A DNA stretch of 64,000 nucleotides, from the IMG/VR virus record IMGVR_UViG_3300017766_004476, positions 12,413 to 76,412 of that record. One strand, written 5' to 3'. The notes below the pieces were generated by a model, which saw only the letters and a program-made list of their open reading frames with translations, did not search any database and was not told the DNA's origin. A program made the position numbers and the translations under genes. Positions within the stretch are counted from its first letter, which is position 1; each line of letters starts with the position of its first letter. Origin of the DNA: a virus (taxonomy: Duplodnaviria; Heunggongvirae; Uroviricota; Caudoviricetes). Of this stretch, positions 1-64,000 are shown in pieces.

Positions 1-431
1 GTTAGCCACTGCTCACCCTCACGAGACTTCATCTTTAAATCTTTAGTAGTGATGCAGCGTCCTCCATTGTATTTTCTCTGCACCGTTACAGGGTACTTAA
101 TTTTATCAACCCGATCTTTAAACTTCTTTGCAAGGGTACATGAAATATAACCTTTATCCTGATCTACACACTTTATATCTTCAAAGCAGCCCTGCTTCTT
201 TGCTTTCTTATATTTTGAGAGAATGTCTCTTTGTGCTTGAATATCTCCTGTCGTCTCGTTAGACTTACCTGCATTCTTACCAACACAAACTGTCCATTTT
301 GAAGTAGTAACTTTTCCATCTACTTGACCAGAGTGAGAGCGGTACTTATCTCCATCTTGTTCAACCCACCAGACTTGAATAGCTCCGGTAGTTGCACGTG
401 AATATAGTTTAGGGTAATTTTTCTTTATCAT
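1..431 (-). CDS. Partial CDS (N-terminal ~143 aa; gene runs off the window start). Weak ligase-like K-x-N-G-x-R motif (QRKYNGGRC).
   Basis: ATG at 431..429 overlaps the stop of the upstream gene (ATGA). Open frame continues to position 1. KYNGGR resembles nucleotidyltransferase motif I, but Asp is replaced by Asn. Confidence 0.35.
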   Translation of the reverse strand, partial: MIKKNYPKLYSRATTGAIQVWWVEQDGDKYRSHSGQVDGKVTTSKWTVCVGKNAGKSNETTGDIQAQRDILSKYKKAKKQGCFEDIKCVDQDKGYISCTLAKKFKDRVDKIKYPVTVQRKYNGGRCITTKDLKMKSREGEQWL

Positions 432-871
432 AAGAGGGTAGGATTTGAAAGCATATAAGTTTTGGTATTGGTTACAACTGTGACTCGATACTGGAATAAT
501 TCATACATTAAGAGCTTTGCAATATCAAAGGCATGCTGGAGAATAATATCAGGACTAGCTGGAAATCGAGGGTAGTTAATTAGACCTATGATAACCCCTG
601 GCTCTGTCCCTCCTTTATATACATATTGAGTAGGTGTTAGACTGACACACCAACTCTTTTCATTGACGTATTTTTCAAGGACAACATAAACAGCATCTAT
701 TGGGTAGATAATACCTGTATACATCCGCTTTAGTCCGCAGTAGATTCTTATCTCTGTTGTATCAACTTCTGTAATAGTAACTTCGCTATCCATAAATGAA
801 AATCGCTTTAATACCATTAAGATATTAAAGCGATGTAGAAGTACAATATTTAATTTAGTTATCTTTTCCAA
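428..871 (-). CDS. hypothetical protein (147 aa)
   Basis: Long ORF in AT-rich DNA, tightly packed with its neighbours. Confidence 0.5.
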   Translation of the reverse strand: MEKITKLNIVLLHRFNILMVLKRFSFMDSEVTITEVDTTEIRIYCGLKRMYTGIIYPIDAVYVVLEKYVNEKSWCVSLTPTQYVYKGGTEPGVIIGLINYPRFPASPDIILQHAFDIAKLLMYELFQYRVTVVTNTKTYMLSNPTLL

Positions 872-1713
872 TTCTTAGGTGGTTTACAATAACCCGGAAA
901 GCTCTGTGGAAACGAAACACCCACAGGAGGATTTTCAAGAAGTACCCCAAGGAATTTAAGACCGTCGCGGGTGTTATAATAAATGTCGGTTGTGAGTACT
1001 TCCGCACCCCTGACAAACTCTACAGATGTGACTTTACTCTCAATTGCTTTACCCCATTGAGTACCCAGACTAAAGGGTTCATCTGATTGAAGACTAGTCG
1101 AGCAGTAATCCATGCTAAGCATTGAGCTCTTTAAATCTCCTGCCCCTAATGCAGAACTATTATACATACATCGCACACTATTATCAGTTATGAGAGTACC
1201 GCAGTATAATTCTCCAGGAGTGTCACCAAAATAGGGTGTATGAGGAGGCCAAGGGCTGGGCGGAATATAAGTTCTCTTTTTTCTATCTACATTGAGGTCA
1301 TTTATGCTCTGTAGTGTAGCTAAGATGTGATAATTATCAGCCTCTTCCACGATGCAAACACCAATAACACCACAGTTTGCAGATACTGAAGTTTGTTCCT
1401 TTACAGTACTCTCTTCTTTAATACAGAATTTAAATGCACCTACTTCACTATCTGAATATCTATATCCTTTAAGCTTTAGAGGTGTTGCTGCAGTGAATAC
1501 ATATCCAGGGCCTTTATTAGATGCCACTGTACCATCGAGAACATTGACACCATCTACGGATATAATTGCGAGATAGCGCTTATATGCGGAGGTCTTTACG
1601 TGGATTTCATACTCAGTACCAGCTTTGGCTTCAATGAATGTTTTTCCATTGTGTGAGTATTGTTTACATGAGTTGCCGTTTACGACAACATTTATTGCGA
1701 ATTTATCTTTCAT
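859..1713 (-). CDS. hypothetical protein (284 aa)
   Basis: Long ORF with no recognisable motif. Confidence 0.55.
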   Translation of the reverse strand: MKDKFAINVVVNGNSCKQYSHNGKTFIEAKAGTEYEIHVKTSAYKRYLAIISVDGVNVLDGTVASNKGPGYVFTAATPLKLKGYRYSDSEVGAFKFCIKEESTVKEQTSVSANCGVIGVCIVEEADNYHILATLQSINDLNVDRKKRTYIPPSPWPPHTPYFGDTPGELYCGTLITDNSVRCMYNSSALGAGDLKSSMLSMDYCSTSLQSDEPFSLGTQWGKAIESKVTSVEFVRGAEVLTTDIYYNTRDGLKFLGVLLENPPVGVSFPQSFPGYCKPPKNWKR

Positions 1714-1754
1714 ATGTTTATTAGAAAGCCGCTCATACCGCGGATTTCACTATT

Positions 1755-1790
1755 ATTTATAATTGATATATTCGGAATGCAAGTATAATA
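1755..1790 (+). promoter_or_regulatory. sigma70-like promoter candidate for the plus-strand 3-gene operon
   Basis: TTGATA (1763-1768) and TATAAT (1784-1789) lie in AT-rich DNA just upstream of the ATG at 1798. Confidence 0.3.
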
Positions 1791-1797
1791 AAAAGTA

Positions 1798-2418
1798 ATG
1801 AAAAATATCACTATCAATATTAATGTACCAGAGCTTACAGAAGATACGAGTATTAATGTAACAGTTAACGGCTCTAAGATAAAAGCTCCTCTCAAGTGTG
1901 GACCAGTACCAAGCGACGTTGATTATCAAAATTTTATTTGTTATTGTAATGAACAAGGGGTGCATTTAAATAGTGTACAAAAAAATATTGCTCATAACGT
2001 TCTAGATTTAGATATTAATAATGAGGAATTATTTCATGCATTCACAGAAGAACGGCAAACTGGAACAACTACAGTGCTAGGACTACTAGTAGCTTGGTTT
2101 ATTCGAGTAAAGCAGTATAAGAGAATTTTAGTTATATGTCATAATTCAGGCGCTGTTCTCCGATTTCAAAAATTGATTATGGGTTGTATTCGTTGCCCTC
2201 TCCAAGTAGTAAAAAAATCAGAAATCGTTTATGGTGATACTGTTATCACATTTATGACCCAGGATGATCTATCAACTAAATTATGCGGTTATTTTGAATT
2301 TCAACTTACGGTTTTAGATAATGTCACAGTTCCAGCAATAAACATTATTAAAGATATTCACTTAATAAGTGAGAGAATAATTGATATGACCACTACAGAG
2401 GGCGAAATTAAAAATTGA
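1798..2418 (+). CDS. hypothetical protein (206 aa)
   Basis: First gene of the only plus-strand operon in the window. Confidence 0.5.
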   Translation: MKNITININVPELTEDTSINVTVNGSKIKAPLKCGPVPSDVDYQNFICYCNEQGVHLNSVQKNIAHNVLDLDINNEELFHAFTEERQTGTTTVLGLLVAWFIRVKQYKRILVICHNSGAVLRFQKLIMGCIRCPLQVVKKSEIVYGDTVITFMTQDDLSTKLCGYFEFQLTVLDNVTVPAINIIKDIHLISERIIDMTTTEGEIKN

Positions 2419-2447
2419 TATTCCTTATAGTTCATTTATATTAAATT

Positions 2448-2981
2448 ATGAATGATATTTTTGTTACAGGTGATACTCACTTTGGACAAAAAGGTATCTT
2501 AAAGTTTCGTCCATTTCAGACAGTACAAGAAATGGATGAAACTATAATTGAAAATTATAACAATGTAGTTAAGCCGGGTGATACAGTTTACCATATTGGT
2601 GATTTATGCCATACTGTTGATGTTAAAGTTTTTCATAGCTACCTTTCACGTCTCAATGGAAGAATCATATTGATTAAAGGTAACCACGATCGAACATCGT
2701 GGAAGGCTCCTGAATTGTTTACTGGTCCTTATAACATGTATGAGACAATTATTGAAGGGAGAGATGTTACCTTCTGTCATTATGCAATGTTGATGTGGAA
2801 GAATTCCCATCGGGGTGCATATCACCTCTATGGACATTCACATGGAACTCTAGAAGATAATCCTCATTCACTCTCATTCGATGTAGGGGTAGATTGTCAC
2901 GACTTTAAGCCTTTACATTGGTCTCAAGTTGTCGAGAGAATGAAAACGAAAAATTGGAAAGCAATTGACAAGCACAAGTAA
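2448..2981 (+). CDS. calcineurin-like metallophosphoesterase
   Basis: GDTHFG, GDL, GNHD and GHSHG motifs occur in canonical order. Confidence 0.8.
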   Translation: MNDIFVTGDTHFGQKGILKFRPFQTVQEMDETIIENYNNVVKPGDTVYHIGDLCHTVDVKVFHSYLSRLNGRIILIKGNHDRTSWKAPELFTGPYNMYETIIEGRDVTFCHYAMLMWKNSHRGAYHLYGHSHGTLEDNPHSLSFDVGVDCHDFKPLHWSQVVERMKTKNWKAIDKHK

Positions 2982-2986
2982 ATTTT

Positions 2987-3340
2987 ATGTTACAAGTAAT
3001 ACAACAAGAATCGGACAGCGATAAAATATGTACTACCTCCCCTTTTACCAATTATGAACTAATAGTAATTGATACTGATAAATGGTATATTTCGATAGAT
3101 AAACTCTGTAAACAAGGAGGCTTTGAAAGGATATGGAAAGTTACTCCTAATACAAAGAGTCGAAAATACTCATTTCCTGCGGTAGGTACAGTAGATGCAA
3201 GTTTTAAATGTATAACAATTTTAGATTGTTATGATGAACTCATTTCGATGTTACGAGAGAATAATATAACCAAAATATATAAAGTTAATCAGTTTAAGCC
3301 GATAATCTTATATAAGTTTGCTATTATTCAAGGAGAGTAA
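2987..3340 (+). CDS. hypothetical protein (117 aa)
   Basis: ORF in the same operon. Confidence 0.45.
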   Translation: MLQVIQQESDSDKICTTSPFTNYELIVIDTDKWYISIDKLCKQGGFERIWKVTPNTKSRKYSFPAVGTVDASFKCITILDCYDELISMLRENNITKIYKVNQFKPIILYKFAIIQGE

Positions 3341-3958
3341 TTACTTCTTATACTGAAGATATTTCTTAAGGGCCTGATCAGCAGAGAGGCCCTTTTTTCC
3401 ACCTGCTTGATAATACTTCTTCCAATATTCAGCAAGGTACTTAGAGTCATTTTGCTTAATGCCTTCAGGTATCATTCCGTATTTAATCCGCGCAATACCT
3501 GCAGCAAATTTATCATTATTAAGAAGGAGCTTATTTAAATCCTTTTCGAGGGTAGGAATACTATTAGTGACTCCTGCATACTGCGAGAGAGTATTAAGCG
3601 TTTTAGGTCTACTTTTTAAATATCTCAAGACATCCTTTCCAGTTGCTGGCTCAATCTGGAAATATGATAATGCAGGTCCTCCACCGAGTTGCTTCTTATA
3701 TTTACCTCCATCAGACTCAACCACTGCAGTCAAATATAATAATTCCCGAGCTTGAGGAGTGTCGGGATAAAATGCTTTAAATGCTGCAACTGATGAATCA
3801 GATAAAGACTTTAAGGTAGCAAGATTATTAGTCTGAACAGTAGGCGCCTTTGCGGGTGCCGCATCAACCGGAGACGTTAAAGAAGATACTCCGAGCGCTG
3901 CGCCTGCAAGCACTGATTTCCAATTCTCTGCGACTAAATATTGTTTGAAGGTAATCAT
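3341..3958 (-). CDS. CTS-like-leader protein with a lytic-transglycosylase-like motif (candidate packaged cell-wall hydrolase)
   Basis: N-terminus is MITFKQYLVAEN, followed by a hydrophobic segment. ES…GGPALSYFQIE resembles the SLT catalytic Glu plus the AxGLMQ motif. Confidence 0.5.
   Translation of the reverse strand: MITFKQYLVAENWKSVLAGAALGVSSLTSPVDAAPAKAPTVQTNNLATLKSLSDSSVAAFKAFYPDTPQARELLYLTAVVESDGGKYKKQLGGGPALSYFQIEPATGKDVLRYLKSRPKTLNTLSQYAGVTNSIPTLEKDLNKLLLNNDKFAAGIARIKYGMIPEGIKQNDSKYLAEYWKKYYQAGGKKGLSADQALKKYLQYKK
3370..3398 (+). terminator. rho-independent terminator for the plus-strand operon
   Basis: GGGCC…GGCCC hairpin followed by TTTTTT, embedded in the 3' coding end of the convergent minus-strand gene. 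Confidence 0.6.
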
Positions 3959-4100
3959 TATAATTATTTAAGATATATGGAAACTGATAACAATGCAACT
4001 GTTATTTTAACCTCCGAAGAACTTGCAGTCCTTAAGTGGTGGGAGTGTGATAATTATCATGAGTGGGAAAGATTAGCTCGGAGAGATTATCATTACTGGC

Positions 4101-4601
4101 CTACTTAACCTGGAATACTCCCCAAGTATTACTCTTATCAATATATAGAATGTCAATTTTATCTGCATTCCGCTCTAATACAGATTTATAAATCCGACCC
4201 CTTTCTACATTACATTCATAAAGAAATGTGTTTATTTGTCTGGTAGAAGCGAAGTACTTTAAACTATAAATTATATTTGTAAAGATGCTGTTCATTCTAG
4301 AGCCATATTTTTCTCTATTTTTATCTACAGACCTTACATACCCCTTAACATACCAATCGATGGTAGAATACTTATCAAAGGATGGTATTGTTGGTGACCC
4401 ACCTCGAGTCATTTCCTGCTTTAAATATTCAACAGTATGAGGGTCACTGTAAATATTAAAAACTACATCGAGCCACCGATCATGATCTCTTTCGAATACA
4501 AATCGATCCGTAAATGTATCTGAATCAATGTCTACCGTATCTTTTAATTCAGCATTACCTATTCGATATGCTTCGGAAAAATATGCCTTAAAATCAATCA
4601 T
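4101..4601 (-). CDS. hypothetical protein with CTS-like leader (MIDFKAYFSEAY)
   Basis: Start moved to the internal Met whose leader matches 7164..7697. Confidence 0.5.
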   Translation of the reverse strand: MIDFKAYFSEAYRIGNAELKDTVDIDSDTFTDRFVFERDHDRWLDVVFNIYSDPHTVEYLKQEMTRGGSPTIPSFDKYSTIDWYVKGYVRSVDKNREKYGSRMNSIFTNIIYSLKYFASTRQINTFLYECNVERGRIYKSVLERNADKIDILYIDKSNTWGVFQVK

Positions 4602-5626
4602 TATTTCCAAACTCCTGTATATAATTGAATACCTACCCCTATCAATTTAGTAAGCTCTTCGTTCGGATACCATTTGTTTCCCATTATCTGACGAGTGAAT
4701 ACAGAATTTTCAGGATGGCTAGTTACAATATATCTATGACCATTAAACGAGCTCTCTATTGCATTATACTTCTTAAATTCGCTCTTTAATATATCAATAT
4801 GCTCAGGAAAAAACTTCATCTTAAGATTACTATTGGGGATGAACTCAATCTCATGAACATCTCCATGTAGGGTATTAAATGTAGCATTATCATAGTAACC
4901 TACAACATCTTGAGGCTTAATCTCCTTTATTGCATCTCCTATAATCTCCTTCTCTCTATGAAAGTTACGCAGGGTTTCGAGACCATGGATTTCATTACCA
5001 AATACGAGACGAGCAGCATTAACTACATGAACTGCAAAGAGTCCTACATTAAAGATAGGAAGAATTGTATGAGAAGTTACTATTACAAGAGACCTTCCAT
5101 GAGTTTGAAGGAGAGTTTCTGAACCAATATTCATTACATGATACCCTCCAGTCCTTCCAAATAGTTGTGAATGACGAGTAAAGTATTGATACTCTTCACC
5201 CTCTTTCACCTTTAATGATTGACCACCCTTTAGTAAATCTAGATCTTTTTGAGTAAAGCTAGTCCAGAAACGTTGAACCCTTACCGGCTCTTTTGATGTC
5301 TTAAAGGTGAGATACTTATCCAACTCTTTCCATTTGCGAAAGTATGAATATCCTCCTAGATGCTTAGTAAGTGCCTGGAGGGCAAAGATTACATCAGGAT
5401 ACTTACGCTTAATCTCATTCGGTACTGGCTTAGATGTAACTACCTTAAAGTGACGCGGACCTTCAGATTCAAATTGTCCACCTGCACGAATCCACTCTCT
5501 CAAAATACCATCCCACTCAGATGTTCCATTCTTAATAGATTCCATCTGCTGACGCACCTGTGAGGTCATCGACTCACAGACGAGATGGAATTGCTTAAAC
5601 GATTGCATATAAGAGTATTTATACAA
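4601..5626 (-). CDS. hypothetical protein (341 aa)
   Basis: Long ORF. The GNEIHG and HGDVHE motifs are not in canonical phosphoesterase order. Confidence 0.5.
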   Translation of the reverse strand: MYKYSYMQSFKQFHLVCESMTSQVRQQMESIKNGTSEWDGILREWIRAGGQFESEGPRHFKVVTSKPVPNEIKRKYPDVIFALQALTKHLGGYSYFRKWKELDKYLTFKTSKEPVRVQRFWTSFTQKDLDLLKGGQSLKVKEGEEYQYFTRHSQLFGRTGGYHVMNIGSETLLQTHGRSLVIVTSHTILPIFNVGLFAVHVVNAARLVFGNEIHGLETLRNFHREKEIIGDAIKEIKPQDVVGYYDNATFNTLHGDVHEIEFIPNSNLKMKFFPEHIDILKSEFKKYNAIESSFNGHRYIVTSHPENSVFTRQIMGNKWYPNEELTKLIGVGIQLYTGVWK

Positions 5627-5715
5627 GAGGAAACCTATTTAGCTTTGGTTCTAAATAGGTTTTATTTTAAAATGATAGTTTGATATACGAATGATTAAAA
5701 TCGATTTAGATCAAA

Positions 5716-5985
5716 TTATTGGTCTGGTGCAGTCTCGTACATCTTAGCGAACTTAGCAAGAATTGAAACGATATGAGCATCAGGTTCAGTTCCTCCAGAC
5801 GGGTCATTCTCTTGAACTAATTCAATCAAATAATCAATGTCGCCTTTTGTAAGCGGTACTGGTTCTGCAGAATCGATTAGATCTGCTTGCTGTTCGTCAT
5901 TAGAAGGTACATTGCCTATTGATGGGCGCTGACCTTTAAGGACTTCGTCGTATGCTTCAGAAAGCAATTCCATGTGGTGTTTCAT
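5716..5985 (-). CDS. small protein, MKHHMELLSEAY leader family
   Basis: Internal-Met start. Its first 17 aa and 45 nt are identical to the next paralog. Confidence 0.5.
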   Translation of the reverse strand: MKHHMELLSEAYDEVLKGQRPSIGNVPSNDEQQADLIDSAEPVPLTKGDIDYLIELVQENDPSGGTEPDAHIVSILAKFAKMYETAPDQ

Positions 5986-5993
5986 AACATTAT

Positions 5994-6401
5994 TTAATAT
6001 TTCAATGGTGCTGAAACGACTTGTCCGTCTGGATACACAACGTCTACGTTTAATTGACCTGAATCTGCCATTTCTTGAAAATTTGGAATATTGCTCCAAG
6101 ACCATGGATCGGAACCGATTTCCTCTTCAACCACTCGTTGACGATCTCGTTTATTAGATATTGAATGTACAATCCGACTAAAGTTTGTAATCACATCACC
6201 AATAGCACCTCCAGAGTCGTACTCTTCAGGGCGTTCCGGGTCTGATTGCCGGGTATACATATGAACAATAATTTCTTCGATAGTTACAGATATAGGATTT
6301 TCTGGATTGTTATTTTGAGGATCTGGAACATTAGACATTGAAGGTCTATTTTTAAGAACCTCGTCGTATGCTTCAGAAAGCAATTCCATGTGGTGTTTCA
6401 T
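5994..6401 (-). CDS. small protein, MKHHMELLSEAY leader family
   Basis: Tandem paralog of 5716..5985. Confidence 0.55.
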   Translation of the reverse strand: MKHHMELLSEAYDEVLKNRPSMSNVPDPQNNNPENPISVTIEEIIVHMYTRQSDPERPEEYDSGGAIGDVITNFSRIVHSISNKRDRQRVVEEEIGSDPWSWSNIPNFQEMADSGQLNVDVVYPDGQVVSAPLKY

Positions 6402-6497
6402 AATATTATTTATACTAAAGAGGACGCACTCTACCTTTTGTTCTAAACGTATTTGATTGAAAGAATATACTCTGATAGTGTTTGTTAAAGAACTTAT

Positions 6498-7160
6498 TTA
6501 GATCTTATTCTCTTCAAAGGGCTTCGGAGCCGTATTTAAAGGTGTCCAGTAGTGAGTAACCCAATCTTTACTTTTGAGTAGTTTAATAAGCTTTGCCAAG
6601 AGAGGTACTGCTTCTTTAAACTGAAATCTTCCAATATGAATAGCAACATCTCTCCCCAGCTTCTGAACTTCAGTAACTGGTTGAAGCTTTTCATATGCTT
6701 GAGAATAGCGCTCACCTGCTTCTCTGACCTCTTTCCACCACTGTTCTAAAGAACCTTTATAACCGTATTCTCGGACATGATAGTTGTAGTTACTCTCAAT
6801 CTGCTGTTTAACATCCTCATCAATAGGCATCCATCCTTTACGAGGAGCAAGAGACTGATAGATTTTCTCTGCCTTTTCTAATGTGGCCCTGCGCCCATAA
6901 TGATATCCGCCACCTCCGAAATCGTGCTTTGAATCACTATAGGAACTGCGATGAATCAAATCACCACCATGTTCAAGCCAATAAAGCCATGAACCCGTCC
7001 CATGAGTAACATTAGGATTAAGGCGTTCGTTGAACATCCCCTCTGGTCCTTCCCACCGTTGCTGGTTATGAACTTTAGCAAATGCTTCTATCATCTCAGG
7101 AGTTCTATAAGGATGATCTGAACCATATACTTCATTAAAGTATTGTTTAAATTTTTCCAT
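6498..7160 (-). CDS. hypothetical protein with CTS-like leader (MEKFKQYFNEVY)
   Basis: Shared leader motif, 220 aa. Confidence 0.55.
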   Translation of the reverse strand: MEKFKQYFNEVYGSDHPYRTPEMIEAFAKVHNQQRWEGPEGMFNERLNPNVTHGTGSWLYWLEHGGDLIHRSSYSDSKHDFGGGGYHYGRRATLEKAEKIYQSLAPRKGWMPIDEDVKQQIESNYNYHVREYGYKGSLEQWWKEVREAGERYSQAYEKLQPVTEVQKLGRDVAIHIGRFQFKEAVPLLAKLIKLLKSKDWVTHYWTPLNTAPKPFEENKI

Positions 7161-7163
7161 ATA

Positions 7164-7697
7164 TTAATATCTTATATCAGGGTTTGAAGGATTAAAAGAA
7201 CCTTTATTGCCAGTTGCTGATTTAATTTGGCTCGGATCAAATACTACAAACTCTCTATCTGCACTCGGGGTATCAGAAAAACCAATTATTCCATCATACC
7301 CCATCTTCTCCCATTTCTTTATGAGTTGTGGGAGATTGTCATGATACTGAAGATAAGAAGACTTACCTTCAGGAAGTAAGTCTTGAGGTACTGGATTAGT
7401 TATTCTAAGGTAAGCAGGAATAACTCGTGCAGATACGAGCTCTTTTCTATTTACGAAAGCGGCATATTCATGAGAGTTTTGGGCAATAGTACTAGCATAC
7501 TCCGGTTCATCAGTAAAATAACTCGGATAATCTTTAAGGAATTTATCTTCAAAGCTTACCATTGCTCGACCATGATAAACTCTCAACGGTCTACCCTCAC
7601 TATCAACTACTTTAGATCCTGCAAACCATTTTTGAAACTCAGGAGTAAGTACTTGATTACGATTCTCAGCTAAAAAATATGTCTTAAAGTCGATCAT
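7164..7697 (-). CDS. CTS-like-leader protein, paralog pair A (YHGR motif; conserved C-terminal tail)
   Basis: MIDFKTYFLAEN leader, then KVVDSEGRPLRVYHGR. The C-terminus IKSATGNKGSFNPSNPDIRY is shared with 7701..8237. Confidence 0.6.
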   Translation of the reverse strand: MIDFKTYFLAENRNQVLTPEFQKWFAGSKVVDSEGRPLRVYHGRAMVSFEDKFLKDYPSYFTDEPEYASTIAQNSHEYAAFVNRKELVSARVIPAYLRITNPVPQDLLPEGKSSYLQYHDNLPQLIKKWEKMGYDGIIGFSDTPSADREFVVFDPSQIKSATGNKGSFNPSNPDIRY

Positions 7698-7700
7698 AGG

Positions 7701-8237
7701 TTAATGTCTGATGTCAGGGTTAGAAGGATTGAAGGAACCTTTGTTACCGGTTGCAGATTTGATCTGCTCTGGATAAAACGGAACATATGAATCACCTTTT
7801 CCTTCAACTTTATTAGAGTAAACCAAACCATCATACCCCTCTCGTTTAGCTCTCTGGATTATATATGCCCACATAGGGCCTAGTGTATCATCTTCAACTC
7901 GTTTAGGGTTTTTAATTGATAAATAGACAGGCACTATATTAGGCGCTTTACCTTTCATATTTTGAGTCATCCATTCATAATCTTCTGGAGATATAGTCCA
8001 ACCTCTTAAAATTTTATTAGCTTGTTCTGAAGAGCCAAAATGGCCTAATGCTCCACCTCCACCCATAAGCGTAGCTTCCTGATCTTTAAAAGTATTAAAA
8101 TCGTCAACTCGTCCATGATAAACAACTAAAGGATTACCTTGAGAATCAACCACCTTTGATCCCTTAAACCACTCTTTAAAGGCTGGTGATTCAGTCACTT
8201 TATAGTTCTCTGTAAAGTATTCCTTAAAGGTGTGCAT
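7701..8237 (-). CDS. CTS-like-leader protein, paralog pair B
   Basis: MHTFKEYFTENY leader, then KVVDSQGNPLVVYHGR and the same C-terminal tail. Confidence 0.6.
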   Translation of the reverse strand: MHTFKEYFTENYKVTESPAFKEWFKGSKVVDSQGNPLVVYHGRVDDFNTFKDQEATLMGGGGALGHFGSSEQANKILRGWTISPEDYEWMTQNMKGKAPNIVPVYLSIKNPKRVEDDTLGPMWAYIIQRAKREGYDGLVYSNKVEGKGDSYVPFYPEQIKSATGNKGSFNPSNPDIRH

Positions 8238-8557
8238 TAGTTTGAAAAGAGAGCAACGTTCTGACCATCTTGAGATACCCCAATAGCCATTCCGTTCTGA
8301 GCATTTGCATCTTGATCGAAATAGGAAAGACGTACTAAGTAGAAGAAATCTTCAGGAGTACTCTTCTTCCAATCAGAACCATAACCGTGCTCTTTAGAGA
8401 TACTAATAAGACGTGCAGTATCCTTTATGTTCTGAACATATGATTCATCTCCGAGTTGAGGGGCAACCTTTAAGAGGATGTTTTCGAGCTTTAAGAAGTC
8501 CGGAGTTGCATTCATCTCTTCATATGCTTCTGCAAGTAATTCTAAATGATGTTTCAT
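8237..8557 (-). CDS. small protein, MKHHLELLAEAY leader family
   Basis: Shares the leader family. Confidence 0.5.
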   Translation of the reverse strand: MKHHLELLAEAYEEMNATPDFLKLENILLKVAPQLGDESYVQNIKDTARLISISKEHGYGSDWKKSTPEDFFYLVRLSYFDQDANAQNGMAIGVSQDGQNVALFSN

Positions 8558-8569
8558 GATAATATTTAA

Positions 8570-9049
8570 TTAGTATTGAGGACGTTGCGGATCCATCTGT
8601 GAGACTGGACCATCAAAGGTTTCATATTCACCAAGTGCCTGATCATCACCATGCGGGTCAACCTGAGGAGAGGTATAGTTCTGAACCTGATGTATATCTG
8701 CAACCTCATAATAAGCAGAGGTAGCCACATGAGTAGCAACCTTTACAATATCCTCTTCTGAGAGATCAGTCTTAGGCTCAAAAAGCCATTCATGATTGTC
8801 TTCATAGATATAGGCATGTTCATCACCCTGAATAATCTTTGACACAGAAGTCCAATTAGTGTAGCTATTACGCGGATGAAAGGTAATATTAAAGCCTTCT
8901 TTAAGTTTGAAGATAAGCTGGGCAATCTCATCAGCAGACTTACCTTTAATATCAACATTTTGAGAAGCGGACATATTCTCTATGAGAAGTCGAGTCTGTT
9001 GTACCTTTATATAGGCTTTCTCAAGAAGGAACTTTTCGGTGCGGTTCAT
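8570..9049 (-). CDS. hypothetical acidic protein (159 aa)
   Basis: ORF only. Confidence 0.5.
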   Translation of the reverse strand: MNRTEKFLLEKAYIKVQQTRLLIENMSASQNVDIKGKSADEIAQLIFKLKEGFNITFHPRNSYTNWTSVSKIIQGDEHAYIYEDNHEWLFEPKTDLSEEDIVKVATHVATSAYYEVADIHQVQNYTSPQVDPHGDDQALGEYETFDGPVSQMDPQRPQY

Positions 9050-9187
9050 ATTATTATTATTTAATGATTATAAAGGCAGAACTAAAAAAGTGCAAAAAAA
9101 TTCACAAAAAATTTTTGAGAATCTTGAGAAATATAAACTGAAAGAAAGAGTGATGTTCGAGAGAATGATATTATTATAATATCATAA

Positions 9188-9688
9188 ATGAAACTATTTC
9201 AACAAGTTAAAGAGATTAGATCTCAGCAAGGAGAGTTACACTTCCAAAGGTATGCTATTATAGAGACGCATAAGTGGGCTCTCTATATTCATCGGATCTA
9301 TAAAGAAGATAAAGATGAACATTTACATAGTCATCCGTGGAACTTCATGAGTGTAATTCTGTGGGGTGCGTATATAGAACAATATGCTCCTGAGTATAAT
9401 CGGATGAGAGTAAAGTGTGAAGGATCATTCAGTAAGGCTGATCGGAACTACTTTCACAAGATCGTTGACATACTCAGGGGACCCGTAACTACGTTATTCT
9501 TTACGTGGGGAACACATCAACCATGGCATTACTGGGTTAAGGGTGAGAAAGTAGAATCAACAGAGTATCGGAAACAGAAGAATATTGCCCGGATGGCACA
9601 AGAGGTTGCACATAAGATAGATGCACAGATAGTTAAGAAGCTCCAGGAGCAGATTCCAGTACTAGAGAATCGTAAAATTTTACGATAA
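9188..9688 (+). CDS. hypothetical protein (166 aa)
   Basis: Plus-strand ORF immediately left of the island boundary. His-rich HLHSHPW segment. Confidence 0.45.
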   Translation: MKLFQQVKEIRSQQGELHFQRYAIIETHKWALYIHRIYKEDKDEHLHSHPWNFMSVILWGAYIEQYAPEYNRMRVKCEGSFSKADRNYFHKIVDILRGPVTTLFFTWGTHQPWHYWVKGEKVESTEYRKQKNIARMAQEVAHKIDAQIVKKLQEQIPVLENRKILR

Positions 9689-9921
9689 AAAAATTTCCGA
9701 GAACCGAGAACTTAAAAAGAATTTGGAAAAAAATTGGCATGGGGTCCGGATCGGAGTGCAAGCTTTTTCTATATCTAATAAATTTTCGTACTTAAGGCTT
9801 GCATTTCGCGGTGTGCTCCGATCCCCTCTCCACCTTTCGAGATGGCTGAGGCTCTCGAGAGCACACCGCTCTTAATTGTTCTAGTATCATTAAAGCTTGC
9901 CAGTTTGTTTAGATCAATGCT

Positions 9922-10179
9922 CTAGTAGCGCATAGTGACCACCTTCCTTTCTTTCACAGCATCCAATCCGGACAGCTGAGTGCACCCCTTCACTGAGGTG
10001 GCTGACCCATCCACAGCACCGCAATCAAATTGATTACCTTTACTCATCATCGGAGTAAAGTGCTCATCGCTCCAGCTCACACTCAGCTCAGCGCCCTGCA
10101 CTGCTGGGCTCCCTATCACAGGGCGCTGAGTCATGAGTATGTGTCCTGCGCTCGGTGTGATGAATATGTTCTTAATCAT
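9922..10179 (-). CDS. island gene 8, hypothetical (85 aa)
   Basis: GC-rich ORF. Promoter at 10193-10221 (TTGCAC-N17-TATAAG), 13-nt leader. Confidence 0.5.
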   Translation of the reverse strand: MIKNIFITPSAGHILMTQRPVIGSPAVQGAELSVSWSDEHFTPMMSKGNQFDCGAVDGSATSVKGCTQLSGLDAVKERKVVTMRY

Positions 10180-10192
10180 AACGTCTGCCTAT

Positions 10193-10221
10193 CTTATAGC
10201 TGCAGCCCGATTAGAGTGCAA
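10193..10221 (-). promoter_or_regulatory. island promoter TTGCAC-N17-TATAAG
   Basis: Exact hexamers and spacing. One of 8 copies. Confidence 0.5.
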
Positions 10222-10230
10222 CCGTTTTGT

Positions 10231-10626
10231 TTACTTTACTTCAACAGCCTCAACGAGCGGACCGTTCTGGTTGCCCACGCACCACATAATCCAAGCCCCA
10301 GCAATGGTGCGTGCGCGGAGCTCCCAACCGTTCGACATCGCAGCCAAGTAGCCGCAAATCCAATCTGGACGGAACGACTGGCGGATGCTCTCAGGCGTCA
10401 AGCCATATTCGTATGCAGAGAGCTCGATGCGCTCCAATCCGAACTCGTTGAAGTGATACGATGCCTCGCCTGCATAGATGTGTACATCGTTTCGCTTATC
10501 AATCTCGATGGTCACATCGCCGGGTGCCTCGATGACTTGCTTCATCGTTGCGCGACGCTCTGCGCAGGCTTCAGCAGTTAGCGCTTCAGGGTTGGTGATG
10601 GTCGTGAGCTTGAATTTATATTTCAT
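10231..10626 (-). CDS. island gene 7, hypothetical (131 aa)
   Basis: GC-rich ORF. The -10 CATACT lies 6 nt before the ATG, predicting a leaderless mRNA. Confidence 0.55.
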   Translation of the reverse strand: MKYKFKLTTITNPEALTAEACAERRATMKQVIEAPGDVTIEIDKRNDVHIYAGEASYHFNEFGLERIELSAYEYGLTPESIRQSFRPDWICGYLAAMSNGWELRARTIAGAWIMWCVGNQNGPLVEAVEVK

Positions 10627-10632
10627 AGATGC

Positions 10633-10661
10633 AGTATGGCTCTTTTTCGGAGGGAGTGCAA
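10633..10661 (-). promoter_or_regulatory. island promoter TTGCAC-N17-CATACT
   Basis: Exact hexamers and spacing. Confidence 0.5.
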
Positions 10662-10910
10662 CTACTTTGTGGGGCGCGGCAGGCTCGGAGGAATCGTCAG
10701 GAGGCTCCGACTCGTGATGTTCATGATGCCCACCACCGGCACCTGCTCTACCAAATTGGGAATGATTGCTTGCACTCCGCAGATGAAATGGAACTCAGCA
10801 TCGCGGCCTGCCTTGCCCTTCGGCCACCCCTTCTTGTCGAGGAGCTGGAGCTCGGTGAGGTGCTTAAGGAGCATTGCGTGTAGTTCGTCGAATGTGATGT
10901 TCTTTATCAT
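10662..10910 (-). CDS. island gene 6, hypothetical (82 aa)
   Basis: Same architecture. Promoter at 10917-10945. Confidence 0.5.
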   Translation of the reverse strand: MIKNITFDELHAMLLKHLTELQLLDKKGWPKGKAGRDAEFHFICGVQAIIPNLVEQVPVVGIMNITSRSLLTIPPSLPRPTK

Positions 10911-10916
10911 GTCAAT

Positions 10917-10945
10917 AGTATGGTTGATTTCTCGTTCTAGTGCAA
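10917..10945 (-). promoter_or_regulatory. island promoter TTGCAC-N17-CATACT
   Basis: Exact hexamers, 6 nt to the ATG. Confidence 0.5.
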
Positions 10946-11158
10946 CTACTCATTCCGAAATCGTGCCACAATGTTGTCCAAGTCAACACCCCGCATCACG
11001 TCCAATCCGCAATGGGTGCTCGGATGCAAGCGCTTATTGTCCAATGCGCACACATCCTTCATCCGCTGGTGCAGCTCCGGCTTGAGCACTTTGGCCCAGC
11101 TTGCGATGTGCTCTTCTTGGATTTTGATTCCTTCCGCAACTGTGAACTTAATTTTCAT
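10946..11158 (-). CDS. island gene 5, hypothetical (70 aa)
   Basis: Same architecture. Promoter at 11165-11193. Confidence 0.5.
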   Translation of the reverse strand: MKIKFTVAEGIKIQEEHIASWAKVLKPELHQRMKDVCALDNKRLHPSTHCGLDVMRGVDLDNIVARFRNE

Positions 11159-11164
11159 ACAGTC

Positions 11165-11193
11165 AGTATGGCTCTAAATTTGTTTCTGTGCAA
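11165..11193 (-). promoter_or_regulatory. island promoter TTGCAC-N17-CATACT
   Basis: Exact hexamers, 6 nt to the ATG. Confidence 0.5.
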
Positions 11194-11312
11194 CTACTTT
11201 TCCGAATTCTTTTCAGCGCCTACGCTCGAGAGAATGCACTCCCTCGCACACCGCAATAGCCCTAAGCGCTGAAAGGAACTCGGAGGGGCTGCCTCCGAGT
11301 AGTGTAAAGGCT

Positions 11313-11591
11313 TTAGGCCGCAGAGGCAACAGCTTTCTTCCGCACGGCGCGCTTCTTCGGAGCCGGAGCCTCGGGCTCAACCGCTTTGGGAGCCGGAGCC
11401 GCCACGAGCTTCGCCTGCTTGGGCTCGCGCTTGGCCCGCTCGTTGAGCCAGCGGAACGTGGGGGTGTGCAGAACGGCCGGATAGGTTCCGTTGCTCTGCG
11501 CCTGAGCGATGAGCTGGTTGACCGCATCGGTCGCGCTGAGCTCTTTGCGCTTGACGCGCTCCTTGTAGCTGTGATGCATTGTTGTCTTCAT
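11313..11591 (-). CDS. island gene 4: small basic protein with Ala/Pro/Lys-rich histone-H1-like tail (AAPAPKAVEPEAPAPKKRAVRKKAVASAA)
   Basis: Start at MKTTMHH. Promoter at 11635-11663 (TTGCAC-N17-TAATAT), 44-nt leader. Confidence 0.5.
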   Translation of the reverse strand: MKTTMHHSYKERVKRKELSATDAVNQLIAQAQSNGTYPAVLHTPTFRWLNERAKREPKQAKLVAAPAPKAVEPEAPAPKKRAVRKKAVASAA

Positions 11592-11634
11592 ATGTTTTTG
11601 TTTCCGACAGTAATCGTTATTGATTACAAAAAAG

Positions 11635-11663
11635 ATATTAGCTGTTTCCCGTGGGCAGTGCAA
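11635..11663 (-). promoter_or_regulatory. island promoter TTGCAC-N17-TAATAT
   Basis: Exact spacing. Confidence 0.45.
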
Positions 11664-11669
11664 CTCTTT

Positions 11670-11960
11670 TTAGAGTTTAATTACAACTACTTCCGCAATA
11701 TAGTGCTTGCCCGTCCCGTGCTGTTTGCCGAATATAGAGAACACCCAGCCGGAGATCTCGTCGTTCATATCCCGCATCCAGGAAACTTCTTCCGCCTGGA
11801 GCTGCTCGTCGTCGGGCAATGCATCGACGTACGCATTGATTGCAGCCATCTCGTGCGAGGGCTCGGGCCTCCGGTCCACCGCATCGTAGTGCTGGCCCCG
11901 GAGGCTGGGCGTATCGAAGTAGTTCTTAATCGTTATCCGGACCGCATATTTCATTTTCAT
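11670..11960 (-). CDS. island gene 3, hypothetical (~96 aa)
   Basis: Start placed at the second ATG so the -10 (CACACT, 11967-11972) lies 6 nt upstream, as in its siblings. Confidence 0.5.
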   Translation of the reverse strand: MKMKYAVRITIKNYFDTPSLRGQHYDAVDRRPEPSHEMAAINAYVDALPDDEQLQAEEVSWMRDMNDEISGWVFSIFGKQHGTGKHYIAEVVVIKL

Positions 11961-11966
11961 ACTCAT

Positions 11967-11995
11967 AGTGTGGCTCCGTTTCTAGTTCTGTGCAA
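11967..11995 (-). promoter_or_regulatory. island promoter TTGCAC-N17-CACACT
   Basis: Exact spacing. Confidence 0.45.
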
Positions 11996-11998
11996 CTA

Positions 11999-12370
11999 TT
12001 AATTGTAGAAATGTTTCCGAATTACAGAGTTGCCTTCGATGGTGAGAACGACTTCAATACAGCACTCGCTGTCTTCCGAATTCTGATACATGACCCAGCA
12101 GCCCGGAGTGTGCCACCCGCTGACCGTATTCTTATCCTTATCGCGCCAGAACACCACCCCCGACAGCTCTCCTTGTGGAATGTCGAGCTTTTCCGCCACC
12201 TCGATACACAAGTTGCCGATATCAGCTTCCATCCCCATCCCATCCTTGCCGAATCCGATAGGCTGAGCATAGACGGGACCACGGCCCAGCCATTGGCTGA
12301 AGCACATCCACAATTTGCTATCGTCGATGTAGTCAATCATCTTCCGGTCAATTGTCGTATCATTTATCAT
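11999..12370 (-). CDS. island gene 2, hypothetical (~123 aa)
   Basis: The -10 CATACT (12377-12382) sits inside the longest ORF, so the start is moved to the Met 6 nt downstream (MINDTT…). Confidence 0.5.
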   Translation of the reverse strand: MINDTTIDRKMIDYIDDSKLWMCFSQWLGRGPVYAQPIGFGKDGMGMEADIGNLCIEVAEKLDIPQGELSGVVFWRDKDKNTVSGWHTPGCWVMYQNSEDSECCIEVVLTIEGNSVIRKHFYN

Positions 12371-12376
12371 ACCCAG

Positions 12377-12405
12377 AGTATGGCTCATCCGCAGGAGCAG
12401 TGCAA
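12377..12405 (-). promoter_or_regulatory. island promoter TTGCAC-N17-CATACT
   Basis: Exact spacing. Confidence 0.5.
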
Positions 12406-12447
12406 CAATTTTCTAAAATATATTTCACGGCCCACCCGAATTTTTGC

Positions 12448-12476
12448 TTGCACATTCCCGAATTTTTCTTTATAAT
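12448..12476 (+). promoter_or_regulatory. plus-strand island promoter P1 (TTGCAC-N17-TATAAT)
   Basis: Consensus-like hexamers. Transcript would start GGGATTGGACCCCTCG. Confidence 0.5.
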
Positions 12477-12527
12477 GGGATTGGACCCCTCGTTACTTTA
12501 CTTTACAAAGAAAGCCCGAATAATGTA

Positions 12528-12556
12528 TTGCACTGCTAAAAAGAAACCGCTATAAT
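12528..12556 (+). promoter_or_regulatory. plus-strand island promoter P2 (TTGCAC-N17-TATAAT)
   Basis: Tandem copy of P1. Transcript would start GGGTCTGGACCTCTCG. Confidence 0.5.
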
Positions 12557-12562
12557 GGGTCT

Positions 12563-12668
12563 GGACCTCTCGTCGCTCGGCCTCCCGCACATAGGGAAAG
12601 GGAGATTATCGCTCCCTCTCGGTGTGAAAAGCCAGCTCCAAATCCTTTTCTTTTCTGCTGGCTTTTTA
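12563..12668 (+). ncRNA. candidate small non-coding RNA (~105 nt from P2, ~185 nt from P1) ending at an intrinsic terminator
   Basis: Promoter, then internal hairpin AGGGAGattatcgcTCCCT, then terminator AAAGCCAGC…GCTGGCTTT + TTTAT (12627-12668). No plausible ORF or SD. Confidence 0.4.
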
Positions 12669-12728
12669 TCAAGGAGAGTGCGACACTCTCGTCGAATGTC
12701 GCACTCTGTGAACTTTCAGACTTGCCTT

Positions 12729-13265
12729 TTAGCCGTTCGCTTCGACCGGCTGCTCAGCGATGTTTTCGACTTGGGGCTGGCCTTCCGGAGCCGGAGTGGG
12801 CTCGGGCGTCGCACCTTCCGGGGCCTGCGCAGCCTTTTTGCTGGCCTTCTTCGCGGCGGGCTTGGTCTTCTTGGCTTCCTTCGCAGCGCGCGCTTCCGCA
12901 GCCTTCGCAGCGCCATCGGACGGGGCGTTCGTCTTCATCTTCCCGTTCAGCTCGAACAGCTTGGCGATGAGCTTTTCCGGATTGGTGCTTGCCATCTTGT
13001 GCATCTCGAACTCCTGGGCCTTCTTGCCCGCGCGCTTGCGCACTTCCTCAATCGTCGCGCCCTTCCGCAGGTCGCTCAGCACGTTCTTGGGAACGTAGAA
13101 TTCGACGATTTCGTCGACCTCAACCTTGCGCCCGAGAATCTCGGAGCGACCCTTGGCCTTGTCGGCGAGGTAGTTGGCGTTGGTATTGCGGGAAGCACCG
13201 GTCAAGCAGCAGACGAGCTGCGGGCACTTCGATTTGGATTCGTTCTTTTTTGCTTTGCGAGCCAT
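12729..13265 (-). CDS. island gene 1: Lys-rich basic protein with AKKxAAK/PEP-rich C-terminal tail (histone-H1/AlgP-like tail)
   Basis: Start at MARKAKK. Promoter at 13335-13363 (TTGCAC-N17-TATCTT) with ~70-nt leader. The antisense 336-aa plus ORF is low-complexity and rejected. Confidence 0.55.
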   Translation of the reverse strand: MARKAKKNESKSKCPQLVCCLTGASRNTNANYLADKAKGRSEILGRKVEVDEIVEFYVPKNVLSDLRKGATIEEVRKRAGKKAQEFEMHKMASTNPEKLIAKLFELNGKMKTNAPSDGAAKAAEARAAKEAKKTKPAAKKASKKAAQAPEGATPEPTPAPEGQPQVENIAEQPVEANG

Positions 13266-13334
13266 ATGTTTGGTTCTTTCTATTTGTTGTTGTTTGTTTG
13301 CTTTACTACTATTCAGCACTTAGCTGATGTTGAT

Positions 13335-13363
13335 AAGATATGTTCTATTTTCGTTCTGTGCAA
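13335..13363 (-). promoter_or_regulatory. island promoter TTGCAC-N17-TATCTT
   Basis: Exact spacing. Confidence 0.4.
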
Positions 13364-13513
13364 CTTTATTTTGAACTTTTTTTCACTTTTGTTTAGCTTA
13401 GTGTTTCTTATCTACATCGTGCGCAAGCACTTTCTTATGCACCAATCTATATGCTTATTAATAACTAGCAAGAAAAATCTGAATAAAAAGTTCACGAAAT
13501 CCCGAATAAAAGC

Positions 13514-13541
13514 TTGCATCCCGGAGAAATATCGCTATAAT
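13514..13541 (+). promoter_or_regulatory. sigma70-like promoter TTGCAT-N16-TATAAT driving a 12-codon ORF and a structured RNA
   Basis: Followed by a perfect SD AAGGAG (13554-13559) and ATG at 13565 (MLRMRSAHDKRS*, 13565-13603). Confidence 0.45.
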
Positions 13542-13708
13542 ATGTTCTCTTTTAAGGAGTTCTAATGTTGAGAATGAGATCCGCTCATGATAAGAGATCT
13601 TAATCGGATCAGATTAGGGATGGGGCTCTGGGTTGCGGAGTGCAGATGTGGATAAGGTCTGAGGCCTCCCGGCTGCGGATCTGGCTCCGGTCCGGATGCA
13701 GCTCGGCA

Positions 13709-13785
13709 TTCAGGGAACGCGCTCTGCAGAGAAATCAGATTTACTTGAATGATTTTTGATTTCTCTGCAGAGCGCGTTCCCTGAA
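13709..13785. repeat. 29-bp perfect inverted repeat (arms 13709-13737 and 13757-13785) with a 19-nt loop
   Basis: TTCAGGGAACGCGCTCTGCAGAGAAATCA / TGATTTCTCTGCAGAGCGCGTTCCCTGAA, exact reverse complements. Confidence 0.9.
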
Positions 13786-14283
13786 AGAACACAGCGCGCC
13801 CGAATAAAAGCTTGATTATCCCTATAATGCGAGAACACTGTGCACTTTAATGATTCTCTGAGGCCTTTGTTCTAAGTCGTAAAGGTATGAATCACTGTGT
13901 TTGTATATGAAATGAAACAAACCTATTTAGAACAAAAGCTACATAGGGATCCGCAGGGGTTAAAAGATATGTCTGACTCGGTAGATATGTAATGAAGAGG
14001 AAGCGCTGAGGAGAGCCTGGCGGGGCAGAGAGTTCTGATACGTGTGTACGCGGTTCTGATAACGTGACGCGGGTATCAGATTGAGACGGGGCTAATAGAT
14101 AGGCCCCGCGAGGTTCTGAATATGAGGGTTCTTTAAACTATCTGAAGGATTACGGATTATAAGAGAGCTACCGGACCGAATAATGCGGATCGGTAGAGGC
14201 TTATAGGGCTCGGAAGGAGTCCGGAATATCTAGAGTTGAGAAAGTTGGAAAAAAATTATCCGGATCCGGGTACCTTTATACGC

Positions 14284-14359
14284 GACCAATTTTCCACTCT
14301 CTTCAGATCACCAATTCTCTTGAGTATTCTCATCCACTCTCTTCAGATCACCAATTCTC
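14284..14359. repeat. 27-bp direct repeat x2 (CCACTCTCTTCAGATCACCAATTCTCT)
   Basis: Two copies separated by ~22 nt, just outside the island's right boundary. Confidence 0.8.
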
Positions 14360-14391
14360 TCAAGCAGTCTCTGCCTCCTTATTTCTCTCCA

Positions 14392-14435
14392 TAAAAAATC
14401 CCATTACTAGATCTATCTCAATTTCTAGTAATGGG
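14392..14435 (-). terminator. rho-independent terminator downstream of 14456..14767
   Basis: CCCATTACTAGA…TCTAGTAATGGG hairpin followed by TTTTTT on the minus strand. Confidence 0.6.
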
Positions 14436-14455
14436 AAGAGTAAAAGACTCGATCT

Positions 14456-14767
14456 TTATTCTATATACTTCCAGAGTATATCGTAAATACGTCTCAGGTC
14501 CTTCTTAACCTCATTAGTTATCACTCCGTTCTCGTCAGGGTACTTCTTGTTTATGTGTTCTATTCCTATTAAGCATTCATGAGCCATCATACTGAAGTTC
14601 ATCCGTGCTTCATCCTTTCTTTGCTCTTCAGGAGTCATCTCAGGATGTACCGGCTTAGGTACTAGTGTTGCCTGATCTTTCATCTCTTTAGGGAAGATGT
14701 CGGGAGGAGTAGGAGAGGTTATCTGATCGTATGCCTCTGCCAAGAGTTGGGTGTCTTTATTCTTCAT
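14456..14767 (-). CDS. small protein, MKNKDTQLLAEAY leader family
   Basis: Leader family member. Its 5' ~40 nt repeats in the next two loci. Confidence 0.5.
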   Translation of the reverse strand: MKNKDTQLLAEAYDQITSPTPPDIFPKEMKDQATLVPKPVHPEMTPEEQRKDEARMNFSMMAHECLIGIEHINKKYPDENGVITNEVKKDLRRIYDILWKYIE

Positions 14768-15006
14768 GGTCGTTCATCTCCATCTACCCGGAGAAGGGTT
14801 AACAGCTTATGTGCTAAGTCCGCCTCTTCAGGAGTGAGACCTTCTTTCACATCTTTAACATATGACAGCTCCCCCATAAGGCTGTCAATTAACATATGTG
14901 ACTCTTCTTTGGGGTTTAATTTTATGAGAGTTGCTTTGGGGCCTTTAGGCTTATTAACTTTACCTTCATATGCCTCTGCCAAGAGTTGGGTGTCTTTATT
15001 CTTCAT
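14764..15006 (-). CDS. small protein, MKNKDTQLLAEAY leader family
   Basis: Tandem paralog. Confidence 0.5.
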   Translation of the reverse strand: MKNKDTQLLAEAYEGKVNKPKGPKATLIKLNPKEESHMLIDSLMGELSYVKDVKEGLTPEEADLAHKLLTLLRVDGDERP

Positions 15007-15015
15007 TATCTTTAT

Positions 15016-15321
15016 TTAGAGATATTTCCAAATATTCTTTTTACCTAAAGGTATAATCTCAATGCCATCACGGCACAGGAGCAGATAGTTTTCATCACCC
15101 TCTCCGGACCCTTCTAAGAACATCGGAAGTGCTACCTCGATCGGTACCGTACCATCTTCCTTACACTCTTCAATTGCATCTTCAACGCTTCCGAAGACCT
15201 GCGTTAGAATCAGTTCTTTTAACGAAGAGAAGCGGGTACGAATTTTCGGTTGATTGTCCCCGAAATAGTCATCCATTCCAATGAGAATGAATTCGCGATC
15301 TGTTGTCTTATTCTCTTTCAT
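15016..15321 (-). CDS. hypothetical protein (101 aa)
   Basis: ORF. An in-frame stop immediately upstream prevents fusion with the leader remnant. Confidence 0.45.
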   Translation of the reverse strand: MKENKTTDREFILIGMDDYFGDNQPKIRTRFSSLKELILTQVFGSVEDAIEECKEDGTVPIEVALPMFLEGSGEGDENYLLLCRDGIEIIPLGKKNIWKYL

Positions 15322-15409
15322 ACTTTATTTGTTGAGGGAGAAGAAATTGAGGACCTTTAACCTTTTGTTCATATGCCTCTGCCAACAATTGAGCGTCTTT
15401 CTTATTCAT
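15308..15409 (-). pseudogene. 33-codon remnant of the LLAEAY leader family (MNKKDAQLLAEAYEQKVKGP…*)
   Basis: Retains the conserved leader and 5' DNA repeat but stops after 33 codons and overlaps the next gene. Confidence 0.3.
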
Positions 15410-15413
15410 ATTT

Positions 15414-15713
15414 TTATTTAGTGCGGTACACTGTGATAATAGTCTTCTCTTCCTTGCCATCATCTCCATCAACCCACATTTCAAGAGATGTATCATCATC
15501 TACTCCCTCGGTGGGAATACCCAGAAGCCATGATATTAGAGTAACTGTGCGTGAGTTGTTAAGAAGGACAGTTAAACCGAAATCATCATTTGCTTCAAAA
15601 ACCCGTCCTGGGATTTCTACTCCATTATCATACCGCAGGGTTACAAAGTCTCCCTTTGCTAAGCTATTCACTTCTGTTATCTTTATGAGCTTAACTTTCT
15701 TATTCATACACAC
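15414..15713 (-). CDS. hypothetical protein (99 aa)
   Basis: ORF. Confidence 0.45.
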   Translation of the reverse strand: MCMNKKVKLIKITEVNSLAKGDFVTLRYDNGVEIPGRVFEANDDFGLTVLLNNSRTVTLISWLLGIPTEGVDDDTSLEMWVDGDDGKEEKTIITVYRTK

Positions 15714-15964
15714 ATAATAAATGAGTCCTTAAGATGACTCAAGGACTCATTTAGAACATTCGTTTATCTTACAAAACTTTGTGTGCTTTAGAGACTGTGG
15801 TAACCTGATAATTAATCCTTCTTGAATTAGTGGCTGTTGAGCCTGGTTCGCTCCCCTTGGAGAGATCTTGAACTGATTAATATCCAGCTTAGTAGCTGGT
15901 GGGGATATTTGAGATTCTTTCTTCATATTCAGCCCCTAACATCCACAGGAACTCTCGCGCTCGG

Positions 15965-16228
15965 TCACCAAGCATTTTGTTGAGTGGGTGCTTCCCAGCA
16001 GCACACTTGGATCAGTGCTTCATTATCAATCCAGGTTGCACCCACCGGGTGACCCTTCACGAGGATAGAGTTTTGCTCTTCCCAGCTCTCGGTAGGAGCA
16101 GCGCTCGTAATTTGTTCTAGGGCAGAGGCAGCTGCCTGTTCGATATTATCAGCAGCAATTTCGATCAGGTCAATAGGTACGTTAGGCCCTGCGCTGATGT
16201 CTGATACTAATGCATAGAATTTTTTCAT
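15965..16228 (-). CDS. hypothetical protein (87 aa)
   Basis: ORF. Confidence 0.4.
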   Translation of the reverse strand: MKKFYALVSDISAGPNVPIDLIEIAADNIEQAAASALEQITSAAPTESWEEQNSILVKGHPVGATWIDNEALIQVCCWEAPTQQNAW

Positions 16229-16650
16229 ATTCCGAAAGGTGATTTGTGGTTTCCGACTCGTGAGTTGTTACGGTTGAGATAAACGTCTACATCATGAGCA
16301 GTTACGGGTCCGTAGTGCTGTTGCTGTGCAAGATAGGCAATATGCTCACTGGTAAAGTGACGATTATCTTTACAGAATCGGACCGTCTGAGCCTTAGTGT
16401 AATTAAGAGGACGAATCTTGAGAGTGATGTTGCAAGAGTTGTGCTCATAAACATCCCACCCATCAACCTTTCCAGTAAAGGAGTAGTCATATATGAAGAG
16501 TTTGAAAGATTGTAGAGAAGTCTTACATGCATCAGTATATAAATCTGAATGCGCACAGGCAGCAAGAGCACCCTTGAGAGTATGAGCAGTATAGACAAAC
16601 TCATCATTACACTGATTCTCTTTATCGTCTATTGCAATATGAAAGCGCAT
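16225..16650 (-). CDS. hypothetical protein (141 aa)
   Basis: ORF. CTAAATAAAC motif 53 nt upstream. Confidence 0.5.
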   Translation of the reverse strand: MRFHIAIDDKENQCNDEFVYTAHTLKGALAACAHSDLYTDACKTSLQSFKLFIYDYSFTGKVDGWDVYEHNSCNITLKIRPLNYTKAQTVRFCKDNRHFTSEHIAYLAQQQHYGPVTAHDVDVYLNRNNSRVGNHKSPFGI

Positions 16651-16715
16651 AATCTTTTATTCGTTAATGAAAGATTAAAGGAATTTTTATGTTAATACAA
16701 ATGTTTATTTAGTTT

Positions 16716-17093
16716 TTAATCCTCTAATACCCACATTTCTTCCTTTGAAATATAGTCACTCTTTTCGAAAGGAGAATTGTAAAGGGGATGGGTTGGTGAG
16801 AGAATAAATGACCCACCTAAGTCTTTAACCTGTACATATCCCCAATGAGGCTCCATACAATCACTCTCAATCATTTTACGCGCAAAATATTCCGGATCTT
16901 CTTGCTCCTTTTTGTCTCCCTCCGCGCGCAGATACTCCGTAGTTGAGTTGAACTGATGATTGTGCTCTAAATCTATAATACCTGCAAGATGTTCTCCAGG
17001 TACCTCAATAATCTCTTCAATGACTTCATTAAAAAGATCTGTAGAGCAATCAATACAGTATCTTATTACTCTGAAAGATTGTATATTCTTCAT
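16716..17093 (-). CDS. hypothetical protein (125 aa)
   Basis: ORF. CTAAATAAAC motif 38 nt upstream. Confidence 0.5.
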   Translation of the reverse strand: MKNIQSFRVIRYCIDCSTDLFNEVIEEIIEVPGEHLAGIIDLEHNHQFNSTTEYLRAEGDKKEQEDPEYFARKMIESDCMEPHWGYVQVKDLGGSFILSPTHPLYNSPFEKSDYISKEEMWVLED

Positions 17094-17132
17094 AAAGAAA
17101 TATTATACACACTCACAATTTAACACAAATGT

Positions 17133-17441
17133 TTATTTAGCTTTTTCTCTTACCATTATTGGATTACCGCACTCATCAGGCATTAGCTTAAATCCTAATG
17201 ATTGGTAGAAGGCAATAAGCTTTTCTGCGCTTATGGCAGACCTCAGCGGAATAGCAAGGAGCTTACATCTTGGAGGAAAGAACTCCTGAGCGAGCTTGCG
17301 TCCCCACCCTATCTTTCGATACGGCTCTGCAATCTCAAAGTAACTAATCCAAAAATAACCATCTGGAGTAGTAAATCCTTTTATTACCCCGAGCCTTCCC
17401 TTGTAGAGGAAGACCATATCTTTAGAGTAGTTCTTAATCAT
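17133..17441 (-). CDS. small GNAT-like protein? (RKIGWGRKL resembles acetyl-CoA motif R-x-x-G-x-G)
   Basis: Weak single motif. Confidence 0.4.
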   Translation of the reverse strand: MIKNYSKDMVFLYKGRLGVIKGFTTPDGYFWISYFEIAEPYRKIGWGRKLAQEFFPPRCKLLAIPLRSAISAEKLIAFYQSLGFKLMPDECGNPIMVREKAK

Positions 17442-17833
17442 TAACAGAATTTATTGCGGATATTTGCCACATACACTTGCCCTGCTTCAGACAATTGATT
17501 GATTCCCCAATACTTGTCCGCATCATGAAGCTTTTGGATGTTTGCCAAGAATGGTACACCCAAAGCTTGAATGTGTTCAGGAAGTGCATTCCACAATTCT
17601 TTTTGCGTCTCATCATTTGTTGTGTCTATGAAAAAATGAAACGCAAGATTCTCAAAAGACGTCTTATACTTATCATCCGGGATATAGCGACCGATTGCGC
17701 ACTTATTACCCGTAGGTGAGCGATAAAAGCATCCAATTTTATCTACAACTGTAGCACGCCGATTTGTATCTGCAGAGTAGAATGCAATAGTTTCATCAAG
17801 AAACTCTTTCCGTTGTTCTTCGATAGTCTTCAT
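17441..17833 (-). CDS. hypothetical protein (130 aa)
   Basis: ORF. Confidence 0.5.
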   Translation of the reverse strand: MKTIEEQRKEFLDETIAFYSADTNRRATVVDKIGCFYRSPTGNKCAIGRYIPDDKYKTSFENLAFHFFIDTTNDETQKELWNALPEHIQALGVPFLANIQKLHDADKYWGINQLSEAGQVYVANIRNKFC

Positions 17834-17840
17834 ATTTTTG

Positions 17841-18308
17841 TTAGAATAAAGCTTTTGAGATAAGAGATTTGAGAGATATCAACTGATCCCGATTAAAAAG
17901 AATTCCTTTACCCTCACCGTAGATGTAGAAATGAGTTTTTTCTACATCTAGAGAGACTCTTGCTCGGTGAATGCTCATTCCATCTATGTCCCCCCTCTCA
18001 TAAGAGAAGTACATATGGAATTCTGCATCAGGACCAAAGGGACTATACACTAAAGTATCAGGAGTGTTTTCCAACCCGTCTGCTACCCAGATTCCAATAT
18101 GGGAATCTACAATAGATATGTAGATTTCAGGATAATCCCAGTACCCAACTGTTTTAAACACTTGAGTGATGGTTTTTAAATCACCGCTACCAAACCGAAA
18201 CCCTGTCTCCATCAATTTTCTTACTACAGTCCGTATCTCTTCACGGTGCTCAGGAGTGCCAGGCGTGTTTCTAAAAGTTATAGTACACAGTCTCTTTTTC
18301 ATACACAC
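17841..18308 (-). CDS. hypothetical protein (155 aa)
   Basis: ORF. Confidence 0.5.
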   Translation of the reverse strand: MCMKKRLCTITFRNTPGTPEHREEIRTVVRKLMETGFRFGSGDLKTITQVFKTVGYWDYPEIYISIVDSHIGIWVADGLENTPDTLVYSPFGPDAEFHMYFSYERGDIDGMSIHRARVSLDVEKTHFYIYGEGKGILFNRDQLISLKSLISKALF

Positions 18309-18351
18309 ATTTTAAATGATTGCTTGTAGTTACTCAAACAATCATTTAGAA

Positions 18352-18822
18352 TTATTTGTTGAGGGAGTAGACATCGTTGTTAACCCGATTTATCCATGCA
18401 TTTCTATTACCTGGAACAGTTTCAGGCCAAAGAGTTACTTCAATTGACCCATCTCCCTCTTCTGCAAAGAGATTAAAGTTGAGCCGAATACTATTGTTGG
18501 TACAGACTGCTACAACTCGTCCAATTCGAGTATGAAGCAGTGACATTTCCGAAAGAATAGTTGTGGTAACAATATCTCCCTCAGCAAGATTTGTACCAAT
18601 GTCCTGTACGGTGAGTCCTGTTAGAGGGTAGGATTGAGGGCAACATTCAGTGACAAGAACCTCTATAAAGTATTCTCCTTCTTGAACCGTAAATTCAGCA
18701 CGAGTTTTAAATTTACGGTCTGTAGGAAAGGATGATTCAAAGGATATGAATCCGGGATTATCTGCATTACCATCTTGCAGATAATCATACCACTTTTTAA
18801 TATATGGTAGAAGCTTCGCCAT
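18352..18822 (-). CDS. hypothetical protein (156 aa)
   Basis: ORF. Confidence 0.5.
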   Translation of the reverse strand: MAKLLPYIKKWYDYLQDGNADNPGFISFESSFPTDRKFKTRAEFTVQEGEYFIEVLVTECCPQSYPLTGLTVQDIGTNLAEGDIVTTTILSEMSLLHTRIGRVVAVCTNNSIRLNFNLFAEEGDGSIEVTLWPETVPGNRNAWINRVNNDVYSLNK

Positions 18823-19204
18823 TACAGAGCCTCGGTCTTGAAACAGCGCGATAGAACTGTCCCATGACCAATCTCGTTAATTGACCGTGTATTGACCTGA
18901 AGGAGGAAAACCGTTGGTTGTGCATTCATAAAGTGTTTTATTTAAATTACACAAAGAGAATAAAACATTTTATATGTTAACGCAACGCTTTTTTTAGCTC
19001 TATAAAGTCTTTATTCCTTTAGGAAAGTATTGAAGATCAGGACAACTTTCATACTGGAAGGCCCATTCAGGACCGAAATTACTAAACATAACTTCAGTAG
19101 GGTCTTCAGCAGTTATAACCAGAATGGTATCCTTATCTAAGGTCGTACCATTAGGAAGGTCATGCCGATGAGATTGACCGAACGTAAAGTATCGGGTAAT
19201 TGTT

Positions 19205-19516
19205 TTAGAAGTCTGCATCTTTTAAGAGCCACTGCTTGGTGGAGTTGAATTTACTAATTGCTAATTGCTTGAGATCATTACCGAACTGGATGGTAGTTGC
19301 CTTGAGCTTACCTCTCCGAGCTAAATTGAATATGTTAATAAGCCAAATACCTAAAATTATAAAGATGTAGAGCGGGCCTAATATCCACCCCAGAATGACA
19401 TTATAATTTCGATGTTTAATACCCCATGAGGATTTACTCACCTCTAAAATTAAAAGGCCAGAAAGAACCCAGAGTATTATAACGACCGGAAAGAAAAATT
19501 TGATAGCATCAACCAT
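19205..19516 (-). CDS. small membrane protein (2-3 TM helices)
   Basis: Hydrophobic segments. Confidence 0.45.
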   Translation of the reverse strand: MVDAIKFFFPVVIILWVLSGLLILEVSKSSWGIKHRNYNVILGWILGPLYIFIILGIWLINIFNLARRGKLKATTIQFGNDLKQLAISKFNSTKQWLLKDADF

Positions 19517-19856
19517 AAATGCCTTGCTCTCCCATAATTTTTAGAATACGATCACGAGATTCCTGATCGTGCTCTGCATCAATACGAGCAGTTGAATGTT
19601 GAAGAATAAATCCTTTGCAATACTTCTTATTCGGTGTCCAGGAAAAGCCCCAAATTTCAAGATGAATGTTGAGATGCTTCTGAATATAGTAAATCAGCTC
19701 CTTTGCAACATCTTCCCACTCTGCTTTGCTCATGGCGCCTGCAGAGACTCTGACAGTATTACCTGTAAAGGTACTGGCAACCTTATAATTATCCATTTGA
19801 TGTACTAGATACTTTCTAGTAACTCTTTCAATTACACTGTCAATATCTTTACGCAT
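19509..19856 (-). CDS. hypothetical protein (115 aa)
   Basis: ORF. Confidence 0.5.
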   Translation of the reverse strand: MRKDIDSVIERVTRKYLVHQMDNYKVASTFTGNTVRVSAGAMSKAEWEDVAKELIYYIQKHLNIHLEIWGFSWTPNKKYCKGFILQHSTARIDAEHDQESRDRILKIMGEQGIYG

Positions 19857-19895
19857 TGATAAGATTATATGAACATTTTAAGTAAACTCAATTAC

Positions 19896-20591
19896 TCATT
19901 TAGTTAGTTCACACACCCACTTACGCCTTAACAAAGGGTACTTTTTAAGCTCAGTCACGAGTTTATATTTATTATTAGGTTGAAGTTGTAAATGCCATAC
20001 TTCACCATTACGCGGATTTGCAAGATATTCGAATTCAGTTACAGTTAGATGAAACCACTTCATAATAATTAAGCGGTTAGTCATCCCATGACCTACGAGT
20101 CCTAAATTCTCAGGAAAGTCATCCTTTTCAAAATCTCGATGAAGCGTCTCGAGTACATCGCTGGCCCGATCATAGACATCTGCACATGATTCACCTCCAT
20201 CAAATCGATAATAAAAGTGGCCATAATCATCGCGTTGGGATTGGATATCTTCATCTCGTGCATATCCTCCTATCTTTCCATTCCATTCCTGTTCCCGCAT
20301 CCGCGGCTCTTCTCTAATCCATTTCTTAGGAGTATAAACCAGAGTCTTGAGAATCTCTTGTGCTGTCTGAATAGTACGGAAGTAAGGAGAGTAATAGATT
20401 GCTGTGGTGAGATTGGTGGGTGTGTCACTATTCGCTAATATTTTAAAGATTTCTTTACCAGCTTGGAAAGCTTGTTGTTTACCGTAAGGAGTAAGGTTAA
20501 CTGCATAATCAGGCTTCTCCTGATATATGGAGTGGTCTACATTGCCCTCAGATTGACCATGACGGATTAAAAAGATATTACGGGGTTTCAT
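19896..20591 (-). CDS. histidine phosphatase superfamily (phosphoglycerate-mutase-like) protein
   Basis: N-terminal LIRHGQSEGN (RHG catalytic motif). Confidence 0.75.
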   Translation of the reverse strand: MKPRNIFLIRHGQSEGNVDHSIYQEKPDYAVNLTPYGKQQAFQAGKEIFKILANSDTPTNLTTAIYYSPYFRTIQTAQEILKTLVYTPKKWIREEPRMREQEWNGKIGGYARDEDIQSQRDDYGHFYYRFDGGESCADVYDRASDVLETLHRDFEKDDFPENLGLVGHGMTNRLIIMKWFHLTVTEFEYLANPRNGEVWHLQLQPNNKYKLVTELKKYPLLRRKWVCELTK

Positions 20592-20799
20592 ACTTCCTTC
20601 TCAAGATAGGTTGCCATTTAACACTTACTATAGAGACTTCACCTACATCATTAGTCTTATAGGTTGCGATTGCTTCATAACCTTTGAGAGATTGCTTAGT
20701 TAAAGCTCTTTCAGCAGTGATGGTCCCACATATCAACCCTGTAAAGAATATTAAAATTGCGCCTACTACTAAAGTAGCATTTTCAGCTTGTTTATTCAT
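20578..20799 (-). CDS. small protein with N-terminal TM helix
   Basis: ORF, hydrophobic N-terminus. Confidence 0.4.
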   Translation of the reverse strand: MNKQAENATLVVGAILIFFTGLICGTITAERALTKQSLKGYEAIATYKTNDVGEVSIVSVKWQPILRRKYETP

Positions 20800-21042
20800 A
20801 TAAAGGGATTCTTAATGGGTTGGAGTACTTTAATCTTCTTCCAATCAATCTCAGGAAGGAGGACGCGATCACAAAAATCAGGACCCTTTAATTCATAAAC
20901 TGAAATAAATGGTTCATGGTTATGAGCACAGAAAACGTCCCATATTTCACAATCACCGTAGGTTATCTGTGTATCCTTCTGACGCCAGAGCTTTCTGAGC
21001 AGTTTAATCTTCTTAATGTTCGGATCAATGTTCTTAGGCATA

Positions 21043-21432
21043 TTAACCTCTCAATTTGGCATATGCCGCGTTTAATTTTTCGAGAATATCGATCGGAAAC
21101 TCTGCACATCCCACCTTGATCGACTCCTTAGTGACCGATGCAGTGTATTTGCCGTTAAGCACTACAGAGATGCTCTGCAACGCATACTTATCAGTATCAG
21201 AAAAGAATTCTTCGAACGTAATAGTTGTATGTGAAGAGAAGCTGTGAGGATTGCCTCCCCAATGTTTCAAGTAAGGTTTAATCACTAACCAATGATACTC
21301 ACTGTAATGTACGAGATAATTTGCGGCATTAAAACCGTTTGATGATTTGAAGCCGCGGCTTTCCAAGAAGTTTACGATTGCCTGTACCCCCGCAGCACTC
21401 TTACAATCGATTTGATAAATTGTTTCTTTCAT
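21043..21432 (-). CDS. hypothetical protein (129 aa)
   Basis: ORF. Confidence 0.5.
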   Translation of the reverse strand: MKETIYQIDCKSAAGVQAIVNFLESRGFKSSNGFNAANYLVHYSEYHWLVIKPYLKHWGGNPHSFSSHTTITFEEFFSDTDKYALQSISVVLNGKYTASVTKESIKVGCAEFPIDILEKLNAAYAKLRG

Positions 21433-21482
21433 ATAATGTATAATAGTGAAATGATAAAGTAATTCAAAGTCTTTCTTAGAAA

Positions 21483-21746
21483 TTACTCTTTAAAGTTAGG
21501 AGACTCTCCACAGAAGGCCATGAGTACCTCCAATAGAAGTCTATCTGATGCAGTCGGCTTTTCTATACCTGCTTCGATTATTCTTATCCGTTGCTTTAAT
21601 TCTATCATTACTTCTTTTAATTCAGCGCGGGGGTATTCGATAAAGCCGTATGGAACATTAAGCCTTAGAATAGCATTATCAGGATGTCCACTAGTAAAAT
21701 AATGAGAGGGTTCTGTCAAAACTCTTTCCATGTCATCTATTTTCAT
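21483..21746 (-). CDS. hypothetical protein (~87 aa)
   Basis: Start at an internal Met so the CTAAATGAT motif lies upstream. Confidence 0.45.
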   Translation of the reverse strand: MKIDDMERVLTEPSHYFTSGHPDNAILRLNVPYGFIEYPRAELKEVMIELKQRIRIIEAGIEKPTASDRLLLEVLMAFCGESPNFKE

Positions 21747-21913
21747 AATATTATTACACCTTATAGGTATAATCATTTAGAACCTATGAGGCCTTTGTTC
21801 TAAATGAGTTTTATTTCATTCATGATGTGTGATAGTGTTTTTAAATTGTGCTACTTAGATCAAATTCTCTATTTTTCACTATTAGACGTGTAGAGTGTAC
21901 CTAAAAAAGAAAG

Positions 21914-22027
21914 TGCCGGTGGAGGGATTCGAACTTAGCTTGTACTTCGCTACCGCTGCTCGTGCACGAGCCAGCGCCTCTCTACCTAGTTTATCAAACT
22001 AGCGCTCTGCCATTAAGCTACACCGGA
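21914..22027 (-). tRNA. tRNA-Ile(GAU)-like gene interrupted by a ~42-nt palindromic insertion inside the T-stem
   Basis: Acceptor, D-arm (GCTT/AATGGCA/GAGC), anticodon arm (CTAGT-TTGATAA-ACTAG) and T-loop TTCGAAT are canonical. An extra 21935-21976 segment (contains GCTCGTGCACGAGC) separates the T-stem 5' half from the loop. Confidence 0.5.
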
Positions 22028-22039
22028 AATTGTTACTTA

Positions 22040-22309
22040 TTACTTAATCATTGTCGCCAATGCAGCAGTAACACTGGCAATCAGGAACCCAACTAAATAG
22101 GTAATACCGCCCGCAATGCCCATGCAGAAGATGCGCACGATGCCCCATGCTACTTCCGTAGAGGAAACGGGGGTCTGGTTTGCTGCATCGATAATCTGGA
22201 CAATACCCTTCCATAGACATTCATAGAAGGAGACATAAATACCTCCACAGATGGTTGCTACAACTAAGAGGGCTGCGACAATGTAGAGGAGAATTTTGAT
22301 AATAATCAT
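22040..22309 (-). CDS. small membrane protein (89 aa)
   Basis: Hydrophobic. Confidence 0.45.
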   Translation of the reverse strand: MIIIKILLYIVAALLVVATICGGIYVSFYECLWKGIVQIIDAANQTPVSSTEVAWGIVRIFCMGIAGGITYLVGFLIASVTAALATMIK

Positions 22310-22360
22310 ATTTTGATAATAATGGTACGTTTTAGTTATTCAAATACAAATTTAGTAAAA

Positions 22361-22441
22361 TGGTGGGCCGTGCCGGCAATCGTCCCGGCTATCTTTCGAT
22401 TATGAGTCGAGTGCTTATACAAAGATTTAAGCTTCCGGCCC
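22361..22441 (-). ncRNA. tRNA-like element with CAU anticodon loop and encoded ACCA end, but non-canonical D- and T-loops
   Basis: GGGCCGG/ACGGCCC acceptor (6/7 bp), CTCATAA anticodon loop (U33, CAU, A37), 3' ACCA. Lacks G18G19 and T54Ψ55. Might be only terminator hairpins. Confidence 0.25.
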
Positions 22442-22446
22442 GGAAA

Positions 22447-22947
22447 TTATTCGTCTTTACCTTTTAAGGGAAACTCTCCATCATTAGCTATGATATGCTG
22501 CATAATGAGCTTCAATCGTTCGTTAGCAGGTCCTGAGAACATACCGATATATGAGCGTGAAATCACTGCATTTTGATGCCAACTATCTGATCGGCATTCA
22601 AATGCTGATTCCATATTGTCAAGCATCTCAGTAGGAAATGCATCGAGGAGTGATTTGGGGTAACGATAACCACACTTTTCAATATCATAAAACTTACCTA
22701 CATCCCAAAATGAAGCCTCAAACTCATTAAACCGCTTAACCCATGCCACAAAGATTGACCCCTTTGCACAAACCTGACATGTATTCTTTTTAAGTTCTTC
22801 TCGATTTACTTTATGAGACTCTTCGACTTCTTTCATTTTAAATGAAAGAAACGTTGCTGGTAAAGCAACAATTTCCTGTGCTTCTAATTGTGCAAGTACA
22901 TCCTGTGCAATTAGAATTCTGAGCTGTTTTGCTTCTAGAGGTGTCAT
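22447..22947 (-). CDS. hypothetical protein (166 aa)
   Basis: ORF. Confidence 0.5.
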   Translation of the reverse strand: MTPLEAKQLRILIAQDVLAQLEAQEIVALPATFLSFKMKEVEESHKVNREELKKNTCQVCAKGSIFVAWVKRFNEFEASFWDVGKFYDIEKCGYRYPKSLLDAFPTEMLDNMESAFECRSDSWHQNAVISRSYIGMFSGPANERLKLIMQHIIANDGEFPLKGKDE

Positions 22948-22959
22948 ATTTGTAAATTT

Positions 22960-23304
22960 TTAAATCTGACGCAACCACTTAAACTCGAGAGTTATCGGGA
23001 GTTGTGGTAACAACGCTCTCCGAGTTCCGCCATTTCGTAATCCGAACGGATGCGTTACTTCTGAGCTCGTAATTTTTTTACAGAGCTTAGAGTTATTTAC
23101 CGCATACTGTTGATTATCGAGATTGACTACATCCCAACCGACACCTACACGGATGTTCTCATCTTGTACATATTCCGCTACTGCTTGAGCAAGTACACAC
23201 TGCTGACAAAATTCGATATCTTTTGAAGCATCCTGAGCTGCATCTTCTGCCATCTTGAGATGCGTTTCAGTTACTACTACGATAAATGATTCTCTTTTTC
23301 TCAT
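22960..23304 (-). CDS. hypothetical protein (114 aa)
   Basis: ORF. CTAAATAAAC 43 nt upstream. Confidence 0.45.
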   Translation of the reverse strand: MRKRESFIVVVTETHLKMAEDAAQDASKDIEFCQQCVLAQAVAEYVQDENIRVGVGWDVVNLDNQQYAVNNSKLCKKITSSEVTHPFGLRNGGTRRALLPQLPITLEFKWLRQI

Positions 23305-23352
23305 ATAACTGTGTGTAATATAAATCTTTTTATAGAATGCTCAATGGTTTAT

Positions 23353-23805
23353 TTAGAGTATCTCTTCGATAAGCCAGGCGATTTCTTCAAACGTCGCACC
23401 ATTATCATTTAAATCAGCGAGATTATTATATCCGTGAAGACCTTTTGGGCTGTTAAACAAGATATCTACGTTCAAAAGTCCAGAGCATTCAAGAATATTG
23501 CTCACATTCGGAATTCCTGCAGGGAGATAATTTGCAGATTCCGTCATATCTGGTGAGGAGAATTTGTAATATTCAAGGTCTTTTGTATGACACTCAACCA
23601 ACTTCTTGTTCAGATTCAGAACATTACACAACACTCCAAGACAGCAGCACTCATTATCTACTCTTTCGAGCTTCCCCTTCCCTTGCTGATATTCACCTGA
23701 GCGCAAAGCTTCCAACCACGTTTGCTTCAGCTCTGGGTCTAAACGTTTGCGGTTTACATCTAAGGTACTATCTTCATATGAAACCCGTTCAAATTCTTTT
23801 CTCAT
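23353..23805 (-). CDS. hypothetical protein (150 aa)
   Basis: ORF. Confidence 0.5.
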   Translation of the reverse strand: MRKEFERVSYEDSTLDVNRKRLDPELKQTWLEALRSGEYQQGKGKLERVDNECCCLGVLCNVLNLNKKLVECHTKDLEYYKFSSPDMTESANYLPAGIPNVSNILECSGLLNVDILFNSPKGLHGYNNLADLNDNGATFEEIAWLIEEIL

Positions 23806-24135
23806 ATTGATATAATAACAGATTCTCTTAAGGTAAACAATTACTTATTTTGATTTCTTTATCTTTAATGATAGAGGGGAAATAGACTATAACCTGCAAT
23901 CCCATACTATCCTGAGATGATTTGCGCAATCCCTTTAATGCACAGAGCTCGATAACTTCTGTTGCATCGTTACAAACAATACCGGGACATTGACGACCGA
24001 ACATCCCCCGACCGCTGTAATCTCTATAAACCGTTCCATTAACTTCCTGAGCGACATCTTCGAGGATTTTTAATGCTTGTGCGTATGTTTTCATTTATCG
24101 TTAATGTGTGTAATATAAATGCTTTTTAAGACATT

Positions 24136-24705
24136 TCAATTACTTTTTTTGATTAGCAAATTCTTGCGCCGATTAAACTCACTCAAGAAAGATTCAAAGG
24201 AATATTGAGTTTCTTCTGCAAGCTTCTCAATAGATTTTGCAAAACACATCTTCTGTTGGGTTGTAGTTTTACCTCTGTGCTCTTCAATCATATAACCAAA
24301 TCCATCTAAAAACCAAGCAGCATCTGCAAAATCTTCAACACCTTCATCAATACCAAATTTATGATGCAAATTTAATTGAAACGCCCATACACGGCGCTCT
24401 CTTTCAATATGATACGGCTTTTGAAATTCAATAAACGTTTGCCCTAATAGATGTTGAGGACGTGGATACTTTAATCCCCATCCATCCTTAACCATTCTAC
24501 TCTCATCAATTTCTACAAAGTGGGAAATTTCGTGAAGTACATTAGATAGTGTCGCTTCGGGACCAGCCCAGGGCCCAATCTTTATTTTCTTTTTGAAAAC
24601 AGTCTGACCCTGTAACTTTGGGTCATATTCAATTGGAGCAAGGAAGTTCGTTATCCATTGAGCTTCTTTATCTGTTACTTTATTTTCATAAATCATAATA
24701 TCCAA
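24136..24705 (-). CDS. hypothetical protein with HExxH (HEISH) metallopeptidase-like motif
   Basis: Single motif. Confidence 0.45.
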   Translation of the reverse strand: MDIMIYENKVTDKEAQWITNFLAPIEYDPKLQGQTVFKKKIKIGPWAGPEATLSNVLHEISHFVEIDESRMVKDGWGLKYPRPQHLLGQTFIEFQKPYHIERERRVWAFQLNLHHKFGIDEGVEDFADAAWFLDGFGYMIEEHRGKTTTQQKMCFAKSIEKLAEETQYSFESFLSEFNRRKNLLIKKSN

Positions 24706-25183
24706 AAAAAATTAGAAATTGACATCAACCGCTAAGTATTCGACACACGCAGAGAATTACCTACTGGTGCTGCTCATCAATTTCTAAAAAATGGTACGGT
24801 CTGCGAGGACTTACACCTGCTACTATCAAGAGCTACCAATCGAGATTATCTAGAAATCTCAACAATTCACTCAAGCTGTTCTATTACTATTAAACTTAGA
24901 CCGAAAAGTGGTGAGTGAGGCAGGATTTCTACCTGCATTGCGTGCCTCTGGTTATTCACCGATACGCTACTCACCCACAAAGTTACAATCCAAATGCATT
25001 CTTAGACGCCCAGTCGTAAGCTTCATCTTTAGACAGCCCTAAAGATTCACCATACTCTGTCCAGCTCACAACTCGGTTAAAAATATTTTCAAGTGCATTC
25101 ATATCTCAACTTTCAATGTGATTAATATATGTGAAATCTATGGATGTTAAAGTGTTTATTTAGGTTAATTCGAACCCGTACAG

Positions 25184-26029
25184 TTGTTTTATAGTTTTAT
25201 AATAAATAATTGTATGAATAAAGATGAGGTACAAGAGCAAATTAATAGATTTAAGACCACAAATACTGGTAAATTTAAAAGCCTTCTATTTGATAACAAT
25301 TTGAAGCTAGTAATGTGTGAAGAGTGTAAAGTGACAGATACATATAATTCTAAACCAATAACTCTACAACTTCATCATATTGACGGAAATAATCAAAACA
25401 ATCATATTGACAATTTTCAGATATTATGCCCTAATTGTCATTCACAAACTAAAACATTTAGAGCCCCTAAAAGGGTAACAGACGATCAAATTTTAGCAGC
25501 TGCAAATAATTCTAAAACAATATCAGAAATTATTAAAAAGCTTGGAAAATATGCAAGTGGGGGTATTTATAAACGTATTGAAAAGGTTATTTTAGAGCAT
25601 AAATTGCCTATTACTAAGTATGATTATACGTCTAATAGAGCTATAGGATTTAAAAAGCCTCGAGGTAGAAAGCCTACAGGTTTGACACTAAAGACACATA
25701 TATGTAAGCATTGTAATTTAGAATTTAAACATACACACAAACGAACATATTGCTCATCAAAGTGCACCCATGATGCAGCATGTAAGTATAATATTGATGT
25801 TCAATCTGCAATTCCACTCATTAAAAAATTTGGATGGAGTCAAGCCGCAGTAAAATTAAATATCAATACAAAATGTCCTGATGTTACTCTCCGCTTAGCT
25901 GTTAAGCGCCATATAAAGTATATCGACCCAACACTTGACCTTCATGAATTATCTAAATTCAGTCATCATTCTAGATACATATATGACAAAGAAACTCGAC
26001 AGAGAATAGATAAATCTCTGTCGAGTTAA
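25184..26029 (+). mobile_element. free-standing HNH homing endonuclease (Mob-like), adjacent to a tRNA gene
   Basis: CEEC…HHIDGN…NxQILCPNCH HNH core. Sole plus-strand gene in a minus-strand block. Probable start at 25214. Confidence 0.75.
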
Positions 26030-26031
26030 CT

Positions 26032-26121
26032 TGGTACCACAGACTGGACTTGAACCAGCACACTGGGTTAAACCAGCTAGGGATTTTAAATCCCTTGCGT
26101 CTGCCATTTCGCCACTGTGGC
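26032..26121 (-). tRNA. tRNA-Leu(UAA), type II with long variable arm, CCA encoded
   Basis: Acceptor GCCACAG/CTGTGGT, anticodon loop TTTAAAA, variable hairpin CTGG…CCAG, T-arm GCTGG-TTCAAGT-CCAGT, 3' ACCA. Confidence 0.75.
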
Positions 26122-26544
26122 AACTAAAGCCTACCACTATAGCTTTCGCTACCCTATCTCGCTATGCACAGAATCACCTTTCGGGTATCTGCTACACTCT
26201 GAGAATTAGTTTGTGGTCTGGACTATGCCTTTACCTTTTTATTGTGAACGCTCAGCACATCAAGCTGAATATGTCCAACCGTAGTAATGTTTTATCGATA
26301 TTTATTTATCGATAGCAACGAGCGTCATTCTCGTAACAACTCCGAAGAGGGTAGGTTTAACCTCTCGTTCACAATAAGTTAAGGTAGGTGATTATAGTCT
26401 CTACACGTCTCGAATTATGAGGCTATAGAATTTATCGCAATTAAGCGGCTAGACGGGGAGCCTAGCAATCGTGGTAGGTCGCTAGGCGCCTATTCTTCCA
26501 CAATCCTTTCTTCTATTATTTCTTTCACGTTTGCCTTCGATTTC

Positions 26545-26770
26545 GCTCGGCGTTGGGTTGTTGGTAGGACTTGAACCTACAATATGTGCGTCTATTCAGA
26601 GTTATATCACACAACGGCAGTCTTCGCTATATCTCTTGTAGCTACAAACTCCCAGATTTGCCATTCTCTACAACGAGCCGTTCACCGAATTTACACCTTA
26701 CTAACTACCTCTTTCGAGATAGCCGACCCTTATGAGTCTGCTGCGTCTGCCATTTCGCCACTAGCCCATT
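26545..26770 (-). other. tRNA-derived fragments: orphan T-arm/acceptor 3' half (26545-26580) and a 20-nt duplicate of the tRNA-Leu 5' region (26741-26765)
   Basis: GTAGGTTCAAGTCCTAC T-arm without a matching 5' acceptor. GTGGCGAAATGGCAGACGCA is identical to tRNA-Leu positions 7-26. Confidence 0.4.
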
Positions 26771-27589
26771 TTAAGAATGAGATGCGCTGTGCATCCAATT
26801 AAATTAGTAAATCAGCTAACGAGTCGCTATGTCGAATCAAATTTACTAATCTAATTACATCATTGCCATTCTTAAATTAAACAAATTGTTAGATAGGATC
26901 ATCCTATATGAGTTGCTCTATTCAGCATTGCTGCTGACTTCACACAGCGCATGAAGTATTACATCTTATGGTCGAGTAGACTCTACCAGCTATTAGGTAT
27001 TTGCGTCTTCCGTTCCGCCACTCAACAACTTGTTTAAATTTTCAAAGAACAATATTAAAAGTATCAACTGGGACGAGTTTCGAGCATATGTAATACCTAG
27101 CTAGGGTTGACAATATCCTCACAATATAGGTGTGGGATATCGATGCGTTATGCAATCATACAATACGTTACTTCCCAGATACGCGCTCTGGCTCACTGAG
27201 GCACACAGTCAAATGCGCAGTAACTATATTACTTAACTCTATTTTATCCGCTTCTTCGAACTCAATGTTCGCGGACCCAGTCAAATTGTTAAAGATCAAT
27301 ATTAAAAAAGATACTAAGTTGCTTTAGTATTTGATATATCTAATTACGTGGCGAACAGTTAAACTAAGCGAAACACGCCACCCGAAACGATAGAAACTAC
27401 TCAGTTTTTCGATGAATAAATTAGTCAACAATTTATTCAATATTAGATATTAAAGATCAAAACCGTAAATTTACTGAAAGAATCCCATCATTAATACGTC
27501 TCTCACTCTTGGTGATGGCCTCGTTCCATCTCTCAGTGTTATTATATTAATTTCTTTCTCTAGAAGTTAAAGTGTTTATTCAGCTTTTA

Positions 27590-28039
27590 TTAATGCTTCA
27601 GGAGCTCTTCCTCAACTAATGCTTTGATTTCCTTAGGGAAGCAGCGCGGAAATTGCTTGACTTCTTTATGGAGCACTCGGGTGGTACTACCGGAGATAGT
27701 CGTTCCTCTGAATACCACAATGACCTTACCATACGGATGATTGTAGCCTTGATCAGGGATACCTTCTTTACGCATTGTGGTGCAGTATGCTCTCATACAA
27801 CCCGGAAGATTCTCAATGTGAGGGTTCATCTGCCGAGCCTTTCCTCGATGCCAGAGTGTGATGAAGTTGACATGAGGTCCTTTTTCATGTTCAACCAACC
27901 ACTCCTTACATTCAATCATCCCACCTTTGATAAGATAAGGCTCTCCATTCATCGGATAGATGAACATTAAAGTCCAAGGATTACCCTCCTTATATGAGCG
28001 CGTCTTGTCCCAATCGTTTTGAACAAATTTTGTCTTCAT
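27590..28039 (-). CDS. hypothetical protein (~150 aa)
   Basis: Internal-Met start (MKTKFVQ). Confidence 0.45.
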   Translation of the reverse strand: MKTKFVQNDWDKTRSYKEGNPWTLMFIYPMNGEPYLIKGGMIECKEWLVEHEKGPHVNFITLWHRGKARQMNPHIENLPGCMRAYCTTMRKEGIPDQGYNHPYGKVIVVFRGTTISGSTTRVLHKEVKQFPRCFPKEIKALVEEELLKH

Positions 28040-28440
28040 TGGATTATGGCCAGGTAGGGTTGTGGTTGTCGTAATCTTTATCTCTATCGTCTGTAAGCAT
28101 ATTTTTATATTAAAGGTTAAAGAGTTTTTCGATATCCTTCTCAATCTGCTCATCGGTCACTTTACTACCATCTTGAAGAATTTCACCCCTTATCCAGGAG
28201 TCAAACGTACCTCTCTCATTATACCAGGAAGCAAACTTGTGCTTGGTTAGACCTTCCTTGATTTTAGCAATTATTTGAGCTTTAGTCATATAGCCTTATA
28301 ATAAGGGGTTGAGGGCTTTGTGATATTTTAATTGCCCTACTATTGTAGCCTTTATGATATTTTAATTGGCTAACTTAAATTCTTATTACATTTAAGAGAT
28401 TATATGTTCACTTAGCATTTAAAAGCATTTATTCAGATGT

Positions 28441-29220
28441 TTAATCGTTTTTCAGGTTAAACTGTTTGAGCTCTTTAGAAGAGAGTTGCTGCTTGTGAAT
28501 CTTAATTTTGTGTATAGTAGGCGTACTCTCATACCACTTAGTCCAAGTTATGAGGTTCCGCATAATCCCCTCTGTAGAAGGCTCGTCGAGCTTTTTAAAC
28601 TTTGAGGGAAAGGGATCATATGGAAAGTACATAGTACATCCTAACTTACGGAAGTCAGCATTTTGTTCTGCTTTCCGCTTATTAAGCCTCTCTATATCCT
28701 TCTCCTCGAGAAAGCGGAGGTACCAGATCCCATTAATCTTGCGGAGCTCTTTATAGTCTCCGAGAAAGTAAACCGTAGGAGGAACCTTAGGCTGAACCTT
28801 CTTAGGCTTGATGTTCTTATGGAGGATGAAGGTAGTAGGGTGAACATACAACTCTGAAGTAGATTCAACAATCGGATGAAGACCGATCATTGCGCCCATT
28901 CTCCAGGGATGAGATTCGTGATAGAGCACATTGCCCTTATTGTCGAGAGTTGTGTGCAGCTCCACCTTCCACTCAAATACGTGCTCAATGTATCCCTTCT
29001 CGAGGCACTTTACTGATTTAAAAATCTTCTGAGAGACATCATTCCAATTCTGACCTACCGATGCAGAGAGAATCCGCTCAATAGCATAGAATGCTTCATT
29101 CTTATGATTGCGGAAATGGTCACCTCGTACATAAGACCGCTGACTCTTCTGGTCAGCTTCTTTAGATGCCGTCCTTCCATACATCTTCTCATCCGCATAA
29201 TCGTTAAAGTAATCATCCAT
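28441..29220 (-). CDS. hypothetical protein (~260 aa)
   Basis: Start at MDDYFNDY to remove the overlap with the upstream gene. Confidence 0.5.
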   Translation of the reverse strand: MDDYFNDYADEKMYGRTASKEADQKSQRSYVRGDHFRNHKNEAFYAIERILSASVGQNWNDVSQKIFKSVKCLEKGYIEHVFEWKVELHTTLDNKGNVLYHESHPWRMGAMIGLHPIVESTSELYVHPTTFILHKNIKPKKVQPKVPPTVYFLGDYKELRKINGIWYLRFLEEKDIERLNKRKAEQNADFRKLGCTMYFPYDPFPSKFKKLDEPSTEGIMRNLITWTKWYESTPTIHKIKIHKQQLSSKELKQFNLKND

Positions 29221-29617
29221 AAATTGCCTCTCCAAACAAGCAACACTGCAGGAAGACGTCACCGGTTGTTGCATCATCAGTTTCATCAAGAACAGCTTTA
29301 AAGTGTTGCGGGTATTTCTGAGCCATAATTTGTAATCCGCTCTGAATGCCCTCACGCTCAAGGATGTAGGTTCTCTCCTTGCTGGAATCTGTATCGCAAA
29401 TGATAACCTTACATCCTTTTACCAGAGGAATCAACTGTGCAGGATGCCAGTAATCATTCGGGTCTTGAAATTTGCCACCCTCTTTAAAATCCTCATACTT
29501 AATATCAGGTGGAAAGCGATATTCCTCAATCATATACCAATAATTGCTACCTCCTTCAAAGGCATTGCAGAGTAAGCCCTTAATGCGCTCTTCAGAAATG
29601 TCGATTTCAACTTTCAT
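29213..29617 (-). CDS. hypothetical protein (134 aa)
   Basis: ORF. Confidence 0.5.
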   Translation of the reverse strand: MKVEIDISEERIKGLLCNAFEGGSNYWYMIEEYRFPPDIKYEDFKEGGKFQDPNDYWHPAQLIPLVKGCKVIICDTDSSKERTYILEREGIQSGLQIMAQKYPQHFKAVLDETDDATTGDVFLQCCLFGEAIYG

Positions 29618-30051
29618 TTTATGAGTTTATGAAATGATTCAGGTACTACAAGTACTTTTTTAGTAGCCTTATATTCAACGTTTTGAGGAATATCATTATC
29701 TATAACTTTACAGGATGAGATTGTTGGATAAGTAAGGGTAAAGAATTTATATATCCACTTCTCAGTTGTACCTGAATTGAAAAGATTCTCTTCACGAGTG
29801 TATCTATAAACGCAGTAGATATTTTGCCAAAATACCCAGATAGTTTCTCCATCATTCTCTCGAGAGTATTTGCGGGGCCAAAATGCAAAGCGCCGCACTA
29901 TTTTATAATCACCTCTAATGGGGTGATGTGGCTTTGCGCTGCAAGGTTTGGATTTGATTTTGAAGATCATAAATTTGTTTCCGATATTGGTTCCATTGTT
30001 GAGATGCAGTAATCCAATCTCTCCGAATGTGCTGCAATTGCTTATAGGCAC
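29614..30051 (-). CDS. hypothetical protein (145 aa)
   Basis: ORF. Overlaps 29915..30130 in another frame. Confidence 0.4.
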   Translation of the reverse strand: MPISNCSTFGEIGLLHLNNGTNIGNKFMIFKIKSKPCSAKPHHPIRGDYKIVRRFAFWPRKYSRENDGETIWVFWQNIYCVYRYTREENLFNSGTTEKWIYKFFTLTYPTISSCKVIDNDIPQNVEYKATKKVLVVPESFHKLIK

Positions 30052-30130
30052 ATACTACACAGACATCTGCATCATCTACTTTAGGGTAGATGCAAAACAA
30101 AACATCGCATTTGGGACAGCGGTTATTCAT
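29915..30130 (-). CDS. zinc-ribbon-like small protein (CPKC…CVVC)
   Basis: Two CxxC pairs. Confidence 0.4.
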   Translation of the reverse strand: MNNRCPKCDVLFCIYPKVDDADVCVVCAYKQLQHIRRDWITASQQWNQYRKQIYDLQNQIQTLQRKATSPH

Positions 30131-30365
30131 TTTCCAGTTTGAGGATGTGTGAGGCTCCGGGTAGTGACAATCCAGTCATCATCTCTAAAATATGTTTCTT
30201 CAATCCAATAATACTGAAGCCATACATATGTATCACACTTATCTTCTTTATGTGGATAAATGGGCTCCGGTAGGAGTGCAAACACACGCTTATATCGCTT
30301 TGTTACAAAGGGTACTGCGTTTTGAGTTTTATGCCTAATCTTAAATGTCATAAAATTAATAGGTG

Positions 30366-30578
30366 TTAACTCATGCCAAAGCGAAATGACTTTATGCCAC
30401 CATTCTCACTATCTTCGAAAAAGCCCAGCTCATCTAAAGCCTTTTTATCTTCTTCAGATATGTCTTTGTACTTCACACAAGTTATGTAAAGTACATCGTG
30501 CTCACAATGTGTAGGTGTACGTTCTTCAGGGTCACAATACTTTAACAGTATCTGAAGAGCTTTAATTAAGTCATTCAT
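30366..30578 (-). CDS. hypothetical protein (70 aa)
   Basis: ORF. Confidence 0.4.
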   Translation of the reverse strand: MNDLIKALQILLKYCDPEERTPTHCEHDVLYITCVKYKDISEEDKKALDELGFFEDSENGGIKSFRFGMS

Positions 30579-30871
30579 AAATTAATAGGTGTTACTAGGC
30601 GCCCAACCCAAGATGCTTATGGCTTGCCTTTCGGGAATCTACTCAGCAATGCATCTAAAAACTTTCGGGAATCTACTCGTTGAACCTAATCATTATTTCA
30701 TAGCTGATTATCGCTAACGAATTAAAATATAAGATGTCTGTGAAAATATTAAAGCTTTTATTTAGAACATTTATCTCTGGCTTTTGTTCTAAGTGGTTCA
30801 TTTTATCAAATACATCTTTGTATATAAATTATAAACAAATTGATTAGAACAAAAGCTCTAATGAGCAAACA

Positions 30872-30906
30872 TAAAAGAAATAAGCGATATGAATTTCATA
30901 TCGCTT
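30872..30906 (-). terminator. rho-independent terminator downstream of 30930..31226
   Basis: AAGCGATATGAA/TTCATATCGCTT palindrome followed by a T-rich run on the minus strand. Confidence 0.5.
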
Positions 30907-30929
30907 ATAGAAACCGTGCCTGAGAATGT

Positions 30930-31226
30930 TTACTTCTGCTTACCGTTCAACTTGAGAGAACGTTCAGCCCGCTCTGCAAAGTCATCAGGAATAGGGCCCT
31001 TATTAAAGCGCACCCAAACCTCTGAATACGGAGTCTTTGCCTTCCGCGCCTTACGCAATGCTGAGCCTACATTCTTAGCAATGTAGTGTTGTTCGAACTC
31101 CTCAATCGTGACTCCTAAGAGTGCAGCACGAGCGGTGCAGTACTTAAGAGAGGTGAGACGTGTTTGTTGACTTACCCAGCACGTAAGTTTCCATTTCTTT
31201 TCTGCTGTTTGAGTTGTTTCATTCAT
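30930..31226 (-). CDS. hypothetical protein (98 aa)
   Basis: ORF. Confidence 0.45.
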   Translation of the reverse strand: MNETTQTAEKKWKLTCWVSQQTRLTSLKYCTARAALLGVTIEEFEQHYIAKNVGSALRKARKAKTPYSEVWVRFNKGPIPDDFAERAERSLKLNGKQK

Positions 31227-31340
31227 ATATTAGATTAATATCTAAGTTTACAATAATGATTATATATGAACGCGTCACTTATTGCAACATGTTTATTAGA
31301 ACAAAAGCTAAATAATATTTACACACAGGAATAAAGAGAT

Positions 31341-31372
31341 AAAAAGAGTCGGAGGCTTTGGACCTCCGACTC
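31341..31372 (-). terminator. rho-independent terminator downstream of the SPFH gene
   Basis: GAGTCGGAGG…CCTCCGACTC 10-bp stem followed by TTTTT on the minus strand. Confidence 0.65.
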
Positions 31373-31393
31373 TCTTCTACATTTCCGCACCGT

Positions 31394-32563
31394 TTACTTT
31401 ACAGGGGCCGCTACTGTCGGTGTCGGAGTCCCACCGGCCGTCATGAAGCTTTGAATCGACTTCATGAAATTCTCAGACAAAACATTCACAGTCATATCCG
31501 AAGGCAGGTAACCTTGAATACCCTTGAATGATTCCGAGGCTGCCTTTGCAATCTCAACCTTGACATATGCATCGGTACCTTGCACTTGGTATGCTTCGAG
31601 ATTGGCGCGCTTGGCTTTCGCTTCTGCTTCACCCTTCACGAGAATACCTTCAGCTTCAGCTTTCGCTTGGGCGAGCTTACCTTCAGACTCGAGCATATAT
31701 GTTTGCTTTTGTGCTTCTGCTTCGAGAATCCGCTTCTCATTATCAGCCTTCGCTTTCGTTACCGCCACAGTTGCATCACGTTCAGCTTCGACAGTCTGCT
31801 TGTTAGCATCTGCTTGGGCCTTTGCTTTAACCACCTCAGCTTCTGCCTGTGCAGCCTTCTGCTCTTCTGCCGCACGGAGCACCTTTTGCGTTGCAATCTG
31901 CTTACCTTTGATTTCTTCAGTATACTTCGGGTCCAGCTTGTTTTCTTCAATTACGAAGTTAATAACTGTGATAAACTCCTTGATATCCTGATTAGCCCAA
32001 AGATTGCTCTGAACTTGGCTCTGGAGACGCACCAGACCCTCACCGGCATATGCATCGAATGCCTTAAACGGAGTAGCAGTATCCTTGATAATACGCATCA
32101 TCAGCGGACGGATGAGCTTCTCTTCCGGATTCATCTTAATCCGCTTATGATACTCTACGATGTTAGTAGGGTTTAACATCCAGGTCAAGGAGACGCTAAA
32201 GGTCATGTCCTGACCTTCAGATGACTGAACCGTATAAGCATCCATTGCGCGTCCGTTTCCTGGATCAGAAGCATGGGGCTTGTTGTTCATCACAAACACC
32301 TGCTGTGACATATCGTAGGGGTACAGCTTCTCTCCCGGGAAGAGGAAGTACACCCGTGGACCATAGATGTTGGGCTTCACACCAGCACCCCATGTCTCCA
32401 TAACTGCAACTTGATTACCCTCGACAGTTTCGATATCGAAGACTGCAAAGGAGATGGCTGCAAGTGCAAGGATGACAATAAGAACTCCCATCGTCAGATT
32501 GCCATGATTGCGTCGTGGGTTACCGCTGAGATTGTTCCAGCGCCAGATATTGTTTGTATTCAT
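31394..32563 (-). CDS. SPFH/band-7 (stomatin/HflK/flotillin-like) membrane protein
   Basis: N-terminal TM, SPFH core pattern (…GPRVYFLFPGE…), long Ala/Glu/Lys coiled-coil tail. Confidence 0.75.
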   Translation of the reverse strand: MNTNNIWRWNNLSGNPRRNHGNLTMGVLIVILALAAISFAVFDIETVEGNQVAVMETWGAGVKPNIYGPRVYFLFPGEKLYPYDMSQQVFVMNNKPHASDPGNGRAMDAYTVQSSEGQDMTFSVSLTWMLNPTNIVEYHKRIKMNPEEKLIRPLMMRIIKDTATPFKAFDAYAGEGLVRLQSQVQSNLWANQDIKEFITVINFVIEENKLDPKYTEEIKGKQIATQKVLRAAEEQKAAQAEAEVVKAKAQADANKQTVEAERDATVAVTKAKADNEKRILEAEAQKQTYMLESEGKLAQAKAEAEGILVKGEAEAKAKRANLEAYQVQGTDAYVKVEIAKAASESFKGIQGYLPSDMTVNVLSENFMKSIQSFMTAGGTPTPTVAAPVK

Positions 32564-32606
32564 GTTATTGTTTTGTTGTTTGCTGTTGACTGTTATAATT
32601 ACAGGT

Positions 32607-32783
32607 TACTTCTTGGTCTTCATCATTGAGCCAATAAGCCCCATAACTAAAGTGATTAGAAGACCCATTCCTACAAAAGGAAGGAGCTTCTGCCCGACCG
32701 GAAAGCGTGCGAACAGCACGACTATAAATACACCAATTACGGTGTATAAAATTATCATTTCTTTAGTAAAAGGTTTCATATAT
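32607..32783 (-). CDS. 58-aa two-TM membrane protein upstream of the SPFH gene
   Basis: Unlisted short ORF MKPFTKEMIILYTVIGVFIVVLF…, co-oriented and adjacent. Confidence 0.35.
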
Positions 32784-33014
32784 CGATGTTAAATATGATG
32801 CTTTTTGAAGAATGTAAAAGAAAATATTTGGTTATATTTTACAATTATAGGGTGAGGTTCCATATATTTTTATATTTCTCACACACAAAGTTTGATAACT
32901 CATTCATTTGCAACGAGGTCTAAATTTTGTGCATTTCTATAATTTTGAAGAATTTAGAGGGGTTTCTTCATTTTTACTGAGATTTAGATTAACTTTACTA
33001 TTACTTTACTAAAA

Positions 33015-33222
33015 GAGTGTGTGAGTATTTACACTCACACACTCATAACATCTTTCAAATGACTAACTGCTAGACTGATTGCATGACTAACTGAATGACT
33101 AACTGCACTACTTACGGCTCCGAGAACGGTTCGACTTATAGTTTACTAGGTTGGACGTGTACCGACTATTCGTGACTGACAGCATTACTAACTGCATGAC
33201 TGATTGCTAGGCTGACTGCACT
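33015..33222. repeat. iteron-like cluster: 12-bp-stem hairpin (33015-33044) plus ≥5 copies of (A)TGACTAACTG(C/A) and 2-3 of GACTGATTGC
   Basis: Visible direct repeats in a ~450-bp AT-rich intergenic region upstream of the SPFH operon. Confidence 0.7.
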
Positions 33223-33259
33223 CTGAGATGTTTGGATATTACTGTATTTGATTCGCATA

Positions 33260-33607
33260 TTACTCACCACCCTTCTTTGTTGTTTCGATTGCTTCAAACC
33301 CGCTACAGGTCTGAAGCCAAATTGGATCAAAATTCATAGGCCACGAAAACCATCCATTCTTTATACCATGGTGATTTCCGGTGACAACCGGCATAATACC
33401 ATCAGCTTTATTTGCTTTAAGATAGTCTGCGAGTCTGTCATAACCATTTGGAAATGAAATACCTATAAGCATTAACTGTGCCTTGAGAGAGGGACTCAGA
33501 GAGGGGTGATTGCATTCTGAATGATGAGTTGTGGTCAATTGTCCTCTATGCTTACAATTGTAGCACAGTGGTGATTGAGCATCGCTGATGTGAGTAGTTG
33601 TAGACAT
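33260..33607 (-). CDS. Cys/His-rich hypothetical protein (115 aa)
   Basis: ORF. Confidence 0.45.
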   Translation of the reverse strand: MSTTTHISDAQSPLCYNCKHRGQLTTTHHSECNHPSLSPSLKAQLMLIGISFPNGYDRLADYLKANKADGIMPVVTGNHHGIKNGWFSWPMNFDPIWLQTCSGFEAIETTKKGGE

Positions 33608-33613
33608 AATATT

Positions 33614-34045
33614 CTATTCTTTAACACTATAATGAAAGATTTCTTTACTATTCTCAGTGTCGTTCCATCCCCGCGGAGCAAACCAAACAATTGCAGAATA
33701 TTTAGTATTTTGGTGAAATAGTGGTCGATATCTAATTTGTTTGTCTTTTCTGTGTATTAATCCCACTTCAACACGGAAATTACTATAGAAGTCTACTTCA
33801 TTATTTATTTTATACTTAACCTGAGGGAAGCTCAAATCGTAACTAACATCAGACCAACCATACATTGCACCTGTGTTGGTGGGATATTTGAATTTATATT
33901 CAGACTTTTTAGTACTCCAGGAAACATATATCGATATAAACCCATTTGGTAGCTTTTGTGCAATCACTTGTTTTATTTCAAAGCCATAGCGTTTAGCTAC
34001 ATCTTCATCAAAATCTACAAATGGTTTAAAGACGCATTTAGACAT
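33614..34045 (-). CDS. hypothetical protein (143 aa)
   Basis: ORF. Confidence 0.5.
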   Translation of the reverse strand: MSKCVFKPFVDFDEDVAKRYGFEIKQVIAQKLPNGFISIYVSWSTKKSEYKFKYPTNTGAMYGWSDVSYDLSFPQVKYKINNEVDFYSNFRVEVGLIHRKDKQIRYRPLFHQNTKYSAIVWFAPRGWNDTENSKEIFHYSVKE

Positions 34046-34199
34046 ACTTACCTCTTACTGGAGCAGTTTCCATTAGTGCAGATTTCTCTACCAGTGCTTG
34101 ATGTATCAGTGTAATTATAGCACCAGGGACAGATACCGAATGCATGGCAGACTTTACGCTTAATGTAAATCCACTTATATTGAAGCTTTTGCCACATAA

Positions 34200-34493
34200 T
34201 TACTTGATAATGAACATGATATCATCTTCAATCTTCACGCGGACATTCAGATTGGCTGCGAAGAACTCAGCCAACTCCTCAAAAGGAATATTCGCAAAGT
34301 GGTCAAACACTACTTCAGTAATGTCATGAATCTGGGTGTATTTGAGATTCTTGATAGACTCCTCAACGTGGTGACCAGTAATGTTTGTATAGAACATTAC
34401 AAACTGATCGAAAGTCGCTTGCAGCTGGAGAAAGTCTTCAACTGCAGTCTTGAGATCTTCGTAGGAGTATTGTGAGAGGAGTTCAATTTTCAT
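34200..34493 (-). CDS. hypothetical protein (97 aa)
   Basis: ORF. Confidence 0.45.
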   Translation of the reverse strand: MKIELLSQYSYEDLKTAVEDFLQLQATFDQFVMFYTNITGHHVEESIKNLKYTQIHDITEVVFDHFANIPFEELAEFFAANLNVRVKIEDDIMFIIK

Positions 34494-34872
34494 ATTCTTC
34501 TTCAGTTTCTTCGGGTTGAGTTTCTGTATTGTAATCTTTTCGATAATTTACGACAAAGTCTTCGAGCCAGGAGACATCACCAAACCGCAGCCTCCACATT
34601 GCAAGACGTCCTACAGCAGGCTCAGATTCAATATTAAAGGTGAGAAGCAAATCGGCTCTTCCTTCATCACCGAGTATATTACCTTTGATAAGAGCGGCCG
34701 ATTTAAAGACCTTCTCTGCAGAGCATTTAACTATTTCTTCTTTAACAAGTAGTTCTGCAATACCCTTAACCCAGGTCTCCGGCTGAGATGCACCCAACAC
34801 TACCATCGAGAAGTCCTTGACACTTCTAAGGTCTGAGAAGTTTATTTCTGTAACTGGTGGAAATGTATTCAT
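34483..34872 (-). CDS. hypothetical protein (129 aa)
   Basis: ORF. Confidence 0.5.
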   Translation of the reverse strand: MNTFPPVTEINFSDLRSVKDFSMVVLGASQPETWVKGIAELLVKEEIVKCSAEKVFKSAALIKGNILGDEGRADLLLTFNIESEPAVGRLAMWRLRFGDVSWLEDFVVNYRKDYNTETQPEETEEEYEN

Positions 34873-34877
34873 TTTGA

Positions 34878-35285
34878 TTATACTTTGATGTTTTTAATGT
34901 CAGAAAAATCTTCTAGTGTGTTACAGAAGATATAGGAGATCTCATCAGGCATTGCACGGACTGGTTGTGTAAGGATGTTGGGGTTAATACTCACTATTAC
35001 TTTACGCAGCTGTGCAGGTAAAACCAACCACTTCATATAACCACCCTCATAAGAAAGTTTATTGAGCAGACAAATAATTCGTTGACCGCTTTTATATCCA
35101 AAGACCACCATTATGACAGCTATATTACCTATGCTATCATATACGTAAAGCTCTGGTTCCTGTTTAAGTGCATCAATCTCCTGAGGAATGAAACCATATT
35201 GAACACCAGAATCAGGGAAAGGTTGAAGACGGTTAACACCGAATGTATATGTCTTTTTTACTTCAATCGTTTTATTTTCAGTCAT
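34878..35285 (-). CDS. hypothetical protein (135 aa)
   Basis: ORF. Confidence 0.5.
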   Translation of the reverse strand: MTENKTIEVKKTYTFGVNRLQPFPDSGVQYGFIPQEIDALKQEPELYVYDSIGNIAVIMVVFGYKSGQRIICLLNKLSYEGGYMKWLVLPAQLRKVIVSINPNILTQPVRAMPDEISYIFCNTLEDFSDIKNIKV

Positions 35286-35569
35286 ATAAAGATTATAATT
35301 TTGATATTCGGATATTCAAATACTATTTTAGTACGAGAATTAGTGAACCTATAGGTGCTCGGTCACCGTCTAGAACACTAGCAACATAACCATATTCTAT
35401 CTTCCGATTATATGGTTTATTGAGAGGGTCATCAACATAGATAGGGTCTTGAAGTTGCTCTTCTGAAAGCGTGTTGAGCAATTTCTTTAGATCTTCAAGT
35501 TTGTTTAGTGTGCCACTCATTGAACATATTCTATTTCAACTATTTATAAATGCAAATACATTATTAGCA

Positions 35570-35977
35570 TTAAGGTATAATCATTAACTTCTTCTGCATC
35601 TTAATACTCAACTCATCATGGAATTGAGGGTGAGATTGACCAACAAGCCGGTAACCATATTTGTGGGTGTCGCACATCTTAAAAAAGGCTTTCCGATCCA
35701 TATCCTCTTCGATAGTGCGACCCTCAGCATCATAAAGAATATGATATCCACAATCCCATCCCCTCTCTCTACATCCACAATCTCTACAAAGGCGTTCCGG
35801 CTCTTTAGGGTTATAATCATCAGGATGATATTTACATTCTACTACATTAAGATGTTTACAGGAACGCTGAATAGAATCAATAATTTTGTCTATTTCTGTA
35901 CACTTCTTACTGATTGTAAGGTTAAGCTTGTTGACTTCTTTTTGGAGCTTCTCGAGATTTTTAAGATCAGGCTTCAT
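35570..35977 (-). CDS. Cys-rich hypothetical protein (135 aa)
   Basis: ORF. Confidence 0.5.
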   Translation of the reverse strand: MKPDLKNLEKLQKEVNKLNLTISKKCTEIDKIIDSIQRSCKHLNVVECKYHPDDYNPKEPERLCRDCGCRERGWDCGYHILYDAEGRTIEEDMDRKAFFKMCDTHKYGYRLVGQSHPQFHDELSIKMQKKLMIIP

Positions 35978-35978
35978 A

Positions 35979-36407
35979 TCAATAATCTATAACTATTTTC
36001 TTATCATCAACTAATTGTTTTAAGCTCCAGAAGTTAGCAACAATTAGAGGTATCGAAGGCTTATAACGGTTATATACCTCTCTATTACAGATCCAGGATG
36101 CTTGCATATGCTTATTACCTGCACCACCACAATAATCAACCCCTGCCTTTTTCAAAATAGCCCAGAGAAGATTAGTATCTTTATACTTAATATATGGATA
36201 AGCTTGAAGAGAGTTGTAGTGATCCATATAGGTTGAGGTAGCGAGGGGATCGCCTGAAAACCCACTATATGATAGCTCACATCCTGCACATCCACCTAAT
36301 ACCAACAGAAGGGCAATTTCTGCTTCTCTACTTCTACGAGGATTACTACTACCCCAAACACTACGGGGATATCTCTCCATCATTTCTTTAAATTTAGGGT
36401 GCTTCAT
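35979..36407 (-). CDS. hypothetical protein (142 aa)
   Basis: ORF. Confidence 0.5.
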   Translation of the reverse strand: MKHPKFKEMMERYPRSVWGSSNPRRSREAEIALLLVLGGCAGCELSYSGFSGDPLATSTYMDHYNSLQAYPYIKYKDTNLLWAILKKAGVDYCGGAGNKHMQASWICNREVYNRYKPSIPLIVANFWSLKQLVDDKKIVIDY

Positions 36408-36408
36408 A

Positions 36409-37068
36409 TTACTTAATAATTTGTCTTAGGTAATCAGGAGTTCTGAAATCAATACAATCAATTTCATCAATATCGAGACAGCGAAACTCAACACCCTGTA
36501 TGGTCATATTCAAGCGCTTGTGGTGGTGACCGAAGAACCACTTATCTGGTTTATGTATTTCCAAAAGTGATGAAAGAAGATTAGCAGTCTTATTGGGTAC
36601 TACATACTGCTGAGGTATACCGAGCCAGGTATATAGATCAAGCGGACAGTCATGAGTAATCATAACCTCAGGCTTAATCCGGGTATACATATCCACAACT
36701 TCACCGCATTGCTGATAGGAGAGCTCTTCACCTTCCCACCAATCAATAGTAGGGGTGCGGAGCGCTTTATCAATGGAATGTGCACCAGAGACCCACATTA
36801 CCTTCTCATTTGCACTGCACCCATAATCCCCTAGATAGCCTGCAAAATCTAAAGTAGCCGCAGGGTTGTCATGATTGCCGCGAATGTAATAGAAGTTATC
36901 TCCAGGATGCTCTAGTTTAAGTCTCCAATGGTCCCTAAATCCAATTCCTAGATCACCAATCTGAATAATCGGTAGATACGGGAACTGTTTACGCGCCGCT
37001 CTAAGGGTACGAAAATCACCATGCACATCACCCACCAGCACTACTTTATCTGTAAAAATGTTCTTCAT
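36409..37068 (-). CDS. Ser/Thr-phosphatase-like metallophosphoesterase
   Basis: GDVHGD, GDLG, GNHD and GHHH motifs in order. Confidence 0.8.
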   Translation of the reverse strand: MKNIFTDKVVLVGDVHGDFRTLRAARKQFPYLPIIQIGDLGIGFRDHWRLKLEHPGDNFYYIRGNHDNPAATLDFAGYLGDYGCSANEKVMWVSGAHSIDKALRTPTIDWWEGEELSYQQCGEVVDMYTRIKPEVMITHDCPLDLYTWLGIPQQYVVPNKTANLLSSLLEIHKPDKWFFGHHHKRLNMTIQGVEFRCLDIDEIDCIDFRTPDYLRQIIK

Positions 37069-37126
37069 ATAACACGTGTATGATAAAGAGACCCCGCTGA
37101 GAGCGCAACAAGTTTATTAGCTTTAG

Positions 37127-37417
37127 TTACCTTTGAATTTTCACTTGCATACTCCTAACCAACTTTAATCCTTCTGCTTCAATAATAACGTAGTCATGGC
37201 GCGAGTATTGAGAAGTTTCTTCCATAGCAACCCATTTGCCCATATCATCTTCATCAGCAAATACTATGTACTCAATCTTGGTATCATATCTCTCTGGATA
37301 TCCATGACCCGGGTTCGTCCGCGACCGCTCATCACCGGGTATAAAGATGCTACTAAAAATTATAGCAGCAAAGTGTTTGTGCTGAGGAATGTCTAATTTG
37401 TCACTAACATATTTCAT
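37127..37417 (-). CDS. hypothetical protein (96 aa)
   Basis: ORF. Confidence 0.45.
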   Translation of the reverse strand: MKYVSDKLDIPQHKHFAAIIFSSIFIPGDERSRTNPGHGYPERYDTKIEYIVFADEDDMGKWVAMEETSQYSRHDYVIIEAEGLKLVRSMQVKIQR

Positions 37418-37533
37418 AAAGGTTTTTATTATAGTGTTCTAATTGTCGAGCTTTTGTTCTAAGAGAGTTTCTTTTATAATATGAGTAGCGAGTGTGATTG
37501 AAAATTGAACTACTTAGAACAAATGCTATAAGG

Positions 37534-38547
37534 TTAAACTAAAATATTCTTTTCAATAGGCTGACCATGCATCCAGTGCTTAGTAGTTTGAACATGATTC
37601 TTTCTCACAAACTTTGCGACTGATTTATTAAAGTCTTTATAGAGAAAGGATGATGCTAATCTAACTACATACCCTTCCTTCTTTGAAGTATCCATACTCT
37701 CTGCTAATTCTTTAAGCTGCTTTTCATTCCATATACCTCTATAAAGAACTGGTACTGAAGTAATACCTAACAACTCAAACCACTCCTGAGTATCATTCCA
37801 ATCAAGACACATACTATAGTTCCATACTGAGAAGCCCATAAAGTATGTAGGTAGGGTATATCTTAAAGAATGAACTGCATAGAGATTCTCTCCGCAAACT
37901 CTATAGCCTTCTGGTATATCCGATTTAATACTTGACCAGAAGTTCTTAAGCCAATTGCGACTTGCATGATTACGACTATCAACTGACCGTGCATGAATGT
38001 AGTTGTTGTAGAGTGATGAGTTCTCACCATCCATCTTCTCAGTAACTACAATCTCTGTACCTAAGAAGTGATCGAGATTATGAGCCACTCTATCATCATC
38101 CGTTACATTACCCGACCAGGGAAGATGATATGTTCGCGGATACTTAACCCATGAGGTAAATGAACTCAATACTCCACCTTGCGCTAATATCTTCTGGACG
38201 CTCTCATCTTCAAACAACTCACCTCTCACTCGTGCACCAGATTCAAGAATTGGATTACCCCACTTATCATAAATCTGATCATCATACAAATGAGGAGGTA
38301 TAATCTTCTTGGTAATGCCACATGCTTCTCGAATCTGCTCAACCGACAGCTCAGTAGTCTCTGCTTGAATATGATGAAGACCGCACAATGTTGCACCATT
38401 AGAAAGGTAATAACCTCCATCAGGCCAGAGTCTCCTCTCTAGTATATGATGAGCATCTTGACCTGATGCATGACAAATCACACAGAGATGCTTATCTCTT
38501 TTAAAAACAGCATCTCGGAATTCATCTCGGGTTAAAAGCTTTTCCAT
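37534..38547 (-). CDS. RNA-ligase-family nucleotidyltransferase with N-terminal HNH-like zinc-finger module
   Basis: N-terminus is CVICH…HHILER…N…CGLHH (HNH-like). C-terminus carries motif I EKMDGEN, motif IV EGYVVR and motif V KFVRK. Confidence 0.6.
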   Translation of the reverse strand: MEKLLTRDEFRDAVFKRDKHLCVICHASGQDAHHILERRLWPDGGYYLSNGATLCGLHHIQAETTELSVEQIREACGITKKIIPPHLYDDQIYDKWGNPILESGARVRGELFEDESVQKILAQGGVLSSFTSWVKYPRTYHLPWSGNVTDDDRVAHNLDHFLGTEIVVTEKMDGENSSLYNNYIHARSVDSRNHASRNWLKNFWSSIKSDIPEGYRVCGENLYAVHSLRYTLPTYFMGFSVWNYSMCLDWNDTQEWFELLGITSVPVLYRGIWNEKQLKELAESMDTSKKEGYVVRLASSFLYKDFNKSVAKFVRKNHVQTTKHWMHGQPIEKNILV

Positions 38548-38650
38548 AATTACCTACACGATACACAAACACGGTTGTACTTAATAATGTCATCAAGCAA
38601 ACCTCTCCATCTACAGAGGCATTTAGGGCATTGAGTTTGAGTTAAGTACT

Positions 38651-38842
38651 TCATACAATACCTAATGTAGTTGCGATGATAGCATAGATAAAGGAGAGTG
38701 CAATCATAGCAAGACAGGTAACTACTAACAACCACAGAGCAAGAAAGATCGTTGCGAGGATACCATAAAACCAGCTGATTGTCCAGATATCGCAATATCT
38801 AACCCATTGATAGTGAATTTCTAGTTTAAGCCACTTAATCAT
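38651..38842 (-). CDS. small membrane protein (63 aa, 2 TM)
   Basis: Hydrophobic. Overlaps the alternative Cys-rich ORF 38550..38795. Confidence 0.4.
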   Translation of the reverse strand: MIKWLKLEIHYQWVRYCDIWTISWFYGILATIFLALWLLVVTCLAMIALSFIYAIIATTLGIV

Positions 38843-39120
38843 ATAGACCTCGACTTTCTTTGATCAACAGGAATTGAGGATGTGTGTTGACCAAAGAGCA
38901 TTTTTTCAAGATGATATTGATCATCAGCATGAGGCTTTACCCCTAAAGAGACTGATTCTCCATAAGGTATTACTCGCTTATCCTCCCAGTCGATTGATAC
39001 AAAGCCCGCACCGATTACCTTTTTACCTCTTACAGTGTGTGCATGCTCTGCATGTTCTGGAAAGATTAACGGTACAGTAAGTCCAAACTCTCCTTCTATT
39101 GTCACATATTTAAGTCTCAT
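38839..39120 (-). CDS. hypothetical protein (93 aa)
   Basis: ORF. Confidence 0.45.
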   Translation of the reverse strand: MRLKYVTIEGEFGLTVPLIFPEHAEHAHTVRGKKVIGAGFVSIDWEDKRVIPYGESVSLGVKPHADDQYHLEKMLFGQHTSSIPVDQRKSRSI

Positions 39121-39673
39121 AAGCGTATAAATTCTTTAGGTAGTCTCCATATTCATTACGGAGCTTGGCACGAATATTACAAAGTCGTACCTTAATGGTA
39201 TTAGGAGTAGTGTTAATTCTCTGTGCAATCTCCTTAATAGGCACCTCATCAATATAAAACCAAGTAAAGATATCTCTATATTGATGCGGAAGAAGGTTGA
39301 TTATTGGTTCAATACCTAATTCTGAAACATATTGATCTTCAGCTATCATTGAAGATATTTCATTACGTGCAGATAATCCGAGCTCATCATCATCGATATA
39401 AACTTTATTTACCTCTCGGTAAGGCATAGGGCAGCGGAAGAGAGTATCAACAATCTTCCGTTTTGCTGCTACGATAAGCCACCGATGAACTGCATCTGAG
39501 TTGTGAGATTTGAGTTTAGTAAAGGAGTTGTAGAGAGAGATAAAGACATCTTGAACAATATCTTCTACATTAATAGTACCTCGCGGGCACTTGGTATAAA
39601 TGTAGTTTCGAATAGTATTTACCTCTTTAAGGTAAACTTGTTCAAACATTTCATTTATTTGTTCTTGATGCAT
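39110..39673 (-). CDS. sigma-70 family (ECF-like) RNA polymerase sigma factor
   Basis: Region-2-like DIVQDVFISLY and region-4 HTH VPIKEIAQRINTTPNTIKVRLCNIRAKLR. Confidence 0.65.
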   Translation of the reverse strand: MHQEQINEMFEQVYLKEVNTIRNYIYTKCPRGTINVEDIVQDVFISLYNSFTKLKSHNSDAVHRWLIVAAKRKIVDTLFRCPMPYREVNKVYIDDDELGLSARNEISSMIAEDQYVSELGIEPIINLLPHQYRDIFTWFYIDEVPIKEIAQRINTTPNTIKVRLCNIRAKLRNEYGDYLKNLYAYET

Positions 39674-39715
39674 TGTGTGTAATATAAATCAATCACACAG
39701 AAAGTGCAAATGGTA

Positions 39716-39943
39716 TTACATGTCTTCCAACAAAAGTTCTTCCACCCGCTCCATGATTTCATCAAATTGATCATCAGGATGGAGGTTGAATTCTGCAGCT
39801 AAGTCACTCAGATTATCTTGGAGATACTCTGATGCGATGCGTTCATCTTGAGTATGAGGCTTACGATAGATTTCTTCAAGAGTGCGCTCTTGATCGAAGA
39901 GAGTCTGGGTTACAGACTCAGGGATGTATTTGCTAAGATTCAT
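39716..39943 (-). CDS. acidic small protein (75 aa)
   Basis: ORF. Confidence 0.4.
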   Translation of the reverse strand: MNLSKYIPESVTQTLFDQERTLEEIYRKPHTQDERIASEYLQDNLSDLAAEFNLHPDDQFDEIMERVEELLLEDM

Positions 39944-39949
39944 AAATTT

Positions 39950-40243
39950 TTACAAAGGATATGGGACGTTATATTCTGCTAGAATATCTTTAAGAGACTC
40001 ATGATATTCTTTCTTTACCTTTTCGAGTTGGGTGTTACGCTCCCGCTCTAGTTGATTAAGTTCTTTGAGAAGTGCAATACCAAGTTCTTTTGAAACAAGC
40101 TTACAAGGTTCAAATGAGTTTCCTACACCATATTCTTTTGTTTCAACAAAGCGATCCTTAGGACCACAGAACTTTGTAACAGTACCGCCTAAGAAGTAAG
40201 GAAACTTATCATATTCCCAAAATGCAAAAAGTTGTTGTTTCAT
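39950..40243 (-). CDS. hypothetical protein (97 aa)
   Basis: ORF. Confidence 0.45.
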   Translation of the reverse strand: MKQQLFAFWEYDKFPYFLGGTVTKFCGPKDRFVETKEYGVGNSFEPCKLVSKELGIALLKELNQLERERNTQLEKVKKEYHESLKDILAEYNVPYPL

Positions 40244-40602
40244 ATTTTTTCCCGTCTCATTTTAAAGTGACCTGTTCCATGAGTCTTATCCATTGCAGCT
40301 CTCAATTTATTAAACGATCTCATCACAACTGCTTTATCTCTATGAACGAAAACTCCTTTATAATTTTTAGGATTAGTACCGAATACAACTTCCCATCTCT
40401 GAACTTTGTATTGAGTTACAGTTAAATGTTTTGCTGTTCTTATCCTCTTAACAGAGGCTGTTATAAGGCTAACTGGTAGTCTTAAATTAAGAGCTATTTG
40501 ATTTGTAGTCTTACCATTTTTGAGCATTCTCCATACATCAATGTCTAACAACTTCAATCCTTTATATTGACCGGTTGCAGAGAATTGATGTATTGGTTGC
40601 AT
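40240..40602 (-). CDS. HTH DNA-binding protein (LuxR/sigma-region-4-like helix-turn-helix)
   Basis: TNQIALNLRLPVSLITASVKRI. Confidence 0.45.
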   Translation of the reverse strand: MQPIHQFSATGQYKGLKLLDIDVWRMLKNGKTTNQIALNLRLPVSLITASVKRIRTAKHLTVTQYKVQRWEVVFGTNPKNYKGVFVHRDKAVVMRSFNKLRAAMDKTHGTGHFKMRREKI

Positions 40603-40714
40603 AAAAGTTATTGAAGGGTAAGTGATAATTCAGTTATTCACTTGTGATTGGTCGTCCGTTTTCTCTATAAACTATTACCCTTCGAGCGGTCTGTTTGTTT
40701 TTGCCAACCGAGGA

Positions 40715-40990
40715 TTACTCCTCAGATTTTTTTAAAGTCGGTACTAATACCATCTCATTTTCTTCATCCTTGATGATACTCCAATTATATCGATCAGACA
40801 ACCAAAAGCCTAATCCTTTAAAAGAACCATCACCACGAATCTGAATTGTAGTCAAATTATTAATCTTTATTTGTTCTGCGGCACTAGGTTCCTTGACCGT
40901 GTTAAATAATAGATCGCTCTTCTCAAATTCAACAAAGGATGTCTTTGCCGCTGGTGGCTTAATTCTACCTTTTTTATATTCAACTTTCAT
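40715..40990 (-). CDS. hypothetical protein (91 aa)
   Basis: ORF. Confidence 0.4.
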   Translation of the reverse strand: MKVEYKKGRIKPPAAKTSFVEFEKSDLLFNTVKEPSAAEQIKINNLTTIQIRGDGSFKGLGFWLSDRYNWSIIKDEENEMVLVPTLKKSEE

Positions 40991-41032
40991 ATGTGAATAA
41001 TATAAAAAATCGTAGGTAATTCAATGTTAAAT

Positions 41033-41431
41033 TTAGCTCTCTTCGACTCTATCACTATCTCCGGTCTGAAGACTATGCTCATGACGCTCAACCTCATTTT
41101 CAGGAAAAGGTCCTGCGTCAGACATTGCATCTGAAATAATAGCAGCTAATTCTTCCGGATCACGGCTCTTAAGATCTAAGCCTTCAATAGGGTATTCAAT
41201 ACCATACTGACGATGTTTGTAGGTTATATCTGCAGTTAATTCGTGCGTTGCAGGAATATAGTCGACATCGACTAAGACCACATAATCATCAAGTTCGTCA
41301 TCATAAACGACACGATTCTTCTTTACACTGCTCGTTCTCCAATTGTGGCTGCTGATCTTAAGTGCAGCAAGCACGGGACGAATGTGAATAGGAATCTGTG
41401 TGTCATTAAATGCTTCGGTAATAGTTGCCAT
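41033..41431 (-). CDS. hypothetical protein (132 aa)
   Basis: ORF. Confidence 0.5.
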   Translation of the reverse strand: MATITEAFNDTQIPIHIRPVLAALKISSHNWRTSSVKKNRVVYDDELDDYVVLVDVDYIPATHELTADITYKHRQYGIEYPIEGLDLKSRDPEELAAIISDAMSDAGPFPENEVERHEHSLQTGDSDRVEES

Positions 41432-41602
41432 AGTAATATTTATTAAGACATTAACTCAGCTACTTCTTCTCTAGTAAAGTAATCCCATATTGGGTGAGAT
41501 GCTATCATAATCTCTGCGCAAGGGTTCCCCTCAATAGTTGGTGTGAAGTACACACAGAACAACCCTTTGTTAGAGATATGTGGAATAATATGAATGTAGT
41601 TC

Positions 41603-41911
41603 TTAGGCATTGACTTCTACTTGTTGAGAGATGATATACTTAGACATATTTGAGATGTCATAGTATGTTGTCTTAAGAGTGTCAGAGTCAAAGTTATCAA
41701 CCTGATGAAGAGAGATACCCACTTCACGGAGAGCTTCTGCAGCAGAGAGCTTATATTGCCGCTCTGAGAAGTACACTGTTGCCTTGATCTTAGCAATTAC
41801 ATCCCTGAGATAATCAGAAGAGGTGTAGTGAATCGGATGATATGATTCAGGAAGCTCTGCAATCAATTCATCTTCAGTATCAACTTGAATTAAGCTAAAT
41901 TTCTTTTGCAT
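41603..41911 (-). CDS. hypothetical protein (~102 aa)
   Basis: Internal start reduces the overlap with the upstream gene. Confidence 0.4.
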   Translation of the reverse strand: MQKKFSLIQVDTEDELIAELPESYHPIHYTSSDYLRDVIAKIKATVYFSERQYKLSAAEALREVGISLHQVDNFDSDTLKTTYYDISNMSKYIISQQVEVNA

Positions 41912-41918
41912 ATACGTA

Positions 41919-42572
41919 TTAGGCTTCAGATTTGTCTTCGATGCTCTCAGTAATGAGTGCATCTGCAGCTTCACGCTGACTCGAATACTCTCCTGAGTCA
42001 ACCAGAGATTGAATCAGCAACTTCGTCTCTTTAGACACCTGCACGAAGTGAAGCTTCTTATAGCTTCCTGCAGGGTTGACCGTACGCTCGATACCGAATG
42101 AGGTGATGTTATGGTCTGTAATGAACTTATCCACAACAGCTTTTGCACGCTCTCCCAGAGCGGTATGCGCATAACCCCGCGGCTTCATCTTGGTAACGGT
42201 CAATCCAAACTCTTCAGCCTTCTTCTTGAAGTGCTTGTTATGATACTGTGCTGCATTGCAATCCTCGATACCTACGCTCCAATTGGCTAAGTGCGCCATC
42301 TCGTGGATTAAAGTCTCAAAGACCTCTTCCGGAGTACGTGTAAGAGTCTCTGCACAAATACAGATCTCATCAACCACATCAACGCTGGACTTATCATCAG
42401 ATAAGGACTTCCAACGCGCTTTGCTATACCATCCCAGCGTACCATTCTTACGGCCTCGTGAGAGGATGGTAATGATCGGCATCTTCAAACTCTCACTGCA
42501 GAGTTCTTTATTGAAGTGCTCAAAGGCCTTCGAAAGGGTTTCAACGATTTGTGCAATTTTGGTCGCATTCAT
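41919..42572 (-). CDS. SprT-like zinc metallopeptidase (HEMAH) with RHH-like C-terminus
   Basis: LIHEMAHL HExxH motif. Confidence 0.5.
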   Translation of the reverse strand: MNATKIAQIVETLSKAFEHFNKELCSESLKMPIITILSRGRKNGTLGWYSKARWKSLSDDKSSVDVVDEICICAETLTRTPEEVFETLIHEMAHLANWSVGIEDCNAAQYHNKHFKKKAEEFGLTVTKMKPRGYAHTALGERAKAVVDKFITDHNITSFGIERTVNPAGSYKKLHFVQVSKETKLLIQSLVDSGEYSSQREAADALITESIEDKSEA

Positions 42573-42615
42573 ACAAAGAGAATAGTAGGTAGATGGATGT
42601 TAATCAAACAAATTT

Positions 42616-43020
42616 TTAGCTATCTTTCATGGGTTGAACATCAAGTAAATCTTTAACACTCATCTCAGGAAATGTTTTGTTAAATATGGGTAATGTTATC
42701 TTACCAAACACTCTCGGATCGTTTAACCGTTCTATCTGCTTTTTAATATATTCATTTTCTTCGTTGAGATCTGGGAGAAGCTTATGTTCGTGTACATAGA
42801 TTGGACGCCACTTCTGAAGAGAATGGTCCCATACCCGAACCCATTCTCGAGGGTGATATTGACTCTTCTCGTAGACATTTTTCGGGTCAATACCTTCCTT
42901 TTCAATTCTAAACCAGGATGTAGGTCCGAACCCACCCCACTTTCCATCCATCACATGATAAGGATTTACTTCATCGAGGCTACAGGTACCTCCATACTTA
43001 AATGCATAAGGAAAATTCAT
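42616..43020 (-). CDS. hypothetical protein (134 aa)
   Basis: ORF. Confidence 0.5.
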   Translation of the reverse strand: MNFPYAFKYGGTCSLDEVNPYHVMDGKWGGFGPTSWFRIEKEGIDPKNVYEKSQYHPREWVRVWDHSLQKWRPIYVHEHKLLPDLNEENEYIKKQIERLNDPRVFGKITLPIFNKTFPEMSVKDLLDVQPMKDS

Positions 43021-43108
43021 AATGTATTCAGTAATCTACCGATAATTAACAAAAACGATGCAATCAATAACACCCATGTAACAATAATGACTATTCGTTC
43101 TTTCATAT

Positions 43109-43606
43109 CTAGCGCATGTGTTTTAATACTTCAGAGAGAGTGAACATTGGATAAGCTATTACACACCTTCCAAAGTCTTCAATATTTTGAGGTATTAAGT
43201 TAAGTAATTTATTGTGTTCAATAACTCTTCCTCCATCTACAGCTTTGGTATGATGTACTTGGGCACAGAAATGTCCAGGAAGAACTCTCCGACAAAATTC
43301 TGCCATCACCACTGAGCGATTCACTCCCCCATGACAAGTCATAAGAATTACCGATTCATGCGGCTCTATGCGTTCTGCAAGATCAAGAATATTATGGAGT
43401 ACGAAGTAGAAAGGAGCATATCCCCACGGAGCATTTTCATCAATCGGAAACCATTTATACTTAATACCTATTGAAGGGATATGCTCTGCAGCGATACAGC
43501 TATCACCGAAGAAAAATACTAAATCTACGATGTTAAAGTCATCGACAGCTTTAGTGCTGATGCTTGGAAGAAGAATGTCTGCAATAGGTAGTGTCTTAAA
43601 GATCAT
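43109..43606 (-). CDS. dual-specificity/tyrosine phosphatase-like protein
   Basis: CX5R P-loop VILMTCHGGVNRS. Confidence 0.6.
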   Translation of the reverse strand: MIFKTLPIADILLPSISTKAVDDFNIVDLVFFFGDSCIAAEHIPSIGIKYKWFPIDENAPWGYAPFYFVLHNILDLAERIEPHESVILMTCHGGVNRSVVMAEFCRRVLPGHFCAQVHHTKAVDGGRVIEHNKLLNLIPQNIEDFGRCVIAYPMFTLSEVLKHMR

Positions 43607-43971
43607 TCTGCATCCTCTTCCCATGTGAGAATTGTACCTGTGACAAATTTATGCCGCATGCTAGAGCACCACTCTCGTGCAACCTCTTCTGTTTTAGCCT
43701 TGTCACTATAAACATCAGTCCCCTTTTTAGGGATGTAGAGAAAGACGTATGTACTCTTTTTTACCTGCGCTAAAAGAAGATCTTCATCGGATATTCTATC
43801 TTTCCACATTTGGCCGCCTTCAGAGTAGTGATGAGGATGTTTATCGACAATTGCAATTACCCTGTGACCAGCTTCACACTCTGGTAAATGAGCAATAAGC
43901 TTTGCTGGTCTACCATCTCTCGTCACCAACGGTGCACCCGCCATTGCCTTCTTTAGGTCAAACGGCTTCAC
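43603..43971 (-). CDS. hypothetical protein (122 aa)
   Basis: ORF. Confidence 0.5.
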   Translation of the reverse strand: MKPFDLKKAMAGAPLVTRDGRPAKLIAHLPECEAGHRVIAIVDKHPHHYSEGGQMWKDRISDEDLLLAQVKKSTYVFLYIPKKGTDVYSDKAKTEEVAREWCSSMRHKFVTGTILTWEEDAE

Positions 43972-44207
43972 TTTGTACCTCCTTCACTGATGACAAAAAA
44001 CTGAATCACTTTGTAGTGATGATATTCCTCATAGTCGCGGATGTATGACTGTGCTGCATCCTTTGTCTCATACACCCGCTCATATGTTTGAAGCGTTGAG
44101 TCATGCGGAACGATGGCATACTTGACGTGAACTCGAGATGAGATGAAGTATGCAATTACTCCGATGAGTGCACATACACATAAATGAATGATGTTATTCC
44201 GTTTCAT
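43968..44207 (-). CDS. small membrane protein (79 aa)
   Basis: ORF. Confidence 0.45.
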   Translation of the reverse strand: MKRNNIIHLCVCALIGVIAYFISSRVHVKYAIVPHDSTLQTYERVYETKDAAQSYIRDYEEYHHYKVIQFFVISEGGTK

Positions 44208-44435
44208 ATTACTTCTTTTTAGTTAAATGGGGATGAATCCAGAGAGCATAGAAAATTATTGCAAGAGTAATTAAGGTCAGAATGCCGAGATGTTGGTAAA
44301 GCCAAGGAAACAGCTTCTCTTGAAGAAACCAATCAGCATTGGCTTCATTCTGACTGCGATATACTACAATTGAACCGTTTTCTTTCATACGAGAAATATA
44401 TGAATTATCATTAGGTAGTTCAAGGACCTATTTTG

Positions 44436-45146
44436 TTAATTATCAAGGAGATCGAAGAGTGCAAGTTCAAAGGAAGCTTTCTTTGTAAAGACCTGAATAT
44501 ATTTCTTATCAATCATTTGCTCACGAAAGAGATGAACTTGCGTCAATACATCATCCGTGCGTATATAGCCGGGCTCAATATAAATTAAAATGTCACAATT
44601 ACGCAATCCTGGAGAACCCTCCCAGTAATTCTTGACGCGCTCTAATGTCCCCCCTAACTCGAATAAGGTAATCGGGCATACAGTCTCTTTACAGAAGTAA
44701 AATGTAACAATACGAACCTGACGCAAAGCATTAAACTCCCACTTTATCTGCTCTTCAGTCATCGCTTTATTAGAGATATCAAAGTCATCACGGCGGGGGT
44801 TGATGAGGGTTACCGGTTTGGTATCCCATTTGTGAATTTCTGCTATTAGATCACTTTGCCAATCGTTACAGTTCGAAATCCCCCCTGCAAGAAAAATTGA
44901 CCGAGCGTGAAGCTTTCTATCGAGCTGAACGGCGCCAGGTGGAGTAATTACATTATGATACATAATTTTACAGTTTGAATTTACAACAGAAGCACCTACT
45001 TTTTTGACATTATGCCTGTTGAGGTTACTTGCAAGTAACCCCTTAAACTTCTGAATTGAATGATTCAGGGCTGCAGTCTTTCCTTTTTTAACCGCCTGTG
45101 CAGCTGTAATAGGGTAAAATTCTTCTAACCATGTTTTAAGGCTCAT
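44436..45146 (-). CDS. nucleoside 2-deoxyribosyltransferase-like (Rcl/DNPH1-fold) protein
   Basis: IFLAGG…NP…RIVTFYFCKETVCPITLFELGGTLE pattern typical of the family. Confidence 0.5.
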   Translation of the reverse strand: MSLKTWLEEFYPITAAQAVKKGKTAALNHSIQKFKGLLASNLNRHNVKKVGASVVNSNCKIMYHNVITPPGAVQLDRKLHARSIFLAGGISNCNDWQSDLIAEIHKWDTKPVTLINPRRDDFDISNKAMTEEQIKWEFNALRQVRIVTFYFCKETVCPITLFELGGTLERVKNYWEGSPGLRNCDILIYIEPGYIRTDDVLTQVHLFREQMIDKKYIQVFTKKASFELALFDLLDN

Positions 45147-45184
45147 ATGAATATATTAGTGATTCTAAAGAAATACGCAAATTT

Positions 45185-45676
45185 TTATGTGGCCCAATAC
45201 TCCCGTATCTTCATGAGGATTTCACCTAACTTATTCTCACCTTTACCTCTACATACTCCCCAGTATACATCTCCCCAATAATTTGTTTCTTCGAGATATG
45301 CATCTCCCGTCTGAAGGAGCGCTTGTCTGATGTCAGTATTATGGTAGAATTTACTGAATACAATTTGTGACATTATATCATACTTCTTTCTATCCCATTC
45401 TTCAGGAGTATAGAGATTATCACCTTGAGCGAGAAATATTTTAATTTTCTTCTTAGATTCACCCGGTGTATATTTCTGAAAATTCATCCGAAAGAATCCC
45501 GGCTTAAGCTTTGCAGCTTGATATGCACACTCAGAAGAAGGAAAGAGATCGCCTTCAAACCACACCGGCGCAATATAAAAATTGCTTAAGAAGAAGTAAC
45601 CAGAGCTCGGAGAGAACCCTTTAATGGGGTCTGGTTCCTCTATAAATTGAGAGAATCTATCATCTAATCTATTCAT
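45185..45676 (-). CDS. NADAR (YbiA/DUF1768) domain protein
   Basis: FLSNFY…FPSSECAYQAAK…WG…GENKLGEIL signature. Confidence 0.7.
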   Translation of the reverse strand: MNRLDDRFSQFIEEPDPIKGFSPSSGYFFLSNFYIAPVWFEGDLFPSSECAYQAAKLKPGFFRMNFQKYTPGESKKKIKIFLAQGDNLYTPEEWDRKKYDIMSQIVFSKFYHNTDIRQALLQTGDAYLEETNYWGDVYWGVCRGKGENKLGEILMKIREYWAT

Positions 45677-45677
45677 A

Positions 45678-45947
45678 TTAACAAAGTACTAAACCATTTC
45701 TGCTTATATAGTCAACAACTTGATAAAAGCCTCTCAATACTGTAGGCTCTACCCCTTCTTTATTAACAGACTCAGTAGAGTTAAAGATAAGTACTACAAC
45801 ATTATTCCCTTTATAGTACTTTTTAAAAAGTGATGATTTTGGTTCTGCAATGTAGTATCCTATATTCTCATATGAGAGATAGTCTTTAATTAGAGTAGCA
45901 GTCTCCTTTTCACGCCCAAAATTTAAGGATAGTACGTATGCAATCAT
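45678..45947 (-). CDS. hypothetical protein (89 aa)
   Basis: ORF. Confidence 0.45.
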   Translation of the reverse strand: MIAYVLSLNFGREKETATLIKDYLSYENIGYYIAEPKSSLFKKYYKGNNVVVLIFNSTESVNKEGVEPTVLRGFYQVVDYISRNGLVLC

Positions 45948-46378
45948 TTAATTAGCCCTCTCTGAATAAGGTGATAGATAGTAAACCAATCCTCTTCTCC
46001 ATTAAAGCCTGCCTTATCATCAAGGAGAACATTGAAGTAAAACTTATGAGAGAAGTCACATAGTTCAGTATTAGGGCAATCAGGATTCTGATTGATGTAG
46101 TGAAATGCTAAATCAAACCTTTCAAGCGCACCTTTAATAGCGTCGGGGTGGCTTGATGTCCAGAGAATGGATTTATGTTCCTGACACTGGAGAAGATGCG
46201 CAAGGCAGAACTGCGCGTATGGATAGACTGTTGCACCTTCATTGTTGCGGTTATACTTACCGGTAATGATGGTATCATGCAAATCAATAGCCCAAAAGAT
46301 GTGTGTCCAATCAGGACGTCTACGCTTTTGCTCTAATACCTTTAAGATATGTCTCTTTAGATGCTCATTGATTTGCAT
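45944..46378 (-). CDS. hypothetical protein (144 aa)
   Basis: ORF. Weak HAD-like DLHDT. Confidence 0.5.
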   Translation of the reverse strand: MQINEHLKRHILKVLEQKRRRPDWTHIFWAIDLHDTIITGKYNRNNEGATVYPYAQFCLAHLLQCQEHKSILWTSSHPDAIKGALERFDLAFHYINQNPDCPNTELCDFSHKFYFNVLLDDKAGFNGEEDWFTIYHLIQRGLIK

Positions 46379-46622
46379 ATAGATATAATAGTGTATCTTT
46401 GAAGTATATCAATTTTATTCTTTGAGGGGATAAGCTTCTTTAAAGTCACCAACATCGCAATTCCACAATGCTAAATATTTACCATTCATACACATTGCAA
46501 CAGGCCCTGGTTCATCTTTAATTTTACCTATAGCATATACTTCGCATACAGTGCTACTGTCAGGAATCCAAAAGATTTTACATCCCGGCTTCTTCAGAGC
46601 GGCTTTAAGTATTTCAATTTCT

Positions 46623-47111
46623 TCATCGCTCATCTTTATCTATCTCCTTAAGAAGCTTTACTGCTCTATCATATGCCTCACAATGAGCACACTCACAGGG
46701 TCCCATAGTGGGTGAAGTACCATGAGGGCGCTGACCTTCTGCAATTAGGTGCTCAAGTGCATCCTCAAGCTTATTCTTTTTACAGGTTACCTGATTAATG
46801 TAACCTATTACATCACTCTTTATCTCGAAGTGTCTCAATATTGCATGATATGCATCTGCAAAAGGACGAACTCGAGTAATCTCATCACGCAACTCTTTCC
46901 GAGTTACCTTATGTACATCGGGTATATGTACGAGTGCAAGTTGAAAATTATCACCACACCGAGCACATGTACCCTTTACCTCTCCATGGCACCTTCCAAT
47001 ACCATCAATACCTCCGATGTGAAGAGTTCCATATTTCTGTCCTGGTGAAAACCATCCACCCGGTGCATAAGTTGGTGGCTTATGACCAAACAATACACAG
47101 AGAATACTCAT
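46623..47111 (-). CDS. Cys-rich hypothetical protein (162 aa)
   Basis: ORF. Confidence 0.5.
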   Translation of the reverse strand: MSILCVLFGHKPPTYAPGGWFSPGQKYGTLHIGGIDGIGRCHGEVKGTCARCGDNFQLALVHIPDVHKVTRKELRDEITRVRPFADAYHAILRHFEIKSDVIGYINQVTCKKNKLEDALEHLIAEGQRPHGTSPTMGPCECAHCEAYDRAVKLLKEIDKDER

Positions 47112-47116
47112 ACAAC

Positions 47117-48091
47117 TTAAAAGAGTTGACTAACACTTTGATGTGTGTGAATGTTAATAATTGCATCTGCAAATAATTTACCAACAGTAAAGCATTGGAT
47201 GCTTGAAGTTGGAGGAACTAATCGAATCGGATGAGAAACTGTATCACTATAGATAAACAGATCAATAGCTCCCCGTCCTCCCACTTGATCATAAACTTTA
47301 TTATACGTCTCTTGATCTCCACAAAAGTGAGTAACTGCACATACGACTCTCTCAGCACCCTTTTCTTTTGCAATACGTGCAGCTTGAATAATTGTAGATG
47401 CGCTTTCGGTAAGGTCATCTACAATCAATACAGTCTTACCATTTACATCTCCGATAAAGTGATTAAACTTTACTTCACTATCACTTATGCGGCGCTTACT
47501 AATGACTGCAAGGTCCGTACCCAGAGCCTCTGCATATCTTTCTGCCCGCTTTAGTGCGCCGATATCAGGTGCAACTATAACCAGATTCTTAAATTTATCA
47601 GGATTATGGCGAATGTGGTTGATTATTATAGTCTCAAAGTAGAGATGATCGAGAGGGATATCAGTAAAGCCGACAGCTTGAGGGCTATGAAGATCCATAG
47701 TCAGGATTCGATCGACACCTGCAGCTTTAAATTGATTCATTACCAATTTTCCTGTTACAGGTACCCGTGCCTTATCCTTACGATCCTGCCGCATATACCC
47801 CATAAGCGGACATACAACAGTAACTCTCCGTGCAGATGCTCTCTTTGCAGCATCGACCATTACAAGAAGATCCATCAGTGCATCATTAACCGGCCGACAG
47901 AGTGACTGAACTAAGAAAACATCTGCATCACGAATGTTCTCATGAATCTGACAGTAAGATTCTCCGCTTGGGAATCTATGAGTAAATATATCCCCTATAA
48001 TAGAGGGTGAGTGAGACTCAAGATAACTACTCAACGTTGGCTTAATGCCTGCAGTATTACTATGTCCAAAGAAGACTTTTAGTTTATCCAT
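47117..48091 (-). CDS. prs: ribose-phosphate pyrophosphokinase (PRPP synthetase)-family protein; diverged 5-phosphate-binding loop
   Basis: Start at MDKLKVFFG. Carries FPSGES, RQDRK and MDLHSPQAVGF motifs. The canonical VDDxxDTGGT is replaced by VDDLTESAST. Confidence 0.85.
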   Translation of the reverse strand: MDKLKVFFGHSNTAGIKPTLSSYLESHSPSIIGDIFTHRFPSGESYCQIHENIRDADVFLVQSLCRPVNDALMDLLVMVDAAKRASARRVTVVCPLMGYMRQDRKDKARVPVTGKLVMNQFKAAGVDRILTMDLHSPQAVGFTDIPLDHLYFETIIINHIRHNPDKFKNLVIVAPDIGALKRAERYAEALGTDLAVISKRRISDSEVKFNHFIGDVNGKTVLIVDDLTESASTIIQAARIAKEKGAERVVCAVTHFCGDQETYNKVYDQVGGRGAIDLFIYSDTVSHPIRLVPPTSSIQCFTVGKLFADAIINIHTHQSVSQLF

Positions 48092-48095
48092 ATTT

Positions 48096-48758
48096 TTAGA
48101 CAATATTGAATTCTTTTGCTTCTTTAAAGTTCCAAGTGTTATGATCGATGAGCTGCTCAGGTACAAACATACCTTGGTTGTTCATCATATTCTTGAGAAT
48201 TAAAAGGAGTCTCTGCTCATCTTTCCAAGTCTCTGCTCCGTGGTCATCTCTCCAATAATTAAATATAGCTTGTTCAAGATCAGTTAACTCATGATGACGA
48301 CTCACACCATTACCCATCTCAAAGAAGTATTCAACGAGATTCAGTTGATTTTCTGAAAAGTATCGTAAGAGTCGATTACCCACTTTACCATTTCCTGGGG
48401 TTGATTTCTCAATGGCATCAATAAAAAATGGACTATCGCAAGAATATTCAGTAGCCTCTCCGAGAGTCACCTTATTATCAAACCGGACAAGCCCTAACAT
48501 CATCGAACCGAGAGCACAGCCGACACACTCAACTTTGTTACTCAGAGTGCACTTCTGAAGACTATCATCCTCCGTTAAAGAAGTATCATATGCATCTTTA
48601 ACAGTAACCCACAGCCACTCCCCTGACTCTGCAACAAAGCGCCCACTCACGAGCTGCTTAAATGCATCAGTTACGATAAGAAGACGCTTTTCTGCGTTTG
48701 TTGCCTTCTCGAATTTAGCATTACGTTCTTCGATTTGCTTTTTAATACTTTTGCTCAT
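48096..48758 (-). CDS. hypothetical protein (220 aa)
   Basis: ORF. Confidence 0.5.
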   Translation of the reverse strand: MSKSIKKQIEERNAKFEKATNAEKRLLIVTDAFKQLVSGRFVAESGEWLWVTVKDAYDTSLTEDDSLQKCTLSNKVECVGCALGSMMLGLVRFDNKVTLGEATEYSCDSPFFIDAIEKSTPGNGKVGNRLLRYFSENQLNLVEYFFEMGNGVSRHHELTDLEQAIFNYWRDDHGAETWKDEQRLLLILKNMMNNQGMFVPEQLIDHNTWNFKEAKEFNIV

Positions 48759-49054
48759 AAATTTGATAAGATTGAATCGGTTATAATTTCTATTACTTTT
48801 AAATGATTCTTCGGAGGTATCAAGCTTTTTATTCGATCAAATATTTCACCTGATCCCATTGTTGAATGATAATTAGCACCCTCTAATTCCATATCGCAAA
48901 TATTACCAAAATCCGATACAGTTAGAGGGTAGTGTTTTATGGTTGGAATGTTACAGCACACCTCGACTTTATCACGCTTATCTTGAAGATATGATGCACC
49001 GCAACTCTTACACCATCTCCTTACATAATTTCTATATTCTGTTGTCTTGCTCAT
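48755..49054 (-). CDS. hypothetical protein (99 aa)
   Basis: ORF. Confidence 0.45.
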   Translation of the reverse strand: MSKTTEYRNYVRRWCKSCGASYLQDKRDKVEVCCNIPTIKHYPLTVSDFGNICDMELEGANYHSTMGSGEIFDRIKSLIPPKNHLKVIEIITDSILSNL

Positions 49055-49827
49055 TTCTTTTTCTTTGATTTAGGCTTTTCTAGGTATGCAGATAATGCAG
49101 GGGTTGCTATGAGCATAAAAATTACAAACACAATATTAAAAATTACCCACTTCATACATTATTCCTCACTCGATAAACCTCACACACAATAGTCTCTAAA
49201 ACTCTGAAGGGTATGTTTTCATTTCCCGGTTGAGTGGCAAGAACGTGTGCATAGGTACATGCATCACCATGAGAGTATCGAGTTGCTACATCCTCCCATA
49301 CTGAACCGCAACTCTTTTGAATAACAAATTTAGTTTGCTTTTCCATATTATCTCCGATTTCTTCGGTATTTTGGTAGATTAGCATAGAAGGGCTTATCTT
49401 CTTTATGTACACCTTTAGGATCAACTACGTTCTTTAGCATATCTTCTTCCCACTCCTGCGCAGCGCGTTCAAGGCTTAGTTTGGCTATTAATCTTTCTTC
49501 ATAAACATCAGCAATTATAAATCTATGATTCATATTAGCAATAAGTCCGGTACTAAGAATGCTCCTCATTTTCAACATATTTGTCAGTTAGTAAAAGCTG
49601 TTTGCATACTTCTTGATGAGACATTAGACCAGATGAAATATTGTCAGGTGCACCTTCTTGAGCTATCATTTTACCTCGCTCTCTAGTCACAGAGTCCCAT
49701 TCCCATGCAATTGTCTCATAAAACCAGGGTGTAGGAATCATTGCAACTGATGACTCGCGGTGAATAGTACTTACAAAATACCATCTTACCTTACTGTTAA
49801 TGTATGACTGGATGAGAGTTTTTGAGC

Positions 49828-50127
49828 TCATGAATCTCCCTTCTCGCGCTCGAACTGGGCGAGGGCTTTGTTTCTTCCACAGTGACAATCATCAGGTAGG
49901 TTTGACTTAAGCATATTACACCAGTCTTTATGATGCGAAGATACAGCCCAATCCGCCAACTTCTGCGCCGTGTCCATCGAGATGGTTGTGCGGCGGAGTG
50001 ATTCGTAGTCCTCATATGAAACGTAGTCACCGTCCTTAGCCTCTTTAATATACGGTTCATAGAAACGAGTGGTTAGTTCGTAGCGAGTTACCTCTTTCGG
50101 ACACTTCTTAATTTCTTCTGCGCTCAT
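49828..50127 (-). CDS. hypothetical protein (99 aa)
   Basis: ATGA-coupled to the upstream gene. Three further short ORFs (49152..49346, 49348..49569, 49553..49831) follow. Confidence 0.4.
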   Translation of the reverse strand: MSAEEIKKCPKEVTRYELTTRFYEPYIKEAKDGDYVSYEDYESLRRTTISMDTAQKLADWAVSSHHKDWCNMLKSNLPDDCHCGRNKALAQFEREKGDS

Positions 50128-50663
50128 TAGTTTCCTTTCGGGGCGTAGGATTCAAGCGCCTTAATCGCCTCTACCCAACGACCGTAGTTTTTAGGTGATT
50201 GCTTATTAGCATCCAAGTATTCCTGAACTACCTCCCACGGCACCACCGCGCTAGGTGATGGGGTGGAGAGGGCATCATCAAGCCATTTTGAAGCATCAGC
50301 CATGTCATTTATATAACCAGAACATGCAGTCGGTCCGCTGCGGATTGTCGCTAGTGCGTTGCGAGCTTCCATAATCGCCTCCCTCAACGCTCGCAACTCC
50401 CCATCCTTCTGCGCGATAAGCTTATTCAACCCATCAATTTCCTCGCAGTAAGTCGTGATGATTTGGCGACAATCCTGCTCGGATTTAAAAGCTGCACTCA
50501 TACGAGATTGAGTTGCTAGGAGCTGAAGCTCAATAGCAGCGCACACATCTGCATCAACAACTTCAACTTCAACTTCAAATGACTCATCAACTCCTCCATC
50601 TTTAGAGTATGCTTTGAATTTAGCTTTATCTGTTTTTGGTGTTTCTGACATATTATCGCTCAT
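50127..50663 (-). CDS. hypothetical protein (178 aa)
   Basis: ORF. Confidence 0.5.
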   Translation of the reverse strand: MSDNMSETPKTDKAKFKAYSKDGGVDESFEVEVEVVDADVCAAIELQLLATQSRMSAAFKSEQDCRQIITTYCEEIDGLNKLIAQKDGELRALREAIMEARNALATIRSGPTACSGYINDMADASKWLDDALSTPSPSAVVPWEVVQEYLDANKQSPKNYGRWVEAIKALESYAPKGN

Positions 50664-50973
50664 ACTTTAATAAATCTTTTGCTGCTGATTCTGCATGTTG
50701 TTCAACGGATTTAGTTGCATCATCTAAGCGCTTCTTTGCTGCTTGATATTTATCTTCTAGCGTCCAATTGTCATCCCAATACTCTCTAGGCATAGTCATA
50801 AAGCTGCAAACAGATTCACTTGCTTCTAATGCTTCCTTTAACGCTTGAATATGTTTATAAGCAACCATCAGCTCTTCTTCAAGCTTACAACCCTCTTCAT
50901 AAAGCCTACTCGCAGTTGAAAGTATACCTATAGGTTCAAGAACTATTTTATCCATTCTCGGTGTATTGCTCAT
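50653..50973 (-). CDS. hypothetical protein (106 aa)
   Basis: ORF. Confidence 0.45.
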   Translation of the reverse strand: MSNTPRMDKIVLEPIGILSTASRLYEEGCKLEEELMVAYKHIQALKEALEASESVCSFMTMPREYWDDNWTLEDKYQAAKKRLDDATKSVEQHAESAAKDLLKYER

Positions 50974-51131
50974 ACTTTATGTGTTTAATTTTAAGAGGGT
51001 CCAACCCGCACCCGCGCAAAATGCGAGAATGCAAGATACTTCAAATGGGCTCTCTTTTTTTAAGATAACCGAGACGCAAGCACCAATTATAAGAATAATA
51101 GCGATTAAAATAATGCAGTTCATAAATTATA

Positions 51132-51791
51132 TTACCATCCTTCCATGGGGTGTTCTAGATATACCTGCACTTGACGGCGCAGTTCATTCGTAGGCTTACG
51201 TCCGGTATTGCGACTGCAACGAATAAACCATCTCCATCCATTATCAACTGCTCTGACACCTTGATGCCAAGTATAACAGTTAAAGTACACAAATACGTTA
51301 CTCGGTGCAGAGACTTTTATGAGCTCTCGATGCTTGATCTTCTCTTCAACCAGCGGATGCCAAACCTTGTAGCAGACCTCACCTTCAGCTACTCGAGGAA
51401 ACTCGCTGTTACCTATAGCAAATTCTGTTGGTGCAATATTTCCATTAACTAAGCACAAAAGATGCTCAGCCTCATATTCCGGAGTATCGTAATTAGGTTG
51501 CTTATCCTTACGGCTGCGCGGAATGTCATCGTGATGGTATCCCGGAATGCAAGGAAACCAACCCTTCATGAGCATATGCACGCGGCTGTCGATGATTAAA
51601 TCAGGTGCATTACGCCAATCAGGAGAAAGATTGTCTAAGAATGCTTCAGTGATAGGCCCTTGAAGCTGTCGTGCAGTCTTATAATCACAGTTAAACAGCA
51701 TCGGTTCATTCTTAATAACTGCTTCCGCAAACTGAGGGATAGCTTGATTAAGATTGACCTGTAATTCACTTTTGAATGTGTGATTTTTCAT
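51132..51791 (-). CDS. possible 2OG-Fe(II)-oxygenase-superfamily protein
   Basis: GYHHDD (HxD), distal WHQG His, and RWFIRCSR Arg. Order is compatible but the call is weak. Confidence 0.4.
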   Translation of the reverse strand: MKNHTFKSELQVNLNQAIPQFAEAVIKNEPMLFNCDYKTARQLQGPITEAFLDNLSPDWRNAPDLIIDSRVHMLMKGWFPCIPGYHHDDIPRSRKDKQPNYDTPEYEAEHLLCLVNGNIAPTEFAIGNSEFPRVAEGEVCYKVWHPLVEEKIKHRELIKVSAPSNVFVYFNCYTWHQGVRAVDNGWRWFIRCSRNTGRKPTNELRRQVQVYLEHPMEGW

Positions 51792-51943
51792 TACGTTGTT
51801 AAATTAATAGTTAGAGAGTGATAAATCAAAGTAATATATAGCTTTTATCATATGTTCTAAATGGGAAGCTTTTGTTCTAAAAGGGGTTGATACAATTTAC
51901 ATATATCAACCCCTGTGAATTTTTAACTCATTTAGATCAAATG

Positions 51944-53365
51944 CTACAATTGTGCATTCTTTCTGACTTCATCGAAGGTAATCGGGTTAACCAATTTACC
52001 ATGATTAAAGACTTCAACCATTACATCAGGTCGCGGATCATCAACCGATACTGTTGCATAGGCGCTTCCATGAGCACCTTCAACCTTAACTAGCTTCAAG
52101 CGACCTGCTTTCGATTTCTTGCTCTGATCGAGAGGAAGCTTCTGAACATCTTCCCAGACTCCATTACGGAGCTGTGCACTGCACTTGAATGCAAACCGCT
52201 GAGTGTCGCGATTTACCTTCTGGAGTAGAGCGCCGCCCTTACCGAAGCATGCAATATTTTCTGTAGCATATCCATTGGCTGCTAGAAGAAAGAGAATTTT
52301 CTGAATTCCCTTATCATCAATACCATCACCCCAAAGTACTCTCACCTTATTGTTGATGACTTTATAGTTTTTACTATTGACATATCCTCCTGGAAGAAGC
52401 TTATAGAGCGTGTCAACAATCCACAGCATCTCTTCTTCTGGGGTCTTATGGGTAGGTGTTACACTGTCAGGACGAATTACAAACAATCCATCACGGTCGA
52501 GGATCTGCTGCTTGAATTGGTCACAGACGTATTTTTCTACGAAGTTGTAGATATTGTAGCTATCTGCAACCACACTTAGAATACCTGTCTTATAAGTATC
52601 AAGCAAGCGCTGGAGAACTTTTGCTTCTCCATTATTACCCTCTGCAGTCATAATGCGGTGCTCAGTTGCAGCAACCGAATATGCCAATGTCTCAAGGTTT
52701 GCATCATAATATGCTTCTGCAAGTTCCATACCTGCAATAGTATCAGTACCTTTGAAGTTAATCAAATGAGCAGCACCACCTAGAGCAGCACTCTCATACG
52801 AACTAACTCCCCGGTAACCAAAGTCATGTAACATGAAATCAAGGAGACCTTTATCGGAAGTCTTTTCAAGATAGACCTTAATCATCTTCTTAACTTCACG
52901 GCTTAGAGTTGCAACCGTACATGGATACCAAACCTGGCTGAGAATGGTTTCAAGATAATTCACCAACCATGCATGCTTCTCATCGGTTGCTTCAACAGTC
53001 ATGAGTACATTATTGACGGGTACTACTGTACCTTCGGGGACCGCCTTAATAATGATAGGCAGCTCACCGTTATGATTCTTGAGGATGTCCATCCAGCCTG
53101 CTTCATTAAAGAACTTCTCATCACCAAAGTGACATTTGACGAGATGCTTTGCTTGTTGAATTTCTTCAAAAGATACCCTGCGCCCACAGAGATGCTCTTC
53201 AAGAATTGCCTGAAGACCAAAGAACACAGTTGTATCCCATTTGGCACCGGGACGACTCTCGAAGTATGCATGAGTGTTGGTAGTTCCCGGAGGAAGCATA
53301 TTCCAATGTCCTCCCACTTTGTAGCTATCACTCTTATAGCAAATATTATTTCCAATTTTTTTCAT
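51944..53365 (-). CDS. nadV: nicotinamide phosphoribosyltransferase family (NAMPT/NadV; alternatively Namat-like)
   Basis: 473 aa. SDSYKV, YFESR and VLWGDGID signatures. Confidence 0.85.
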   Translation of the reverse strand: MKKIGNNICYKSDSYKVGGHWNMLPPGTTNTHAYFESRPGAKWDTTVFFGLQAILEEHLCGRRVSFEEIQQAKHLVKCHFGDEKFFNEAGWMDILKNHNGELPIIIKAVPEGTVVPVNNVLMTVEATDEKHAWLVNYLETILSQVWYPCTVATLSREVKKMIKVYLEKTSDKGLLDFMLHDFGYRGVSSYESAALGGAAHLINFKGTDTIAGMELAEAYYDANLETLAYSVAATEHRIMTAEGNNGEAKVLQRLLDTYKTGILSVVADSYNIYNFVEKYVCDQFKQQILDRDGLFVIRPDSVTPTHKTPEEEMLWIVDTLYKLLPGGYVNSKNYKVINNKVRVLWGDGIDDKGIQKILFLLAANGYATENIACFGKGGALLQKVNRDTQRFAFKCSAQLRNGVWEDVQKLPLDQSKKSKAGRLKLVKVEGAHGSAYATVSVDDPRPDVMVEVFNHGKLVNPITFDEVRKNAQL

Positions 53366-53371
53366 ATAGTT

Positions 53372-53797
53372 TTAGTATTTTAAACAGATTAATTCTTCAT
53401 GTTGTGCAAGTATATTTTTAATTCCGGGCATTACGCGGGGAAGGCACATCACTTCAGGTATACTGAAGAGCTCCCACTTGCCTTTAATTTTGTCAGGCTC
53501 TCTGACAATTGGCTCTCTCATAGTCTCAGCAAGATAGAGAGTGCAGCATTCACAGGTTGCATCAGGTACCCGGTCAATCCATTGATAGTTCCGAATATCT
53601 TTCTGCCAGACAATCCGCGTCTCTTCATAGAGTTCGCGTTTGACTGCAGTGAAGATAGACTCATCATCTTCAACCTCTCCTCCGGGTGCCTGCCAGAAAC
53701 CTTTAAAGGTTCTACAGGTTTGACTTCTTTGAGCAAGCCAAATATACCCACCTGTCGTAATTATAGTAGCAACAGTTTGATTGAGCTTAGTAATCAT
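53372..53797 (-). CDS. Nudix hydrolase
   Basis: Nudix box GGEVEDDESIFTAVKRELYEETRI. Confidence 0.75.
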   Translation of the reverse strand: MITKLNQTVATIITTGGYIWLAQRSQTCRTFKGFWQAPGGEVEDDESIFTAVKRELYEETRIVWQKDIRNYQWIDRVPDATCECCTLYLAETMREPIVREPDKIKGKWELFSIPEVMCLPRVMPGIKNILAQHEELICLKY

Positions 53798-54741
53798 GGC
53801 ATTAATCCTTTCAAGGGAGTAAAGAGATTCTGATACTTCGCAGCATTGTGAGGGTCAGTAAGTTTGATAAAAAGAGGTTTGTGTGTATCAACAAACATAG
53901 TAACATTGAGATCATCAACCTTAAACCATGCTACTTCTGCGATATCATCGGCACCGGTCGGTCGACCCGAGATGTACTTTGCTGCAAACATTGCAGTCTT
54001 AATACAGTCAATCTCTCCGCGATAGCGCCAATCATCAACCTTAGTACTGAAAAGGTAGGTAATACCTCCGATTTCAATACAGGCTTCTTCTTGAACCTCA
54101 CGGCGTGCATCTGCTTCCAAACTCTCCGAACGCGGATCACTGAATCCTCCAATAAAGCGCCATCCCGTCTCATCTGGTTTACGTGCAAGAAGTAAACGAG
54201 TTCCATCTTCACTGAATACTGCGATGTCTACCGTTTGAAATGCAGTAGGATACCGCATGGCAGTACCTGCAATTACACCAGCACGGTAATCAGCATTAGC
54301 AGGGTAGTTATTACATACTCTGCGACGAATTTCCGTACCACTAGTAAAGACTGTTGCTTCATGCTCACATGTCGGATACTTACCCTTGTATTGCTTGAGG
54401 AAGCTATCACGGCTTCCATAGAGAAGAATTTTCTGATGAGCATTGAGAAGTTTTGCGATCTGGCGATCGAGATTTTTACTCCATTGCTCATCATTTGGAG
54501 TGTCATCAATGTAGTGTACTTCAACGGTGGGGAATGCTGCTTCGATCATTTTCCGCCGCGGACCATAATCGAGAGGATTGTTGTAAGTACTGCGAATGGG
54601 TGCATTACCGAGAAATATGATAACGCGGTCATGTTTGTTTACTACACTTTGAATGAGGTCAATATGACCTGCAGTGAGTTCGTGAACCTGGAAGCGACCA
54701 ACGATAGCTCCCACATCCACCTTAGGTGGTTTTGTGCTCAT
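53794..54741 (-). CDS. natV: bifunctional NMN adenylyltransferase / Nudix (ADP-ribose pyrophosphatase) protein (NatV/NadM-like)
   Basis: N-terminus is GRFQVHELTAGH (HxGH nucleotidyltransferase). C-terminus carries the Nudix box REVQEEACIE. Confidence 0.8.
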   Translation of the reverse strand: MSTKPPKVDVGAIVGRFQVHELTAGHIDLIQSVVNKHDRVIIFLGNAPIRSTYNNPLDYGPRRKMIEAAFPTVEVHYIDDTPNDEQWSKNLDRQIAKLLNAHQKILLYGSRDSFLKQYKGKYPTCEHEATVFTSGTEIRRRVCNNYPANADYRAGVIAGTAMRYPTAFQTVDIAVFSEDGTRLLLARKPDETGWRFIGGFSDPRSESLEADARREVQEEACIEIGGITYLFSTKVDDWRYRGEIDCIKTAMFAAKYISGRPTGADDIAEVAWFKVDDLNVTMFVDTHKPLFIKLTDPHNAAKYQNLFTPLKGLMP

Positions 54742-54846
54742 AGTTTTTATCTGAACCTTTCTATGTCTTTGTTTGTTAGGAGTATTATCTTATATCTAAC
54801 TACTAACACTATTATTTATAAATGATAATTGAGATAATTCAAATTT

Positions 54847-55395
54847 TTATTTAGACTCATTTAACTTCTTGAGAGCTTCATTAATACAATTCCATTGCTC
54901 TGGAGTAACTATAATTTGATTAAATTGAGTAGAGAGTTCTACCTTATCCTGATGTACCACAGCTATACCTCCTCCGAATTTTATGGTTACTGGGTCAGGA
55001 ATTCGTGCAAGTGCTACAGCCTCTCTAACAGCTTTAATCCAGTTATCCCACTCTGTGACAGCATCAAACATCTGTAAATCCTTAACTTTATGTTTATGAT
55101 CATAAATTTTAGAATCATATGATGCGTACGAACTATACATTAGTGAGACTGTACTAGATGAAATGTTATGTATATAGATTAGCTTCGTATCAGAGCAATA
55201 TGGACCGGTAATACTTTCATCAAACCCGAGCCATTTACAACCTAGCCTAAGTAACGCCTTCTCAACTTCTCTATATACTATTTCATGAAGAGGCTTAGGT
55301 ATTGCTGATAGTGAGATGAGTATAAGGGGTGTTAGCTTAGTCGTCATATGTTTATTAAGATTTGTCTTTGAGTTCAAATTTACAACCCACTTCAC
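54847..55395 (-). CDS. hypothetical protein (182 aa)
   Basis: ORF. Confidence 0.5.
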   Translation of the reverse strand: MKWVVNLNSKTNLNKHMTTKLTPLILISLSAIPKPLHEIVYREVEKALLRLGCKWLGFDESITGPYCSDTKLIYIHNISSSTVSLMYSSYASYDSKIYDHKHKVKDLQMFDAVTEWDNWIKAVREAVALARIPDPVTIKFGGGIAVVHQDKVELSTQFNQIIVTPEQWNCINEALKKLNESK

Positions 55396-55641
55396 TAGGG
55401 GTCATAAGATAAGGAAATTCATGTCCCTTAAGAGCTACCCTAATCATACCCTCTGTAGAGTCTGCATAGCGTGATTTTGCTGTAGGACCTTCCCAATTCT
55501 TGAGAAGGGGAAGCTTTTGAATTACCGTTCCTTCTGCAGCACCATACAAACTCCGCTTCGAAGAAGATAATTTTACTACATCATTTATCTTAACTTCTGT
55601 GCTATCGTTCAACCGAATTAACTTTATAACTTTCCGAGTTT

Positions 55642-55935
55642 TCATATTCTTGACCATTTAGTACACTCTGCAATATCAACTCTTTTTTGATATCCGGTAT
55701 CTTGTTTAAAATTTTGCGTTAACCAAACATCACCAAGGCGCGATGCACCAGTGCACCGATATTTGATACCATTGTACACACAAAAAAGTTTGTTATCAAT
55801 AAGAAATTTTGAAAATCTTAATTGCAACGATGCAGGGAGTGTGAAATTAAAGAGCATCCATTGAGCATAATCTACTTCTCCTTGTTCAGGACTATTTTCG
55901 ATAAACGGATCTTCTATAAATTCATCTACATGCAT
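55642..55935 (-). CDS. hypothetical protein (97 aa)
   Basis: ORF. Confidence 0.45.
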   Translation of the reverse strand: MHVDEFIEDPFIENSPEQGEVDYAQWMLFNFTLPASLQLRFSKFLIDNKLFCVYNGIKYRCTGASRLGDVWLTQNFKQDTGYQKRVDIAECTKWSRI

Positions 55936-55936
55936 A

Positions 55937-56473
55937 CTATACCTTCTTTAAAAGGTTAACTACCTTATCAATCTCGTCTTGAGTATGAGGTGTTCCTCCC
56001 GTATTCATTTCCAAATACCATTGTAGTACTTCCTTCTCAGTTTTAAGGTCATTTACATTAAAACAGAAGAAGGCATCAGTTGTAATCCGATCTTCATAAT
56101 CTTTAAAGTATGTTCCAAATGCAGGAATCTTATTATTTAAAAATTGACGAGCAGTGTGAAGGCGCTGCTTTCCATCTACCAAATAAAAAGGTCCTTTATA
56201 ATTACCTTGCCACCCTACACAATTGAAGTAAAGCTCCCTTCCCGATACTCCACCTTTAAGGATGTACTCAACGTATGCAATTTGCTGAGCCTCAGTCCAC
56301 ACTAAGGGCCTCTGGAAGTATGGATCAATATCCAGACAAGCTAGGTCACCATTTGACCGTTTATCAATCCAATTGAACAAAGTATCTTCAAGATATTTCC
56401 AATCGACATGCGTGCGGTATGAACCACCACGAATCATCTTTGGAATATCAGCGAACCGTTTTAACATAATCAA
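55937..56473 (-). CDS. DUF262/ParB-like nuclease-NTPase domain protein
   Basis: DGxQR signature LVDGKQRLHTA. Confidence 0.55.
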   Translation of the reverse strand: MIMLKRFADIPKMIRGGSYRTHVDWKYLEDTLFNWIDKRSNGDLACLDIDPYFQRPLVWTEAQQIAYVEYILKGGVSGRELYFNCVGWQGNYKGPFYLVDGKQRLHTARQFLNNKIPAFGTYFKDYEDRITTDAFFCFNVNDLKTEKEVLQWYLEMNTGGTPHTQDEIDKVVNLLKKV

Positions 56474-56552
56474 ATTATCAAATATCTATGAATAAAAGCA
56501 ATAAAAAACCTTGTGAATTTTAGTTCACAAGGTTTCTTTGATGGTGATTAGG

Positions 56553-57593
56553 TTACTTTAAAACAATCACACGCGAACCAGTAATGAGTTTGCGATTTAC
56601 AGAAGTACTCTGAATGAAGATATCATAATCAGGGTGCGCTTCAGGAGACACCTTAGTCAGTGCAGTCGTATCAAGACCGACGAGCTTACGTGCTTGGGGA
56701 CCGGTGTAGACATTACCTGTCTTCTTTTCATAGATACAAATCTGCTTGTATCCTTGAACCTCTTCACGCTTGGTCAATTGGTAGTAACCCGCGCCGGTGT
56801 TATATGCACCAATCTGACGTTCGATATATTCACGAATCGGTGCATCATACTGAACCTGAAGAATATGATAGTCGGAGTGAGCCAACTTATCGAGACTCGT
56901 CTTCACGGTCTGACTATTGAGGTTGGACAGATCCAACTTGAAGAGACTCTTGGTACCGCGGAATTGACCCGGAGGAGCTGCTTTGCGATATTGCATGAAG
57001 CTCTCGGTTGCCATCTGAATCTTCTTACCCACTTCAGCCATACCCTTTGCAGAGGTATCCCAAACTTGGATATTATCAGCAGGGAATCCAAACTTCTTTG
57101 CTTCATGGACACCTGTTTGATCAGGTACCAATACAGCAACGGTCCAGTTGCTTGGAAGATTACTGATAAGAGCAGGGAAGTTAGACTTATTCTGATAGCT
57201 AGATGCATTTTCACCACCATCAGTGAGGACATACATCAAGAATGCATGGTCTCCGTACATCTGAGGAGTGTGTTCGAGATCCTTAAGTGCCTTAGTTGTT
57301 GCATCAATGAGAGCAGTACCCCCATTAGGCTTATAGAAATCTGCGAGAGAAGGAAGACGCAAAACGTCCTTATCGTAAATGATACAGGAAGTTTGATTAT
57401 CAAAGAGATAAACGGTTACCCGAGTTTCTTGGTTGAGCTCTTGTGAGCGTTGTGCGAGATATTTGATTTGACTATCAAATACTTGAATGGTTTGCTTTTC
57501 GATACCTCCCATTGATCCAGACTCGTCAATTACGAGTACGATGTGGTTGATGAGGCTTTGCTTCATGAGCTCGAGGGCTTGTTTAGTTGGCAT
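56553..57593 (-). CDS. von Willebrand factor A (vWA) domain protein
   Basis: MIDAS motif VIDESGSMGG, plus LTDGGEN. Confidence 0.7.
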   Translation of the reverse strand: MPTKQALELMKQSLINHIVLVIDESGSMGGIEKQTIQVFDSQIKYLAQRSQELNQETRVTVYLFDNQTSCIIYDKDVLRLPSLADFYKPNGGTALIDATTKALKDLEHTPQMYGDHAFLMYVLTDGGENASSYQNKSNFPALISNLPSNWTVAVLVPDQTGVHEAKKFGFPADNIQVWDTSAKGMAEVGKKIQMATESFMQYRKAAPPGQFRGTKSLFKLDLSNLNSQTVKTSLDKLAHSDYHILQVQYDAPIREYIERQIGAYNTGAGYYQLTKREEVQGYKQICIYEKKTGNVYTGPQARKLVGLDTTALTKVSPEAHPDYDIFIQSTSVNRKLITGSRVIVLK

Positions 57594-57620
57594 ATGTTTA
57601 TTTTGTTATGTTTTTACTTG

Positions 57621-58322
57621 TTAAGATTGCGGTTTCTGAAAGATAAATGCCCCTACAGTTAAGAAGCCTAAATCCTTTACATCAAAGGGATTTTCCGGCA
57701 TTTCTACACTATCAGGACCTATAATTTCAAAGCCCGCGCTCTTAATAATATTTATGAAATCCTGAGGTGAAAGCCACTCAGAAGTTGGGGGATTTTTCCC
57801 ATTATTTAAGTCAGAACTTACCACAAAATACCCACCCGGCTTAAGCTTTTTATAGATGATTTTACAGCTTTCTGATAAACCGATATTCTGTGTGTTATAT
57901 CCATATTCAGGCTTAAAGTGAATAAGGGAACATCCATCAACTACCACATCATAGAAGTCGTCGAAAAGCTGGTCACTTTGAGTAAGGAAGTTAATTTCCT
58001 TAAACTCAATGTTGTCCATATCATAATCTTTCAGACCTGGAATAATTCCCTTATCTGAACAGAACCAATTCTGACCATAGTTGATATCAACATTAGTAAC
58101 ACAGCAGCACTTACTCATTAAAAATGTAGTTGCAGAATAGCCTCCACCTACATCAAGGAGTCGATTAACAGAACCCACATGAATGCGGAGTAAGTCAATT
58201 ATTGCACACCATTTAAGCTGTGCATCAAAATTGAGCTTATCATATCCATTATCCTTAAGAAGCTTATAGACTTGAGGAAATTCTGTCTCAAGATTTACGT
58301 CATTAGAAAATATCTTACTCAT
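57621..58322 (-). CDS. class I SAM-dependent methyltransferase
   Basis: Motif I LLDVGGGYS and LKPGGYFVV. Confidence 0.6.
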   Translation of the reverse strand: MSKIFSNDVNLETEFPQVYKLLKDNGYDKLNFDAQLKWCAIIDLLRIHVGSVNRLLDVGGGYSATTFLMSKCCCVTNVDINYGQNWFCSDKGIIPGLKDYDMDNIEFKEINFLTQSDQLFDDFYDVVVDGCSLIHFKPEYGYNTQNIGLSESCKIIYKKLKPGGYFVVSSDLNNGKNPPTSEWLSPQDFINIIKSAGFEIIGPDSVEMPENPFDVKDLGFLTVGAFIFQKPQS

Positions 58323-58828
58323 GTTAAGAGAAAATTATAGCAGAGGGTGTATTTATCGAGAAGGTTACCTGCTTTGAGATCTGACATATTATGAGTCAAA
58401 TCTGCCAATTTAACAATTTTAGTATCTAAACCATCTTTAATAGTTTGAAGATATCCCAGAATACATAACTCATCTTTATTCGGACGAGAAAGATATTGGA
58501 CATTACATTGAACTTGCCACCCTATCAACTTATTAGGGATCATACCAGGTAATAGCTCCATCTGAAATTTAGTGTCTTCTGCAAGGTCGTGGAGCAGAGC
58601 AGTGCAGGTAATAATTTCTAGAGCTTCTTGAATTCGATATGCTGGAAGCTTATAGATTAGAGGTGCAATTTGAGTTGCAATCTCTGCAACAGGACAGCAA
58701 TGATGAAGAAAGTAATTCAGATTTGAGTTCTTCCTAACCTGATCACCATGTTCTTTCAACCCCAAATTAAAGCACATCTCCGTGCTGGGGGTCACCATGA
58801 TATTAAAGTCACGAATATTAGGAGTCAT
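58319..58828 (-). CDS. HD-domain phosphohydrolase-like protein
   Basis: H…LHDLAED motif. Start at MTPNIRD. Confidence 0.5.
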   Translation of the reverse strand: MTPNIRDFNIMVTPSTEMCFNLGLKEHGDQVRKNSNLNYFLHHCCPVAEIATQIAPLIYKLPAYRIQEALEIITCTALLHDLAEDTKFQMELLPGMIPNKLIGWQVQCNVQYLSRPNKDELCILGYLQTIKDGLDTKIVKLADLTHNMSDLKAGNLLDKYTLCYNFLLT

Positions 58829-58829
58829 A

Positions 58830-59138
58830 TTACTTAATTGATTCGACAAAGATGATGGTACCTTCAAAAACACCCATGTTCGACTTCTCTTTAAAGGTAA
58901 GAGTTTCTGCAACATCGTTAGTAGTTGCAGGTCGTGTCAGATACCACAAGTTATCCTGCTTATAGGTAACATTGAGAAGCTTGGTGTTTGGAGGGAGGTT
59001 AATGGTCATTGAACCCCCATAGTGCTTTGCACGTTGATTGTCGGTACAGCCTACAGAGCTCAAAAGAGCTGCAATAAGTGCACAGGTGGCAATTAAAGTG
59101 AGGGTATTACTGATATGTTTCTTCATAAATTTGTTCAA
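58830..59138 (-). CDS. secreted/lipoprotein (signal peptide, LSSVGC)
   Basis: N-terminal hydrophobic segment and a Cys. Confidence 0.5.
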   Translation of the reverse strand: MNKFMKKHISNTLTLIATCALIAALLSSVGCTDNQRAKHYGGSMTINLPPNTKLLNVTYKQDNLWYLTRPATTNDVAETLTFKEKSNMGVFEGTIIFVESIK

Positions 59139-60231
59139 TTAAATTTCTTAATTGTTTATCTTCGATAGTATCGTGTAAAAGCATTCGAAATGCAAGTGAT
59201 TGTCGAGATTTGATAATATTATTTCGTATCCACTCTGCTTGTTGAGCACGAGGTAACTCGAACACATTATGAATACCAAACAGTATCCGTAGTTGTGCTG
59301 CGATACTAAGAATATCTGCATGTACCTTATAAAGACGTTGGATAAAAGATTGCCAATACTCTAAGATTTCAAAATCATAAGTATTCTCAATATAAGACTG
59401 AAAGTGATCTTTAGGAGGCTTACCAAGATTAAACCACAAATCGAGCATCTTCTTCTCAGATGCAACTTCAGTCTTGAGGTGATGGATATTCCGATACCAA
59501 TCAGATTTGCACTTATGAAGAACTTGATCATTTTGTGAGTAAACTACTACACCCTCTTCACCTTTGAGTGCTTTGATAGCATCTTTGAGAGACTCAATAT
59601 TGTCGTAATGATAATATTTCGGACGCTTAAAGAGACCTTTAACTGCTAAATTGTTAAGGGTAATTTGCTCTGCTAATCGATAGTCTTGATGATATACATT
59701 ACCAATCAAATAAAAGTCAGGCTCATAGTAATGAATGACAATTTGGTTTATAGGTGATACCCACTCAAACAAAAGAGAGAAGTCCCAATTCTCTGATAGA
59801 GGTAGAATTTGAGAAATAGTAGGAATAAGCCGCTCTTTAAACTTTTCAAGCTCTTGCCAATTTTTATGTCCTCGCGAGGTAACCAATCCTGCGCGGGTGC
59901 GGAATATAAAGGTTTCCTTATATCGTGAGACAATTAAAAGTGACCCGTCTAATTTCTCAAGAACATTACATTGTGTAATATCTGTAGGCTCGGAAAATAA
60001 TTCAGACTTCTCATCCCAATTAAAGAATTTAGGAAATCCGGCACTTACGAGCTCTCCTTTTGCATTCCACATAGAGGATCTAAAGATGAGATTATCTTTA
60101 GTCCAGACAACGGGAGCATTCTTGATAGGTTCAACCAGGAAAAGAGTTTCTCTTTCACCAGATGAAAGGAGGAATTCAATATTTTTGATACTGAATTCCT
60201 TCCGATTTAATACTGACAAGTCTCTAATCAT
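59107..60231 (-). CDS. rnlA: RNA ligase 1 (T4 RnlA/gp63 homolog)
   Basis: 374 aa, the same length as T4 RnlA. Motif I LEKLDGSL, EGVVVY and HKCKSDWY align with T4 KEDGSL, EGYVAV and KIKSDWY. Confidence 0.8.
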   Translation of the reverse strand: MIRDLSVLNRKEFSIKNIEFLLSSGERETLFLVEPIKNAPVVWTKDNLIFRSSMWNAKGELVSAGFPKFFNWDEKSELFSEPTDITQCNVLEKLDGSLLIVSRYKETFIFRTRAGLVTSRGHKNWQELEKFKERLIPTISQILPLSENWDFSLLFEWVSPINQIVIHYYEPDFYLIGNVYHQDYRLAEQITLNNLAVKGLFKRPKYYHYDNIESLKDAIKALKGEEGVVVYSQNDQVLHKCKSDWYRNIHHLKTEVASEKKMLDLWFNLGKPPKDHFQSYIENTYDFEILEYWQSFIQRLYKVHADILSIAAQLRILFGIHNVFELPRAQQAEWIRNNIIKSRQSLAFRMLLHDTIEDKQLRNLIEQIYEETYQ

Positions 60232-60644
60232 TTTTACGTATTTTAACCTTAGGTCGTCGATTCTTTCCGATTTTTACAGTAACTGTGTACTTTCCGGTAT
60301 CGATATCAACCACATTTTTATTGCCAGAGATAGGCCAATGATTTAACTCAAATGAAATATCAGAGCCAAGTCCTTGGTGATGTCTGATAATAAATGGGTC
60401 GTTCATATCAGCGCCCTGGCAGACCAGCTTCCCACTCTGAGAGGGCGACTTGATGATTGTTGTGAAACTTGTACTGCGCCATCAAGCTCGGTCCACTCGA
60501 TCCATTCCGCTTGTTTTGAGTCTGATTACCCGGATCACGAAAGTACATTTCTGCCTTCTGAGGCTGTGTGAGATTGCGTACGGACTTCTTTGTAATTTTC
60601 ATATGTAAATAATATGTTACTTTATGGGATGTTCAATTAAATTC

Positions 60645-60884
60645 TTAGACAGTTAGCGTAACCACACTATTAGGAGGAAGTATTTCCCATTCTTTTAAAT
60701 CAAATAAAGGAATACCTTTATTAATTTTTCCACCTATTTTATACGACGTCGCACCTACACATAATACAGTATAAGATTCGTCTGATTCACTTAATACTAC
60801 TAAATGTGTAGACTTGTGACGTGCAAGTACTGGATGCTTTATTTCTACACCCGGCGCTGGTGCGATATGTAAATGTGATTTCAT
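60645..60884 (-). CDS. hypothetical protein (~79 aa)
   Basis: Internal start abuts the upstream gene. Confidence 0.4.
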   Translation of the reverse strand: MKSHLHIAPAPGVEIKHPVLARHKSTHLVVLSESDESYTVLCVGATSYKIGGKINKGIPLFDLKEWEILPPNSVVTLTV

Positions 60885-60885
60885 A

Positions 60886-61854
60886 TTATTTGATAGGCTT
60901 GAAGATCTTACCGGTCTTGACCCAGCGTGCATCTTCACCGCGGCCTTCTTTAGTGAGGAAGCCACCATTAACCAAATCGTTGAGACGCCAGGTTGCACGT
61001 TGCGAATCTCCGATGATATCTGCAACATTAACTACGGTAATCTCTTTGCAGCCGAGAATCTTCGCAAGCTCATCTTGACGACGCTGCTGTTTCGTAGAGA
61101 CCTTCAAGATCTTCTTAGGTTGATCGAGACCTGCGATTTCATCATCAGAGACTTCAGGAGTTGCTTCAAAATCGAAGCCTGCAGAGGTCATCTGAAGGGT
61201 ACATTCACCGAGAGCACCAAAGCGATTCTTCTGAGGACAGAAGAGTACCCGAATTCCTGAATCTCCATTGCTATCACCCACATTGCGAAGCTTGAGATTA
61301 CAATCTGTTGCATGAGGGATAAGAGTAGTGCCCTTCATCTCTTCTGCTTTGGTTACATGAACAATAACTCCAATCGCACACTCAGTTACCTTTGCAGCTT
61401 GAATAATGCGATTGATGCAGTACTCTTCCTTCTTCCGAGAGTTGAACTTCTGCTTGGTCGTAAGACTGTTGAAGCTGTCAACAATAAGCAAATCAAGATC
61501 TTTTGCTTTATCACACACAACATCAACATCAGAGATGTTTGCGATAGGAACCGTTTTAATTCCTGTGCGTTGGGAATTATATGCAATCTGAGTCACATGC
61601 TCTTCAGACGATGCATATCCCACTTCATACCCTGCGAGTTGATACAGGCTCAAAAGCTGCATCAGAAGTGTCGTCTTACCAGTTCCAGGAGGAGCATCAA
61701 GCGTAAAAGATGATGTCGGAAGAATACCGCCACCGAAGAGCCGGTCAATCTTCTCAACACCGCACTTAAGGCGACGCTTGAAGATATCAGGGATTTTAAT
61801 ATCCCCTACTGGTTTAAAGTCTGTTTGTTCGAGACTCAGATTTAATGCAGACAT
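60886..61854 (-). CDS. RecA-superfamily ATPase, RadA/Sms-core-like (KNRFG) with C-terminal HTH-like segment
   Basis: Walker A PPGTGKTTL, Walker B LLIVDSF, and the KNRFG motif. Confidence 0.7.
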   Translation of the reverse strand: MSALNLSLEQTDFKPVGDIKIPDIFKRRLKCGVEKIDRLFGGGILPTSSFTLDAPPGTGKTTLLMQLLSLYQLAGYEVGYASSEEHVTQIAYNSQRTGIKTVPIANISDVDVVCDKAKDLDLLIVDSFNSLTTKQKFNSRKKEEYCINRIIQAAKVTECAIGVIVHVTKAEEMKGTTLIPHATDCNLKLRNVGDSNGDSGIRVLFCPQKNRFGALGECTLQMTSAGFDFEATPEVSDDEIAGLDQPKKILKVSTKQQRRQDELAKILGCKEITVVNVADIIGDSQRATWRLNDLVNGGFLTKEGRGEDARWVKTGKIFKPIK

Positions 61855-61937
61855 ATTTGATTATTTTTGTATTTGATGGTGTGTAACGGTTTTAAATATT
61901 ACACACACAATGTATATGTTTAATTGTGAGCGTGCAA

Positions 61938-62216
61938 TTACTTTTTCTGACGCACTGATTTCGCGGGGTGAATCCGATTTTCTACTTCACGAGCCACCTC
62001 CATAGTGCTCATTTTGGATTCCCAGGGATACCATTCTGCAGTTTCCGGAGAAGAGTCTCCGGTACTCCAATCCCGGGGATCAGTTCGGGGACGGTACACA
62101 TAGGCACCCTTTGTGGTTTGCTTGACAATTACCCCCTTAGTGAAGAATTTACCTTCACGGTAAATCTTGACATGAGTAAAGGTTTGATTGTGTTCAAATG
62201 ACGTGTTTGCATTCAT
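61938..62216 (-). CDS. hypothetical protein (92 aa)
   Basis: ORF. Confidence 0.45.
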   Translation of the reverse strand: MNANTSFEHNQTFTHVKIYREGKFFTKGVIVKQTTKGAYVYRPRTDPRDWSTGDSSPETAEWYPWESKMSTMEVAREVENRIHPAKSVRQKK

Positions 62217-62289
62217 ATATGTAAAATAAGAAATCTTCTAGAGAACTCAAATATTAATTTGGTCTCTAGAAGATTTGTGAGAAGGTTAA

Positions 62290-62532
62290 TTAGCTTGACA
62301 CTTCTTCAGTTTCGGAATACTTAGAAGCAACCTTGAGCTTCCCACTCCGAACTGCAGTACGGATATCACGAGCGAGGTCACGCTTACGAGCCTTATTGAT
62401 GCTCATTGCATGCTGATTGATATCATTCTGAACTGCAACGCCGTTAATATAGATACTACCAGACTTTGTAAGGGTTAACCGTGCAAAGATGGTCTTTGGG
62501 CGATGATTAGGTGTATTTTTTGATATATTCAT
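62290..62532 (-). CDS. hypothetical protein (80 aa)
   Basis: ORF. CTAAATAAAT 41 nt upstream. Confidence 0.4.
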   Translation of the reverse strand: MNISKNTPNHRPKTIFARLTLTKSGSIYINGVAVQNDINQHAMSINKARKRDLARDIRTAVRSGKLKVASKYSETEEVSS

Positions 62533-62583
62533 AACAATTATTATAATGATATGAATATGTAGAATACAAGATATTTATTTAGC

Positions 62584-62880
62584 TTAACGAACTCCCATAC
62601 TTGAATAGTATGCGGTGCGGTAGTAAATGTTGGTAGTTGCACCAGTAGTATATGCGCTAACTGTAGAAGTATTGGTGATTCCTCTGAAGGTAAATGATTC
62701 ACCAGGTTTAATCACAAATGCATGGGTTGTCTCGCTGTATTCATTATCTATGATATACACATCGTTGACCCCTCTATTGACAATAAGTACTTCGCTGCAT
62801 TCCTGAGAACTAAGCGTTCTCACTGCAGTTGTAACTGAGTGATTGAACGAACGACAAACATTTTGATTTACCCATGCCAT
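62584..62880 (-). CDS. hypothetical protein (98 aa)
   Basis: ORF. Confidence 0.45.
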   Translation of the reverse strand: MAWVNQNVCRSFNHSVTTAVRTLSSQECSEVLIVNRGVNDVYIIDNEYSETTHAFVIKPGESFTFRGITNTSTVSAYTTGATTNIYYRTAYYSSMGVR

Positions 62881-62904
62881 ATTAATTATTTATACTCATA
62901 AAGT

Positions 62905-62930
62905 AAAAAAGCCTACATGTTCGTAGGCTT
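62905..62930 (-). terminator. rho-independent terminator
   Basis: AAGCCTAC…GTAGGCTT hairpin followed by TTTTTT on the minus strand. Confidence 0.55.
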
Positions 62931-62994
62931 TGTTCTAAACAATTTTGATTTGAAATAATAATTACACACTCATTAATTAAACAACCCGTTTAGA

Positions 62995-63300
62995 TCAAGC
63001 GATCCTTCGTTCTAAACGCTGTTTAACCGATATGATGACCTTAGATGGAATGACTTCTCCATCTAAATACTTCTTTAATATTTTCGAGTGAATAGAAGAG
63101 ATTGAATATTCTTGTTTGTAATAAGCGTGCTCTGTACCAATATCAATAATTAGATGTTCTGGATATAAATATACTGCTGCGGCCTTTTCAATCTTAACTA
63201 TATACGACAGCGCATAGTATTTCCGAGCCACTTGAGAAATATTTACATTAAGAGGGATATCTATAGATCTCCAGCTTTTAGTTAGTAACTTCATATTCAA
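62995..63300 (-). CDS. hypothetical protein (101 aa)
   Basis: ORF. Confidence 0.45.
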   Translation of the reverse strand: MNMKLLTKSWRSIDIPLNVNISQVARKYYALSYIVKIEKAAAVYLYPEHLIIDIGTEHAYYKQEYSISSIHSKILKKYLDGEVIPSKVIISVKQRLERRIA

Positions 63301-63616
63301 ACTTTATGATAATCTTTGTAGGGTTCTCATATTTCCAAGTATAGCGATAATGATGACCTCTTTCATATTCATCCCGCGCAAAGCACTGTGCATATCCACC
63401 CTTCTTCTTTTTATCCTCATTTATCCACCAATGGGTGTTATCATGAAGGGTATTTAGATTTAATGCAATCCAATGCCAATCTGAAATATGATCTAGATGC
63501 TTTTCTTTGTGTATCTCGTTTAGTGTAACTTTGAGATGCTTAAACTTCTCTACATCAAACATCCGCTGACATTCATTAGTAGCTTCAGGTTCCTTTTTAC
63601 GTCTATAATATAGCAT
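63278..63616 (-). CDS. hypothetical protein (112 aa)
   Basis: ORF. Confidence 0.45.
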   Translation of the reverse strand: MLYYRRKKEPEATNECQRMFDVEKFKHLKVTLNEIHKEKHLDHISDWHWIALNLNTLHDNTHWWINEDKKKKGGYAQCFARDEYERGHHYRYTWKYENPTKIIIKFEYEVTN

Positions 63617-63863
63617 GAGTTACCTTGAACGAATATGCTTCATTACCCAGATTACCAAGCCAATATGTATCGGTAAACTCTCTACAATTCTTCTCGTTAT
63701 CATACCATTCAGTATAAACCGGAACAGATCCAAGCATATCGACTACATAGAGAGGTTGAAACGTACCGGTTACAATAGAGAAGTATTGAACCTGTAGAGT
63801 CTCGAGAAATTTAGCATACTTTGTTGCTAATCTTTTATAGTCTGAAGTAATTTGAAATATCAT
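63603..63863 (-). CDS. hypothetical protein (86 aa)
   Basis: ORF. Confidence 0.4.
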   Translation of the reverse strand: MIFQITSDYKRLATKYAKFLETLQVQYFSIVTGTFQPLYVVDMLGSVPVYTEWYDNEKNCREFTDTYWLGNLGNEAYSFKVTHAIL

Positions 63864-64000
63864 ATTTTTTTAGATTTATGGATATAAAGGAGAATCCCTA
63901 TCCAATACAATGATACTATGATAAGTGGAAATGCAATTGAAAAGCTGTGATGTTTATAGAATGAAAGAAGGACCCCTACATTTGATATAACCGAACATAT

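Follow-up and report, generated by a model that had tools for sequence, protein, structure and literature searches.

A candidate NARP2-type NAD+ rebuilding locus with its own PRPP synthetase in a Caudoviricetes virus

The NAD+ genes carried by a large uncultured phage of the Caudoviricetes (IMG/VR record IMGVR_UViG_3300017766_004476) probably encode NAD+ rebuilding of the NARP2 type, with PRPP supplied by an enzyme of the phage itself, a reading to which we assign a probability of about 0.7 on the strength of sequence comparisons. The window, that is, the whole stretch of 64,000 nucleotides analyzed, contains a Nampt beside a bifunctional NMNAT-Nudix, together with a Prs homolog on the same strand. 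The Nampt and Nmnat-Nudix pathway is already known, and what appears to be new here is the clade-specific linkage of Prs with Nampt. No description of a linkage between this viral Prs clade and Nampt was found in the literature searched.

Gene content and layout of the locus

Four ORFs on the minus strand make up the NAD+ gene set. They code for an NMNAT-Nudix (53794..54741, 315 aa; PF01467 and PF00293), a stand-alone Nudix protein (53372..53797, 141 aa; PF00293), a NAMPT of the Nampt/NadV type (51944..53365, 473 aa; PF18127, PF04095, and NF006629), and a class-I-type ribose-phosphate pyrophosphokinase, Prs (47117..48091, 324 aa; PF13793, PF00156, PF14572, and NF002320). A preliminary description of this DNA had named the same four genes, and all four coordinates were borne out; Pfam and NCBIfam bore out the domain assignments. 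The NMNAT-Nudix and stand-alone Nudix ORFs overlap by 4 nt, and 6 nt separate the Nudix ORF from NAMPT, so these three genes look like one transcription and translation unit. Prs is located 3.8 kb downstream of NAMPT, with about eight small ORFs in between. Since the same genes recur in the same order in related viral contigs, their grouping is not due to chance. A scan for promoters and terminators returned nothing above chance. The region is also rich in RNA-repair-type genes, including two RNA ligases, a metallophosphatase, HD, and His_Phos_1.

Three further CDSs on the minus strand code for accessory proteins. One is a small HAD-type phosphatase (45944..46378, 144 aa) with a DLHDT motif and a weak match to the NCBIfam model BT0820, whose sole PDB relative is the hypothetical protein 2obb. 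Another is a NADAR domain protein (45185..45676, 163 aa; PF08719, 69.5 bits), which is 47% identical to a NADAR located between NAMPT and Prs in a related locus (L004). NADAR genes beside NadV or NadM in phages have already been noted (PMC9503650). The third is a DrHyd/nucleoside 2-deoxyribosyltransferase (NDT)-fold protein (44436..45146, 236 aa; PF15891). Its AF2 model has a pLDDT of 84, and the best Foldseek match was the uncharacterised structure 4mcj (TM 0.84), followed by weak structural matches to DNPH1 and NDT enzymes.

Assignment of the individual enzymes

The NAMPT protein scored 510 bits against the NCBIfam model NF006629 (cut-off 405), and among PDB entries it scored 383 bits with Xanthomonas Nampt, about 365 with mammalian NAMPT, and 219 with the SpβL1 Namat 9w5x. 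The catalytic motifs HDFGYRG, GTDT, ATEH, and RPDS are all present. In Namat, adenine is clamped by aromatic residues at positions F392 and Y396 (SpβL1 numbering) of the clamp helix, together with an extended β1-β2 loop (PMC12774641). Ala and Lys take their place in the window protein (GKGGALLQK), whereas the Namat references (n=3) read GS[FY]TYQY. Similarly, its selectivity-clamp helix reads GKGGALLQKVNRDT, which is of the Nampt type, whereas that of Namat reads GIGSFTYQYNTRDT. The β1-β2 loop is as short as in the NadV of the KVP40-like phage nt-1, and is 4-6 residues longer in the three Namat references. In both its catalytic motifs and its clamp region, the protein is of the same type as nt-1 NadV, human NAMPT, and Xanthomonas Nampt. 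Judged by these residues, the window enzyme is of the Nampt and not the Namat type, and would use PRPP.

In the NMNAT-Nudix, the motifs TAGH (T/HxGH) and SGTEIRRR (SxTxxR) are readable in the translation. Its family profile matches both domains of the Francisella NadM-Nudix 2qjt (E=1.7e-11) and of Synechocystis 2qjo, and Foldseek gave 2qjo and 2r5w as best matches to an AF2 model that is itself poor (pLDDT 56). Relatives with 62-67% identity are named "bifunctional NMN adenylyltransferase/nudix hydrolase" by JGI, and there is a weak match to PHROG 3462, "nicotinamide-nucleotide adenylyltransferase". A tblastn search yielded no match to KVP40-like phages at E<=1e-5. Solved NadM-Nudix structures have been deposited as NMN adenylyltransferase/ADP-ribose pyrophosphatases. 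Because the window protein is very divergent from its counterparts in cultured phages, its Nudix box is lengthened in the first part by a one-residue insertion, and its model is poor, ADP-ribose specificity of its Nudix domain is only an analogy. The stand-alone Nudix has an intact Nudix box, GGEVEDDESIFTAVKRELYEETRI, and its matches are weak, the nearest being to MutT-related, CTP pyrophosphohydrolase, and NudJ families and structures. A homolog was found in 4 of the 26 related loci surveyed below. By sequence it is a MutT/NudG-like variable accessory, and its link to NAD+ is therefore weak.

The Prs homolog starts at an ATG. A longer, TTG-started ORF (to 48166) was considered and discarded, as the N-termini of homologs do not back it. 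The protein scored 304.5 bits against the NCBIfam ribose-phosphate diphosphokinase model NF002320 (cut-off 297) and 301.5 bits against TIGR01251 (cut-off 113). It has the three-part architecture of Pribosyltran_N, PRT core, and C-terminal Pribosyl_synth region, and its top PDB matches are PRPS enzymes aligned over the full length at 198-218 bits. The motifs YMRQDRKDK, DLHS, SKRRI, VDD, and HQSVSQLF align with those of E. coli, Listeria, and S. aureus PRPS, and these positions are invariant or nearly so (>=90%) in an alignment of 39 clade sequences. In blastp, cellular Prs scored 218-334 bits, with 272 for Akkermansia and 218 for E. coli, and identity to E. coli, Listeria, and Verrucomicrobiota Prs was 38-50% over the whole length. 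The protein falls within a clade of 54 members, all viral or metagenomic, recovered in 159 of 200 bootstraps of a neighbor-joining (NJ), distance-based tree whose deep nodes are weakly supported. These features indicate that the window Prs is probably a genuine full-length class-I-type PRPP synthetase forming PRPP from ribose-5-phosphate (R5P) and ATP.

The preliminary description held that this protein had lost its R5P-binding loop, quoting VDDLTESAST (residues 224-233). That view is not supported, since the length is kept and the chemistry appears to be: E-S-A-S-T replaces the canonical D-T-G/A-G-T by conservative changes (D to E, T to S, G to A, G to S, with T retained). The TESxGT form occurs in 115 of the 120 closest homologs. 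Nor is such a loop confined to viruses: Akkermansia has it as DDMTESGGT and other Verrucomicrobiota as DD[LM]TETAGT, in chromosomal Prs genes with ordinary cellular neighbors. At the fourth loop position, the window protein differs from nearly all its relatives in having Ser instead of Gly (ESAST vs ESxGT). Cellular Prs can also have Ser or Asn there, but the substitution may affect activity.

Proposed pathway and linkage of Prs with NAD+ genes

From these assignments, Nampt would convert nicotinamide and PRPP into NMN, the N-terminal NadM-type domain of NMNAT-Nudix would adenylylate NMN to NAD+, and Prs would supply PRPP from R5P and ATP. By analogy with the NadM-Nudix structures, the Nudix domain may split ADP-ribose (ADPR) into AMP and R5P, and the stand-alone Nudix may likewise split ADPR. 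If so, the ADPR and nicotinamide released by NADase defences would be recycled in four steps, ADPR to R5P, PRPP, NMN, and NAD+. NARP2 uses up PRPP and is costly or toxic, and a dedicated Prs would ease this drain. Moreover, the pathway would take R5P from any source and would therefore also work where the product of NAD+ cleavage is unusable by NARP1. What stands of the NAD+ salvage set proposed earlier is a set of the KVP40 NadV/NatV (NARP2) kind, to which Prs and Nudix could link R5P or ADPR; an Adps-like Prs is not supported.

The enzymes might act as described and yet serve mainly to provide housekeeping NAD+ for phage ligases, ADP-ribosyltransferases, and RNA repair rather than counter-defence. 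We regard this as a secondary possibility, with perhaps one chance in four left to it in our judgement. It agrees with the abundance of RNA-repair-type genes around the locus, with the excess NAD+ that NARP2 yields even when no defence is present, and with the first account of KVP40 NadV/NatV, described simply as a salvage pathway (cited in PMC9503650). However, NARP2 has been shown by experiment to overcome Thoeris, DSR2, and aRES, and NADAR, Macro, and Nudix genes such as those that accompany the pathway are typically involved in conflict systems that process ADPR derivatives. Both roles could be served at once.

Another explanation is that Prs is a general auxiliary gene of nucleotide metabolism, raising PRPP for purine, pyrimidine, and other syntheses, and that the NAD+ genes merely share its island. 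Many pathways draw on PRPP, the window Prs lies 3.8 kb and about eight ORFs from Nampt, thymidylate synthase and DHFR are found nearby in related loci, and in the huge phage LR756502 Prs is located about 400 kb away from the Nampt/NMNAT pair. The gene neighborhoods of the best 80 IMG/VR Prs loci (26 with the TES loop and 54 without) and of 80 cellular Prs loci bear on this question. In 17 of the 26 TES-loop viral loci, Nampt is located 49-4336 nt upstream of Prs, with strand and gene order the same throughout, and Nampt or NMNAT-Nudix is near Prs in 20 of the 26. Neither was near Prs in any of the 54 non-TES viral loci or the 80 cellular loci. The 54 viral loci show that canonical Prs can be carried with no NAD+ genes nearby, but the association is specific to the TES clade, and in one relative (L097) NMNAT-Nudix, NAMPT, Macro, Prs, and NDT are consecutive genes. 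A general role in PRPP supply therefore seems unlikely to us.

The weakest explanation is the earlier suggestion that Prs, like Adps, uses ADPR, so that with NAMPT it would form a NARP1-like route from ADPR through ADPR-PP to NAD+, or that such an activity arose independently within the TES clade. In phage genomes, NARP1 is recognized by a Prs-like gene tightly linked to a Nampt-like one, and some relatives have no more than 49-51 nt between the two; in addition, the clade is confined to viral and metagenomic sequences, and the loop departs from the textbook DTGGT. However, five Adps references (HY02, Tsamsa, phiTE, Pontus, and CC2) formed a group separate from every other sequence, the window Prs included, in 200 of 200 NJ bootstraps, and they scored only 54-81 bits in blastp (25-32% identity over part of the length), compared with 218-272 bits for cellular Prs. 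Adps is defined by loss of the C-terminal α11-α12 module (total length about 265-296 aa) and by a degenerate regulatory loop and allosteric sites (PMC13586617). The Adps references stop 20-45 residues beyond position 262 without the SVSxLF motif, whereas the window Prs has 63 aligned residues there, ending in SVSQLF, and retains RQDRK. The loop variant is common to chromosomal Verrucomicrobiota Prs, and since Adps enzymes themselves keep a DxGG-type loop, its sequence is no marker of ADPR use. Namat adjoins 97% of Adps genes, whereas the transferase in the neighborhood of the window Prs carries clamp residues of the Nampt type. An Nmnat, superfluous to NARP1, is also present, and the two NARP pathways did not occur together in any phage in the work of Osterman et al. 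The suggestion fails because Prs clusters with bona fide PRPP synthetases, the placement that the preliminary description had itself named as telling against it, and an Adps identity is very improbable.

Returning to a NARP2-type pathway with its own Prs, several accessory genes travel with it. Homologs of the HAD phosphatase (39-57% identity) are located within 10 kb of Prs in 18 of the 26 related loci, and homologs of the DrHyd/NDT-fold protein are near Prs in 13 of the 26, directly after it in L097. In 8 of the 26, Nampt and Prs are separated by a Macro-domain gene, and a histidine phosphatase (His_Phos_1) occurs in a few relatives. NADAR, the HAD phosphatase, and the DrHyd/NDT-fold protein probably process ADPR derivatives or nucleotides. 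More tentatively, and with the odds in our view against it, the TES-loop Prs clade could mark a conserved NAD+ regeneration module of large uncultured aquatic phages. Its core would be NMNAT-Nudix, Nampt, and Prs, joined by the HAD phosphatase, the DrHyd/NDT-fold enzyme, NADAR or Macro, and in a few cases His_Phos_1, and it would channel all NAD+ breakdown products (ADPR, ADPR-1''P, and possibly AMP) through R5P and PRPP to NAD+. If true, this would extend NARP2 into a self-sufficient, PRPP-neutral module, one that also withstands the defences to which NARP1 succumbs.

Comparison with known systems

The locus resembles NARP2 of Vibrio phage KVP40 (NadV and NatV; Lee et al., 2017; Osterman et al., 2024) in that a PRPP-type Nampt is encoded beside a bifunctional NadM-type NMNAT-Nudix, the two genes belonging to one operon-like cluster in which just the 141-aa Nudix ORF separates them. 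The window Nampt shares 40% identity with that of nt-1, and their clamp-region residues agree. Unlike NARP2, the window has a dedicated full-length PRPP synthetase, from a viral and metagenomic clade and syntenic with the Nampt/NMNAT pair, as well as conserved accessories (HAD, DrHyd/NDT, and NADAR or Macro), and its NMNAT-Nudix is too divergent from those of KVP40-like phages for a tblastn match.

With NARP1 (Adps and Namat of Bas63, SpβL1, and ICP1), the locus shares the coupling of a PRPS-fold enzyme to a Nampt-fold enzyme in a phage genome and the presumed purpose of rebuilding NAD+ after NADase attack. It differs in that its Prs lies outside the Adps clade, with the C-terminal α11-α12 region intact along with the RQDRK and KRR (catalytic) loops, and in that its Nampt has no aromatic adenine clamp and is accompanied by Nmnat. 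The Macro gene between Nampt and Prs in relatives recalls NARP1-AP, in which Adps and Namat are joined by the Macro-domain ADPR-1''P phosphatase Adpp (bioRxiv 10.64898/2026.01.28.702374); the likeness is one of Macro domain and gene position, and the window itself has NADAR and the HAD phosphatase in place of Macro.

Among cellular enzymes, class I Prs of Verrucomicrobiota such as Akkermansia has 42-50% identity, the TE[ST]xGT loop, and equal length and motifs. These cellular genes have no NAD+ genes nearby, whereas the phage sequences form a clade of their own. In bacteria, recycling of ADPR through R5P to PRPP and ADPR-regulated prs-nadV operons have been described (PMC2330246). The window differs from these in that its genes are phage-encoded, no NrtR was seen in it, and its Prs is nearest to the Verrucomicrobiota/Planctomycetota type, with only 134 bits on NF005537 (cut-off 322) to suggest kinship with the proteobacterial operon paralog. 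Even so, the NadM-Nudix and NadV systems and NrtR/ADPR-regulated prs-nadV operons of Shewanella, Acinetobacter, Chromobacterium, and Cytophaga provide the same series of steps, from ADPR to R5P (Nudix), PRPP (Prs), NMN (NadV), and NAD+ (NadM), with one prs copy committed to NadV (PMC2330246), which is the logic proposed here for the phage locus.

The NAD+ gene set of the window

The four ORFs claimed in the preliminary description were all present on the minus strand. They code for a Prs homolog at 47117-48091 (324 aa from ATG; Pfam Pribosyltran_N, Pribosyltran, and Pribosyl_synth), a NAMPT homolog at 51944-53365 (473 aa; NAMPT_N and NAPRTase), a stand-alone Nudix protein at 53372-53797 (141 aa; NUDIX), and an NMNAT-Nudix protein at 53794-54741 (315 aa; CTP_transf_like and NUDIX). 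The NMNAT-Nudix and Nudix genes overlap by 4 nt, the Nudix and NAMPT genes are 6 nt apart, and Prs lies 3.8 kb downstream of these three genes on the same strand. Just past Prs, also on the minus strand, are genes for a small HAD-type phosphatase (45944-46378), a NADAR protein (45185-45676), and a nucleoside-deoxyribosyltransferase (DrHyd/NDT)-fold protein (44436-45146). The NADAR family is known to process ADPR. In megablast, the 7.6-kb region matched none of 50,697 phage records, and therefore there is no close cultured relative. A scan of 44.0-55.6 kb for σ70 promoters and intrinsic terminators gave nothing above the shuffled expectation. Directly downstream of NAMPT is a 219-aa ORF (51132-51791) matching PHROG 1843 (unknown function, 197 bits), with HxD...H-like motifs reminiscent of 2OG-Fe(II) oxygenases; it has no synteny with NAD+ genes in relatives.

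A GC-rich island at 10000-13600 (GC 0.49-0.53, about 0.39 elsewhere) contains only minus-strand ORFans of 98-196 aa without a Pfam match, one of which (12729-13319) has a Lys/Ala-rich C-terminal tail; the island may be a recently acquired segment. RNA-repair-type genes code for an Rnl1-like RNA ligase (phrog_562, 59107-60231), a second RNA ligase with an HNH-like N-terminus (phrog_24030, 37534-38547), a calcineurin-like phosphoesterase (36409-37068), an HD-domain protein (58319-58915), and a His_Phos_1 phosphatase (19896-20591) that is 51% identical to the one coded between NAMPT and NADAR in a 197-kb NCBI contig (L004). The minus-strand accessory block includes genes for an ECF-like sigma factor (39110-39673), a GmrSD_N/DUF262-like protein (55937-56473), and a 346-aa PHROG 26613 protein (56553-57593) whose N-terminus looks vWA-like (VLVIDESGSM). 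A tRNA-Leu(TAA) gene (26032-26121) directly abuts an HNH endonuclease ORF on the opposite strand (25184-26029). At 21914-22027, a 114-nt tRNA-like match was obtained with Rfam and none with ARAGORN, and it may therefore be an interrupted or unusual tRNA.

Identities of the encoded enzymes

In the preliminary description, the Prs homolog was suspected to use ADP-ribose like Adps, which together with Namat forms the NARP1 pathway from ADPR through ADPR-PP to NAD+. Every available test at the sequence level agreed that it is not an Adps. The protein scored 304.5 bits against the curated cut-off of 297 for NCBIfam NF002320 (ribose-phosphate diphosphokinase), and assignment to the short paralog 'PRK07199' (NF005537) was rejected at 134 bits against a cut-off of 322. 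It aligned end to end with the solved PRPS of Thermus, E. coli, Burkholderia, human, and Bacillus (198-218 bits), retaining YMRQDRKDK, DLHS, the catalytic-loop KRR, the DD pair, and the C-terminal HQSVSQLF. At the corresponding motifs, five Adps references have DPHS/EPHS and K-x-R-[ND], and they lack the C-terminal motif, ending 20-45 residues past alignment position 262. In blastp, clade relatives scored 334-300 bits, Akkermansia Prs 272, and E. coli Prs 218, and the matches to Adps were of partial length at 54-81 bits. The PHROGs "ribose-phosphate pyrophosphokinase" family (282 positions) covers Prs residues 37-257 only. A phylogeny, suggested earlier as a check, also placed Prs outside the Adps group: in neighbour-joining trees (numpy NJ, 200 bootstraps), which are built from distances and poorly supported at deep nodes, the five Adps separated from all other sequences in 200/200 bootstraps. 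The hallmarks reported for Adps are a length of ~280 aa with the C-terminal α11-α12 module consistently lost, remodelling of the regulatory loop and allosteric sites, and Namat as a neighbour (PMC13586617); the window Prs departs on each of these defining points. Its full length, retained motifs, blastp scores, and tree position all speak against an Adps-like, ADP-ribose-using enzyme.

The suspicion had come from a supposed loss of the canonical R5P-binding loop. The loop VDDLTESAST is equal in length to VDDMIDTGGT, with the changes D→E, T→S, G→A, and G→S and the T kept, and by sequence it is a conservative variant. A TESxGT loop (TES loop) occurs in 115/120 of the closest database homologs (about 50% identical, 300-330 aa). 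When one genome per bacterial species was searched, the nearest cellular Prs were those of Verrucomicrobiota, Planctomycetota, and Balneolales. The loop is DDMTESGGT in Akkermansia and DD[LM]TETAGT in other Verrucomicrobiota, and one Akkermansia example has an ordinary chromosomal setting, with exosortase, sulfatase, and PutA-like genes as neighbours. In some other cellular Prs the fourth loop position is Ser or Asn (ATASS, DTANT), and the structurally solved Thermus PRPS has STAGS. Adps loops are still of the DxGG type (DDICDGGRT, DDLLDGGRT). Because TES-type loops occur in cellular Prs and Adps keep DxGG, the loop sequence is no argument for ADP-ribose use. A preprint on PRPS evolution contains nothing on loop variants or viruses (PMC13252144).

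The NAMPT homolog is predicted to be a Nampt, not a Namat. It scored 510 bits against the cut-off of 405 for NCBIfam NF006629 (NadV-type), and its matches among PDB sequences included Xanthomonas Nampt (383 bits), mammalian NAMPT (about 365 bits), and two further entries at 219 bits (9w5x) and 200 bits. Entry 9w5x is the SpβL1 Namat, identified through residue numbering that matches published positions. The defining feature of Namat is an adenine "selectivity clamp", to which helix α18 contributes two aromatic residues, F392 and Y396, along with an extended β1-β2 loop (PMC12774641). In a multiple alignment, three Namat references have G[IV]GS[FY]TYQY.TRDT at the clamp; the window NAMPT has GKGGALLQKVNRDT, with Ala and Lys at the F392 and Y396 positions, and its β1-β2 loop is short. 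The pattern G.GG[AG]LLQ[KQ] is found there in the window relatives, a huge-phage homolog, and the KVP40-like nt-1 NadV, at whose locus no NatV adjoins. The catalytic motifs HDFGYRG, GTDT, ATEH, and RPDS are legible in the translation. In the NARP1 locus of Pectobacterium phage phiTE (L007, 2327-5627), Adps and Namat are separated by HNH endonuclease genes, which also divide Namat into two annotated CDSs.

The NMNAT-Nudix protein is divergent in sequence. It is 100% identical to a protein from a 112,741-bp JGI metagenome contig, and its tblastn matches were limited to seven phage records, of which four are huge uncultured phages; no KVP40-like phage was matched at E≤1e-5. The gene adjoins Nampt in LR756502 (a huge uncultured phage) and in Tunturiibacter phage Tunturi_5. 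The protein has the motifs T/HxGH (TAGH in the window, HEAH in relatives) and SGTEIRRR. Its assignment as NadM-Nudix is carried by profile search against PDB sequences, in which the family profile matched the NMNAT and Nudix domains of Francisella NadM-Nudix (2qjt, E=1.7e-11) and Synechocystis NadM-Nudix. Relatives with 62-67% identity are labelled "bifunctional NMN adenylyltransferase/nudix hydrolase" by JGI. A shallow alignment yielded an AF2 model of low quality (pLDDT 56), whose best Foldseek matches, NadM-Nudix structures and archaeal NMNATs, weakly favor the same identity. By analogy with characterised NadM-Nudix relatives, the Nudix domain is a putative ADP-ribose pyrophosphatase. In L004, the homolog of the window protein's C-terminal domain is a stand-alone 158-aa Nudix protein (3628-4104), next to which no NMNAT domain was recognised; the fusion is therefore not shared by the whole group. 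The extra 141-aa Nudix, previously counted in the NAD+ set, is present as an ORF, but its tie to NAD+ is doubtful, since it is MutT/NudG/NudJ-like and has a homolog in only 4/26 related TES loci.

Linkage of Prs to NAD+ genes

The new result here is the linkage of Prs to NAD+ genes, which adds to a NARP2-type module (Nampt and Nmnat) a Prs lineage confined to viral and metagenomic sequences, together with conserved accessory genes. The TES loop was present in 26 of the best 80 Prs loci from IMG/VR, retrieved with the clade alignment as query (the single Prs protein retrieved none) and regarded as viral from IMG/VR classification and gene content. Nampt lies 49-4336 nt upstream of Prs on the same strand in 17/26 TES loci, and 20/26 contain Nampt or NMNAT-Nudix. 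No NAD+ genes were found within 10 kb in viral Prs loci with canonical IDT/VDT/VDS loops (0/54) or within 8 kb in cellular Prs loci (0/80). A 108.7-kb freshwater contig (L097) has consecutive NMNAT-Nudix, NAMPT, Macro, Prs, and NDT genes, and L004 contains Nudix, NAMPT, HAD, His_Phos_1, NADAR, RNA ligase, and Prs genes. The conserved module is abundant in aquatic metagenomes.

In a tree with named cellular sequences, the window Prs belonged to a 54-member clade of viral or metagenomic sequences only (159/200 bootstraps), with Verrucomicrobiota/Planctomycetota Prs as weakly supported neighbours. Among deposited phage records, only 33/702 Prs-like matches reach a query coverage of 80% or more; the 30 of these that were listed are mostly unannotated phage-named contigs of host-like appearance, and the rest belong to huge uncultured phages and a single annotated Microcystis phage. 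No publication linking canonical Prs to NARP2 was found in the literature searched, and the survey of phage neighbourhoods of NadV, NadM, and NADAR does not mention PRPP synthetase (Iyer et al.).

The accessory genes of the TES loci include those for the HAD phosphatase (18/26) and the NDT-fold protein (13/26), both consistently syntenic with Prs. In PDB sequence searches, both proteins matched only uncharacterised structural-genomics entries (2obb, 4mcj), and a good model of the NDT-like protein (pLDDT 84) likewise had the uncharacterised 4mcj as its only structural match. The two proteins might supply ribose-5-phosphate, with ADPR derivatives or nucleotides as its source. Their conserved genes are concrete candidates to encode new steps of NAD+/ADPR metabolism in phages. 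A Macro-domain gene is located near the NAD+ genes in 8/26 of the loci (L097, 12480-12935; also L017-L023 and L035), between NAMPT and Prs in L097 and L098; the window has NADAR in its place and no Macro gene.

Proposed pathway and relation to known systems

The earlier NAD+-reconstitution reading was supported as NARP2 with a PRPP supply by the enzyme types and the conserved linkage. As predicted from the sequences, Prs would form PRPP from R5P and ATP, Nampt would form NMN from PRPP and nicotinamide, and NMNAT would form NAD+ from NMN and ATP. The Nudix domain may convert ADPR to AMP and R5P, which would close a four-step loop and allow NAD+ to be rebuilt from both products of TIR/SIR2/SEFIR NADases. 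NARP2 uses up PRPP, over-produces NAD+, and is toxic (Osterman et al.), and reportedly it is less common than NARP1; its rarity and toxicity are attributed to PRPP drain, which a dedicated Prs would relieve. Unlike NARP1, NARP2 overcomes a RES-type defence that leaves ADPR-1''-phosphate (Osterman et al.). If a phage lineage combines NARP2 with a PRPP synthetase of its own and with enzymes that process ADP-ribose, it would illustrate how phages shed the PRPP cost, and also how ADP-ribose can be recycled without the Adps/Namat innovation. The biochemistry of such a module is predictable. For annotation, a phage "Prs" beside a "Nampt" is not automatically NARP1; the two arrangements can be told apart by the C-terminal SVSxLF module, the RQDRK/KRR loops, and the clamp residues of the partner.

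The Macro gene of the relatives recalls the Macro-domain ADPR-1''P phosphatase (Adpp) of NARP1-AP. The ADPR-recycling route proposed here has been drawn for bacteria, where prs-nadV operons are de-repressed by ADP-ribose and a prs paralog is "committed" to NadV (PMC2330246). The four-step loop proposed for the window would be the same route.
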